A stretch of DNA of 64,000 nucleotides from Anthoceros angustus. Taxonomy: Eukaryota; Plantae; Anthocerotophyta. Position numbers and translations under genes: made by a program. The notes beneath the pieces were generated by a model. The model was not told the origin of the DNA. It saw only the letters and a program-made list of their open reading frames with translations, and did no database searches. The stretch covers positions 1,240,001-1,304,000 of the forward strand of contig MU008169.1 in the NCBI GenBank assembly GCA_010909165.1, written 5' to 3'. Shown here in pieces: positions 1-64,000 of this stretch (the first letter of the stretch is position 1; every line of letters starts with the position of its first letter).

Positions 1-1872
1 TCTGCATGATCATTGCTGCCACCTCGCTATCCTTCGCAGTCTTTGCAGTCTCAGCCCGATACTCTTTCAACAGTGGCAGCCGGCCAAAGAGCGCCAAGAT
101 GTCTTGTTTGCTCGCAGAGGTGTATCTAGAAGTGAGATGCAAGAAATGTTGACCAATTTCCCGAGCCACCCTCTGTTTCACGCGAAGTGAGCATTCCACG
201 CTCCCTGTCGATTCGCTCAAGGCCCGCTGCACTGCTCTCCACTTCTTGACTCGTTGTGTTGAGGTCCGTGAGGTGGTCAACATCCCCAAGCCTTGCTTGA
301 TCCTCGCCTGCCTCCAACCGCATCCCCCTCGCTCCCGCCCCCACGCTTTCTTGAGATAGCCCACTTCTATCACACGCATCTGTCCTTCCAGACTTGCTCG
401 CCTGCTCATGCATGCTGACCTCTGGCGGCGCTTGCTCTCGGCCCATGCTCGCCTCGGCTTCAGTGAACGTGCCATACCTCTTGAGGGCCAAAATGCGTGT
501 CGCCGCTAGAGAGTCACCAAGCCCGATCTTGACGACCTTTCACTGTGATGTCTTCACATGGCTGCAGCAACCATGCGCGCCCGTGTGAGACCAAACCCTA
601 AACATCTAGCTTGGACCCAGTTCTACATGGTTCAGATTTCACCCACCCCAGCGCCTCTGAACAATCGCAACAAATGGCTGTTCCGCTGAGCCCGCGTGCA
701 TCCATTGGCGGATTGTTGCGTGTAGATGCCTACCTCCACTGAGCCAACTTGTTTGTGGCTTCGAATGAAGCACCCACTGGGCGTCATCAGCATCACCTAC
801 AGGCCATGCTCGCACACGGCTTCCCGCTGTGTTTGAAGTACTTGATGAAACCGAGATGCTTGATGTCAGCCCATAAAATTAACAAGTGCACTGGCGGTGC
901 GTCCGTGGTGGGGCGCCAGTAAAGGTACGGACCATTTTCCCTCCTTCGCTCCCCCGGTTCCTTCGCTCCCCCGGTTCGTAAAAATAACATGGCACAATGG
1001 ACAAGTGTCGAGGACATTGCCCGTCTTAGCATCCCCGGACCAAGGCATTTTTTTTCAAGGTCTTTTTTTCCCTAATCTAATTTCATATTTTAACCTCAGA
1101 TACATACATAAGAATACTATCATCTATAAAAATACCAGACCGTTTGGAAACGAAATCAATTATATAAAATTATATTCAATATAAGAGGACAAAAGAAGGA
1201 TGTTTCAACCGTTACGCACCAAAGTGAGCACCAAACCATGCATCTGCCCGGTTATGGAGATCCCGTCCTCCGTGATGACACCAGCTTGAGGATGAGTCGT
1301 CGGTTAATCGGAACCAAAGCAGCTACGCCGAGACGATGCACGCATCAGACAACACCATCTGGGGCTGTTACAAGAACCTCGCGCATCGGGACATCACCAA
1401 CACAATTCGAGCGACCCAAAATCTACCACCGTCTTCCAATCCCAACTCATTGTGCGACACGGAGCGCGCTTGGTGGGTACGAGACTGGATGCACGCAACC
1501 AAAGAGTGTTGCAATTTTGAAGTGGTACATAAAGTGAAAGACCAAGCATTGTGTTAGGATGGTGGGAGAAGGTAGAGAAAAAATTGACCAACTGAACACC
1601 AAGCCATCAAAACGTATTGCAAGTTAGAAGTGTTACATAAAATTGCAACAACAACTGTAACAAGGGCAGGTGGCAAATTATTAACAATGCTTGTGAGAGA
1701 GGGGGTGTACCCATAAGGGTGAGGTGGGAAGAGAGAGTGGCAGGTTCGTGTTAAGATGGCTGCACCAAACGGGGTCAGAACTGACAAACTTAATACCAAG
1801 CCTCCAAAGCATGTTGCAATGTGGAAGTGTAACAAAAAATTGCAACATCGACTGTAACATAGGCTGGCTTTT

Positions 1873-2131
1873 CTAGTAGGGTGCAGAGGCTGTGGAGGAT
1901 AGCGCCTTGAAATGCACCATGGCGAATAGGGCGCCCCCCAATGGATCCCCTTGCCTTGTACCTGTCGCCGAGTGGAGAACCGAAACGCCTTTGGTAGCTG
2001 GACTATGTTCATGATTGGACGGGAAACCGTAGAAGGAGTGAACAAATGGAATGAGGCCCGCTAGGTGCCCACCTGCATCCCTGAATTCCGAAAAAATTAC
2101 GGCCCTAGACACAGTGTTGAAGGCATTCTAG
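1873..2131 (-). mobile_element. Non-LTR retrotransposon reverse transcriptase fragment
   Basis: Minus strand reads NAFNTVSR...FVHSFYG...GTRQGDPLGGALFAMVH, matching the non-LTR RT motifs D..(N/K)AF and G..QGDPL; truncated on both sides. Confidence 0.75.
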
Positions 2132-2137
2132 AATAAT

Positions 2138-2450
2138 ATCTAAAATAAGGTAGAATTCCTTATTTATATAAATTCAAAGTATTGACCTCATTCTTCCATT
2201 AAACGCCTTTTCTTACTACCTACTTAAGAAATGGTGCATTGCCATACTCCTGATAGTAAGATCTAAAATAAGCTGGAATTCTATATCTGTATAAACTCAA
2301 AGTATTCACCTCATTCCTCCATGTACTGGTCTTTCTTACTATTCTTAGGCAAATTTTTATAGGCAATATATTAGAAATAAGATAATACTCCTAATATAGT
2401 AAGATCTAAAATAGGTGGAATTGCTTATCTATATAAACCCAAACGTCTAT
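2138..2450. repeat. Degenerate AT-rich tandem repeat, ~125-140 bp unit, ~2.5 copies
   Basis: ATCTAAAATA(A/G)G..GAATT..TAT.T.TATAAA..CAAA recurs at ~2138, ~2261 and ~2404. Confidence 0.75.
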
Positions 2451-2628
2451 CACTATCTTCATAAGTCGTTATCATTTGGCGCTGCGAACAACATACAAAA
2501 TTGCGTGATATCCATAATAATGTTACAATATAGTTAACTTTTTTGTAACTTTTCTCTTTCATAGACCTTAAAGAACATTAAGTTCTTTGTAGGAAGTTTA
2601 TTTCAATATTCACCTAATTATATACGAT

Positions 2629-3390
2629 ATGGATAAGTTTTTGGTTTATGATGTATCTATTACTTACCATCATGAAAATAATGATGAACTTGATTGTGCA
2701 ATTTGTCTAGACGCTCTTGAAGTGGGCCAAGAAATTTCTAAAGTAAATAGGTGTTCCCATATGTATCATAAAAAATGTCTAAAGCAATGGCTAGACACAT
2801 GTTTATTACCAATTAGATGTCCACTTTGTAGATGTAAAATATTACTGGTCCAGGTAAGCAATGCACCAAGTGATACAATATCAATGGAAGAAGGACACAC
2901 ATCTACAGGTTCAACGCAAATTGGTTCAACATCTCTAGATCAAATTCAATCAGAACACATATTATCGGATTATGAAAGAGTTGAACAACTTCTATCACAC
3001 GATTATGAAAGAGTTGAACAACTCCTAGAACAATTCAGTGAAAATGCACAAATCATATGCCAAATCCTTAGAAGCCAACTCCTTAGCAGAACTGAAGTTG
3101 GGCAACCGGATTTGGTAGAGTCCTTGTCTACTCTAAACGAACTTTTTGAGCATTTTAACGAGTCTTATCTAGAAGAAGTTATTATTGATTATTTTGACGA
3201 CGATTATCAACTTGACCTTATTGTATATTATTACCAGTTTGATGAATTTGCACGGTTCAATCAATTTTCTGCAGACATAAATGAAGTCCATGGTTCACTA
3301 GTGAATTTCATTTTATATCTTGAAGAACTTACCAATTCTTATGTCGACATGTACCTAACTAGGGCACTCTATGAAATATTTTTTTCATAG
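2629..3390 (+). CDS. Intronless RING-H2 zinc-finger protein (putative E3 ligase) with acidic helical C-terminus
   Basis: 253-aa ATG-initiated ORF in AT-rich DNA; CAIC-x15-CSHMYHKKC-x12-CPLC fits C3H2C3; internal 33-bp duplication (DYERVEQLL x2). Confidence 0.7.
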   Translation: MDKFLVYDVSITYHHENNDELDCAICLDALEVGQEISKVNRCSHMYHKKCLKQWLDTCLLPIRCPLCRCKILLVQVSNAPSDTISMEEGHTSTGSTQIGSTSLDQIQSEHILSDYERVEQLLSHDYERVEQLLEQFSENAQIICQILRSQLLSRTEVGQPDLVESLSTLNELFEHFNESYLEEVIIDYFDDDYQLDLIVYYYQFDEFARFNQFSADINEVHGSLVNFILYLEELTNSYVDMYLTRALYEIFFS

Positions 3391-4310
3391 AGATTTGGGA
3401 GGCTTTATACATATATCAAAGTATACATCAAAGCTCCTTACAAGGGTTTCATTGAGACGTACCCATGTAGGGCTTTGGCAACGGGCTAGTAGGGCTGAGG
3501 ATAGGATTTCATTCCAAGCTGTTTTGTAAGGCCATGAAACGAAGGATGGATGGTGCCCCATCCCCGCATTGTGCGGGAATGGGAGCAGGATTTCTTTAGA
3601 TGGCTTCAGAAGGCCATGAAATAGGAGATGAATGACTCATCTGCCTACTAATCATCCTATGAGGAAATAAATTGCACCCCATCTTAGTACTCATTCGTCG
3701 CTTGACTATGGAGTTCTAATGAACTCACGTCAAGATGTCACTTCTTCAAGGGTGGACTTCTAGCAATCAAGTCTACCTATTCGATCTAAAACCTTTGAAA
3801 AAAAATTTATATTTTTATTTAGTTAAATATTCGATTTCAATTGATAATTTTATTAGTACTAGTATTACTTTTTTTTCTTGATTAATTTTAATTCTAAAAT
3901 ACTAATAATTTTTATTTATCTATAATAATAATTTCTAAGTTTAGTATAGAATCCTAATGTGCTTATGTTTGGTACAAGATGTGCTTTGTTTTGGTGGAAT
4001 ACCAAGTGAGATTAGATGAAAAAAAATACAGATAAACCTTGAAAGTTGAATGAAAAAGTTAGAGCCAGCACCTCGAGATCCTCCAGGCCCTGGATACGGT
4101 GGGAGAGTGCTAGACTTATGATGCCAGATAGATCCATAGAAATATTTTTTGTGCAAGAAGCATGGATATAGGAGGATTAACTGTGGAGTTTCAATGCACT
4201 CGTGTTTGGTGCCCACCATTGCGTACATTTCTTTGGATATGGTATTACTGTTCTATTTAACCTGCCAACTTAGAAGCCTTTTGAGCTGAGGTCTTTGAAT
4301 GTTTAAATAT

Positions 4311-4893
4311 AGTAACACCCCTCACTGCGCAGCCAGTAAGGAAGCGTCAAGTGCTGGCTTCCCAGCGGTCTAGGACCTCGCCAATTCACTCCACAAGAGA
4401 CTTGCACGATTCTCGGCCTCAACCTCACAACACAAGACTAGGCTCCAAGTAGCCCGTCCATCGACGACTCAGCCACCTCCTCGAGGTCTTGCTCTTTATT
4501 ACAAGAATACAACGATGGAATCGGCTATCTACGCCCAGCTCGCCCTTGATTCCATGACAAGTTCACTAGCTAGCTCTCCACAACTCTCTCAACACAAGGC
4601 TTGCAGCTGCTCTCTCAAAGAGTGAGTAACTTATAACTTATTTCTCAAAGCCCTTGCTCTAGCCCTTATATATCCCGCAGCCTGACCTTAACTAGGCATT
4701 AAATCTAGGGATTCTTACGGACCACTAATCACTAAGAGTCCTCTCTAGGCAGCTCTTCATTTGTGGTGTAGCAATTCCTCTCTAACAAGAGATTGCATGA
4801 AGCATGCAACACATGCATCTTCTTAACAGGCGACTACTAACTTAGCTTTTACCTTTTCAACTTTTCACCTTTCTACCTTGTTTCACCGTCACT
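4311..4893 (-). repeat. 3' LTR (583 bp)
   Basis: Near-identical to 9431-10037; on the minus strand starts AGTGAC directly after the polypurine tract and ends GTTACT. Confidence 0.92.
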
Positions 4894-4903
4894 CTCTCCC
4901 CCC
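4894..4903 (-). promoter_or_regulatory. Polypurine tract (PPT)
   Basis: Minus strand GGGGGGAGAG immediately upstream of the 3' LTR. Confidence 0.85.
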
Positions 4904-7900
4904 GGAAGATGTCATTGTCCTCAATGACCTCGTAACGCGAGATCATCCATGATCCTTGTTGCACATCTTCAAGTGAAACCGGAGGATCGCATAACCACGA
5001 AGCCTTACGGATACTGCGGTACATTACCACGACGAGGCACTTCTCTCTGCCAGAATTCAACAATCTCCGCAGACCATGATTGTGTTGAACCGGGATGACA
5101 TAATCCTTCCTGTTCATATCTTCATTCTCTTCGAAATCACAAATGGTTTGACAAAGAGACATGAAACACATTATGAGAGAAGATCCATTCGAGCAATTGT
5201 AGTTTGTAAGCCACATTTCCAATGCGCTTGAACTACGAAAGGTCCTCCATACTTAGGCCTTAACTTTGAGGTCGCCCTTGTGGCGTGGGAAATTCTTCAA
5301 TTTCACCCACACCTTGTCTCCTACTTGAAACTCGCCTCTTGCTGTGCACACAAACTTCTTTTGCTGTCCCGAGCCTTGGCCAATATCTTCTTAGCAACTT
5401 CATGCACGGCCCTTAAGCGCTCAATGAATTCACGTGGTTCTCTTGCTCTCTCAAACACGCTAGCATTCAACATGGAAACTACGTCCATTGCTTCGTTACA
5501 TCATCCGAAAAGGTGTGTAGCACGTGGAGCTATGTACGTTATTATAACAAAATTGCATCCTCAAGATGATTACTCCATTACCGGTCCATCCGCATATAGT
5601 GTCGTAAGTATTCTTCTTGGATTCTTCACCCTCTCTGTTGATCCATCTATCGGGTGTCGTGCTCATACATAATTGCACTCCTAAGCTCTTCATAAGTTGC
5701 CAAAACTCTGCGATCTGGGATCTCTGTCACTCACAATGCATAGGCGTCCATGTAACACATATACATGCTTCTTGAACAATCGAGCAACTTGAGCTTTCAC
5801 TCGCTTCTTTGTAGGGATGAAGTGTGCTTGCTTGAATCTATCAACCACCGTCATGATAGTGTGTCCATTCTTGGCAATGGCATAATGAAATCCATTGATA
5901 TACTTTTCCAAGGCCCACTTGGAATAGGCGGGGTTGCAACAAACCTCGTGGATTTATGCTCCACCTTATCCTCGATCTACACAAGACTTAACATACTCAA
6001 CGGTATGCTTGTACATTCCAGCCAAGAAAAGCCTTTCTCAACTTCTCATAAGTTGGGTCAATTCCTCTATGACCTGCACTTGGCACATCATGACACTCTG
6101 CAAGCAACTTCCTTCTCAACACATGAGAATCGGGAATCACAATCTGTTTTGCTTGAACATCAACAAGCCATTTCTAAGCTTAAACTTAGATCCGGTTGCT
6201 CCACTTCATTGATCCAATCACAGACTAATGGATCTCGCAGATAAGCTTCCTTGATCTGCGTGTGAGTGTCCTTGGCTCAATCACCATCGTATTGCTAGCT
6301 TAGGCCTCTTGATAAGCGTTATCAAACTTAAACTCGCTTGCGACTCAAAGCATCCGCCACGAGATTCTCCTTCCGGCTTGTACTTGATAGACACATCATA
6401 CATTGCTAGGAAATCTTGCCATCTAGCTGTCTTGCGCTTAGTCGCGGTGATTTGTAAAGAAGCTCGTGCTTACATTGTCTGTATACAAGACAAAAGATCT
6501 TCCTAGAAGATAATGTCTCCAAATCTTGAGACAATTGATGATGATCATCTCCTTTTCATAAGTGGGGTACTTCCTTTTCATGTTCATGCAACTTCCTTGA
6601 TTCGTAAGCCACCGGCCTACCTTCTTGCATGAGCACTCCGCCAATTGCAATATCGGCATCGATATACTTCTATATCCTTCTTTGGATCATAGATTGCCAA
6701 TCTTGGGTAGTCTTGAGTTTCAACTTAAACTCGAATGCCCTCGACATTCATCATCCCACTTCCAAGCCTTCGCCTTCTTCAAGAGATCGATTAATGGGGC
6801 GCAATCTTGGCAAACATCGGTACAAATCTTACATACACGCTAGCCAATCCCAAAACATACGCACCTCGTGCACATTCGTTGGCGGCAGCCAACTCAGATG
6901 GTTTTACCTTATCGGGATCCATCCCGATACCATCCGCAGAGACAATGAATCCTAGGAAGTCTATCTCTTCCTTAACAAGTCACACTTTGTTATAGCTAAG
7001 AACAAAGAATTTGCTCTTAACCTTTCTAACACTTTCCTCAAGTGTTGGACATGCTCTTCAAGGTAGAATCAGTATATCATGATGTCATCCAAGTATATCA
7101 CAACACACTCATCCAACGGATCTCCGAATATAGTATTCATGAGAGTCAAAACGTGGTGGTGCATTAGTGAGTCCAAATGGCATGACAAGGAACTCAAAAG
7201 ATCCATACCTTGTTCTACAAGCGTCTTGTATTCATGTCCTTCTGCGATGCGAATCGGTAATAGCACGCCATTAGATCCGACTTGGTGAAATACTTAGCAC
7301 CTCTCAATCATCAAACAAGTCATCCATCCTTGGCAAAGGATAAGAATTCTTCAACATTATCGATTGAGTGCTCGTAATCCAAGCATAATCTCAATCCTCC
7401 ATTCTTCTTGCGTGAACAACCGGCGCACCAAATGGGGACTTTGAGATTCTCACATAGCCCTTGGCTAGCGGGTTAGACATCTGTCTCTTGACTCTTGTAG
7501 CTCATCCTGCGATAATCTATATGGCGCTCTTGAAGGCGGTGTACTTCACGGCTTGAGATCAATCTCATGATCTACAATTCTTCTAGGAGGTAAAGGAGGC
7601 AACTCATCGGGCATCAAGTCCTTGAACTCATTCAAGGCGGCACTTCCTTGGAATCTTTGGCTCACGAGACTCCATCTCAAGACCATCTTCTAGTCCTTGC
7701 AGCCTGTAAAGAGTTCCTCTCCATCCTTTACACAACATTTGAGCTTTTCTTAGAGATGATATCATCAATGTTGTCTCCAAGCCTCTGCTTGAGAACGCAC
7801 AACTCACTTTGTGCTCTTCATCTCCTAAGATCGTATGGTGCGTGAGTCCACGTTCACACATACCTTGTTGGCCTTCATCCATTCTAAGCCCAAGATGATT

Positions 7901-9414
7901 TCATGATCATCCATATCTACAATGAAGCTCACTTGCTCCATTCCAATTCCCTATCTGCAACGGCACTTCTTGCAATTCACCTTTGTGTTGCAGCATTCCT
8001 TTAGCTTGTTTCACTCTACATGGCTCAGATGTACTAGCCCATGTCAAACCAAGCTTGCTTGCCTTGCTAGGAGAAATGAAATTATGTGTTGCTGCTAAGT
8101 CAAGCAACATCCTCGCTTCTGCTCCATTTAGACATCCATGTATGTACATGAGCTCTCCACCCGCCCTCCGAATAGTGCTGTCCTCAGCACTCTGAGACTC
8201 ACCACATGCAGCCTTCGCAACATGTGGCCGATCCCGTCACTTGGGATCCTCGGATCCGCCACTTGTAATCCACGAGTCTTGGTGTGGATCTCCTTCGCTA
8301 CGTTGAGAGTTTGTTCGATTCGGGCATTCATTTGCATAATGTCCGGCTCTCCACATGAGTAGCATACTCCTTTTCGAGAACCCATACTGTTCTCGAGCTC
8401 CGGCCTCTGCGCTCCTCGATTTCTTCATGAAATTTCCTCTTGAATTGCCTCTTGCAATTCCATTTCCGCCTGTCCTTAGCGGCTCCTCTGGCACTACTAG
8501 AGCTTCCTCTAGTCTGGGCATACCAACCACGTGTACTGCCTCGAAATCTTCTAGGAGTTGGATGTACTAGAATGGAAAGTATCTGGGATGGCATCTGCTG
8601 CTGTAATGGCCTCTGCCAATGTAGTTGGACTATGCAACTCAATTCTGTTAGCAGCCCAATCCTTCAAACCAACCATGAAGCGATGCAGTTTGTCATCTTC
8701 ACTCATGGTAGTGCAGTGCATGCGGCTTCAAGGTACTTACATAATCTCGACAAGACTGCTTGCTTGATATTGTCAAGCTGCTGTCTATAGGCGAAGCATT
8801 CGCAGTTGGAACCGCTTCTTGAGGGCTTCTTTGAAGGATGCCCGATGCAGTGATGGTATGTGCTCGGTTACCAGGCAACATTAGCACCATAACCGCCACC
8901 GGACCAAAGCATAGCCCTTTAAGAAATTGCATTACCTAAGTAGTACTCGGCTCAACACGGATGAGGCGAGATAAGTCTCAATAGAATAGATCCAAGAATC
9001 AATGACTTGCGGATCTCTTTCTCCCTCATACTTATCTGGTAGGGCTAGCTTCATGCTCGATTTGGAGCCACTTTGAAGATGCTGAATTGGAAGATTTCTT
9101 GTTGTTCTTCCGCATCTTCGCCTTGTTGAGTGGGCTCTGGATTCTTTGTCTTCTTCCTTGAAGTCATTACATCGTCAAGACACGGAAGAACTTGATAAAG
9201 TACTTCCACCATCCGTTTCTTCCAGTCCTCTGACTTCTCTCCTGATGGGCCTGCTGTGCTCTCAGGCGGCTCTCACTTCCTCTTGTTCGACGATGATGAA
9301 TCTTCAGGCGGTTGAGGCGGATGATCGGCGGGAGACTGCTGCTTCTTCAGCCTCTCCTTACGCTTCTCATTGACCATCTTGTGCACTCTCTAGTCACTCG
9401 GAGGAATGGACTAC

Positions 9415-9426
9415 GCTCTGATACCA
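9415..9426 (-). promoter_or_regulatory. Primer binding site, tRNA-iMet
   Basis: Minus strand TGGTATCAGAGC, 4 nt downstream of the 5' LTR; canonical plant iMet PBS. Confidence 0.92.
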
Positions 9427-9430
9427 CTCA

Positions 9431-10037
9431 AGTAACACCCCTCACTGCGCAGCCAGTAAGGAAGCGTCAAGTGCTGGCTTCCCAGCGGTCTAGGACCTCG
9501 CCAATTCACTCCACAAGAGACTTGCACGATTCTCAACGCTCTCAACCTCACAACACAGCACTAGGCTCCAAGTAGCCCGCCGTCCACTGACGACTCGCAG
9601 CCACCTCCTCGAGGTCTTGCTCTTTATTACAAGAATACAACGATGGAATCGGCTATCTCATGGCAGCTCGCCCTTGATTCCATGACAAGCTCACTAGCTA
9701 GCTCTCCACAGCCTCTCTCAACACAAGGCTTGCAGGCTTGCTTGCTCTCTCAAAGAGTGAGTAACTTGTAACTTGTTCCTCAAAGCCCTTGCTCTAGCCC
9801 TTATATATCCCGACTGACCTTAACTAGGCATGTTAAATCTAGGGATTCTTACGGACCACTAATCACTAAGAGTCCTCTCTAGGCAGCTCTTCATTTGTGG
9901 CTGTAGCAATTCTTCTCTAACAAGAGATTGCATGAAGCATGCAACACATGCATCTTCTTAACAAGGCAGCTACTAACTTAGCTTTTTACCTTTTTCAACT
10001 TTTCACCTTTCTACCTTATTTCACCAGTGCCGTTACT
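9431..10037 (-). repeat. 5' LTR (607 bp)
   Basis: Near-identical to 4311-4893; minus strand begins AGTAAC and ends GTTACT; followed by PBS. Confidence 0.92.
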
Positions 10038-11080
10038 AATATAAGACTTTCAATTAATCTAAAAAAAATACTTTTCTTGATTGTGAGAATGCTGAAAACA
10101 TATTCGATACAACGCATCCCATAGAAGTATGTGCTGTGAAAGGAAGTTCTGCGTCTAGTAGGTGAGGGAGTTCTGCCTTGAGCCAGTTGCACACTCAAAT
10201 CAAGCCATCCCGCTGAGCGTGCAGCTGATGGACAACCTCACTCCTCCATGGCAGGAGCCACACCGAGTGCAGCAACGCTTCAGCTTCACTACTCCTGCTT
10301 GGACGAAACGGAGAAAAACCCCGACATCTTGGTTCCGCTTACGCCCTGAGAGCAAATGACAAGTGTTTGGGCGAGAAATGTAGAAACGGCAATCACATAT
10401 TGTGGCCCAACACAATGGTGCTGCTGTTACCCTGTGTTCAGTGTAGCAGTCCCACAAAGCTTTTTTGCTGTGAGAGCAGTCAGTGAACACGCCTTTCCTC
10501 AGACACGTGACATAGGATACTGCAACACAGCCGGCACAACACAACACCATCAGCAAGCGAGCATCCCCATGAGCTTGGTGCATGCTGCTCTGCTTACTCT
10601 GCTGCTCGATACAGGCTGCCAAAGCTCGGGCCTTCTTCTCCCTGCTGGTTTCAGCTCGCACAGGCACGTCTCCCCGTTCCCCTTGGTCCGTCTGGGCATG
10701 CTCGGTCGCTGCCATCTTCCAATTGTTAGGGCAGCGCTAGGTCATGTTCCGAGTTTTCATTTGCCGACGGATCGACGAAAGCTGCTGCCGAGACGCAGGA
10801 GTTGGTACCAAGCTGGGCCACCTTGGAGAACCGGCTTCTGCACACGGCCCTTGCACATGGACCAAACACCATGGCTATGCCCCGGACGTTCACAGGCAGG
10901 CATGCGCCAACTGCTTCCTGCACTGCGTCGTGCAGGAAGCAGTCCTCTCCCACTTCCTCTCGGCTCGTAATGGCCTGGACGCGGTCCTCAACCTCCTGTC
11001 GCTTCTACAGCGCTAGGGTGCTCTGTATCAACGACGAGAATTGGTGACGCAGTCCGCACAGTGCGATGGCGAGGTGAATT

Positions 11081-12964
11081 TTATTTCTGATCACCATAAG
11101 CTGGTTGCGAGCGCCTGGAGGATTTCGTGCTCGATGATGTTGCTGCCTTAGTGGAAACCAGCAAGGGAGCCTCTACAGCCATGATCATGTTGTCAAAATG
11201 CATGGCAAGCAGGGGCTTGGAGAGCAGGATTTCTTGCACCCCTCGTGTGCCTGCCGGCTCAGAGTCCGCATCTCCGGCCCCCGACAAGGTGACCACGGCA
11301 GCCGGCACCAGCCTCACGCTGCACATTTGCACACACCACCATCCGTCAGGCTTAGCTTTTCGAGCACACCGCAAACTAAGGGTTAGTCTCACCTGCAGAA
11401 GATGCCTCACCTGCAACGTAGATCACACGAGTATTTCAACAGCTCAGGCTTCTGCTTTGTCTTGCCGCTGCAGGCGAAGCAGGTAAAGGGTTCCATGAGT
11501 GAGCTCAGGATGCCTCAAATGTGAGCAGCACCCGTGAATGTTGACGGATCAGGTGATGAACTCCTGACCTGAAACTTGGCAGTGACATCTTGATGCTTGG
11601 CCCGCTCCATTGTCTTGGTAGCTTGTTTTCTATCACCGCTGCCAGAATCACAAGGAATCGGCTATTCAGCGATGATGCAAACAAGACAGAATATTTATCG
11701 ATGATGCAAACAAGACAGAATTACGTACGACAATGCGTAATTTGTCCAAGCTTACTGTCATGGGGAAGCGCGATGTGGCACAGAGATTGAAGGCTTGGCA
11801 CATTCTCCCTTTCCGCGTCAACCTTGAATCCAAAGGTCTCTGCTTTCGATTGTCCGCTGCGGCTTCCTGAAGGCGTAATCTGCTTCCACCTGGCCGGCAG
11901 GTCCCACCATGTTGGACGGACCGGAGAGCATGTCTGTTGCACAGGGACGAAGACTAGTGATCCTGTGTTAGTCTTTTTGTGAGCATCGGGCGAGATGGGA
12001 AAGAAAGTGAACGCAAGAAGAGAAACTGGCCAAGGAACTCGCCTGTGAGAACTGAGCAAACTGGCTGGGGAGTCCTACGTCCTGCAGGATGCAACATGGA
12101 GCAAGAAGGAAGGGAAGAGCGTGATCGGAACCTGCTTGCAACAACTCACATATTCGAAGACTGATGACTGCAAGAAGGCTCAGGCATGCCTACCTTCCTA
12201 CCATGATCTCGCGCTTCTTCACTGCTGACAAGTACCTTTGCAGCCCAGCTGTGAGAAGCAGTACCACAGGCTCAACAATATTCCACCTACCATTGCTAAA
12301 GACACAGTCTTCCACCAACCATTGCAGAAGACACTGTCTGCCAGAGCAGAGCCAGAGGGGTATAAGTATAGTCAAAGCCTACACACGCGCAAGAGGTTGG
12401 AGGATTCCACACTATGCCCGCGATGACAACGAGCTGCAGCAGCAGTGGTACATCACTCGGTCAGTCCGTTTCCAGCATGATGGAGACAAGGGCAAGCATG
12501 CTGGATTCAGGTAACCGGGCTGTGATAACCTCGTCAAAAACACCAGCGGGGCTGCCATTGTAGCGTGCAAGGTACAGTCCTCCCAGGGTGTAACTGTTGC
12601 AGGCAATGCCATCCATCCATCCGTCAATCAAGCCATGAATCCTTACACCAGCAGGCCCCAGCTTGAGGCAGTCAGACCCAGCTCCTCCCTCACCCGAAGG
12701 CTTGCACCAGCTTGAGCTCCGGCGGGACGAAGCGCTGAGCCACTTCCGCTTTCACCAGATGCAGCTGGTACAATGCTCTGCAAGGACAAAGAATGCCGCT
12801 CCACTCGGTCTCAAACCAGCCGACCCACAAATGTTCTTGCCTGGCCTGCTTGCAAGAAGGCAGGGGAGGAAGGGGAGAAGGAGGAGAAGAGTCACTGACC
12901 TGCCCGTGAACAGCCAGGGGGGTCCATCGCTGTAGGCTCCAGTGCGACCCTCCTTGGCGTCCAT
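11081..12964 (-). CDS. NXD1: NEOXANTHIN-DEFICIENT 1 homolog, 10 exons: 12964-12900, 12777-12694, 12593-12530, 12433-12387, 12248-12194, 12081-12043, 11933-11756, 11638-11569, 11467-11411, 11318-11081
   Basis: Spliced translation MDAKEG..GPPWLFTGR|ALYQLHLVKAEVA..LVQAFG|YTLGGLYLARYNGSPAGVFDE|LVVIAGIVWNPPTSCA|WAAKVLVSSEEARDHGRK|DVGLPSQ..GPSIKMSLPSFSG..LLKYSC..LLSKPLLAMHF..VEAP matches the plant NXD1 family; all intron phases consistent (one GC-AG). Confidence 0.9.
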
Positions 12965-13382
12965 CTCGCAGCGCCCAGCTTCGGAGTCGTTTCCTGAGAC
13001 GACTCCACACTTCAGTTCACCGTCTTGTTGCCCATGCCATGCCAGCCGGCTGCCGTTATCCAATTGCTCCACGTCACCTTGATGCGATGCTGTGTTGCTT
13101 TGTTTTCGTGTTTCAGCTGAACAGTGTGAACAGGGAGACTACAGGAAGTGCCTCTGGCGTCGCTATACGTTTTGCCTACGTGGGGTGAGGTACGTACATG
13201 CGGCTAGGTACTGTAGAGTAGTTGGTGGCATTTGCACTTCGTTCTTCGTTCCTGTCTCCTGTTCCACGTACAGTACATGCGTACTGTTTGTGAGTGTGCA
13301 CAGTTGCAACCACGGTTGTGCCATGGTCGTCTCGTCGTAGACACGAGACGCATTGTATTCCACCCACTGGCTCCTAGGAGCC

Positions 13383-16300
13383 ATGGCTGTGTGGAGCGGG
13401 GTAATTGAGCCACCCAAAGGGCAACAGGATCTGTGGAGGGGACAGTTTGTGTGGACCCAAGAGATTGGTGGGTTTGGTGGAAGAGCTCCCACCCACCTGA
13501 CTTCAAGGAACCAGACTATGGGGGGACAAATTTTTCTGGAGAAGTCCTATTCGTCTGGATTCCGGCACAAGGAGTACCAGGAGACCCTCCGGTTGAACAG
13601 CTTCGGCAAGGAAGGTTCGGGGGATGGACAGCAGCTGGCTGCTCTGGGACTGCACATGGGGCCTCTTGCCCCAGCATCCAGCTGGAGAGAGCTGGTTCAT
13701 TCTGAGCCTTTCAGGTCTCCAGGATACGAAATGGGCTTCAACGCTGAGACAGTGATCGAGCTATGTCAGCAGGGGCAGGTGAGTGAGGCGGTTGAGGCTC
13801 TGGGGCTCATGGTGCAAGCAGAATGTCGTGTTGCCAAATCTCTGGTGTATGCCGTACTGAAAGAGTGTGTGGCTAAGAGGGATCTGGCCCTGGGTCGCTG
13901 TGTTCATGCTTTGAGTGTGAGGAAGGGGTATGAGTCGGACACGTTCTTGTGCAACCACATCCTGCGGATGTATGCTTCCCATGCCAGGTTGGAAGAAGCG
14001 ATGGATGTGTTCAGTGCGGTTGCGGAGCCAGATGCCTTTACTTGGTCGGCCATCATTTCTGCGCACGTCAAACAAGGGCACGATAAGCAGGCTGTGCAAC
14101 TGTATCACCGAATGCGCAGGTCGGGTGTAAAACCAGATGCCCATGTCTTTGTAGCAGCCCTGCAGGCTTGTGCCAGGGGAGTGGACTTGGAATCTGGGCA
14201 GAAGGTGCATGCTGATGTGCTGGCTGGTGGCCTTCAGCGTGATTTGTTTGTTAGCAGCTGTTTGGTGGACATGTATGCAAAGTGTGGCTGCTTGGAAGAC
14301 GCTCAAAGGTTGTTTGACGGGCTTCCTCGAAAGGATGTGGTGACATGGAGTGCCCTGATTGCAGGGTATTCCCAGCAGGGTATGGGTCAGGAAGCTCTTC
14401 GTCTTTATAGTTGTATGCAAGAAGAAGGCATTGTTGCACCCAATTCGGTGACATTTCTGTGCTTGTTGCAGGCGTGTGCAAGTGTGGGCCCTCCAGCTTT
14501 GGCCAAGGGGAGGCAACTTCATGCACAAATCAGAGATCAAGAGCTACAGACTGATGTGTTTGTGGCCAACAGCTTGGTGAACATGTATGCCAAGTGTGGG
14601 AACCTGGAGGCTGCTCGGGATGTGTTTGAGGGGCTTGGTCGAAAAACTGTGGTGACATGGAATGTCATGATAGCAGGATATTCCCAGCAAGGCATGGGGC
14701 AAGAGGCCTTGCGGCTGTACAGGGCTATGCAAGAGGAAGGCATGATGGCACTCAGCTCGGCAACATGTGTGTGCCTGCTGCAGGCATGTGCAAGTGCGGG
14801 CACCCACGGTTTGGAGAAGGGAAGGCAACTTCATGCACAGATAAGGGAAGAAGGGCTTCAAGCTGATGTGTTTGTAGCCAGCAGTTTGGTAAACATGTAT
14901 GCAAAATGTGGCAGCCTTGAGGATGCTCGGAAAGTGTTTGATGCACTTCATCAGAAGGATGTGGTAACTTGGGGTGCTATGATAGCAGGATATTCCCAGC
15001 AGGGCATGGGATGGGAAGCCCTTCAACTCTACAGGGCCATGCGAGAAGAAGGCATTGTCGCACCTGATTCTGTGACATTCATGTGCCTCTTGCAGGCATG
15101 TGCAAGTGTGGGCACCCCGGCCTTGGAGGAAGGGAAGCAGCTTCACGCACAAATTAGAGAAAGAGGACTCCTGGCTGATGTGGCCGTAGGGGGGAGACTT
15201 GTAAATATGTATGTGAAGTGTGGCAGCTTAGTGGATGCTCAAGATGTGTTTGTCAGGCTTCGTGAAAAGAATGTGGTGACATGGAATGTTATGATAACAG
15301 GATATTCCCAGCTGGGCATGGCGCAGGAAGCCCTTGGACTCTACAAGGTTATGCAAGAAGAAGGCATTGTCACACCTGACTGTGTGACGTTTGCGGGCCT
15401 ACTTCAGTCATGTGTAAGTTTGGGGACACCGGCTCTTGAGCAGGGTAGGCAACTTGATGCACAGATCAGAGAACGAGGACTTCAGGCTGATCTGTTTGTA
15501 GCCAGCAGTTTGGTAAACATGTATGCTAAGTGTGGCAGCCTAGAAGATGCTCGGGCCATCTTTGATAGACTTTCCCAGAAAGATGTGGTGACATGGAGTA
15601 CCATAATAGCAGGATATTCTCAGCAGGGAATGGGGCAAGAAGCCCTTAATCTTTACAGGGCTATGCAAGAGGAAGGCGAAGCTGCACCCACTTCTGTGAC
15701 ATATGTGTGCCTACTGCAAGCTTGTGCTAGTGTGGGCACTCTGGCTTTAGAGAAAGGGAAGCAGATTCATGTAAAGGTTAAAGAGCACGGATTTCAGGGT
15801 GATGCTTTTGTAGCCAGCAGTTTGGTAAATATGTATGCAAAGTGTGGCAGCCTAGAAGATGCTCGCACTGTCTTCGATGGACTAGATGAAAGAAATGTGG
15901 TAATGTGGAATGCCATGCTGGCAGGCTATGCCCAGCATGGCATGGGGCAGGAAGCCCTTCGTCTTTACACGGCCATGCAAGAAGAATGCAGTGTCACACC
16001 CGACTCTGTGACTTTTGTGTCCCTCCTTCAGGCATGTGCAATTGTGGGTATTCCTGCTTTGGAGACGGGAAAGCAGCTTCATGCACAAATGACAGAATTA
16101 GGGCTTCTAGGGGATGAGTTTGTAGCCAGCAGTTTGATAAACATGTATGCGAAGTGCGGCAGCCTAGAGAGTGCTCATGACATGTTTGACGAACTTCCTC
16201 AGAATCAGAAGCATGTGGTTACATGGAATGCCATGATAGCAGGATATTCCCAGAAGGGCATGGGGCTAGAGGCCCTGAGGCTTTACAAGGCTATGCAGGA

Positions 16301-17120
16301 AGAAGGCATGGCAGCAGCTGATTCCGTCACATTTTTGTGCCTGGTGCAGGCATGTGCAAATGTGGCAGCCTTGAATCTGGGAAGGCAGCTTCATGCACAA
16401 ATTAAAGAAGCAGGGCTTCAAGCTGATATGCTTGTAGCCGGCAGTTTGATAAGCATGTATGGGAAGTGTGGTAGCATGGAGGATGCAGAGCAGGTTTTTG
16501 AGGCAATGTCGAAAAGGGATGTTGCTGCCTGGAATGCATTGATCGCAGGGTACACCAATCAAGGAAACAGTAGAGAGGTCTTTCACTTGGTTCTGAGAAT
16601 GAGAGAGAGTGGCATACAACCAGACAGCATCACCTTCTCTTGTATACTAACAGTATGTAGTCATACGGGTCTTGTGAACGAAGGGCGAAGATACTTCGAG
16701 GCGATGAGTAGACAGTATGGCATTACTCCCGCGGCAGAGCACTACACATGCATGGTGGATCTCCTGGGTCGTGCAGGGCACCTGGACGAGGCGCTGTCGT
16801 TGGCAACGACAATGCCATTTCCACCTGATGCTGCAGTTTGGAACACTCTGCTGGGTGCTTGTCGAAAGTGGAGCAACGTGGAGGTGGGTCGCCATGCGTT
16901 TGATGAAGCTGTGAAGGTGGACAAGAACGATGCTGGAGCATACCTGTTGATGTCAAACATATATGCTGGTGCCCAGATGTGGGAGCGTGCACGGGAGGTG
17001 CAGGCATGGAAAGCAGGAATTGGAGTCCGGAAGGAGCCAGGCCAGAGTTGGTGGACAGACATGGACGGGCTGGTGCTGAGTTTCTCAGTTGGGTACAAGA
17101 AGTACGTATCCCGGGAGTGA
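13383..17120 (+). CDS. PLS-class pentatricopeptide repeat protein with E1/E2 and PG(WW) box, truncated before the DYW deaminase core (organellar RNA-editing factor type)
   Basis: Intronless ORF (first ATG 13383); nine L-S-P triplets of ~104 aa (MY.KCG.L / VVTW..MIAGY), then L2-S2 (HYTCMVDLLGRAG), E1/E2 (WNTLLGACR; YLLMSNIYA) and RKEPGQSWWTD. Confidence 0.95.
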   Translation: MAVWSGVIEPPKGQQDLWRGQFVWTQEIGGFGGRAPTHLTSRNQTMGGQIFLEKSYSSGFRHKEYQETLRLNSFGKEGSGDGQQLAALGLHMGPLAPASSWRELVHSEPFRSPGYEMGFNAETVIELCQQGQVSEAVEALGLMVQAECRVAKSLVYAVLKECVAKRDLALGRCVHALSVRKGYESDTFLCNHILRMYASHARLEEAMDVFSAVAEPDAFTWSAIISAHVKQGHDKQAVQLYHRMRRSGVKPDAHVFVAALQACARGVDLESGQKVHADVLAGGLQRDLFVSSCLVDMYAKCGCLEDAQRLFDGLPRKDVVTWSALIAGYSQQGMGQEALRLYSCMQEEGIVAPNSVTFLCLLQACASVGPPALAKGRQLHAQIRDQELQTDVFVANSLVNMYAKCGNLEAARDVFEGLGRKTVVTWNVMIAGYSQQGMGQEALRLYRAMQEEGMMALSSATCVCLLQACASAGTHGLEKGRQLHAQIREEGLQADVFVASSLVNMYAKCGSLEDARKVFDALHQKDVVTWGAMIAGYSQQGMGWEALQLYRAMREEGIVAPDSVTFMCLLQACASVGTPALEEGKQLHAQIRERGLLADVAVGGRLVNMYVKCGSLVDAQDVFVRLREKNVVTWNVMITGYSQLGMAQEALGLYKVMQEEGIVTPDCVTFAGLLQSCVSLGTPALEQGRQLDAQIRERGLQADLFVASSLVNMYAKCGSLEDARAIFDRLSQKDVVTWSTIIAGYSQQGMGQEALNLYRAMQEEGEAAPTSVTYVCLLQACASVGTLALEKGKQIHVKVKEHGFQGDAFVASSLVNMYAKCGSLEDARTVFDGLDERNVVMWNAMLAGYAQHGMGQEALRLYTAMQEECSVTPDSVTFVSLLQACAIVGIPALETGKQLHAQMTELGLLGDEFVASSLINMYAKCGSLESAHDMFDELPQNQKHVVTWNAMIAGYSQKGMGLEALRLYKAMQEEGMAAADSVTFLCLVQACANVAALNLGRQLHAQIKEAGLQADMLVAGSLISMYGKCGSMEDAEQVFEAMSKRDVAAWNALIAGYTNQGNSREVFHLVLRMRESGIQPDSITFSCILTVCSHTGLVNEGRRYFEAMSRQYGITPAAEHYTCMVDLLGRAGHLDEALSLATTMPFPPDAAVWNTLLGACRKWSNVEVGRHAFDEAVKVDKNDAGAYLLMSNIYAGAQMWERAREVQAWKAGIGVRKEPGQSWWTDMDGLVLSFSVGYKKYVSRE

Positions 17121-17359
17121 AGCAGGGCTGAAAGATGGATGTGTGCCACATCTGGCAGGCATAATCTCATGACGGAAGGGAAGAGCACTAGTGTTGGCAC
17201 AGCGAGACGCTGTCTGCGTACATACAGATACCCTGGCCGATGTGACCAAGTCTACCTCCACTCATTGTGAAAAACCTTCCCGTGGATTATCATGCCGCCA
17301 CGCGCCACATATCCGAAGTACATCCAAGCCGGGGGAACGGAAATGACGAGTACTGGTAG
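17119..17359 (+). pseudogene. Fossil DYW deaminase domain behind the PPR stop codon
   Basis: Out-of-frame remnants LKDGCVPHL, REEH*CWHSETLS (HSE 17198-17206), LIVKNLPVDYHAATRHISEV (from 17261) and terminal EYW* (17348-17359) in DYW-domain order. Confidence 0.85.
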
Positions 17360-18414
17360 TAAGCCTTAAGGGCTGGCTGCCCGCAACCTCTCCACATTCA
17401 ATTTCACAGAACCTGAGCAACAGAGAATCTTGGGTTTCCATGGTTTTTCCAGTACCAAGCCACTGGGCCCGTGTTGGCGTAGGTAACCTATACACCAGTC
17501 ATTGCCAACCATCCTCCCAGTCCAACCAGGAACTGGGAGGATGGTTTCTTATGGAACTCAACACCTGTCGATCTGCTGTCGAGCAACAGGTCCCATGTTA
17601 TGTTCCCCTTCCTGGCAGTGGTTCCCGGTTTCTAGTTCCCAGGACGGCGGGAAAGCAATCCAACTGGCTACATACATATGTAGCTCGCACTTAAATGTTA
17701 CCTGGGTGGCCGAGGCTCAGGTTGCGCTAGCCATGTGTGTACACACCTTTATTCAGGAGCTTTTCGAGCATGTGGGCTCGCCCGGAACACCCATCTGGAA
17801 GTCGATCCTGTGACTAAATCTACACCACCTAGTATGTCGGTACATATTGCGGAAGGCCATCACTGTATATTCTGGCCGGGCTTCATCCGCGGGCTCCAAG
17901 TGGAATCGGAGCCTGTGGCCCGTCCAGTGAGATTGTCAGAAGCTCCATGGACTAGTGCCGACGAAGATCGAGGGCAGCAGCGGAGAATCCTTGCATTGCG
18001 GCGCGGGGAGTGGATACGTCCTGGACATAATGGTCAGCTATGCCGGAGTGTTCTCTTCCGAGGGAGATTGCATCGGAAACCCTAGATATGTTCCTACTGT
18101 AGTGTAAGTGCCGACGTATGTACAGTAGGTCTGCACGAGGATACCTTTCCTCCCCTGTGGATGTAAGAGACGATTGGAGGGGAAGAGAAATCGTCGGCCT
18201 CTGTCAGCTCCTGCGCATCACCTGCCTGCTCCCTGCGCGACTCAGATTTTAGAGAAAATAAATATATGAGTAAAAGTTTAGTTGATCCCTAGACCTGCCC
18301 GTCAAGGCTAGAATGAGGGCCGGACACACAAGAAACGATTCGCAGCTGGCAGGGGGCTCACAACCTAAGTAAAAGGGACAAGAGACGATTTTCGAGCGTT
18401 TGGAGCGGAAGCGC

Positions 18415-18515
18415 GAGGCCGAGAGCAGGCGCAGGCGCAGGCGCGGCAGGGGCGGGCCGAGGCGAGGCGAGGCGAGGTGGCAGGGGGCGGGAGGCCGGGC
18501 CGGGCAGGGCAGGGA
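18415..18515 (+). repeat. GC-rich microsatellite-like leader (GCAGGC)n/(GAGGC)n upstream of PP4R3
   Basis: gcaggc x3 and gaggc x3-4 directly visible. Confidence 0.6.
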
Positions 18516-18722
18516 GGTTCTGCGAAAGGCACGCAGCGTACGGTCATCGTCTCAGGAGCTGGGTTCGGACTGCAAGAATGCGGCCCCGTGAGGTCGTCCC
18601 TTCCAACGCCGCGCCCTTCCTCTCCCGCGAGGTGGGGCTCCAGTGAAATTCTGCTCCATACCGGTTTATTGGATCCAAGCTGTGTGCAGACAGTGGTCAT
18701 GTTGGCGTAATGCCTGTGCAGC

Positions 18723-21700
18723 ATGGCGCACCAAGGAGAAGTAAGCTCCTCTTGCTCCAAATCGCCGTTGAGCTGGAAATCAGCCTAGCCTTGTGGTTTG
18801 CCTGATTGCTCGTGTGTCAGAGTCTCGGAGGATATGAGCTGGGCCCGAATTGGGTCTCAGGCTTGAGTCTGTGCGGTTGTGGCTGTGTGTCCCTCGCCAT
18901 CCCTAGTTTTGGTCTGTTTGGGATTTGGAGGTGTGCGTGAGCGTCAGTGTGAGAGTGCTGGCGTCGTGGTTTAGTTGTGGCAGCGTGGCTGGGATGGTGA
19001 GGATGAAGTTGACGCGTGTCTGTGTGGGCCGTGCAGCGCGTCAAGGTGTATCGGTTGAACGAAGAAGGGAAGTGGGACGATAAGGGTACAGGGCATGTCT
19101 ACGTCGAGTACCTTGAGGTATGGCGTTGCGTTTGTTTGTCCGTGTTTTGTGAGCTGTGGGAAAATTTAACTACGTAGGGGAGTCGCTGACAAGGTTGTTT
19201 GTCCTCTTGCCGCAGCGCTCTGAGGCTGTTGGGCTTGTCGTGATTGATGAGGAGGACAATGCAACAACCTTGCTAATACATCGGATATCTGCTGACGATG
19301 TATACCGCAGGAAGGAAGGTACTCCTCGGGGCTTCCTTGACTACATTCTTACATTTTATGCATGCATGTCTCTCTTTCAGTGTGTCGAGCAAGGCTTGCA
19401 TGCTTGGGATGGGGGTGTCGGGAAGTCTTATGTGAGTGCAAGTCAGTATGTATTGGTTTGCACCCTCTTTGAGGTCTTCAGCTTTATTTAGGTCTGAGAT
19501 GTTTTGATGGTGGCCGTGTAGAAACCATTATATCATGGAAGGATCCAGAGGTTGCAACAGATCTGGCCCTCAGTTTCCAGGAATCAATGGGATGCTCGTT
19601 CATCTGGTATTGGAATGTTTTGGTCCCTGGTTTACTTGGAGCAATGGCCTGAGGATTTTTTCTGTGCCTGCAGTCCTGACTGCCAATGTTTGCAGGGATC
19701 AGATTCGCAATGTGCAAGGTACAATCCCCTTCCCGTCTGTTGGAGGTAGGCGATCGCATGGTCTTGTGTCACTTGTATGTGATTGGCTTCTCCTATAATG
19801 TTCTCCCAGGAAACACTCTGACACTGGTGGTATTTCGTTCTGTCAGGCATAGATGCTGGTCCACGCGCCGTGTACAATGACTTTGAGCACTCAGGCACGT
19901 CACATGAGGAAGGTGAGATCCTGGAAGTGATGTGGGCTGAACCAGGGATCAGAATCAGTCAGTCAGTCAGTATGGGAGGGAATGGCATGTCATTCCGGCT
20001 CCTTTTCAACATCAATTCTGTCCTTTGTAGATTTCCTTTGGAGCATTTCAATCATGTTGGTTGAGGAATGATTTTCTGGTTCCTCTGAAAGATTGCATGC
20101 AAACGTTCATGCAGGTGCTGGCGGTGATATGATTGAATTGCCTGTACCGGAGCTGGCCAACCTTCCTCAAATTGTGAAGGTGGGTCAGTCACACACACTC
20201 CTCATGTATTTTATGGTCTCAAATGTCTCCTATGCATGTGCTCTGTGCAGATTGCCTGTTTCTTGGTGAGTTAAGCAGACAGAGACAACTCGGTCTAAAG
20301 TAGGCAGTCTCTGCTGGCTTTCGCTGGATTTTTTGTGATTGTTAGGGCTTGGTTCCAACCTCATTTGAACCTCGCTGAGCAACAAAGCAGAGATGATAGG
20401 TAATTCTCTGCTGCTCATGCTGTGAAGTTTTCACCATTTTACTTTTAAGAACAAATCTGTGGCTATCACATGCCCAACCTGAGATTTCCTTCCCCTTCCT
20501 TCTTCAGCCAGCTCTCTCGCTGATCAGTAATCGGTATTCCTGGTTTGTCCTGAATGTGCTCACTGGACATGTGGCTTGATGGTGTGGTTGCTGTCCACAG
20601 ATTTTTTATTTCCTCCAATTATCTTGTGTACTTATTTTGCTTGCTATTTCGGAGCGGCTTTTAGGTAGTGGCGGAGGTTATGCCGTTTGAGCGGCCTCGT
20701 GTTGCTAATCTCATCGATGATGAGGTATGTGATGGGATCTTCCAACGTTAGATCCTTGTTTCTTCATCAAGCCAGTTGATGCTTGTGGTGTGATGTTGTT
20801 GTTATGGTCATGTTACTCTTTGTGACTTTCTGAAAAGTTATGCATTGTCTATTTCTCCTTTCACCAAATGTGCCAAAAGCTTTCTATGAGAAATGCCAGT
20901 GCCATGACGTGCGCCCATCTTTGGAATGTCTCAATGTTTGTTTCGCTGGCAGTTTTCTCATGTTTAAACGTTTGGGCTGATTGCAGTGGAATTACATACA
21001 CAAGTTAGCGGAGGTATTTAGACTTTGTGAAGATCTGGAAAATATTGAGGGTCTTCACATGCTGTACAAGATTGTAAAAGGACTAAGTAAGTTGGGCATG
21101 GCAATTCCAACCATACAACCTACAGCAGTTCATTTCAAGTAGCCTCAATGTTCTCATTTTTGTGGTGCAGTTTTATTGAATGATCCGCGTCTCTTTGAGG
21201 TTCTCTTCAGCAATGAATACATCATGGATGTGGTTGGAGCACTAGAATGTATGCTGATCTTACCCATCTAACAAATGAGTTATCAATTGCCTGAGCTTGG
21301 AAGTTTGCCGGATTATCTCTACATTAACAGTTAAAAGCAGAGCTTCCTTTCGGCAGTCCGTGTTAGTTCTGCTAAAAAGGCACTCTTCTCACTTCTTTCA
21401 AGGCTGCCTCAGACTTCAGATGGATGTCCATGCAGATGATCCAGATCTTCCAGCACGCCAAGAACATCGTCACTTTCTGAAGGACGTTGTCCTCTACAAA
21501 GAGGTAACCTCTGTTTGATTGGGTGGACTGCTGATTTTGTGACATCATTGGTCTACAAGCTGTCTGAGCGGCACGCGCTTTGATGGCTATCTGCTGACTT
21601 CTGGAATGTCTGATTCAGGCTGTCCCTATTCACGACCTCTCGATTCTGTCCAAGATTCATCAGACATATCGCATTACATATACAAAGGTAAAAGACTGTC

Positions 21701-24700
21701 CATACGATACACTGTCCTCTTTGGCTCTGCTATGTTGTGGTTTCTTAGCAGGTGTGCTTTGTACGTCATGATTACTCATGAGGTTGGGTTTTCTTCCATT
21801 GCTGCAGGATGTAATACTACCACGAGTACTGAATGATCAGACATTTTTAACTCTAAACTCAATGATTCTCTTCAACCATACTGCGGTACGCTTTGTTGGT
21901 TGTTGTAACTGGCTGCTCCCGCTTTTTGTAATTATTTATTGCTTTTGATACTGAAAACTGGTGATTGTTGGGTGTAGGTTGTATCATCTCTTCAGTCTAA
22001 TAACGTTTTTCTAGAGGAGTTATTTGAGAAGCTAGGATCACATGAAACATCAGAACAAGTCAAGAAAGACCTGGTGTGTGGTTTGCTTCTGCCATAATTC
22101 CAAGCAGCCATTCCTTTTGTTCAGCCATCTTGTTAACGCTTTTCCTGTAGTACATTTGGCTCAAGTGCTCAATGGTTTGAAAGACTGAGCTTTTTCCAGT
22201 TAACTGTGATGTGTTTCAGATGCTATTCCTCCAGGAGTTTGTAAATCTAAGTAAACATGTGCAGGCTGCTAATCGAAGTAGGCTGTTCAGGTGTGAGCTG
22301 TTTTGAGCTGATTCTTATGTTCACTAGTCCAGCATGAGGTGTGAGATGTGGTTTGGGGGTGCTTCGTAAGTGATTAATCTATCTGCATTGACTGGACAAG
22401 CTGTACTTTTGCTTAACGGCTGTCATTGTTTTTCAGTACCTTAGTCCAGAAGGGGTTATTTGACACAGTTACCAATGCTCTTCAGAGCTCTGATCAAGCT
22501 GTCCGTCTAATCGGGTATGTCTATGGCTCAGACCATATGAATTTTTGGCAATAAATGTGTGCTGGAAACTGTGGTCCAGATAGTCCTTGCGGATGTTTAT
22601 AGTTTTTCCACCTTGTGCAGAAGTGACATCTTAATTGTCGTTTTGAGTCACGAGCCAATACTGCTCAGAGTTTTCCTGGTGGAGCAACCTGACCATCAAC
22701 TCTTCAGCCTTTTGGTACTGTCTTTGCATCTTCTTTTCTACGCTTTCATGAGGAACAGCCCGTGGTGTCCATCAGTGGGTCTGTCCGCTTGAAGATCAAA
22801 AGGAGGGATTATTTTCTGGTCCTGACAAACTTTTTCCAGAAACTTCCTGAGAATGGATGATTGCTGTGCGCTGCAGGTGAAGGGTATGTTAACCCATGGG
22901 GAAGGTGGCCTTCAAGCCCAACTTCTTGAAGTGATGCGCATGCTGTTGGACTCTGAGACTAAGGAATCAGTATGGGCTCCCTGTCTTATACAGCATCATT
23001 GGTTTTTTCTTCGCTTTCTCAATATTTGATGGATGTTATGAATGTGTGAATTCCGGCAGACGCTTCTTAGTATCTTGCAATCCTGTGGGTTGCATGGACC
23101 AATTCACTGAAAGGTCTTCTTTTGGTGAAATTGCAGCAGCAGGCAGAAAGAGACACCTTCCTCGATGTGAGAAACGTGTTTTATGAAAAATACATGGACC
23201 AGCTTCTTGAGGCTCTGACAGCAGGATGTTTGCATAAAGGAAACAGAGAGAAGGCCAAGCAACTTTCAACCTTTGCTGTGGCTGGAAAACTGGGTCCTGT
23301 CACGCCAGAGACCTTGGCTAACATTTGTGAGCTTCTGTGCTTCTGTGTACAGCACCATGGCTTCAAGATAAAGTAATGACTCGAGTCATCAGCCTTTTGA
23401 TTGTTCCAATGTGATTTGGTTCTTCAGGGCTATGCTGTCGTGTGCACAACTCACCTTTTATCTTTTGCTATGGCTGTGCTTTTGCAGGTACTATGTAATG
23501 CGTAATAATGTTGTTGAAAAAATTCTGCGGCTCACCCGTTGTAAGGAGAAGTATCTTGTTGTGGCTGCAGTGCGGTTTATCCGGACCTGTGTGGGGCTGA
23601 AGGTCTTACTTCTTCTGTCAAGACTTGTCTTGTAATGTTCTGGAAATTCCTAAGATGTTTGGGTTTACATATCTTTTTCTTTGATGCAGGAGGATTTCTA
23701 TTCCCGCTACCTTGTAAAGAACAATTTGTTTGAGCCTGTAATTCAGGCTTTTTTGGCAAATGGGAGGCGCTATAACCTGTTAAACTCAGCTGTGTTAGAG
23801 CTTATAGACTTCATCCGGAAGGTACCGTTTGAAGCTTTGGTCTTTTTGGTTTGGTCTGATAACCTGGTTTCCTCATGCCTCCGAACCCTTGCAGGAGAAC
23901 ATCAATAATTTGATAGTACATTTTGTTGAAACTTTTGGTGACAAGCTTGAGAAAATTGAGTATGTTCATACATATAAAGCTCTCAAATTGAAGTATGAGC
24001 AGGTAATCTGGGTTCATGTACTTTTGATGTTCATGTTATGGAAGCAGCTTCCCAGGTAGATCTAGTAAATTGCACTCACTCACTTGTGGATGGACTGGCA
24101 GTTGATGGAGGGCTCGCGACCTGGTTCAAGAGATGCACAGGCAGCCAGAGACGGCACAGATTCTGCACAGCCTCGAACTCGCAACGATGACGATTCTGTG
24201 GTAGATGCAAGACATCGGAAAGATGAGAGAGCACTTGACAAGGATGAGGAGGACTATTTCAATGAAGATAGGTAATACAATCAAGATGAACCAGTTAGAT
24301 TTTTACAAAATCTATGGCAATCAAGTTTGTTTACCATACTTGGTTCATCTGGTGCAGCGATGATGAGGAAGAAGCTGTGTCTGCAAAAGGAGCTACTCCT
24401 TCATTCCCTTCCCCAGCATTGGCTCCAGCAGTGGTTGTAAATGGCAACGCCCTAGCCGCTGTAATCTTAAGGTAATCTGGTCTCTTGATTTTTGTGTAGC
24501 TGTTCTTGGCAAGCTGAGGTTGTGTGGAGCATGGTCTTAAGTGCAGCCTTCTGAAAATCCAGGGGAAATTCCTTCGGACTCGTGGATTATGAAGATGAGG
24601 AAGAGGATACTCCTGTGCTGCCAAACAACAATCACATGAAGGGCCATCCTTCTAAGCGGACAGAGAACAAAGTTTCCATGGCAACTACCATTGAGAATGC

Positions 24701-25244
24701 ACCCTGGCCCCGAGAAGGTGGGCAAAGTCCTAAGCGCAGTCGTGATGGTGATGGTGACGATGCTTGGATGAAAAGGCAGAAGCCCGAGGAAGCTCAAGAT
24801 CAAGCTGGGAAAGCTGAAGCGGAAGATCAAGCGGAGAAGTCTGAAGCTGCTCTCAGGAATGATGACAGCGTGTCGCAAGCTTTTGATGAGCGGGACACTG
24901 ACAACGCCTGCAGGAAGAGCCCTGGTACCAATGATGCCTTGCTCTCGGATGTCAATGACGGATCCAATTGTCAGCCAGCTGGAGTATCAGCGTCAGTGAA
25001 TAGTGACAGGTGCGGGGAAGAGGGGAGTGGAGAATTTGCAGAGGACCCCACAGCGTTGGATAGAAGTTGCAAGTCCAACGGAGGTGAGAGTAGCCCTTTT
25101 CACGGGAAGTCCAGCTTGGGCGACGTGAGGTTAGACGACGGAATGCATGTTGTCGCACACGGTGCTGGAGTGCCCAACGAGGGTGACTTTATTGGGGGTG
25201 AAACAGATATCTTAAGGGAAGGAGCTCAGGCATCTCCTGGTTAG
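18723..25244 (+). CDS. PP4R3: Protein phosphatase 4 regulatory subunit 3 (SMEK/PSY2-like), >20 exons; start exon 18723-18740 tentative
   Basis: Exons give [21 protein letters not shown] (19037-19117), [46 protein letters not shown] (EVH1-like), [57 protein letters not shown]; stop at 25242-25244. Confidence 0.93.
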
Positions 25245-25634
25245 CATGTTATTGAGATCTCTCTGGGTATGATTCGGTTTCTTTCATATTGTCTTGATAC
25301 ACCTCATGTCACCTGCACTAGCATTGTCGAAGCGTGGAGCCCAACCCAGCACGATTTTGACTAACTTCAGTTAGGAACAGAAATTGTACTCCCTAAGACC
25401 AGAATTATAAGTTCGAGGACGCGAGTCACTCCCGTAATGCATTCCGGGTCCGACTTGTCGTTAGTATGTTTCTGATGGCATGGCATTGCAGCCTTTTGCA
25501 GGTGACAAGAAAAACGTGCAAAAGAATCTGGATGAGGTTCACGAGGAATCCATATGTTCATGTTACAAATGAAGTTAAACTACCAACCAACTACCTAGCG
25601 CCCAAAATTAGACCAACCACCTAGCACCCAAAGG

Positions 25635-27582
25635 TTAGGAAGCAAGCTGTCGCTTTGCTATGGATAACCGGCGACGTCTCTCCTTTTTCCGCATTAAACA
25701 CTCTCCACACCAGGTCGACAGGTCGAGTTGATACTTCTTTAGTTCCCTGAATTCCGAGCTGCAAGTGGAAAATGAATCAAAAAATGTGACTTCTATGGAG
25801 AAGTACACTTGAGTGTAAGTAAGAGGAGACCTCCCCTGAATAGCAATTACTGACAGACACAAACCTCCGACACCAGATAATCAAGTTTGAGCGATGTCCG
25901 GATGTGATGGCTTTCGCACCATGACGGTGCCGTCCAGCATGAAGAATGGCACGGCCTGGTACATGAGAATACTCCAACACCTCCTGTCATAAACTACCTT
26001 GCATCAGTGATCGCCCCATTCTTCCAGCATGATGTGCATTGCAACAAACAAGTAGCACCAAATTTTCCAACCACCATCAAGCTGATTTGAAGCGTAAGTG
26101 CGGCTGGCAAACCTGTGGTCGAGCTTCCCCATTTACATGCTTCTCACAGCGAACACCCCTGAAAAAAAGCTCGCCCCCTTCAAACTCCTTGCCCAGACAC
26201 ACATTCAAGGTGACCTCTGAGTCGTCGACATGGAAACCTGGTACAGCAGACCGAATTCAAGGCGTGACCATACCACAAACACATTCAGCATCTATACTAC
26301 AACTACATGGCACAATGTTATGCAAACACAAGGCACACGCAGGTACAGCTGATTGGATGGCTTCCAAGGGCAATATTCAGTTTGCGGCAAGGTACTACCA
26401 GAGATCGAAGACTTACCGAGCTCCAGATCTCTATCCATACTATATTCTACTACAAAACCATGATGAGCATCAAGCGATGACCCGCCCACATCTGGAAAGA
26501 GCTCTGCATTGAACAGATCAGACTCCCCTTAGTCAGCAAGAAAGTGCACAATCTTATGTGTAAGGCCGAAAGGATTCACAAGGTGTTCCGGGTTACCTTG
26601 AGCGATGGGTCTGATGAAATCAAGCATGAGCTGGTCCAACATGCTTTCCATACCAATGTCATCTAGAACAGCACCATAGTTATTCATTGTATTTGGTCTC
26701 ATGACTTTAACCTTAGCCTCTGTAGCCCAGTTTTCAAAGTGTTCAACCTGCAAGACTGGCAGCAATGAGGAACCAACCATGATGACACACGGCCAGTCGC
26801 ATAGCACCAAGAAGCAGGGACCACGTGCTTACTTCGTCTAGCATCATGGAGCAGAAAGTAGGCTCAAGCATGTCAAAGGTGAAAATTCCTGGTGAATGCT
26901 CGGTTAGTATACTTTGTATGGACTCCCGAGTACCCTCCTTAACAGCATCCAGAAAGGATCGGACAAAGAAGCGGTCTGGATCCAGAGAGTAGAGCTCTTC
27001 GTGCAAAGGCTGCAGCACCAGACTGATTGCTCAGACAGTAAATCGAAAACCTGAGTACGGCATACACTTATGAAGCTGGTTGCAGGATGGAAACTTACTG
27101 AGCTGCTAGATGCACACTTACCTGGTAGCAGTGACTGATTCTCTCACGATACTCTCGATGTCTCTGCACGTTCATAACATACATAATGAGTGACTTCACA
27201 TCCTCTGTGGACGCTCAGCAGCCGCAGCATCCTGGATAACAGTCAGAGAGCATCAAGCAGGCACCCAATTTTAAGCATCTCTGCGATCCACCTGTCGGAC
27301 TACTTCCAATTTCCCTGCATTAAGAACAAAAGTCCCCTACCGAGCAACTCCCCTGCTTACCCGAGCCCGATCGGCATTAGGACGATATTTTGCCAGAATC
27401 TTCTCCATGAAGAGAATTTTCCTATTTCTTGGCGCATTCAGCATGTTGGGAGGGAGATAAAGCTCCATAGCGCTGTACAGAGCGCCGGGGTATTCCAAAT
27501 CTTCCAAGTCGGCATAGCTGTCGGGTTTGTGGTTCACCTGCGGGTTTTTCTGCAACCTTGGAAACGGTGTACTGCTTTCCAT
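25635..27582 (-). CDS. ICU11: 2-oxoglutarate/Fe(II)-dependent dioxygenase, ICU11/CP2 (At1g22950-like) family; exons 27582-27361, ~27163-27122, 27009-26833, 26747-26597, 26503-26417, 26237-26113, 25983-25865, 25758-25635
   Basis: Motifs MELYLPP, PLHEELY, MRPNTMNNYGAVLDDIG, LDAHHGFVVEY, LGFHVDDSEVTLNVCLG (HxD), HAGRHRHGA, RSNLIIWCRS are diagnostic for this family. Confidence 0.9.
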
Positions 27583-29508
27583 GTCTGCCGCTGCTACCAG
27601 ACACTCATCACAAAAGAATGGCAGGCAGACTGTCTAAAGATTGACGTAGAGGCTCAACTCACAAGCACCGAGAAGAAAAAGAGGGTTCGGACTGTCTAGC
27701 ACAACCAAAAGATAGCCACCAACATACTCCAGCGGAGAGCAGAGAATCACACAGCTTCAACCCGTAGGAGTAAGAAGCTCGAGGAGAGTAGAAGGCTTCG
27801 GGTGGAGGCGGACTAACGCAATCGGGCGACCCTGCGAAGACACACCAAAAAGCTACTGCACTTTCTGGACCGAAACGAGGGAATACGAGTTGATGACGAC
27901 GACACCCGACTTCAGGATGTTATTCCTCTTCACCCATGCATGAAATCGAATAGAAACAAAAGCATCTTCTTCCGCTGTAGACTTTTCTTTTTTCTTTTAG
28001 GATGATATGGGTACTCTTAGTTTAAAAGGAATTTATAATTCATTATAGGCGAGAAGTTCCATATACCTATCATTTCATCACCTAGCCAGTTTACTTCTCA
28101 CCACACAATATTGTATGCAACTTTATTGAGAGAAGAGAGATAGGGTGAGTCCATGTATCATAAGATATCATAGAGAGATATCAAAGATCATAATAAAACA
28201 AAATTACTAAATTCCATGTCCAAAATCATCTATACCCTACTCTACTATGATGTCACGTCGTGGAAAAAAACCAGCGGGCCAGAACCCACACGTCTACAAC
28301 ATGTTATTCAGCAAAATACTCCCATGATCGGTAAACAACATACTACAACCAGTTTGCAAACAATTCTCACATAAAACGGAGCTCAATGTTGCTATCTCAA
28401 GAGGGCCTGAAGAAAGAAGGGAAAAGCAAGTCTACGTCAAAGAAGGTCGAAACACAGCGAAATCACAACGTAATTCTTTGTAATGCATTCCTCAGCTGGA
28501 CCTCGATTGGGTTTGGCAATTCATCGTCACAACAAGCAGCACCAGTAGTCACCTTCAGGCGTTCCCTCCAGACACAACAGGAAATTCAAATTCTCTCAAA
28601 AGTTGGTAGAATACGTTGCGGCTACCATAGCCGGCTGCTTGTGTAAAGAAGACTCTAACAACCGTTATTACCTTGTTCTCCTGCACTTTTAATCTTCAGC
28701 TGCAAGGTCCCGTGCATGCAGAACCACATCATGACTTCTCGCCTTGCTCTCGCTCCCACGTCCATGACTGAGTGCAGCAATCGCAGACCTGTCATGTTTC
28801 CTAACCCTAATTATGAATAAGCTACATTCGTTGATCCATAACAATCTGTTGACTACCTAAACAGTCATGCCTATAACAGTAGGCTATGTATATGCTCACC
28901 TGCGACAGCCAACAATTACCGACGTGCAGGAGCTATGGCATGACAGTCATACCCTTACACACTTCTATTTTCGAAGCTCAATTTGGAGATTGAATGGCTT
29001 ACATACCACTGAGGACCTTTGTCATGAGTCGTCGCAGAACTAGGTTACTTATCATTAATCTATTGCTTTCTTATTTCTTAATTAGGTATTTGTGCAATTG
29101 GCGTCTTGGCATTGTACCTGCGCGCATGTGGACGATATGAAAATAGGTCATAGCCACAAGCGTGTGGGCGGCAAGTAGCATGACGAGGAAAACGATTGTA
29201 ACGGAAGACAAGGACAACGCGATGCCGAGCCCGCCTTGAAGAGGTTGAGCTTTATCTTGTACAACAAGCTGTTGCTGGTTTGGGTCTGAAGGCAATAGAC
29301 GCGGTGTGTTGTGTATGTAGTATGTTGTGTGATGAATTGCTGACCCTTTCCAAGCCGGCTCATGACGGCAGCTGACTATGGTGTGAATATTGCAGTGCAA
29401 GCAATTACTTACACTACAATATGCAGGAATATGCTAAAGCATATTACTTGTGCTTATCCACTTAGCAATCGCTAACCATGTTTAATTAACACTAATCATC
29501 GATTAGTT

Positions 29509-29722
29509 AGGATCGGTACTTAGATGGGGATCGGTATCTAGATAGGGTGCTCCTCATCTCCTGGCTATAAACACCAGGCCCTCATCTTCGAATGGATCAG
29601 TACTTGGATGGGGTGCTGCCCATCCTTGAGCTATAAACATCATGCCTGGGTATTGCCCACCTCCCAACTATAAACATCATGTCTGAGGTGCTGCCTATCT
29701 CTTAGCTATAAACATCATGGCC
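29509..29722. repeat. Degenerate ~38-bp tandem repeat with CTATAAACA core (4 copies) plus a short duplication
   Basis: GGTGCT..C.ATC....GCTATAAACA.CA recurs with cores at ~29565, 29631, 29668 and 29706; GATCGGTA..TAGAT.GG twice at 29510-29547. Confidence 0.7.
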
Positions 29723-31101
29723 TCGTCTCTGCAGCGTACGCAGCCGCCATTTGTAAGTGCCCTTCGAGGTTACTCCAATTCTAAATTCTTGACCCCTATT
29801 TTGTTTGATGATGTGTCTCAGTCTTTGTGTGGCTCATCATCCAAAAAGACAAATAAAGTTACCTATGTAGTTTGTATGTTTTTGGCTTGAAGTGGCAAAA
29901 GATATAAGACATATGAAGCTAAGCTCCATGTCAAAGTCACCTATAGTGACTATGATGTCATGATGAGGGGGATTGAATGGGCAAGAAGATTGAAGTGTGC
30001 AAGAGAATAGATAGGTAACATCTTGATAGAGTATATATAAAATAAATATTTATATTTCTACATAAATAAAACTAATTGATTATACATATTAAATTAAAAT
30101 TGATGTCTATAAACCCATGTCTTTTTAAGAAAAGAATCCAACTCCATGCTCGGTCACTAATTTTCAAGGCCATCTTAGCAATGATACCATGTCCCCGAAC
30201 ACGAGAATCTTTGCATGGTTTGGGACTTCTCCCTCAGAGCTCGCAGGTGCCCATGTTCCCAAGTATGAGCATCTTTGCATTGTTTGAGAAAAATATTTAA
30301 ATATCAATTGTGAATGCCATCTACCTAGATATTTACTTTGCATGGAATAGGGGTCGTACTCGATGTTGCTCAGAATTTCAAACTAGATCCATTTGCGCTT
30401 TGTTTGGTATTCCTTTCTAAATATTTTATGAGTATTTGTTATTTTGTGAAGTATATCTTTGGTAATTAAGGTTTGGTGTCATACTTGATGTTGTTTTGCA
30501 TTTCGAAATGTGATCAATTTGTACTTTGTTTGGTGTGCCTTCCAAATTAGGGGAAGATTGAGAATACAAAATCTACACACGATTCTAGAAAAGAATAATT
30601 CGCTTATTAAAAAATATTATAGAAAATTCCTGTGATTAAATATTCATTATTTCCTGAAGGAAGGTACAAAAATATGGTTTAATCACATCTTATAGGCATA
30701 TCTTATGTATATCATTAGAAAAATTATCTTATTTCTAACACATAGAACTTAATATTTATTTACAAATATACTTCAAATAATTTTTGAAAGAAGAGTCAGA
30801 TGTAATATTCTTACTTTAACTCACATAATAAATGTTGATGTCTTCTTAATTCTGAAAAAAATAAAAGAAGTGTTTTTTTTGTAGTTTAATAAACTATTGC
30901 AAAAGTATATTTAGATTCACTACTTGAAAGATGAACAAAATATATTGAGGAAAATATTTTTGGAACATTATGCATTAATAGAGAAACAACACTACGAAAT
31001 ATATCATTGATAATAGCAGCAAAGGTTACATATTCAGTACTATCCTCCATAGGAGTAAATATGTGTGCCTATTCTAAGCCTATTAAAACTCTGCCAATAT
31101 C

Positions 31102-31168
31102 ATACTCACATTGTAGCAATATGTAAAACTTATTCTACTCACATTGTAGCAATATGTAAAACTTATTC
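31102..31168. repeat. Perfect ~34-bp tandem duplication
   Basis: TACTCACATTGTAGCAATATGTAAAACTTATTC occurs twice head-to-tail. Confidence 0.9.
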
Positions 31169-33154
31169 GTTGTACAACGTAAGTTTTGAAATTTAGTTGA
31201 TGTACGCACTCCCCCCTCCCCCCCCCTTCGGCCACTATGGTTAGAGAGTTGGAAAAATTAGGGGTGTGTAATTTTTTGGAAATATTATATGGATTATGTA
31301 GAGATGTGCGAAAGTTGCTTAAGGGATATTTCATACCTCCACTTTTCGATTGGAACATCTTGAAACAATGGTCCGATCTTCGTTTTGTTAATCCTCATGT
31401 CTATATTCTAGAGTTTGAGAGACTTTGTGTAAAAAACACATAATCCAACAAGTACAATCTTGATCAAAGGATTTGGGTCTAAAAAATGTCTGGCATGCAA
31501 TCCAACTACTATTGGATTTCCTATCCTTCATACAAGGTTTTGAAACTGCATAGAGAGATTAGTAGGCTCACATGACGAAACTAAGATTACTTTTTCCCTC
31601 TCCCTTTTAAACAATAAAGACTCACACCTAATCAAGAAATAGATAAAACAAATTGAAAGAAGATTCTATTAAGATAATATACCTACATGGAATCTGCTTG
31701 TATGCAACATATGTGGTAAGTGAGAGCATATGTGCTAAGTCAGAACGGTATTGCTATTAAATGCAAATCACTACGTTGATAATTTTTGAAGGACTATTGC
31801 AAGACAACATACCACACCACACGAGGGAGGGAAATTTCCCTCCCGCAAAAAAAATTAGGCATCTTTATTGATGATAGGATCTGCCCCGTAAGCGCACCCA
31901 TAAGGGCAAGATCCTTACATCAGATAGCCAGGACCAAGTGTTACCGTGGTCCAAATTGTGCAATCAATAATCACATACAAAAAGATCTTCAAGACAACTC
32001 ACTCCTGTTGTTCTTTGAATTACACGCTGTCACTCTCAGCCGAAAAGATTTTTGTAAAGAGTTAACACCACAAACATTACTCGTAATTAATTCCACTTGG
32101 GTAGAAGAATCTTCTTCAATGTTGAAAGAGAAATCACCTTCATAGATCCACCAATCTTCAGAACATTTTCTGCAATTATACAACTGAGATTACCATAATA
32201 ATTATATAAATTTTTCTAAAAAACATAACCATATATATAACTTATCCTCTAAGATTCGATCAATAAGAACATATTCGAGATACTATTACTTGAGAGAATG
32301 TTTAAAGCAAACTTGATGTTATAACAGTAAAAATATTTAAATAAAATCATTCCATCTTATTAACACCCATCAATTGAGGTTTTCTTAACTTTAATCTATC
32401 TTAGATATACAGTTTAAATAAATGATAAGAAGATCTTAAACTTGAAAATACTCATAAAATTCACCCTTGTGAACCTTGTCCAGTTTGCCGAATAGTGTGA
32501 GGAGTCGTAAACCAGATTAGATCGCTCGTGATATTAGGCACACGAAGTCATCTGCCTTGCTTACGAGAATCCCGCTCAAACATGTACATCCATCCAATTC
32601 GTCCAGGACTACAGCTGGAAAGCAGCTGAATGTCGAATCGAAGCGAAGGGGGAATGGACAGTTACATATAACGGCTGCAGGAGGGAGGGGCGTCTCTCTG
32701 CAGTAATGCGAGCCCGAAGTACCAAGACCCTTTTCACACAGCGCGAACCTGAATAGCTTTCCGCGAACCGGCACCTTCGCGGGATGCACAAGACCAGCGA
32801 CACCAGATTTGCAACCCTGAATTCTCCAGCAGTGCTTCATGGTTAAGCACAAGCACAAGATCCGGCGCCGGCGCCGAGGTCGGCAATCTGGCAAGTTACC
32901 GAAGCTCGGTGGCCTGAAGTTCCTTTGGCAGCCTTCCAAACACCATGTCGACGTCAGAGAAGGCCACTCACACGCGCGCGAGCACAAACACAAACACAAG
33001 CGTAGTCGTCGACGTCACGTGCACCACGCAACACCTCGCCACCGCCACGCCCTGAAGATGCGCAGAGGACTTAAACGCCGTATGTGCATCTTACCCGCCT
33101 CCGCCATGGCGTGCATGCATCATGCATGCATGCGCACGTCTCTCAAAGCCTAGG

Positions 33155-33378
33155 TATCCGTTGCAGTCTCTGCATCACCTACATATCCATCCAATCTTCG
33201 CTGTTTGTTGCTTGGACATGCTCTGAAGCCCTCAGTATCTGTTGCCATTTCCTCAGCACTTAGAAATCCACCCGATCTTCACTGTTCTGTTGCTTGGAAC
33301 TTCTCTGAAACCCTAGCATCTGTTGCCATCTGTTCATCACCAAGAAATCCACCCGATCTTCCCTGTTTGTTGCTTGGT
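33155..33378. repeat. ~80-bp tandem repeat, 3 diverged copies
   Basis: ATC(C/T)GTTGC...ATCCA(T/C)CC(A/G)ATCTTC.CTGTT..TGTTGCTTGG repeated three times. Confidence 0.8.
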
Positions 33379-34384
33379 GCGCAACCTTCCCTTCCCCAGT
33401 ATGCAACAGCCTTGGCCTTCATCCAATTGTGCGTGCTTTAGGTTAGACATCACCGCCCTTCCTTCTTCTAGCATGAAACCCTTGCACATGTGAACCACTC
33501 CATGAACAATCCACAATCAGTGGTGCACTCGCGCTAACAACCGGCCTTGCGAGATCTAATGCGATATCAAAGCTTATTCTTTGCACAGGCCGCCGCCGCC
33601 GACGACGACGACGGCTCCGCTGCCGCCGCTGCGGCCGACGCCGCTGCTGCCGCCCCTGCGGTAAGAAGAAAAAGAGGGGTCACATGCCAAGCATTCCCCG
33701 ACGGCCATTCCACGACGCGTTTGCTGCTATCGGAATGGGGAAATGTGGGTGCTGATGTTTCTCATCGAGTCCCCACGTTAAAACGTATGTAAACTCGAAC
33801 TCAGAACAAGTTAAGCGTTTTAAGAAAAATAAACTCAAACAAGCAAGCTTGATTGACAATCGTAATCTCCTAACAAAACAACCTAGTACGTTCAATGGAC
33901 CCTGCAGCCTGTAGGCAGGCACACACAGCCTGTGACGCAATGAATTGACAAGTGTCCTGTTCCCAAGCCTACACAGTCCTGCTAGCCTCCATGATCGGGG
34001 GCCCACTACAATTACACCAAGTCACTCATCCCTCTGAAGGGCAATGAATTCGGGCCACACCAGACGTCGTCTGTAGAACGTGACATGCCCGTCCCCAGCT
34101 TTCTTTGTGCTTCAGTACTGCTTCCCATAATGATACTGATGAACAGACCGAGATAATGGACAGGTTGATTGATGAGGAGCATTCACACCTTTGTACAGAA
34201 AGATCTGGCAAGTCTGTTGTTGGCCGACACTACAATTACACCAATGCAGTTTTCTACTAAACTCCACAACACTCAATTGATAGCTATCTGCTATTGCCAT
34301 CCACCATTCCTTTGTTTGCTCGAAGATTTCGGCAATGCATGATCTCCAAACCCAGGAAGACAGACAGGTTGGTTCCTACACCTA

Positions 34385-36063
34385 CTAAATGGTGGCAGAC
34401 GGAGATGTCAGCAACTCAAGGGATCTCCTCAGGTAAGACAGAGCTGTGGGAACATCATCAAATGCCAGGGCACTCACAGCATACCTTGAGGCCTTGTGAG
34501 CCTCTGCAACCTTTTCTGGTGGTGGCTGATAGGTGCCATCAGAATTTCCTTGCATTGCCGAGTAGGGGACTTCATCAAAGGGAGGTGCAGATGCAGCCCG
34601 CTCATGGTGTGGACGTTCGTAGTATCCACCACTGTAAGGCTGCGGGGGAGCAGATCCGAAGATGGGAGCATTGGGTGGGTGGAGATCATTTCTAGGGTGG
34701 AGATCCTGTCTAGGAGTGTAGGGGGGGGGTAATGGATCCGGGCTAGGGTGGTAAGAAGGATCCTGGGGTGGTGAAACAGGGAAGGGCATGTGTGCCGGAG
34801 GTGGTTGAGGCTGATCAAACGAAGGATACGGCACATGGAGATGGCTAGGATTGTGACCTTGACCTCCCACGGCATCTGATGGATGACGATTCGGATACCA
34901 TTGTGATTCACTCCCTGCTGCTCCTGCATCATGAGCTGCTGCTGCAGCTGGGGCATAACCAGTGCCTGGACTTGCTGCAGGAGACGTTGCATAACCTTGA
35001 CCAGAAGCAGGATACCCTGAATCTGGGCTCTCTTGGTGCAAGTGCTGCTGGAAATCGTGGGAGGCTTGAGGGCTTAAATATCGGTCACCAGAGGAGAGCC
35101 CTTGTTGAGGACTCACTTGTTGAGGACTTTGAGATTGATCCAAGTCTCCCCCTGGAGGACCTGGTGTCGGTTTCCGCCCCTCACTTACTGCCTTCCTGAT
35201 ATCGGCAGCCTTCCAAACCGAGTACTTGGCCTTCTGTTCAATCTGCAGCTCTCAGGCATGCAATCATTCAGCTCGACTGCCAACAAACCAGTCACGAAAG
35301 CACACAACCAATGACCACAGACAGTCTTGACTGCCCTACACAAACCAGCCATGGCCCCGCCAAGAACTTACATCAGGCTGGAGGTCACCAAACTGATGAA
35401 GCACATCAAAGAAGATACTGGCTGCATAGAACGTCTTCGCTGTATTCCTGAACACAACTCCAACCATGTAACAGTCTGCCACAAACACCTCATATCCAGC
35501 AAGCCCAAGCTTTTATCAAGGTTCACAGATTCACCAGAAATCCACTCTACACGGCGGTACCTACAAGTCAGCACGACCAGCTCTGTCTTGCTTGTCCGCC
35601 TTGGAGAAAACGCTAAGGGCAAATCCCTCCATGTACAGGTTGTCCTCGGGGCTCACTTTCACCACCTTCTTGTCCTGCACAACCGCCCGAATTACACCCA
35701 TATCCAATTCCCCTTTTCCAGCACACAAAACACCCACAACTCCCCCCGACCAATATCTCCTACCTTCTCCAGCTGGTTCATCAGAGACTCCAGCAACTTA
35801 TTAGTTGCCTTGGTTCGTTCTTTCACTGGAATCTTCAGCCCAAGCTCCATGGCATACAGCCGACCTGCCCAACACCATCACACGCATGCAAAGCGCAGGG
35901 AAAGATGAGACGAACCCAACGAAGACAAATCCCGGGCCGCAGAGACTGGATTCAACTCACAGTAGTAGGCCACCAGGAGATCATGCTTGTGAAGCTCATC
36001 CGCCCGCTGAAGGAAAGGAAGAAGCTGCTTTGCTGGCTCTGGCTTGGCTGGAGATGCCGACAT
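34385..36063 (-). CDS. LIP5: LIP5/VTA1 (SKD1/Vps4 activator, ESCRT); exons 36063-35961, 35864-35764, 35674-35565, 35447-35372, 35242-34385
   Basis: EPAKQLLPFLQRADELHKHDLLVAYYC|RLYAMELGL..|..FSKADKQDRAGRAD|LNTAKTFYAASIFF..|KYSVWKAADIRKA, Pro/Gln-rich linker, C-terminal VSL domain AEAHKASRYAVSALAFDDVPTA. Confidence 0.95.
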
Positions 36064-37193
36064 TTGCGCGCTGTGCTGGTCTCGTCAGATCAGATCAACA
36101 TCGAAGCAGCCAGTGCTGTGGTCCTGGCCCGTGACTTCTTCAGGACTCGTCTGGGGTTACATACACAGGTGTCGGGTGTTCATGTAATAACAGGAGGTAC
36201 TGTCCTGAGTTTACAAAAATGTACCTACGTATACTACGACAGCTTCTACATGTAACATGTCACCGGCGTTTTCTCTATAAGCGGGGTTTAATACTAAAGT
36301 CGTCATAAAGCCCCGTCAAGCGGCCGGTCTAGCGCTGCCTGACGCACTTCTCGAGATCACTGGGACGGGAGCGCTGCTGCTGCGGCGACCAGCGGACACG
36401 GCAATTTTGCCGGCATTTGTCCCGTGTGTTGAGATATGAAATCTGCTCGTCATGCCGGGGCCGGTGGATGGCGCGCCTCTTCGCCGCGCGAGGACCAGCG
36501 CCGACTTGTGTTCTGCAGGCTTGCGGATTGCGCAAAATTTTGGATCAGGAGCGTCCATTCTGTGCTCCACTTGTGCTCATCGCAGCATCCAAGCTGTGCA
36601 AGAAATGCGGGTCTTGAAAGCACAATTTGGTGCGCACGTTGAAGTACTGGAAGCTCGCAAGAGCAGTTCCGGTGCCTGCGCGCAGCCACAGGCTCGATCT
36701 TGGCCCGGTGCTGGCGCTACCATGCATGGACCCTGTCCCAGAGACAGGCCTGCTACCGCATTATGGCTATGACTGCCTCTCGATGTCTTGGACACAGTCG
36801 GGATCCGCAGGGATGATGACCTACGCAGTGGTGGATACGGGGGGCTAGATCCCCGAGCGCACTGCTGTGAGCAAGTCTTGTCATCGCAGGAGCTTCGAAT
36901 TCGATTCTTTTGAAATGGTGCCTTCCGTTCCTGATTTTTTTCTGCTGCTGACCGTGTGGTGTTGTTCTCCTTTGCGGGACGCGAAATTGAGTTTGCTAGA
37001 CTTTTGTGTGCTGTGCAGGAGCTCCGGAGAAGGGTACTTGCTGGCAGCACGAGTCTGAGCTATGTGATGTTGCTAGCGTTGGTCTTCTTGTCAGTGAGCA
37101 ATGGTTAGTAGTACTGTTGTCACCGCTTGCTGTGGCGGATTTTGTTTTGAGAGAGAGCGGTTTAGCTCAGATGTTGTGCGATGCATTTCATAG

Positions 37194-40100
37194 GCTCTCC
37201 TGTTGACGTGGATCTACGAGGTGAAGAACGCTTGGAGCACTCGCTTCAATTTGCCGATCCCTGGGCGTCGTACGCGGTTTACGTTCGGGACACAGGATCC
37301 GGAGCAAGTGTGACTATTTTTGCTGTAAACCTGACGGATGGCATGCCATTGTCCGGAGCGAAGCTGGTGGCTAGAGTGAGCCCGACGAATGTTACGTTTT
37401 CGGCACAGCCTAGTAGCTACACTCCCGGGGTTTATGTTATATCGGTGGATGTGAGCCTGTTTGGAGCTTACTCATTCAATATACTGAGCTGTGTCTCCGA
37501 TGATACTTGCAGTCCTATCAGTCGTGATGTGTATATGTTTAATGTCGGAGGAGCACTTGCTGCTTCCCACAGCTTTGCAAGTGGTTATTCTGATACATAC
37601 ACTGTAGGTGAGATAGCAAGCTTCAACATAACAGCTGAGGACTCACATGGGATTGTGGATACTGTAATCTATGATCCATGTCCATTTCAGGTCAACATCT
37701 CTTCGTATACGGATGGGGAGGATCCCCTTACCTATAAAATAATTCCACAAGGGCAAGGAATATATACTGTGCAGTTTGTGCCTATCAGAGTGCAATTGTA
37801 CTTCGTGTCCGTGACCATCTCTGGAACAGCAATATACGCAGGGGAGTTCTGGTTCAATACTACTATTGATGCTGCCACTGCTGTGAAGAAATTTGCTTTT
37901 GAAACTGATGCCTGGGACAATTCTAGCAGAGTGATTGTGGGGGAGCATCTCTATTCCCTAGTCAGTACAGATCCTGATTATGAAGTCATCAACAATTTTA
38001 CAATCCAAGTTGCCCCTTCGGGAGATTTACTCATGAATGCATCTGTCTTCACTTGCACAGATTTTCGGGTCACTGTGGGTTGTAGCTTTAGTATGAACAT
38101 CACAGTCCCAGGAAATTACTCTGTTTATGTCACTCTATTCGATGAGCCTTTGCCAAATTCACCTTTTACAGTGGAAGTTCTTCCTGGGATGGCTGTCGGT
38201 TTGAAATCAACACTTTCTGTGAAGTATGCTGGAATTACTGCCGGACAGTCGATAGCATATCAAGCATTCCTTGTAGACGAGTATGGAAATCCCGCTTCGA
38301 GCACCTTTAAAGGTGGCCCTGACTCACTTAATCTAATTGTGGGTCTCTACAGCTTATTGCCACCCATATTTGGAAATATTTCAGCCTTTCTTGACAACTT
38401 AGGCTATCCTGTACCTGGAAAGTACTTAGCCACGTTCAATGCAACTTTGGCGGGGAACTTTACAGTCTTTGCCTTCTTTGGTTCCTCTGTTCTTAACTCT
38501 CTTCGGGGTTCAGGGTTCACATTGGTTGTGAACCCCAGTGTGCCGTCTGCACATACTTCATTTTTGGACAACTTCAGTAACTTCACAGTGGGTAGCTCCA
38601 CACTGATGAAGGTCTACCTCAAAGATGCATACAATAATACTGTATCTAGGAACCTGCAGGTGGCAATCATTGTTTCTAAGGATCCGTCTAGTTTCACCTA
38701 TCCTGCTGTGTCCACAATTGGTGAACATTTTGAAGCTGTCGTCACCGGAATTTTCAAAGCTGACAACTACCAGGTAGTGAGGGCTTCTATCCCATTAATG
38801 TACTGTGGCCCATAATGCAGCTAAACGTTTCCAACCTATGATGTCATAAAGAACTGTTACATTGCTGAGCTCCGATCAGACCTTGGGCCTGAAAATGTTA
38901 GTAGTTGGTGTACGCACATGCTGGTCCCCAGTACATATGGCTGGCAATATGATTGCGAAGTCTGTTTGCAAAAATATTCTGTAAACAGTTCTGAATTTTG
39001 CAGGTGAATGTCTCTGTCAATGGATCCTCTCTCCTTGGCGGCTATCACCTACATGTGTTTGGAGGTCAAGCAGCCCCAAACAACTGCTCGTTTGTTGGCT
39101 TGCAAAACACTGAAGCTGGAATTAGCAGTTCTTTTGTGCTGCAACTGGCAGATGAATATGGCAATCCCCCTACAATAGATGCAGACATTCAGATTGAGAA
39201 CTACCTCAGGATCTTTTCCCCCCGGGGTGATGACTATGCAGACGTACGAGTGGCCCAATTTTCTGCTGGACTTTACAACGTAACGTATAGGGCCACAAAA
39301 GCACTGGTGTATGTGGTAAGCTTCTTTGTAGGCCATCAGCAACTAAGCAAAGAGATACTGGTTTCTCCGGGCCCTTTGGATGTGAAGCAGTGCTCCTTTT
39401 CAGGTCCTGGAACGATCGGAGGTTTTGTTAATAGAACTGTAAATATTACCATTTCTCCCAGGGATTCATATGGGAACAGACTGCATGTGAATGATGTCGA
39501 TAAGTTGATATTCCAAGTTTCAGGAACAGTGAGGCCTTTTGATGCGGGAATGCCTGAAGGGGGCCTTTGGATATCTCCTGTGTTTCTTGATCTAATTGGT
39601 GATGCATACATGTTTGGCTACAGTAGTCAGGTTTCTGGAAATGTTATTCTCACAGTAACCGCTGAGAACCATATTTATATCATTAAGAGTACTCAGAGAT
39701 CGGGGCGTCTAAGTGTACATAACACATATTTGTCAGGTATGGGTCTCAACGGCACTGCAACCAATAAATGGGCCATGTTCTACATACACGCATGTGATGC
39801 ATTTGGGAATCTGAAGAGTGATCCGGGAAGCATTGGAGAGCCTTTTCGGGCAGCAATATGTAGTGAAAATGGCGCGTGCAGCACTAGCAATATTTCTATT
39901 ACTGACCGCCACTACATGATGGGACAATATGTCATGAGCTATCAGGCACCTGTGAGTGGTAATTACACCATCTATATCTCTTGGCTTGGCACGGATATAA
40001 ATGGAAGTCCCTTGGTGGTGCCAGTTGTGGATGCATCTGTCAGCCGAATACTGGACCCCTTGCAGTTTGTTCTTTGTTCTGATCTCTCAACACCATATTT

Positions 40101-43100
40101 CTGCCCTGGACTGTTTGGTGCGTATGCCGGCCAAGAACAAAGTTTTACGCTTATGGCAGCAGACAACCAAGGCATTCCTCTGTTTTCTGGTGGAGCGCAT
40201 CTTTTACTTAGCATGTCACCTATCGCTGTTTCAAATAACACACTTGAGGACGTGGGGACTGGAGACTACGTGGTTCGCTATTGCATTTTCAAAGCTGGAA
40301 GTTATAATCTGACGGTCACCTATAACGGACTGGCTGTTGTTGACCGGCAGGTTCAAATTGCTCCAGGTGTCACATATGCGTCTAAGTGTACTCTGGTGGT
40401 ACCTTTTCCATTGTCATATCCAGTAGGATTGCTCTATGCTAGTGCTATCATCTCCCTGGACATGTATGCAAATCAGCAGGTATACGGGCCACAATATGCC
40501 TACTCTCTTGATCAGTTTGAAATTGTGGCCAACAAGAGTACTGGAGAGCAGGTACATGGCAATGTATCTGTTGCTGGAAACGGTTCAGTTGTTGTCTCCA
40601 TCATTTCCTATTTTGCTGGGACCTACAATGTTTCTGTGCTGTTGAATGGTGAACTTATCTCTGGGGCAAATCAGATTGTTCTCTTCCACCCAGGTGCTCC
40701 TATCATGAGCAACAGCCGCATTTCTTTCAACAATTGGACAGTAGCAGGTGACTTGGGCATTATATACATATTCCCCGTTGATGCGTTTGGCAATGAATTA
40801 ACTAGTGGTCTGAATTGTTCTGCAAGTGCTGCAAGTATTGGTGGTGGCTCATTTCCTCCACCATACTGTAACTCGTCTACTCACCCTGTGGAAGTGACTT
40901 ACAACTTGACCAAGACAGGGATCTACTACATCAGTTTTAACTTGTATGACTCAACTGGGGCTGGGTTTCGTTCTACAGCAAACATTACTGTCAAATCCGG
41001 ACAGCCAGCAGGACTAAACTGCAGGCCGGTTGATACTGTTTTTACAACGCAAACAGGAGCAACAAGCAATATGCTCATCGATTGCCAAGACTTGTGGGGA
41101 AATACCTGCACGGACGACTTTTCAGGGCTCTTCATGGTCTCATTGTGGATGAATGACTTTCCACCTGTCTATGCAAGTGTTTCGTTTGACGGTATCCATC
41201 TTGTTGCAACATATGCTCTTTACAAGTGTGGTAATTATACTAGTGAGGTTTGGTTTCAGGGTTTGAACATACCTGAGAGCTCCTGCATTGTCACTGCATC
41301 TCCAGCTCCTTCTTCAAGTACACTTTCATTTGCTCTTTATGGCCCAATTACCGCTGGTAAGCTCAACACGAGCTTGGAAGAAGCTAGAGTGTCTGCAGGA
41401 ACCATGGGACTTCTGAAGGTTGTCATTGTGGATATGTATGGTAATAGACAGGACATATCCGTTGCAGATACCATCAATGTCTCATTTGCACCTGTTCCTG
41501 GAGTTCCTCCTTACATCAGCACGGGTGCTTATGTGAAGCCAGTAAATATGAAGACTGATCGTAATTCAGATGGAACATGCAATGTAACATTTTCAGCAAA
41601 CATTGCGAACTTTCTCCATAAAGACTCCTTCTGGCCAATAAGGTATCTTCTGTCAGTGAGACTGCTAGGGGAAGACGGACTGTTACATGAAATTGCTGGG
41701 AGCCCTTTCAGATTCCTGGTCTCGCCAGGTTCGGTAAGTGTTGCAAAATCTATCCTTAAACAGACGGAGAGCTGGTCTGATGTCCACGGTTTGATGTGGA
41801 TGGTTACATTGATTCCAAAGGACATATTTGGCAATGCTGGCCCATTCGAGCCAACCTTGAGCATCACTGCACATCTTCAGGGCAATGATTATTTTCTGTC
41901 CAATGGATCCGCGGAAGGTTGGCTTGATTCTCCCAGTTATAATTATTTCCTTCAGATTGAGCAATTCTTCCAGGGCGCTGGTCTAACCATGAACTACTCC
42001 ACTCCCCCTTTAATAGTTGACAATTACAACGGTACTTTTTTCATCTACTTCAGTGTGCTAAAAAGCAGCTTCTACAATGTGTCCATTTTCATCAATGGTG
42101 CACTCGTGGGCGGTCCGTCGGTCACTATCACAAACTATCAAGTGATGCCGGGACCAGTGGACATGCGGCGGTTAAACCCAACAGGTTTGGGACTTGGGTA
42201 TAATGCAACAGTAGCTGGTCAGCTCAGTGCTATTCTGGTACAATTTGCTGACAAATTTGGCAACCCTGTAGACTTGGGCCAGGATGATGCAGCTCATCTA
42301 GTGGCCAATCTCACAGCGGACTTTCATGTCCATGTGTGGACTGGGGCGAGCTTCTTGGAGCTTCCAGATGAGGAGGTGGTCACTGGGAAAAATTTCTCGG
42401 TTGATGGAGAAGGGCTTGTATGGTTGTTCTACCAACCTCTGAGAAGTGGGCAGCTGATGCTAGATCTTGGTTACAGAGATTCCACCACGTCACTTGTGGA
42501 GAAGGTGTTTGGTAGTCCATTCTATGGGACCGTGGAACCAGGGACCATTCTTTCCAGCAATTGTGTAGCTTTCGGACCAGGCATGCGTTCTGCGTTGGCT
42601 TGCAACAACTATATGTGTCCTAATAGCTCCATTTTTCTTGAAGCTCGTGACAGCTACAACAACTTTGTGAGCTCTGATTTATCACCGAGTATATGTGAAA
42701 GCTTCACTGTAATCGCAGGCCCCAGCATGTCGTTTCGTAATGCAGTTCCTTTCAATGGGCGATGCCTGCTGACGTACACAGCTTCAAAAGTCTCGACTCA
42801 GATTATTGCAATTCAATATATGTGGAGCCCCATCCAGTCCAGTCCATTTCAGGTGGCTGTGCGTCCTACTGTTGGTGATCCAAGTCCCCGTAATTGTCTG
42901 GCTTCAGGAGATCTCGGAGGAATAATAACCGCAGGTGCAGCAGCTACTATCACAGTCAGGCTTGTTGATACAAATGGGGTGGAGATTTTTGAAAGCCCTT
43001 CTGGTACTGCAAATTATGTGAACCTGGTGATCGTCAACAGCACCATTGGAGTTGCGGCAGCTGATGTGATATCCAAGGACAACAACGATGGTACATTCAC

Positions 43101-46100
43101 GCTTAAGCTGGTAGCTTTCAGCTCTGGGTTGTATTCCTTCAACATTCTGGTGGGGCCAATGAAGATGCCCTTGGGAGGAAATGGCGATGGCTATGTACTG
43201 AGGGTTGTGTCTGGGCCAACAATTATTGCCAAAACAACTGCGTCTTTGGTAAGCAGCCATCCTTTGTACAGGACGGGCAAGGATGCTGTGGTGATTGAAG
43301 TGCAGCCACTGGACGGATTCGACAATTTTCAAGACAATGTCGTCAAACTTTCTGACTTCTTTGTGGCTCAAATCATTCAGCCAGATGGTATGTCCACCTT
43401 CGCTCCTCTGACACTGGATTCCACTGTCAGTGACAAAGAAGTTCCTTATCAGAAGTGGGTGCTCAGCTACATTCCGCTGCAATCACCGTTTGGAGGTAGT
43501 GTCTACAGTTTTGAGTTTTTCTGGAGTGATGGGTATCTGCTAGAGACCATCAACACGAAGATTTCTCTGCCCACATCTCCTGGTGAGCCGTTCTTAGATC
43601 ACACACAAGTAATTGGTCAGGGTGCAATAACTGCAGTCGCTGGATTGCAGGCTACATTTATTGTCCAGCTTTATGATGAGTATCAAAACCTTATTCGTTC
43701 AGAGTGGGATGTTCTGAATTCAAATGTGACAGTCGTCTTGAGCATAAGCAATGTTCCCATCCAGGTTAACTGCAGCTATCTGTACTCACCGACTGGTTTG
43801 ACTTGTAACTATACCGTGGCAGAAAGTGGCAACTACTCTCTTAAAGTGGCTTTTAACTCAACAGAGTATAAATCTTTTCCAAATGTTATAGTTGGCCCAG
43901 CACCGGTGTATCCCCCTTATTGTACTGCATCAGGTGATGGAGTTGGGGAAGGTGCTCCAATCTATGCGGGGGTACCAGTAAAGTTTGCAATACAACCATA
44001 TGACATGTTTGGCAACCGAATTTTCACAGGTGGAGATTCTTTTTCTGTGGTGCTGGACATGTACAATGACAGTGGCGACTCTTATCTGCAACCCCCGTCC
44101 GTGTATCCCAAGTGGACAGGAACTGAGTATGAAGTTTACTACACTCCGATGCTTGCTGGCTATGGAATTGTACATGTCAGGAGAGGGCTGGGAAGTATCC
44201 TCAACTCTCCTTTTCACATCCATGTGAACCCTGGGCCTGTAAGTGCAGAGCATTGTGTTGTACGACCTAGCTCGTTTAGCAGCTGTATGGCTGGAGACAT
44301 GCATAGCATCACACTGGTTTCGTTTGATAAGTATGGAAATATTCGACCCACAGTGACAGACTGGTTTGAGATTAGTAAACATGTAGAATATGCACCCAGT
44401 GAATCTGACATGGCAACAATGGGACCGCTTGGGAATGGGGTCTACCAATATGTTTATATGTGTCAGCATGCAGGCACTGTCTTGAATATGAACTGTACGA
44501 CTATCACTGTGCGCTTTGGTGAGTCAATTGTACTAAGCACCAAGCTTCGTGTGATACCTGGGCCTGCTGATATCTCAAAGTGCGCAGTCGTCTTGAAAGA
44601 ACGCATCCTTGTTGCTGGATCAGTTGGAAGTGTTGTTGTTGTGAGCAAAGATTCTTTTGACAATCAGCTTTGGGTTGGTGGCCTCGATTTTCTGGTCTTT
44701 GTGACTATCGATGATATAAATTCCACTGTCACACTTGTTGACAATGAAGACGGGACTTACTTGTTCATGTATGCAGCCAAGACGAGTGGCAACTACACAG
44801 TGCAGGCATCCTTTGGGGGACAAGTTTTTTTTCGTGACTATGTTCAAGTTTTCCCTGGGCCACCAGATTCATTCACTACTATTGTTACATTTGATTCTAG
44901 TGGATATGCATCAAATGAAGTGGGCAAGTTTCAGATTCAGATTTTTGACAAATTTTCGAATGCGATCATGGCAGATGTGTTGGATACCTCGCTGCTGTTA
45001 GTAACGCTAATGTCAAGCACCTTCCCATCATTTGCATGGTACCCTGAATCAAACATGTCGTTTACAGGGACTTCGTACGAAGTACGATTTTTATCTCAGC
45101 ATCCTGGTGTTATTCGCCTCTCATTGAACATCTCAAATGAAATGTTGTTGAACTTCAGTAGCTCAGCACCATATTCAGTTGTGGTAGGCCCTGGTCTTCC
45201 TTTTGTCCCTAATTTTGCCTTGTTTGGACCCGGGATTGATGCTGGCGGGATTGTGAATTGGCCAGCCACCTTCTACGTCCACATGAGGGATTCAGATGGA
45301 AATCTAATCACGAATCATCCGCATGGAAGTTGGAGCCTGAGCTTCAGCCCCATAAATGTTGTTCCTGTTCGCCCAGCCCCCTTTTTCTTGCTAGACGGAA
45401 CTGTTATGTTCACATACATTCCTGTGAGGCCAGCGGTTGATCTGGCAATCACAGTTCTTTATCGTGGGCAGAAAGTGGGATCCGTGAGGTATGTCAAAGT
45501 CAAGGCTCGACCTGGATTTTGGTCACTGAAGAATTGTGCAGCTTTGGACTCGTATGGAGTTCCAATTCACACTTCCAAAGCTGTCACAGCTGCAGTTGGC
45601 ATGAACTTGACAATCAATTTGCAGGTCAGAGATAAGGATGGTATGGATATACCTGCGCCTGACCCAACCCTTCTCACGTTTCAGGCAACAGTTTCAGGAG
45701 TTCCAATATCTGTGGCCCCCACCAGCAGTGGGCTTTATGGTTTTACAATCACAGATACCGTAAGCAAGAGATATGTTATTGAAGTCACTGATGGGGTGCA
45801 GTTTATTCAAAACAGTGGATTTGTTGTGAATCTGTTGCCTGGCCCATCACACCCCCTGAACACGCAGATTCTCACCTCTGATGGGCTACATGCATTTGAT
45901 CCCAGTACTGCTCTTGTGGCTGGTGAGGAGACAATACTTCTGTTACAAGCATGTGACGGCTATGGTAACAAACAAGTTTTCAATATCTTAAATTCTCCTG
46001 ACATCTTTTCAGCGGCTTTGCAATTGCTTCCCAGCAAGGCTCTCTTTAATTCCTACATTTCACTGTATGATATTGGTGTGGTGACGGAGCTCCATATCTA

Positions 46101-49100
46101 CCCTTACTTGTCAGGTGATTATTTGTTGAGTATCACCGTGAATGGAGCCTTTGTCCGGACCCTTTCTCTCCACGTTAAGGCTGGTGCTTTTGACTTTCCA
46201 TGTTTTGAAATCTTCCCATCAAAGTTGCCTATTTTTTACGCTGGTGTGGAAAGTGGATTTGAGCTTATTCCAAAGGACTCGTACTTGAATACATTTGACG
46301 GAGCAGCTGGTTGGGGCGACATCTGTGTTGAGCTGCAGCCAACTGATGGGAGCACCTCTATTCGAGCATCAATTTCACCCCAGGTGAATAGCACGGCCAT
46401 ACTAGTGTCTTTCACGCTTACTCTGGTGGGCTCATACTCCATTGTGGCATCAAATGCCACCTCGAAGATTACAGGAAACCTCCAGAAGTCAGATTGGGCA
46501 AGGTTGGAGACGATCACAGTATTGGCGGGTCCCATTGAACCGTCTTCGTTGGTGACTGCTTTACCGTTAGTTAGTAATACAGCTGGTAAGATGGTCATGC
46601 TGCACTACACGGCCTTTGACGGTTTTGGTAATGTGAATTACAGTAGTCCACAGATAATGACAAGCCCGCCATATTGGGTAGAGGTGACGTCTGCGTGTTC
46701 CTGGGACGCTGCTGGCCAGCAGTCATGTGGTCTTCATTCCTTCTCGACGTCTTTCCTGCCTACCATGCCGGGAACGGTAAACATGTCGCTGATGTGGGGA
46801 GAACTGGTGTTTCAAACCACTGTGGATATCTTACCAGCTTCGTCACCTCAACTTTTGTCAGCCAAGTTAGCAGATAGTTTAGCACACATAATTGTTTTGT
46901 TCGACAGTGACACGGATGGGGGTTCCCAAAATAGGACATTCAGTTCAACAGGATGCAGCAGATTGTTTAACAGTTCTCTGCTGCTAAAGCTAGGGACAAA
47001 TCCATCTTGCACATTCCAAGACCCAAGGACATTGCTGATTTTCGTGGGGCATAATGCCTCAATCTTGCCAGCAGATTCTGAGTCGCCTGATTTTATTGGA
47101 CTCTTGGATAACTCCGTCTCTGGTGCTGGGGCCAATTCCTTTCCTGTGACAGGTTCTGTGGTGCTCATGCCACCTGATGCACCTATAGCGCCCAAGGCAA
47201 GACTGGTGGCACCGACTTCAATAAGTCCTTGTGATACCCTTGTGTTGGATGCGTCAGATTCATCCGGCTCTGGTGGGCGACCCTTGATATTTAAGTACTC
47301 TGTAGAAGGAACAGGAGATCAAGACGTTCTTGTTGCTATTGCTCAATGGCTCAATGAGGTGCCGTCATCAAAGATGACTGCTGTTCTGAGTGCAAACATG
47401 CTACAAGCTGGCCAGAAATACACTTTTTTTGTGACAGTTATGAATTTTATCGGAGTGCACAGCAGGAGCTCAATCACAGTACGCACGATGCATGTGCCTG
47501 TTCCACTGCTAACCATTCCTGTGGCTGATGGCATCCTTTATGGTACTCGTGGCCAGCTTTTTGAAATTGAGGCAGTGGCTTCTCTTCCTTCCTTGGCAAT
47601 CCTAGCATCTAACGGTAGCTGTAGTCCAGCATTACCTTCAGCTCAGAAGCCTTCTCTTCTATATGAGTGGTCACAGTCTGGCGGACCCATCCTGGATTTC
47701 TCTTCAATCATATGGAAAGCACGAGTTCTAAGTGTTCGGGGTGAGTTGTTGGAAGCTGGGTATATGTACAACTTTACTGTGAGATGTTCGATGCAAGGGT
47801 TCCCGATGTCTTTTTCAGAGGCGGCTGTTGCTCTGGCAGCTGAATCTTCTTCTTTATCAGTCGCGATAATTGGTGGCAACCGCACGGTAGACTCGTCTCA
47901 AAACGCCACGCTGGAAGTAGATGCGCATGATGCAGATTATTCTGTTGATCTTAACGGCCAAAGTTTGCAGTTTAGATATGCTTGGACTTGTGATCCAGAC
48001 CTGGGCGTAAATGCGTCCCCTCTGTATGAGTCATCTACTTCGAATGGATTTGGTAGGAAAATTACAATTCCTGGTGGATACCTTGCGGATGGGACGTACA
48101 ATTTTTCTGTAAGCGTTGATAAAGAACCTTTAGTATCAGGTCGTATTGGAGTGACAGCGTGGGTTCTTGTGACTGCGGGATCACACCTGTCAACCGTCAC
48201 TGCGGTGATTGAGAATGCTGCTGTTGTTGCCCAGGGTATTGAATGTTCAAAGCAGCTGAAGGTGTCATGCTCAGATGGTCTGTATCACTATAAGTGGTCA
48301 ATCTGGTCTGCCGTGGATCAGAGGGACTTGGTGAGTTCTCAGTCTGTGTTTGCTGTGTCCCACCATCTGCTGATTCCAGCGAATACTCTTTTAGGAGGAG
48401 CCTCTTATATGATTTCCTGCAATGCATCTAATAAGTTTGGTCACCCGGGAAGTGCGAACATAACGATAGACACTCTTCGTGATCCTACCGGTGGCACTGT
48501 CATTTTAAGTGCAAATTCAGAATCTGACATTGCTGGCCAGACACTGTACAGCCTCATTGCTTATGATTGGACCCCAGGCCAAGGCATAGGAGCGCTCAAG
48601 TACGAGTTCAGATATTTTCTTGAAGGAGGAATGGAGACAGTCGTACAGCCCCTTTCACTCACTAACTTTGTGGAAAATGTCGCAGTGAAAGCAGGGAATG
48701 TGACATTTAGAGTTTACATTGCAAACCCCACAGCAGGTTGGATATCAGCAGGTGATGCTCCACAGGGAGCTTTGTATGAGCTTCCACCCATCACCGTCTC
48801 TGCTTATGGAGAGTCAACGTTTTCTTCCTTGGAGGATGAGAATGCTTTATATAACAGCTTCCAAACTCTTCAAGGGCAAGGGGAATACTTCCAGGCCCTC
48901 AATGTGATGGAAGTTTTTGGCTCATTGTACATATTCAAGGGTGCAGAATGCTTTGCTGATAGTTCCGTAGTTCCGTTGGTAAATGATATGCTGATGATGA
49001 TTGCTGCCTCCGATTCGCTGTATCCGTCCCCCTATGTGAGTGACACAACGACAGCTGGGACTGGTCCCAGCATTGCTATTGCACTTGCATGTGCTCTGGG

Positions 49101-49923
49101 GGAGATATTCAAAGCACCTGGCAATGTAGGTGCACAGGGCTTGAATACATCCTTCAGCATTTTTGAAGACAAGCTCACGGTAGTGGCTGCTCACCATCTA
49201 AGTGCAGCTGCAGCATCTGGACAGCCCTACAATCCCTGTTTCTTTGATGCGGTGGACGGACTCCTCTCCGCTGTTCATTCCAGCTGTACACCGACACCAG
49301 AGAGCCTTGCACGGCGAGCATCTCGAATGCCCCTCTCCCTGGCTCACATTCTCTTGAATGACAATGCTGTCAACTTGCCAAGCTATGTATTCCGCCCTTC
49401 TTTTTCGCTGGTTGCTGCCAGTGTGGATCTGGGAGCAAGCTTCACCAACAATCTGACCGCCTCTGTTGCCAATTTCCAACTTGATATCTCCATTTCGTCT
49501 GGGACGGGCACTGCGGGGGCCGCTATTGCTTGCTTCTCCATGCTTGCTCCCCTGAACGTCTTGCAGTGGACAACAACGGATTGGTTTGATGCCCTGGTGG
49601 CCGTCCATCAGGTCTGCGATTTTACAATATCTGGTATCCTTGATAATGCTGTTACCGCAGTTGTTTCGTTTGTCGATCTCCTTCCACCTGTAAAGAACAC
49701 CACATATGCAATTGCTGGAATTAGTGGAGAAGATGGCAGCAGTCCCACTATTTTTTACGGTACTGGATATGAAGATGGACAGATATCCGTGCATGTACCC
49801 AGCAATGCAACTTCGTCACGTGTCTTGCTTGTTCAGATTGTTAGCGGCAGCCCAGGGCATAGGGCTGGGATCCAAGGTTACAGCTTCCTCTTGGTTGCGG
49901 CGGCAGCATTTTGGTTTCTGTAG
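37194..49923 (+). CDS. Giant (>4,160 aa) extracellular protein: ~26 filamin/Ig-like repeats + PKD/REJ-like module + hydrophobic C-terminus; exons 37194-38773 and 39004-49923, 5' exon(s) unresolved
   Basis: 544-aa and 3641-aa ORFs join in frame through a GT-AG phase-0 intron 38774-39003 (YQ|VNVSVNG); repeated D-x-(Y/F)-G-N / G.Y.V.Y / GSPF...V.PG motifs; PQLLSAKL..FDSDTD and ISPCDTLVLDASDSSGSGGRPLIFKY, YEWSQ, YAWTC typical of REJ-region proteins; many N-x-S/T sequons. Confidence 0.88.
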
Positions 49924-51386
49924 GTAATTAATTATCGGAACGCGCGAAGTTTGGGAAGAAGCTGGAAATAGATGGTGAAAATGTCTTTAGCTATGAAGTC
50001 TGAATAGGGAGAAGCAAATTAGCGCCTATACAAGTGGCCAAGTTGTATAGGTGTTATATAATAAAGAAGTGAGAATGCGTTGAATAAGAGGATTTATTAT
50101 ATTACTTTTATTCGTCATCCCAAACAGATGTCTCACATGCTCCAAAGCCCCCACATATTGGAAGGAGCACAATTTCCAGCAAACTGGAGCAAAAATCCTC
50201 CACGAACTCGGTCAGTCCTCTATTCCCATTGAATTGCCTGGTCATGGTCTAGGCGAGGTTTCAGTGACGAACGTAGGAATTCCACACACGAAACTTTTGA
50301 CCGGCCACTCCAGTGAGGATTGGGTGGTGCCCTTTTGACGAGGGATCAGAAGCTTCCGACCCGTTGTCTGTCTTTCTCAAGTTTTTCGATAGGAACCATA
50401 GGAGGCGGATTTTAACTACAGCTAATCAGTGGGCTTCTGAAAGTGATTGGGGTACTCGCAGTTTCGAACATGTGTCTATGATTGGTTGAAGTCAAAGCTT
50501 AGGTAGCTGTATCTGCATCTACATGGCAATAATACTGAGGCTTCCAAGTAAGCGGCTTTATTAGACACGAAATATTTTTCATGGTTGCGATGAATCTGAC
50601 GTTTTGTCCGACGTTCAGCAGTCATTGCCAAAGGCCATGAATCTTGGGCGCCGGCATGCCGGGCCCTAGGTGTGTCACTTACGGCGTGTTTAGGGTCTTC
50701 ACACCCTCGGTTGTTGTGCACAACGACATCGACCGTGTCTGGATTGGATGTATAGTGCGAATATAGAAATAGCCGTATGCATTCCCTTCGATGTTGCTAC
50801 AGAGATGGTCGCCCATGTTCATTTACTATTGTTTAATGAATGGCACGCACTAACGACATGGGCATCATTTCCATTGAAAACAATGGTCTACCTGTAGGTC
50901 GAACCCTTCATCTACCACTATGGGCCGCTAAAAGACATAAAATTCTCTACGACACCCTAATTGTGTGCCCTCTTTTGCAGGGTATGCTCAAATACGCATT
51001 TCAATGCCCATCGAAAACCCCGTTTCGCGTATATTCACGTCAAAAGCCGCTTGATGTATATTCAGCCGCTTCAAATATTATGCTGTTATAAGTCCTTCTT
51101 CACTTGTGTTAAAAGCTCCTAGCTACTCACAAAGATAAAATTATCGTCAACATATAAAGCAATGATACATAATCCATTTGTTGTGTGCAGGACATAGACA
51201 CTACAATCAGCTGCAATAGGGACAAAACCGAGGGCTCGAAGCTTTTTGTCTACTCGCCCGTTCCATATACATGCTGATTGTTTCACCCAAGTAGGGATTT
51301 AAGCAGCTCACATACCAGTTCGGGATCCAGGATATAGCCTTCTAGCTGCATCATGAAGATGGTCTCATCAAGGGGGTTACTTGTAA

Positions 51387-51843
51387 TGTTACTTGTACTA
51401 TTCCAATATGACATCATAACCTATTTGTCCACATGCTTGACGTAGGCCACCTCTCAAAACGGAAAAGGAGGAGATCGATCCATGAGGGTATATGTCTAGA
51501 ACATAGTGTGACTTTCAACATGATAGCCTGAATATGTATTGGTGAAAATGTTTTCAGGCAATTAAGGATTTGAGGAAACTTGTGATAAGCCCCAAAACTC
51601 CAAACTAAAGCTAGCCTCAAAAACGTTCAATTGACCGCAAAATTTACGAGAGCAACAATTGTTGCTTGTCGCTCCGCACGAGGAGGCTTGGTGTGGTATG
51701 TCAATGTGCTCGGTGGTCGACAAGAGCTGCGAGTATGGAATTCGAGGCTGTTCCTATGCCGTTGGTAGTTTTGTCGGACCCATAAAGTGTTTGTTGTTCT
51801 TATTATATACCATTTAACTATGTATATATGTAGGTATGCAGTG
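51387..51843 (+). repeat. ~455-bp direct repeat, copy 1
   Basis: Highly similar to 53931-54388. Confidence 0.9.
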
Positions 51844-53159
51844 CTCAAACCTTCGAACCACTTCCAGAGTTATAATCTATATTAATTGGACTTCAAAAGC
51901 ATAAAAGGAGATCTTTTAATTGGATTAAGAAGGTGGGAATGCACGAAGCAATGGAGCTAACTACCGTACCACGAAGAGTGCTTGCGCAGAAATTAATTGA
52001 AAATATAAAATATTGAATTTTTGGAAATTAAATAACTCAAAATGCCGGACTCTCGAGAAACGATCACTAGAAACTGCCAAAAAGCGAGAAAACACTACGT
52101 GCACATGCCAGACTCTAGAAAAAGGTGAGAATCTTGCTGTGAGCGAGAGGGCGAGTGGGAGGCCAGGCTTGTCGGGAGCTGGTTGTGGAATTGGGGAGCG
52201 GGTCGTGGAGGGCCTCGCGGGACACTGGTCTCCCACGCGGCTCATTCTTGGAGGCATTGCTGGCTGCTTTCCCAAAGAAGAAGGCTCGATGAAACTAGGG
52301 TTTGATTGGGAGACAAGGGTTTCTTTGGGGGAGGTACACGTGCTTGGTTCTAAGTAAGTATAAATTTTAATAAATGTTAAAATCTGATAACAATATTTGC
52401 AGAGAATGTTGAAACTCTCAAAAATAGAAATATAAGTATTGACCTTACTGTTTTTCAAAAGTTAGTCATTTTGGCAGTATCTCTCGAAGCACCTCTCGGG
52501 GTACGGTACGTAGTACATAGCCCAACGTGCGCCTTGATGTTTCATTTGGTGCAAACATTTGCCGAGTGCCTTGAAATTCTACCCCCGTCCTTGAGTTCGA
52601 TCTAACCTGTGCACACAATCCACCATACATACCACAACGGCGAGTTGAAGACGTCCTCCCTCCAAGGGAATAGAAGTCCAAGGTAGAAAGTCATCCTACC
52701 ATCACCACAACATCTAAGTCCTCAACAACCAAGAGGACAAGTCGGCGACCAACTCAAACTCTTGCCCCTTGATTTTCTCTTCTCAACAGTGCACTTTTCT
52801 CCCCCCTGCCAGCCCTCAAACTCACCGCGACATGTAGTTGGGACGATTCCTGGAGATCTGCCCCCGCGTATCCCTATTAATTACTAGCAATCAGCATGTG
52901 CAGTTGCCAAGTCTTGGAAAGTTTAAAAAAAAAAAAAATCCATCTCATTTTCTTCAAAAAGACCTTGTTAATCAAAGCTTGTGTGGTTCAGCATTTAAAA
53001 CAAAAAACAAAACCTTGCCATCCTTTCGAATTCTGAAACAAAACATCAAAGACCAAAACTTGTTAGAGGCTATATATATGTGGCAAGATGTGGTATGAGC
53101 ATTACACCTTTCTTGCTTGAATTTTAAGCAAAGTCGACCTCTTGGTATTAGTGATAGCC

Positions 53160-54362
53160 ATGGCGGGATGCCACGCGTCTAGTTGGATGATTGTGGTCTT
53201 GGGGTTCTGTTTGTGCAGCGCTATAGGCGCTGTATTAGTTGGTGGCGTCAAAAATGTCCCACGTCTTCAAAAGTTTGGGACAATGTTAACCTTTAATTGC
53301 TCGAGATTATGGACGCGAGATGATAAATTTCCGTATGCTTTTGAAACATGTCGTGTAATTTGCGTAAAATGCATGCAATTATTCTTTATGACTTATTTTG
53401 TGTGCTATTGCGTTTTGTCTATTGTACAAAGATTCTTGCCTGCACCTTGCGATAATGTGGATTATTCCAAGATTGGCTTAGAGCACGACAAGTGGTTTGT
53501 TGGAGATAACGAGAGCTACGAGCACCTGAAATGTGGGAGTTTTTACTATATTTGCCAAGCTCAATCAAACACTGGCAAGTGTCATGGGCAAGGAACCATG
53601 CGCGATTTGTGGGTGGCTTCGGTTTTGACGAAAGTCTATATGGTCGTGATATCCATAATGTGGTATCTTTGGCTACATGGTCTGATATGCATCGGGGGCA
53701 AGTGCCGCTACCGACCAACGATGAGTATGCTCTTATCCGGTAAATTTTTTTTTTGTTTTGGTTTGTAAGTCATGTTACTACTTGTACTATTCCAATATGA
53801 CATCGTAACCTATTTGTCCACATGCTTGACGTAGGGGACCTCTTGTCAAAAGCTGAAAAGGAGGAGCTGGTACCGACCAACGATGATGAGTATGCTTTTA
53901 TGCGGTAAGATATTTACTTTTTGCAAGTCATGTTACTTGTACTATTCCAATATGACATCATAACCTATTTGTCCACATGCTTGACGTAGGCCACCTCTTG
54001 TCAAAACGGAAAAGGAGGAGATCGATCCATGAGGGTATATGTCTAGAACATAGTGTGACTTTCAATATGATTGCCTGAATATGTATTCGTGAAAACGTTT
54101 TCAGGCAATTAAGGATTTGAGAAAATTTGTCCCAAAACTCCAAACTAAAGCTAGCCTCAAAAACGTTCAATTGACCTCAAAATTTACGAGAGAAACAATT
54201 GTTGCTTGTCGCTCCGCACGAGGAGGCTTGGCGTGGTATGTCAATGTGCTCGGTGGTCGACAAGAGCTGCGAGTATGGAATTCGAGAGTCGGTTCCGCCG
54301 ACGTCACCGGTAGTTTTGTCGGACCCATAAAGTGTTTGTTGTTCTTATTATATACCATTTAA
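53160..54362 (+). pseudogene. Putative secreted Cys-containing protein gene, probably disrupted
   Basis: TATATATA at 53071; ATG 53160 begins a signal-peptide-like stretch (MIVVLGFCLCSAIGAVLVGG); splice-like sites at ~53431, 53740, 53989, 54032, 54104, but no stop-free phase-consistent model could be built. Confidence 0.4.
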
Positions 54363-54388
54363 CTATGTATATATGTAGGTATGTAGTG
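53931..54388 (+). repeat. ~455-bp direct repeat, copy 2 (partial extra copies at ~53765-53865 and a diverged one at ~54715-54890)
   Basis: Direct alignment by eye with 51387-51843. Confidence 0.9.
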
Positions 54389-56185
54389 AGATTGTTCTAT
54401 TTCTATGTCTTAAAGCTAGCCATGTAGTGTAGTTGGGCTATGTTAAATAAAAAGCCGGATGACGGTGATATGTTATGCATAAACTTAAAACATTCTTAGG
54501 AAGTTGGATTGTTTTCTTGGTTTTTTTTTCGTTATTTACATCTTTGCATAGCATAGACAACAATGGATTATATGAGGGACAACATTTCATAGAAACAATT
54601 CCACTCTTCTCAAATTTCATGAAAGATTTGTAGGAATTTTTTATCGTGATTATTTTTATCTCAATTATTTGTAGGAAATTTGGAATAATCTCTAAAACTC
54701 TAAAATTGATAATTAGTCTAAAAACGGTTCAAATTCTTGCAAAATTTACTTAAAAATGAGATTATAAAAGTCTAACTAGAAAAACAAGTGTTGCTTGTTG
54801 CTCAACACGAGGAGTTTTGGAGTGGTGCGTCAGCGTGCTCATGCTCTGTGCTTGACACAAGCGACTGCGAGTATACAGATATGGAATTCAAGAGAGCTTT
54901 GTTTTTCGCTGGCGCACGTTTCTAAGAGTTATTAGGTTCGTCTATAGTGAACATGAACATGGGTTTTACTTCCTTTTGTATGCATGGTATAGAAGAGTCG
55001 TTAGGTGCATCTACAATGAGCATGAACTAAGATTCAACTGAATAACATTGAAGAAATGAGGAATGAGAGTTGTTGGAGCAAGATGCCTTACAGTGCTTTG
55101 GGAAATGCAACTTGCACCTTGCACATCAACACCTAGGACAAGCTGCTGTGCACTTCCTTTCTAATTAATGGGGTACTTGAGAAATGTATTGTGACCACTA
55201 GAAGAATTGGCATGATGCCGAATGTAACTTAGTCCGTACAGAGAACCTGGCTCATATGGCCTACTCGGATTGCTATTTTTCAGGATTCTATCGCATCCTC
55301 TTATCTTGAGTGCTCTTGTGTTTACAGGATTGCAATATGTTGACTCCTTTTTGCTGATTAGAGACAAGCTTGCGTTTGTTTGTGAGAAGGCAGTGGAACC
55401 ATGGACCTTTTCTGGATTGTTGGCTCTTAGTTTGAGTAGATTGCTAGCTTAATCCTCTTCCATACCTTGTTCTAGATAGCAGTTCATTTTCTTTCCTATG
55501 ATATTATACAGGGAATTAAGTTTATAGTCTATAAGGTTAGTGTCCAATGCGCTTAATGCATCATGTGTATATATTTGTACAAAATATAGCCTTTACTTAT
55601 AGTGCGGGATGTCTGGTCCATCCTCCCTAAAGGGATCCTATGCCACACCTAAGGCCTGAGCAAGAAAGGGAGCAATAATTAACTGGGCTGCGCCGAATTC
55701 GTACCGCGCAGCATTAACCACGGCCACGCCGGTGTATCAGTAGGCCGAAATGAATGAGCAAATCAAAATTCATGTACGATGAATTAGGCATTATGAGGAG
55801 GTTTCTGAGAAGGCAGTGCGCACCAGCCCTGCATCCCACGCACGTGCCTACCGTGTGCTGTCTCTGCCCGGACCTACCCGACCTCACCGAGCCTACGTCA
55901 GGCGGCGCCCGGACACGACAAATCAAGGCCGCTAGCCACGCGTCGGCGTCTCAACTAGCGCACACAACTAGGTCCGGCGCAGGCAGCAAGGTCGGGATTC
56001 CGGCCCGGGCATTGGATTCGGCTCGGGGCAGCCCCGGAGGCGCGCCACGGCACCGAAGCGGGGTCATTGGCGGGACGCAAATGCAATAAACGTCCGGGCT
56101 GGGCAAAACGTGGAGAAGTGGTGGAGAGAGGAGCGAGGCGAGAGCCTGCGCCTGGAGAGAAGAAGAGACGAGAAAAGAGCCGAGG

Positions 56186-56232
56186 CGAGACAAGGCGAGA
56201 CGAGACGAGACGAGACGAGACGAGACGAGACG
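56186..56232 (+). repeat. (CGAGA)n pentanucleotide microsatellite upstream of Pur-alpha
   Basis: cgaga/gagac repeated ~7-8 times. Confidence 0.9.
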
Positions 56233-56654
56233 TGAGGAGAAGAAACGGAGGAGGAGGAGACGCGAAGGCGGGATCGGCGCGAAGCAAGAAATGCGAGAGC
56301 GGGCAGGCGCCGTGCCTGCGTAATTGCGCATGCCACTGGCAGGAGGAAAATCTCGGGTAAATTACATCGGCCGGCAGCCCAATTTGAGCTTGCCGGGATC
56401 GGATGCGGTGTGCGGGAGGAGCAGGATCGGGGGGGCCTGCTGCGGCCGAGGCGAGGTGGTGCGGGTGCGGGGGAATTTGCATGGAGAGCAGATGATGCGA
56501 GTGGCGGGGAAGGGGCGGAGGTGGCCGCGCGAAGGGGCGGGGAAAGGGAGAGTGATCGGTGCATGGCTTCTTTCTAGGCCGGGGCTGCGGCGGGTGCGGG
56601 AGGGAGGGAGGGTTGGCAAATTGCGGGGGCCGGGGCCGGGGTGAGGCGGATCCG

Positions 56655-58471
56655 ATGGACGCTGCGCCTGGTGCCGATGCGGAGCTGGTGTGCAAGACGC
56701 TGCAGGTGGAGCACAAGCTCTTCTACTTCGACTTGAAGGAAAATCCGCGTGGCCGATATCTGAAGATCTCTGAGAAGACTTCGGGCTCGCGCTCCACCAT
56801 CATCGTGCCTGTTGCCGGAGTCGTTTGGTTTGTAGATCTCTTCACTTATTATGCCACTGGCGAGGATCCTGAGCCTGCTAGCAAGGAATTGCAGCTCGAT
56901 ACCAAGGTAGGCCTTTCTGCGTGTGATGGTTTCGGGAAAGAGTTTGCCAATTGGTCCTGCGTCGATGAGATTGTGGTGTGGAGTTGAGGAGGAGGAATGT
57001 CGGTTGTGGCAACAACTTCCTGAGGTTTTGTTCTGGAAATGTGTTGCCTTGAATGCCGTGCTTGGCTTGCGGTTACTGCTGCCTTGTGTTTCACTGCTTT
57101 TTTTCTTGGACTGTTGGCTGCTTCGGTGTTCAGCCGTTTGCCCTATTTCGTCAGGGTGTGTTGGCACCGTCCTATTGATGGCTCACGGAAGCACGTTTTA
57201 AAGAACCGTTGTGAAACCGGGGGAATGACGGTCGGCGGTGGTACAGGTTGCAAGTTGTTTGCTAGCTCTTAAATCAACAATGTCGCGTCTTACGTATTGT
57301 CTTGATAGTGGCTGTTGTCAGACCTTTCTAGGTTCTTTGCAAGAAAGTGTTGTTGCGATATAGTGATAGTGAAGATCATGTAAAGGTGGTTGCTTGGTCA
57401 TTGTTGTGTGTCAAGTAGTCTGCTGCTGTTTCTGGGAGGTGATTCTTGCCTTGTTGAGTGGTCACCCTGGTTTACAACCTGGACTTGCAGGTGTTCTACT
57501 TTGATGTTGGTGAAAATCCAAGAGGCCGTTTCTTGAAGGTATGGCTTGTCACATGTTCTAGCTGCTATAGCAAACCTTTGCAGTCGGAATTTCTTACTTG
57601 CACCATGTACGGGGTGAAAGATGTACTGGCCTACATTGTGCAGGTTTCAGAAGCGTCGGTGACGCGGAGTCGTAGCACAATCATTGTCCCTGCTGGTAGT
57701 GCAGCAGATGAGGGCTGGGCTGCCTTCCGTGATGTTCTCGTGGAGATTCAAGAAGCTCTACGGGTTATGCATCCCCCACCTAACGGCTTTCTCCCCTCCC
57801 AGGTACTCGCATAGGATATAATCCTTGTGTTATCTGTTGTCTGCAGGTTTTGATATGAACTCCGCCCCGTTGCTTTTATTGATCAGAAAGGCTTTGAGTG
57901 TCTAGGTTGCTGGCTTCCTGCGATTGAGACTTTGTAATTTGTGTGCTATTTAAGACTTCCAGCCCTCAAGAACACCTTGGAAGTCTGTCGGATTCTGTGG
58001 GTGCTGGATTTCTGCCAAGTGTGAATCCACAGACAATGGCCTCAAGCAGCATTGGGGATCAATCAATTCACACGTCAGGGCCACCAGGCAGTGATTCCGG
58101 TGGTATGACATCTGCGGCCAGGGTCATCAGGGCTGAACAGAAGAAATTCTTCTTTGATCTTGGAAGCAATGCACGTGGCCAGTACCTTCGAATTTCAGAG
58201 GTGTGATCCTTTGCTCACGTTGTGGAAAGCTGTGCTTACGTTGCCGTAAATTCATCATTAGCCATATAAGTGAGTGAGTCTCTGAACGCTCCATCTTGTT
58301 CAGGTGATCGGAGCTGATAGATCTGCTATCATTCTACCTGCTTCCGCTCTGGAGCAGTTTCATGAAGCTTTGGGCCAGTTTGTAGAAATGGTGAAAAGTC
58401 AAGGCCTAGTGGGAACAGGCGTCGCAAATGTGCGAACTATTGGGCCTCCTAGGAAGCGGTCGGACGGCTAG
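56655..58471 (+). CDS. PURA1: Transcription factor Pur-alpha; exons 56655-56906, 57491-57538, 57644-57802, 57955-58200, 58304-58471
   Basis: Three PUR repeats: ELVCKTLQVEHKLFYFDLKENPRGRYLKISE; SKELQLDTK|VFYFDVGENPRGRFLK|VSE; IRAEQKKFFFDLGSNARGQYLRISE|VIGADRSAIILP. Confidence 0.95.
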
Positions 58472-59231
58472 AGTGAGGTTTGCTTTGTTTGCCAGTCGGA
58501 TCGCCGGTGGTGTTGATGCCCCAGGTACAAATATCGGCAACAAGCAAGCTGTCAATCAAGGACCGTCACTAGTTGTGGTGATGACCCCACTGCCGGTGGG
58601 GGGCATCTCAGATAGGCTCTCAGCTGCCACTGATCCGGGCTTTTGGTTTTGCACTGACTTTCCTGTCTGCTCGTAGAAGTTGGTTGGATGAAAGAGTTGT
58701 AACATCCGCGTTGCGGGGTGCAGTAGCAGTTGAGTTGCTCTTCAGTAATGTTGGACTGTTTGCTTTGCTGTTACTGGGCTGTGCGCAGGAGACGTGGGAT
58801 ATTTTTACCACCTCCTGCTTTTTTGATGCGTGCTGCATGAGTTGCAGTCGCCTTCGGGACTGGTCTAGGGATATAGGCTCAGAAATGGCTCTCATGTTCT
58901 GAGAGTTTCACTGCGTGAGAGGCTGCTACTCTCTAAGTTTATCTTTTGTAACTACGGTGGAGGCCAATCGCTTGAATTTATGAAATTTCCAAATTTTCGC
59001 AAAGGTTCACTTTGGACTGAATCCAGCTCTTCAACTACCGGTGAAGAGTTGTACATTGATTACTAATTAAACCTACTTGAACTCACCGTACCAGGAGCCA
59101 CATCCACTTGTGCCACATTCATTTCGCAAAATATAGGCAGCTCGAATGGTTTATCCTTTACTACAAAAGTTTCCTAGAGAGAGGTAGGTAGTTGGTCACT
59201 GAATCAAAATTTCGTGCCATACCGACATGCC

Positions 59232-62200
59232 ACTAGCCCAGGTTCCCGCCACTGAGATAAGCGTTCCAACCCACTGTCTCCAACTTCTCAGCCTTGGACA
59301 AAACCGTGTCCTTCATTTCCTCTTGATACCTCAACATTCTACAGAAGCCAAGTGGACACACATCAGTTGCAGCTCATCAACGGGACATTTTTTATGGGGA
59401 GGCTCTTTTGATCAACAAGACTCACCGCTCCTGCAACTTGGGATCGAGCGAACCCAGCATCCGAACAGCAAGCAGTCCTGCATTTGTTGCATTTTGTATG
59501 GCCACTGTGGCCACCGGGACTCCCCTTGGCATCTGCAAGCAAACCAAGTCAGTTAACCACCTACATTGCACCTGACTTGCTCACAACCACGTTGTTGTTA
59601 CTTACTTGCACAATTGACAACAGGGAGTCTAAGCCATCGGTTGAGGAGGCCTTGACTGGGACTCCAATCACTGGTAGTGGTGTCAGCGCAGCCACCATTC
59701 CTGCAGAAGTGTGCAGGAACAATCTCTGAGAGAAAGGTCAAAAAATGACACCCCTCTGCTGCATGGCAAATGAAAGTCTGCATAGCCAAAACCGTTCAAG
59801 TACCAGGAAGATGTGCTGCACCGCCAGCACCTGCAATGATGACTTTACGGCCACGGAGATGTGCTGTTTGTGCATACTTGACCATTCTTTCTGGGGTGCG
59901 GTGAGCTGACACGATGGTTAGCTGCAACACCAGGGCAGCAGCGGTCAGAACGATGCAGTCATGTCCTTATCGAGCATGATCTCTCCACAGCTAGCAAGTG
60001 GAAAACCAGACCAAAACAAACAGCTGTGCTATCACGGTAAAGGCAGCCAGACCTCATAAGGGATATCAAAGCTTTCGAGGATCTCTGCAGCAGCCTTCAT
60101 TACAGGCAAGTCTGAATCAGACCCCATGATTACGGAAACAAGGGGGGCAACTGCAGGGAGAACCAGGGAAAGTAATTTTACTTGAGCAAAGTGAGCCTCA
60201 GGTGCTTGACCGTGGAGAAACAGTGGCAACACAACATTCCGCAGGCTACATTCCACGAGACAGAAAACTCCTCTAACATGTGCTTACCTGGTGGTTCTGA
60301 GGGTTCAGAGAGTGAGGTGGAGGTGATGGGAATTGACCGAGTGGGGTCACCAACCACTGCATCCACTCGGCTCCTCACCACAGATGCCGATGGGCCAACA
60401 ACAGTGATATGCCCCATCTTCCGCTGTTTTCGGATCTCTGAGGGAAGAAATGGAGTGAGAATGACAAGAGAAAAAGAGTGCCACTGAAAGCAACTAGGAA
60501 TGCTCGAACTTGGAAGAAGCCATTCCAAGAGTTGCATATTCACCACTACAGACTACTACTTACCTGGTTTCTCATACCAATGGACACTTGCTCCTGGAAC
60601 TCCCACAGCTCTCCTCATCACCTGATGAGCCAAACGAAATCCTGCATCTCCCTGCACCAGAGTGAGTAGGAAGCTAAGCTACATGATCTACAAATCAAAA
60701 TGCTTCCTCTGCTGACTGCAGGGGTCAAACACAGCAGCTTTGCCGACTTTCAAAACAGAAGGAATTGAAAGTGGGAAGGACCTCATCCTCTCCAAGCAAG
60801 TTGACCATGAACGCTGCAGGTACTTTCATCGACGTGTCACCAAGTGGCAATCCTAGAATCGCACGAAGATGCTGTTCATACTGAGAGACATAACAGGCCT
60901 CTATGGTGTAGTGACCACTGTTATGAGGCCTAGGAGCAACCTCATTCAAAAGCACCTGCAGTAACCCAAATCATATCTTTCATGTTGACGTGTAGCAAAG
61001 AACGACGTGACCTGGAAGTCAATGCACATGGCTGCATCATTCCGCACAAGCACACCACGATGAGCAATATCCAGGCCAATTACCTCCCCATTAGCAAGTA
61101 AAAACAATTCGACGCCAAAGACCCCAGAACCTTCCAAAGAAGCTACTGCTCGTTGTGCAATGTCCAGAGCAGCCTCAGCAGCTGCTTGAGATATTTGCGC
61201 TGGTGCCTCTACTGTATGGCATATATTGTCTCTGAGAAACAGGGAAAGAAAACCTCAAACACGATGGGAGAACATACATACAAAAACTGAGAGGCAGAAC
61301 ATTCATAACCTGTCCAGTATTCTCAAAACGAGCATCAGCACAATGAACTCTCACCTATGTGTAGTCTCCACTACAGGAAATGAACGGATGCTCGCATCAC
61401 GACCTCTTGCAACCATTACTGCCAGCTCCTGACATATACATTGTCATATTGTCACCACAACCCTCATGGTTAAACCCATGAAAGATGAGATATCTGCCTA
61501 CAGTTAACGCTACCAGACCTTCACAAAGGGCGCCCATTTTTCTGCATAGAGTCCTCGCTCGAAGCCACCCAATGCTGCAAGACAGGAACACGGCAATCAA
61601 ACATGATGCCCGGGTTTGCTTCCTCCCACATTAAGAAGGGGGATTCGAATCTCACAATTTACAGCCTTCATTAAGTCCTCTCTTGTGCGGGCTACAGCAT
61701 TGCCCCTTCCGTCGTAAGCAAGCTTCTGACTCTTGACCATCAGAGGATATCCAAAACGAGCACCAGCTTCTTCTGCAGTCTCTATGTCGTCTATCTGTCA
61801 CAAGTCCGTCAGTCGATACCAGGCCGTCTGCAGTGCGTTTAGCAGAGCTTGAATAATGGGTGGCAAACCCCGGGCCAACATCATACAAGGTTCTGGTACG
61901 ACGCAGAATAGAAAAAATCACCTTCATGAAGGCAGGAACGGGAACTCCACGTGAACTGAAGTATTGTTTCTGCAGGTACTTGTCCTGCACCGAGATACAC
62001 AATCCTGCATCAGGCAGGCCTGAAAGCAGCTGGAAAAGGGCAAACAGGCTGTGCATAAAACAACATCGAACCTGAATCGTGCGGATGGTGAATGGCTTTG
62101 GCTCGATATCCACACCTTCGCTTGCAAGAGAGTCGAGCGTATCGACATCCACATGTTCAATCTCTACAGTCAAAGCACCACACCTGATTCACAAACCCAT

Positions 62201-62858
62201 CCAGATTTTCAGAAGCCTTCAGATGTACACAGGACATACACACAGTGGACAGAGGAAGCGTTACCGTTTTGCGAATTCTCGGACAGCATTGGTATCACGA
62301 AAGCTCCCCACAGTGTGCAGAAAGGCAATCCCACTGGCAGGGCAGTCCTCCAGGGGATCCAGTATCGCTATCTTGATCCCCATTTGGGAAGCAGCTTGAC
62401 ACAGCATGCGCCCCAGCTGCCCACCACCCAGAACGCCCACCACCGTATCGCAAAGCCCCACCACAGAAGTGCACAGATCATCACTGCCAGAGGGAGCACC
62501 CATGTCACACAATGCACCCAGCTAAACAAGCTGGGAAATCACGGAACAGCACAGGTAAACAGAATTGCCTCCTCCTGTACCATTCTGTCAGCTTTGCAGA
62601 ACCATCGGTCATGACTGCAGACCCTGAATTGTCCGCCGCAGCTGAGCAGCCCAATTCCGCAGGCTTCCGCCCACCTTCGGGCACGAGCGAGACCCTGCCT
62701 CTTCCAGACGCCCGCGTCGGCCCAGAGCATTCAAGCCTGAACGCTGACAGCCTGGTACAGCAGCAGCTCTGCAGATGCGAGAATGGACGTCCCCTGAGCC
62801 CCTCGCCCGACGACCATGCTAGCCAGTTCGCAGGGTAGGAGTGGCACAGGGCCCCCAT
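59232..62858 (-). CDS. ADE2: Phosphoribosylaminoimidazole (AIR) carboxylase, PurK-PurE fusion with transit peptide; 16 exons: 62858-62581, 62483-62265, 62183-62072, 61984-61922, 61794-61656, 61574-61519, 61428-61355, 61231-61084, 60955-60782, 60651-60564, 60437-60288, 60150-60053, 59921-59804, 59700-59606, 59532-59426, 59338-59232
   Basis: [52 protein letters not shown] (PurK); [43 protein letters not shown] (PurE); all intron phases consistent. Confidence 0.96.
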
Positions 62859-63002
62859 GTCCCGTAGCGCCGTTTGCTCTTGTCGGATGGCTCCAGAAGA
62901 TGGCTTCTAGAAGGATTTGTTCAAGCCTGTCACGACCCACATTGTTGCCGCTGCTCATAAATTCAAATCTAGGTCTCTCTTCCTTACAAGCAGCTTGAGA
63001 GC
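62859..63002. promoter_or_regulatory. Putative 144-bp bidirectional promoter / overlapping 5' leaders
   Basis: Only sequence between the divergent ATGs of AIR carboxylase (62858) and GAR synthetase (63003). Confidence 0.6.
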
Positions 63003-63815
63003 ATGGCTGCGATGGCTGCAATGGCTGCGATAGCAGCGCCCTGTGCGAATGGAGTCGACTCTCGGGAGCTGGCCTGTACGGCATTCACGCGTGCTGGCAC
63101 TGGCAGCCTCTGCTGCGCTCGTGCATTTTCCGCTCCTGGGAGGTCACTGAGCCTGAGCTTCAGGGAAGCGGTGTTGAAGGAAGATTTGGCCAGTCGAGGC
63201 CGAGTGGCTGCTGGTTGGAAAGTTGTGGAGGAAAATGCTACTCACAAGAACTCGGAGCCACTTCCAATTCGGGAGGCAAGCATGGACGATGTTGTTGTTG
63301 GAATGCTGTGTGACTCTTGTTTGGATCTTGTTGGAATCTTGTTTGAACGTTGGTTTCAGAGTTGTTGAATTTTGGAATGTCGTGGGGTGTTGTGGGCTAT
63401 CGATGAATGGCAGGCTGATGTGAGGCCAGTCCAGGGCGGTGCGGGAGGTGTGAACGTGCTTGTGATCGGCGGAGGGGGGAGGGAACATGCTCTCTGCCAT
63501 GCCCTGCGCCTGTCACGTTCCTGCAGCAATGTATTTTGTGCTCCAGGGAATGCTGGAATCTCTGCAGATGGCTGTGCTACCTGTGTGAAATGGCTTGACG
63601 GATCCAACAAGTGTGACGTACTGTCGTTCTGCGCCATGTATGGAGTAGGGTTGGTGGTTGTTGGGCCGGAGGCACCGCTTGTTACAGGCCTGGTGGATTA
63701 TCTGACGAAATACGGGATTCCCACATTCGGGCCCTCTCAAAGGGCGGCAGCACTGGAAGGTTCTAAGGACTTCATGAAGCGGATCTGTGACAAGTACGAT
63801 ATCCCTACAGCCAAG
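63003..63815 (+). CDS. purD: Phosphoribosylamine-glycine ligase (GAR synthetase), 5' part; exons 63003-63275 and 63414-63815, gene continues beyond the window
   Basis: Transit-peptide-like exon 1, then VLVIGGGGREHAL, CAPGNAG, VVVGPEAPLV.GLVD, FGPSQRAAALEGSKDFMK..YDIPTA. Confidence 0.95.
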
Positions 63816-63860
63816 GTTGTCCAACCAACACGCCAATCCTGGCACTGGAAATGTAGAGAG

Positions 63861-63996
63861 GAGATAGATTTGATGGATGTTAGTTGCTTGTATCCCTTCC
63901 CTTCCCTTCCCGTCCCTTGGAGATAGATTTGATGGATGTTAGTTGCTTGAATCCCTTCCCTTCCCATCCCTTAGAGATAGATTTGATGGATGTTAG
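63861..63996. repeat. Intronic ~54-59-bp tandem repeat in purD
   Basis: GAGATAGATTTGATGGATGTTAG..(CCCTT)n at 63861, 63920 and 63974. Confidence 0.9.
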
Positions 63997-64000
63997 ATGA

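What the first reader, a model, noticed from the sequence alone, without database searches (positions are those of the whole stretch)
37194..49923. Giant filamin/Ig-repeat + REJ cell-surface protein: candidate gamete-recognition or adhesion system in a seed-free plant
Seen: >4,160 aa, ~26 diverged ~100-120-aa beta-rich repeats with D-x-(Y/F)-G-N signatures, then a PKD/REJ-like region (from ~46845), a helical segment and a short hydrophobic tail; fully open and rich in N-glycosylation sequons. Established: filamin-repeat ectodomains occur in angiosperm GEX2 (sperm-egg attachment), and REJ modules in polycystin-1/PKDREJ and sea-urchin sperm receptors for egg jelly. Inference: a very long tether combining both modules, plausibly on flagellated sperm or egg, or at a symbiont interface. 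I know of no characterised land-plant protein with this architecture.
Basis: partly seen in the sequence, partly recalled or inferred. Interest (0 to 1): 0.85.

Follow-up and report, generated by a model that had tools for sequence, protein, structure and literature searches.

The report
Giant plant filamin–REJ–GAIN surface protein
This is a real gene in a land-plant genome for a roughly 4,170-residue cell-surface glycoprotein: a long rod of about 27 filamin-type Ig domains ending in the REJ-plus-GAIN module known from animal sperm egg-jelly receptors and polycystin-1, but its proposed role in gamete recognition is untested.

Summary
The gene is not one open frame. It has two exons, 37181-38773 and 39004-49923, split by a GT-AG intron, and possibly a 27-nt signal-peptide exon upstream. 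It encodes about 4,170 aa.

- **Ig array:** 27-28 diverged filamin/GEX2-type Ig repeats (Pfam Filamin E 5e-73).
- **REJ module:** Pfam REJ E 8e-19.
- **GAIN domain (new here):** the "helical segment" is the first half of a complete GAIN fold (BAI3 Z 16.2; Foldseek E 1e-7; best Atlas shape match "sperm receptor for egg jelly-like"). It lacks the GPS cleavage motif.
- **Anchor:** the protein ends in a 14-residue hydrophobic tail that looks like a GPI signal. There is no other membrane segment and no cytoplasmic tail.
- **Glycosylation:** N-glycosylation sequons are 2.3-fold enriched.

Relatives with filamin + REJ (+ GPS) + TM occur in Marchantia, Mesostigma, Mesotaenium, prasinophytes, a cryptophyte and Trimastix. 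Two unnamed contigs carry collinear copies. An earlier scan note (s1-643511, unchecked) reports a tandem pair elsewhere in this genome.

So this is a land-plant member of an old, uncharacterised family, best read as a long adhesion tether.

The parts
37067..37093 (+). Putative first coding exon: ATG plus 8 hydrophobic codons (M-L-L-A-L-V-F-L-S), the start of a signal peptide. Unverified.
   Evidence: Read from the sequence. A GTGAGC donor follows at 37094, and the acceptor AG at 37164-37165 is in phase with the main frame. No read evidence was available.
37094..37165 (+). Putative 72-nt intron 1 (GT..AG). Unverified.
   Evidence: Sequence inspection. This is the only donor/acceptor pair that keeps the frame. 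The alternative is a start at ATG 37181 with no signal peptide.
37181..38773 (+). Exon A, 531 codons counted from ATG 37181 (the frame is open from 37166). It holds Ig repeats 1-5, and the fifth is cut by the intron.
38774..39003 (+). Intron of 230 nt, GT..AG, which shifts the frame between the two ORFs.
   Evidence: Exon A is exactly 531 codons, and exon B starts in the frame of the 38998 ORF.
39004..49923 (+). Exon B, 3,639 codons plus a TAG stop.
37262..46794 (+). Array of 27-28 filamin/GEX2-type Ig repeats with a period of about 105-110 aa, interrupted by the intron.
   Evidence: Pfam Filamin and Ig_GEX2_N; self-HMM; pairwise identity median 18%; collinear with L001 and L002.
46819..48810 (+). 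REJ module, about 660 aa of beta-rich domains. The Pfam REJ core lies at nt 47731-48618.
   Evidence: Pfam REJ E 8e-19; 850 REJ-family hits across the library.
48829..49362 (+). GAIN subdomain A: seven helices.
   Evidence: AF2 model ma944f84a4eaf, mean pLDDT 77; GAIN matches by Foldseek, VIA-align and the Atlas; hhalign to the pre-GPS region of GPS-bearing relatives.
49381..49842 (+). GAIN subdomain B: a beta-sandwich without the C-x-C-x-H-L-T GPS motif. The last two strands are QISVHV and SSRVLLVQIV.
   Evidence: No Pfam GPS hit and no regex hit.
49843..49878 (+). Small-residue stretch (S-G-S) and a polar spacer of about 10 residues: a candidate GPI omega-site region.
   Evidence: Sequence inspection. 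No GPI predictor was available.
49879..49920 (+). Terminal 14-residue hydrophobic tail, followed directly by the stop codon.
   Evidence: Mean Kyte-Doolittle hydropathy 2.0, and no other hydrophobic 19-mer in the protein. It is modelled as a helix.
50060..50065 (+). AATAAA, a possible polyadenylation signal about 140 nt after the stop.
   Evidence: Sequence. Not verified.

Best explanation
This is an intact gene for a secreted, heavily N-glycosylated protein held on the outer face of the plasma membrane by its extreme C-terminus, most likely through a GPI anchor. Next to the membrane sits a REJ module and an uncleavable GAIN domain. This is the same pair that forms the membrane-proximal ectodomain of sea-urchin sperm REJ receptors and polycystin-1. 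From it projects a rod of 27-28 filamin/GEX2-type Ig domains. At the usual ~4 nm per Ig domain, the rod would be on the order of 100 nm long.

The protein has no 7TM or 11TM part, no PLAT domain, no GPS site and no cytoplasmic tail. It therefore cannot signal on its own. It most likely works as a long adhesion or recognition tether whose Ig array binds a partner on another cell or matrix. Any signal would have to pass through a partner protein in the same membrane.

It belongs to an old filamin-REJ-GAIN family shared with green algae and other flagellated protists. The single most likely site of action is the surface of the motile sperm or the gametes, about 0.35 overall, but that step is inference.

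Shown: the gene structure, the domains, the GAIN fold, the sequon excess and the family distribution. Inferred: the signal peptide, the GPI anchoring, adhesion as the function, and the cell type.
For: - **Gene model:**; open frame P about 1e-83.
- **Ig and REJ domains:** Filamin, Ig_GEX2_N and REJ all score above Pfam cut-offs. There are 27 repeats.
- **Extracellular location:** 83 sequons against 36 +/- 5 expected, and no internal hydrophobic segment.
- **GAIN fold:** the AF2 model has pLDDT 77 and pTM 0.77. The nine best Foldseek PDB hits are all GAIN domains, E 1.4e-7 to 1e-3. VIA-align gives BAI3 Z 16.2 over 261 residues and CELSR1 Z 16.1, covering both subdomains. All Atlas rows are GPS/GAIN proteins; the best by query is 'sperm receptor for egg jelly-like', TM 0.68 over 315 residues.
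- **No GPS:**
- **Family:** 850 hits. The best is Marchantia paleacea at 33% identity, E 3e-140, followed by Cymbomonas, Symbiochloris, Trimastix, Mesostigma and Mesotaenium. These relatives carry Filamin + REJ, some with GPS, and a TM near the C-terminus.
- **Conservation:** collinear copies at 30-49% identity on contigs L001 and L002.
- **Context from papers:** REJ proteins on male gametes in sea urchin and Ectocarpus (PMC4700764) and REJ-like proteins in Cryptosporidium (10.64898/2026.10.13.757955); the FUS1/GEX2 Ig-domain gamete adhesins (PMC13601591).
Against:
- The signal peptide depends on an unverified 27-nt exon. Starting from ATG 37181 there is none.
- The GPI signal was judged by eye only.
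- Pfam itself finds no GAIN or GPS in the last 340 residues, so the GAIN call rests on a predicted model built from a 21-row alignment. An earlier model from 12 rows failed for the beta part.
- Several algal relatives end in a true TM plus a cytoplasmic tail, which this protein lacks.
- Presence or absence in seed plants was not tested, so the link to motile sperm is unsupported here.
Confidence: 0.6

Rival explanations
1. It is a passive glycocalyx or mucin-like coat protein. On this reading the Ig rod with its N-glycans forms a protective layer that regulates adhesion on a flagellar or cell surface, as FMG1B does on Chlamydomonas cilia, rather than binding a specific partner.
For: It is a giant chain of Ig-like repeats with low sequence identity between repeats and a strong N-sequon excess, anchored only at the C-terminus. 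FMG1B has 34 Ig-like repeats, is N-glycosylated and acts as an adhesion regulator (PMC12021028).
Against: FMG1B has a cysteine-rich domain, a disordered linker and a multi-helix TM domain, and no REJ or GAIN is reported for it. Repeat-by-repeat collinearity at 30-49% identity with L001 and L002 suggests that each repeat is individually constrained, which fits specific binding better than bulk coating. Homology to FMG1 was not tested.
Confidence: 0.2
2. It is the ligand- or force-sensing subunit of a polycystin-like complex. The REJ-GAIN ectodomain would pair in the same membrane with a channel or receptor, as polycystin-1 does with PKD2, and gate ion flux on contact or flow.
For: The REJ + GAIN pair defines the PKD1/suREJ family. 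Many library relatives continue into a GPS motif and several TM segments.
Against: This protein has no GPS motif, no PLAT domain, no TM bundle and no cytoplasmic tail. No partner channel gene lies nearby; the flanking genes are Vta1 and Pur-alpha. Whether this genome has a PKD2-like channel was not tested.
Confidence: 0.1
3. It is a surface protein used at an interface with microbes, either a symbiont cavity or in defence, rather than in reproduction.
For: Only the general point that long Ig-repeat adhesins (Pfam also gives Invasin_D3 and Big_1 matches in relatives) are used in host-microbe contact.
Against: The family occurs in free-living unicellular algae and protists. There is no evidence of any kind for this reading from this window.
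Confidence: 0.05
4. It is a decaying or mis-modelled locus and not a working gene.
For: The 5' end is unverified, and exon A begins with what looks like the last strand of an Ig repeat.
Against: There are 3,639 + 531 stop-free codons (P about 1e-83), a clean in-phase intron, and all domains are intact and collinear with relatives. No further Ig-coding sequence lies upstream.
Confidence: 0.02

Closest known systems
[quoted passage not shown]
   Same: A REJ module is followed by a GAIN-type domain and then a single membrane anchor at the extreme C-terminus, with a large glycosylated ectodomain. The best shape match in the Atlas is a cluster named 'sperm receptor for egg jelly-like'.
   Different: The N-terminal binding part here is 27-28 filamin Ig domains instead of EGF and C-type lectin modules (the suREJ1 architecture is from my own knowledge and PMC4700764). 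There is no GPS motif. The anchor looks like a GPI signal. Sperm expression is unknown.
Polycystin-1 (PKD1) / PKDREJ
   Same: The REJ domain scores above the Pfam cut-off, and a GAIN fold follows directly after it.
   Different: No GPS cleavage motif, no PLAT domain, no 11-TM region and no channel-like domain. The repeats are filamin-type Ig domains, not PKD domains.
GEX2 (angiosperm sperm) / FUS1 (Chlamydomonas plus gamete) adhesion proteins
   Same: Ectodomains are built from filamin-like Ig domains, and Pfam Ig_GEX2_N matches at 87 bits. GEX2/FUS1 are gamete attachment proteins (PMC13601591).
   Different: FUS1 has seven Ig-like domains, and the family has no REJ or GAIN module (and my own knowledge). 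Here there are about 27 repeats plus REJ-GAIN. The Ig_GEX2_N match lies on an ordinary repeat of the array (residues 1655-1741), so it does not show orthology.
Adhesion GPCR GAIN domains (BAI2/3, CELSR1, latrophilins, GPR110)
   Same: The two-subdomain fold is shared: a helical subdomain A plus a beta-sandwich subdomain B placed directly before the membrane anchor.
   Different: No 7TM domain follows, there is no GPS motif and hence no expected autoproteolysis or tethered agonist, and sequence identity is only about 10-12%.
Uncharacterised algal and protist filamin-REJ proteins (for example Cymbomonas KAK3265849/KAK3281997, Symbiochloris KAK9787018, Mesostigma, Mesotaenium; Marchantia paleacea KAG6557914)
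   Same: These are true homologues, with E values from 1e-140 to 1e-33 over the REJ-GAIN part, and the same filamin + REJ order.
   Different: Several of the algal ones end in a proline-rich linker, a full TM helix and a cytoplasmic tail. This protein stops at a 14-residue hydrophobic tail. None of them has a known function.
Chlamydomonas FMG1B ciliary glycocalyx protein
   Same: A giant, N-glycosylated, C-terminally anchored chain of more than 30 Ig-like repeats that share little sequence with each other.
   Different: It has a different C-terminal organisation, with a Cys-rich domain, a disordered linker and a multi-helix TM domain, and no REJ or GAIN is reported. Homology was not tested.

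Membership tests
Filamin/ABP280 repeat (PF00630) | Profile match above the gathering score, repeated in tandem | tested here: met
   E 9e-15 for exon A and 5.1e-73 for exon B against a cut-off of 26.9 bits. A self-HMM finds 27 repeats.
REJ domain (PF02010) | Profile match above the gathering score | tested here: met
   68 bits against a cut-off of 25, E 8e-19, residues 2910-3205 of exon B.
GAIN domain | Two-subdomain fold (helical A plus beta-sandwich B) directly before the membrane anchor | tested here: met
   In the AF2 model, the top Foldseek hits are all GAIN domains, E 1.4e-7 to 1e-3. VIA-align gives Z 16.2, 16.1 and 14.1, and the Atlas rows agree. This rests on a predicted model only.
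GAIN domain | Sequence-profile match (Pfam GAIN or GPS) | tested here: not met
   No Pfam family at E <= 1 in the last 340 residues. hhalign to the pre-GPS region of GPS-bearing relatives gives 98% probability with the REJ end included but only 52% (E 1.4e-4) without it.
Polycystin-1 / PKD1 family | GPS autoproteolysis motif C-x-C-x-H-L-T | tested here: not met
   No regex match and no Pfam GPS hit. The equivalent turn reads H-V-P-S-N-A-T with no cysteines.
Polycystin-1 / PKD1 family | PLAT domain and a multi-pass (11-TM) membrane region | tested here: not met
   Pfam lists only Filamin, Ig_GEX2_N and REJ. There is no hydrophobic 19-mer apart from the terminal tail.
GEX2/FUS1 gamete adhesins | Ig_GEX2_N / filamin-like Ig ectodomain | tested here: met
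   Ig_GEX2_N scores 86.8 bits against a cut-off of 27, but the match lies on a generic repeat of the array.
GEX2/FUS1 gamete adhesins | Overall architecture: a few (about 7) Ig domains, one TM, a cytoplasmic tail, no other modules | tested here: not met
   About 27 repeats plus REJ and GAIN, and no cytoplasmic tail. FUS1 description from PMC13601591.
GEX2/FUS1 gamete adhesins | Gamete-specific expression and an attachment phenotype | not testable with these tools
GPI-anchored surface proteins | C-terminal signal: small omega-site residues, a polar spacer of about 8-12 residues, and a terminal hydrophobic stretch with nothing after it | tested here: inconclusive
   S-G-S, then a 9-10-residue spacer, then a 14-residue hydrophobic end. 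The pattern fits by eye, but no predictor or biochemistry was available.
GPI-anchored surface proteins | N-terminal signal peptide | tested here: inconclusive
   Present only if the unverified 27-nt exon at 37067-37093 is used. The sequon excess argues for secretory routing.

The most novel reading that the evidence does not exclude
The protein is a sperm (or egg) surface receptor of a plant with swimming sperm, and is homologous in its REJ-GAIN core to the animal sperm receptors for egg jelly. That would mean a REJ/GAIN gamete-recognition module is conserved from protists to animals and early land plants. It would also imply that the module was lost when seed plants gave up motile sperm and kept only the short GEX2-type Ig adhesin.
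Probability: 0.25. Interest if true: 0.85.

Novelty: new variant of a known kind. Interest (0 to 1): 0.55.

Why it matters
REJ and GAIN domains are textbook features of animal sperm receptors, polycystins and adhesion GPCRs. I found no paper describing either in a land plant.

This locus shows a complete REJ-GAIN module fused to the Ig-domain type used by the plant and algal gamete adhesins GEX2/FUS1. Collinear relatives exist on other land-plant-like contigs and in streptophyte algae.

If expression proves to be gametangial, it gives plant reproduction research a concrete candidate for sperm-egg recognition in plants with swimming sperm. It would also give a testable case of deep conservation of the REJ gamete module. 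If expression is vegetative, it is still the first plant GAIN-domain surface protein, and a natural example of a GAIN domain without cleavage site, 7TM region or cytoplasmic tail.

Tried and rejected
- **Word-indexed homologue search:** the REJ-GAIN part as a region of exon B gave nothing. The same part as a stand-alone 1,040-aa query gave only two weak metagenomic REJ hits. The tool is too insensitive at 25-35% identity, so these blanks mean little.
- **PDB sequence search** of the last 1,040 aa: nothing.
- **ESM Atlas search by features** of the last 340 aa: no usable hit.
- **First AF2 model** (12-row alignment, 440 aa): the beta half came out below pLDDT 50, and Foldseek gave only generic helical repeats, with BAI2/3 at E 0.05-0.1. 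It was superseded by the 21-row model.
- **Iterative HMM** of the last 440 aa over the hit set collapsed onto the REJ end only.
- **Upstream exons:** a search for Ig-coding sequence in 33000-37262 found none.
- **Alternative donor at 37104** for the first intron: rejected because no in-phase acceptor exists.
- **Downstream splice that removes the stop:** rejected because the TAG lies in frame before the only good GT.
- **Organism identification from the PPR gene:** the best hits are Diphasiastrum at 45-50%, and no close species is in the collection, so the lineage is left open.
- **Literature:** nothing found on filamin+REJ or GAIN in plants.
- **Left out by instruction:** the joined two-exon protein was not built or searched.
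Full report
**Gene model**

The ORF listing shows two long forward ORFs in different frames, 37181-38815 (544 aa) and 38998-49923 (3,641 aa). The sequence between them holds a canonical intron. The donor reads CCAG|GTAGTG with GT at 38774-38775, and the acceptor reads TTTTGCAG|GTG with AG at 39002-39003. Exon A from ATG 37181 to 38773 is exactly 531 codons, and exon B from 39004 is in the frame of the second ORF. The finding is therefore one gene of at least 4,170 codons, not a single open frame.

A stop-free run of 3,639 codons at this base composition has a chance of about 1e-83.

The 5' end is not settled. Exon A from its ATG has no signal peptide. A short upstream ATG exon (37067-37093, nine mostly hydrophobic codons) followed by a GTGAGC donor and an in-phase acceptor at 37165/37166 would supply one. 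No Ig-coding sequence lies further upstream.

The upstream neighbour is a divergently transcribed Vta1 gene and the downstream neighbour a Pur-alpha gene. At the 3' end, TAG follows the hydrophobic tail directly, and an AATAAA lies about 140 nt downstream.

**Domains**

- **Pfam matches.** Filamin scores 9e-15 and 5.1e-73, Ig_GEX2_N 1.3e-24, and REJ 8e-19 (68 bits against a cut-off of 25).
- **Ig repeats.** An HMM built from the protein's own repeats converges on 27 repeats from residue 28 of exon A to residue 2487 of exon B, plus a weak 28th. The repeats are old: median pairwise identity is 18% and the maximum 30%. Twelve carry the exact D-x-[YF]-G-N signature.
- **Extracellular features.** N-X-S/T sequons number 83 against 35.8 +/- 5.4 in shuffles. 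No internal stretch is hydrophobic enough for a membrane helix, and only the last 14 residues are.

**The C-terminal part**

Pfam sees nothing in the last 340 residues.

A first AF2 model with 12 aligned sequences resolved only a helical bundle. After adding more relatives (alignment A3, 21 rows), the model reached mean pLDDT 77 and pTM 0.77. It shows seven helices followed by a beta-sandwich and a terminal helix. Three structure searches agree on what this fold is:

| Search | Result |
|---|---|
| Foldseek vs PDB | The nine best hits, E 1.4e-7 to 1e-3, are all adhesion-GPCR GAIN domains (BAI2, BAI3, CELSR1, latrophilin-1/3, CD97, GPR110) |
| VIA-align vs 48,161 chains | Five GAIN structures rank first (Z 16.2, 16.1, 14.1, 12.6, 12.5; 232-265 residues aligned across both subdomains), above the helical-bundle background (Z 11.9) |
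| ESM Atlas by shape | Every row is a GPS/GAIN protein; the best by query is a cluster named 'sperm receptor for egg jelly-like' (TM 0.68, 315 residues) |

Profile-profile comparison with the pre-GPS region of GPS-bearing relatives gives 98% probability when the REJ end is included. Without it the result is 52% (E 1.4e-4) over the helical part.

It lacks the C-x-C-x-H-L-T GPS motif. The last two strands are separated by a loop with no cysteines and with proline after the H-V pair, so autoproteolysis is not expected.

After the last strand come S-G-S, a polar spacer of about ten residues, 14 hydrophobic residues and the stop codon. This is the layout of a GPI attachment signal, though I could judge it only by eye.

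**Relatives**

The exhaustive representative search with the last 1,040 residues found 850 proteins at E <= 1e-3 and 19 at E <= 1e-30. Named ones include:

- Marchantia paleacea KAG6557914 (33% identity, E 3e-140);
- two giant Cymbomonas proteins (5,498 aa, and a 6,625-aa representative whose NCBI-named cluster member is 6,723 aa);
- Symbiochloris, Mesostigma, Mesotaenium, Pterosperma, Tetraselmis and Trimastix;
- a cluster that includes a Rhodomonas sequence.

Their Pfam content is again Filamin + Ig_GEX2_N + REJ, and some also have GPS. Across the best hits there are two classes:

1. REJ, then a canonical GPS, then one or several TM segments (polycystin-like).
2. REJ, then a GPS-less module, then one TM near the C-terminus.

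The closest kin of this protein belong to the second class. Several of those (the Cymbomonas, Symbiochloris, Mesostigma and Mesotaenium proteins and the unnamed Logan protein P0041) have a proline-rich linker, a full TM helix and a cytoplasmic tail, all of which this protein lacks.

Two unnamed contigs carry collinear copies. L001 (a Logan assembly) matches exon-B residues 392-3464 at 32-49% identity. L002 (a metagenome contig) matches residues 1535-3545 at about 30%. The repeat order is therefore conserved repeat by repeat.

An earlier first-stage note (s1-643511) reports a tandem pair of similar genes elsewhere in this genome. I could not read that DNA.

The host is a land plant, to judge from its PPR gene. 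The best hits are only 45-50% identical (Diphasiastrum, then ferns, a conifer and a liverwort), so the lineage is open and the genome is not in the protein collections.

**What it most likely does**

The shown facts describe an extracellular, glycosylated protein anchored at its C-terminus. A REJ-GAIN base sits next to the membrane, and a rod of about 27 Ig domains projects from it. It has no signalling part of its own.

The simplest mechanism is a long adhesion or recognition tether. The cell type is not shown. Several lines of analogy point to gametes:

- REJ proteins act on male gametes in sea urchins and are male-gamete-specific in Ectocarpus (PMC4700764).
- REJ-like proteins sit at the male gamete apex in Cryptosporidium (bioRxiv 10.64898/2026.10.13.757955).
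- Filamin-type Ig ectodomains mediate gamete attachment in FUS1/GEX2 (PMC13601591).

This makes a sperm or gamete surface role the most likely single option, about 0.35, but it rests on analogy alone.

A passive glycocalyx role like that of Chlamydomonas FMG1B (PMC12021028) and a polycystin-like sensor complex are live rivals.

**Comparison and novelty**

The protein meets the Filamin and REJ profile tests and the GAIN fold test. It fails the GPS, PLAT and multi-TM tests for the polycystin-1 family, and it fails the architecture test for GEX2/FUS1. I file it as a land-plant member of an uncharacterised filamin-REJ-GAIN family. It works most like the single-anchor sea-urchin REJ receptors but has a different binding part and anchor.

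I found no paper describing REJ or GAIN in land plants. This reflects the searched library only.

**Limits**

- The signal peptide exon, the GPI anchoring, the function and the cell type are all inferences.
- The GAIN call rests on a predicted structure.

Noticed in passing
window 34385-36063 (- strand): The upstream neighbour is a divergently oriented multi-exon Vta1/LIP5-like gene (Pfam Vta1_C E 4e-13; Vta1 N-terminal pieces at 25-26 bits, just under the cut-off). Its first ATG lies about 1 kb from the putative start of the giant gene, so the two may share a promoter region.
   Followed up: partly
window 56559-57814 (+ strand): Two ORF pieces match Pfam PurA (Pur-alpha ssDNA/RNA-binding protein; E 5e-10 and 1e-4). 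This is probably one spliced gene downstream of the giant gene.
   Followed up: partly
window 13353-17120 (+ strand): A long single-exon PLS-type PPR gene. The best database hits are only 45-50% identical (Diphasiastrum complanatum, then Cryptomeria, Adiantum and Calypogeia), which shows that this genome and its close relatives are not in the protein collection.
   Followed up: partly
window 38774-39003: The intron cuts through the fifth Ig repeat. The self-HMM match in exon A stops at model position 38 of 77 at the exon end, so the repeat is completed only after splicing. I did not test this on a joined sequence, by instruction.
   Followed up: no
L001:1-11481 (Logan SRR33208241 contig) and L002:1281-11962 (metagenome contig ERZ12294360 scaffold_294_c2): Both contigs carry collinear homologues of the giant gene, broken by several introns. 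L002's last exon ends in a Lys/Pro-rich stretch instead of a hydrophobic tail, and the CDF motif in GAIN subdomain B is conserved. The source organisms are unknown.
   Followed up: partly
P0010, P0017, P0154 (library proteins; P0010's cluster includes a Rhodomonas salina sequence): Marine protist proteins of 2,500-7,000 aa combine 7-8 or more filamin repeats, Invasin_D3, REJ, a canonical GPS and several TM segments. The filamin-REJ-GPS combination therefore seems widespread and, as far as I could find, undescribed.
   Followed up: partly
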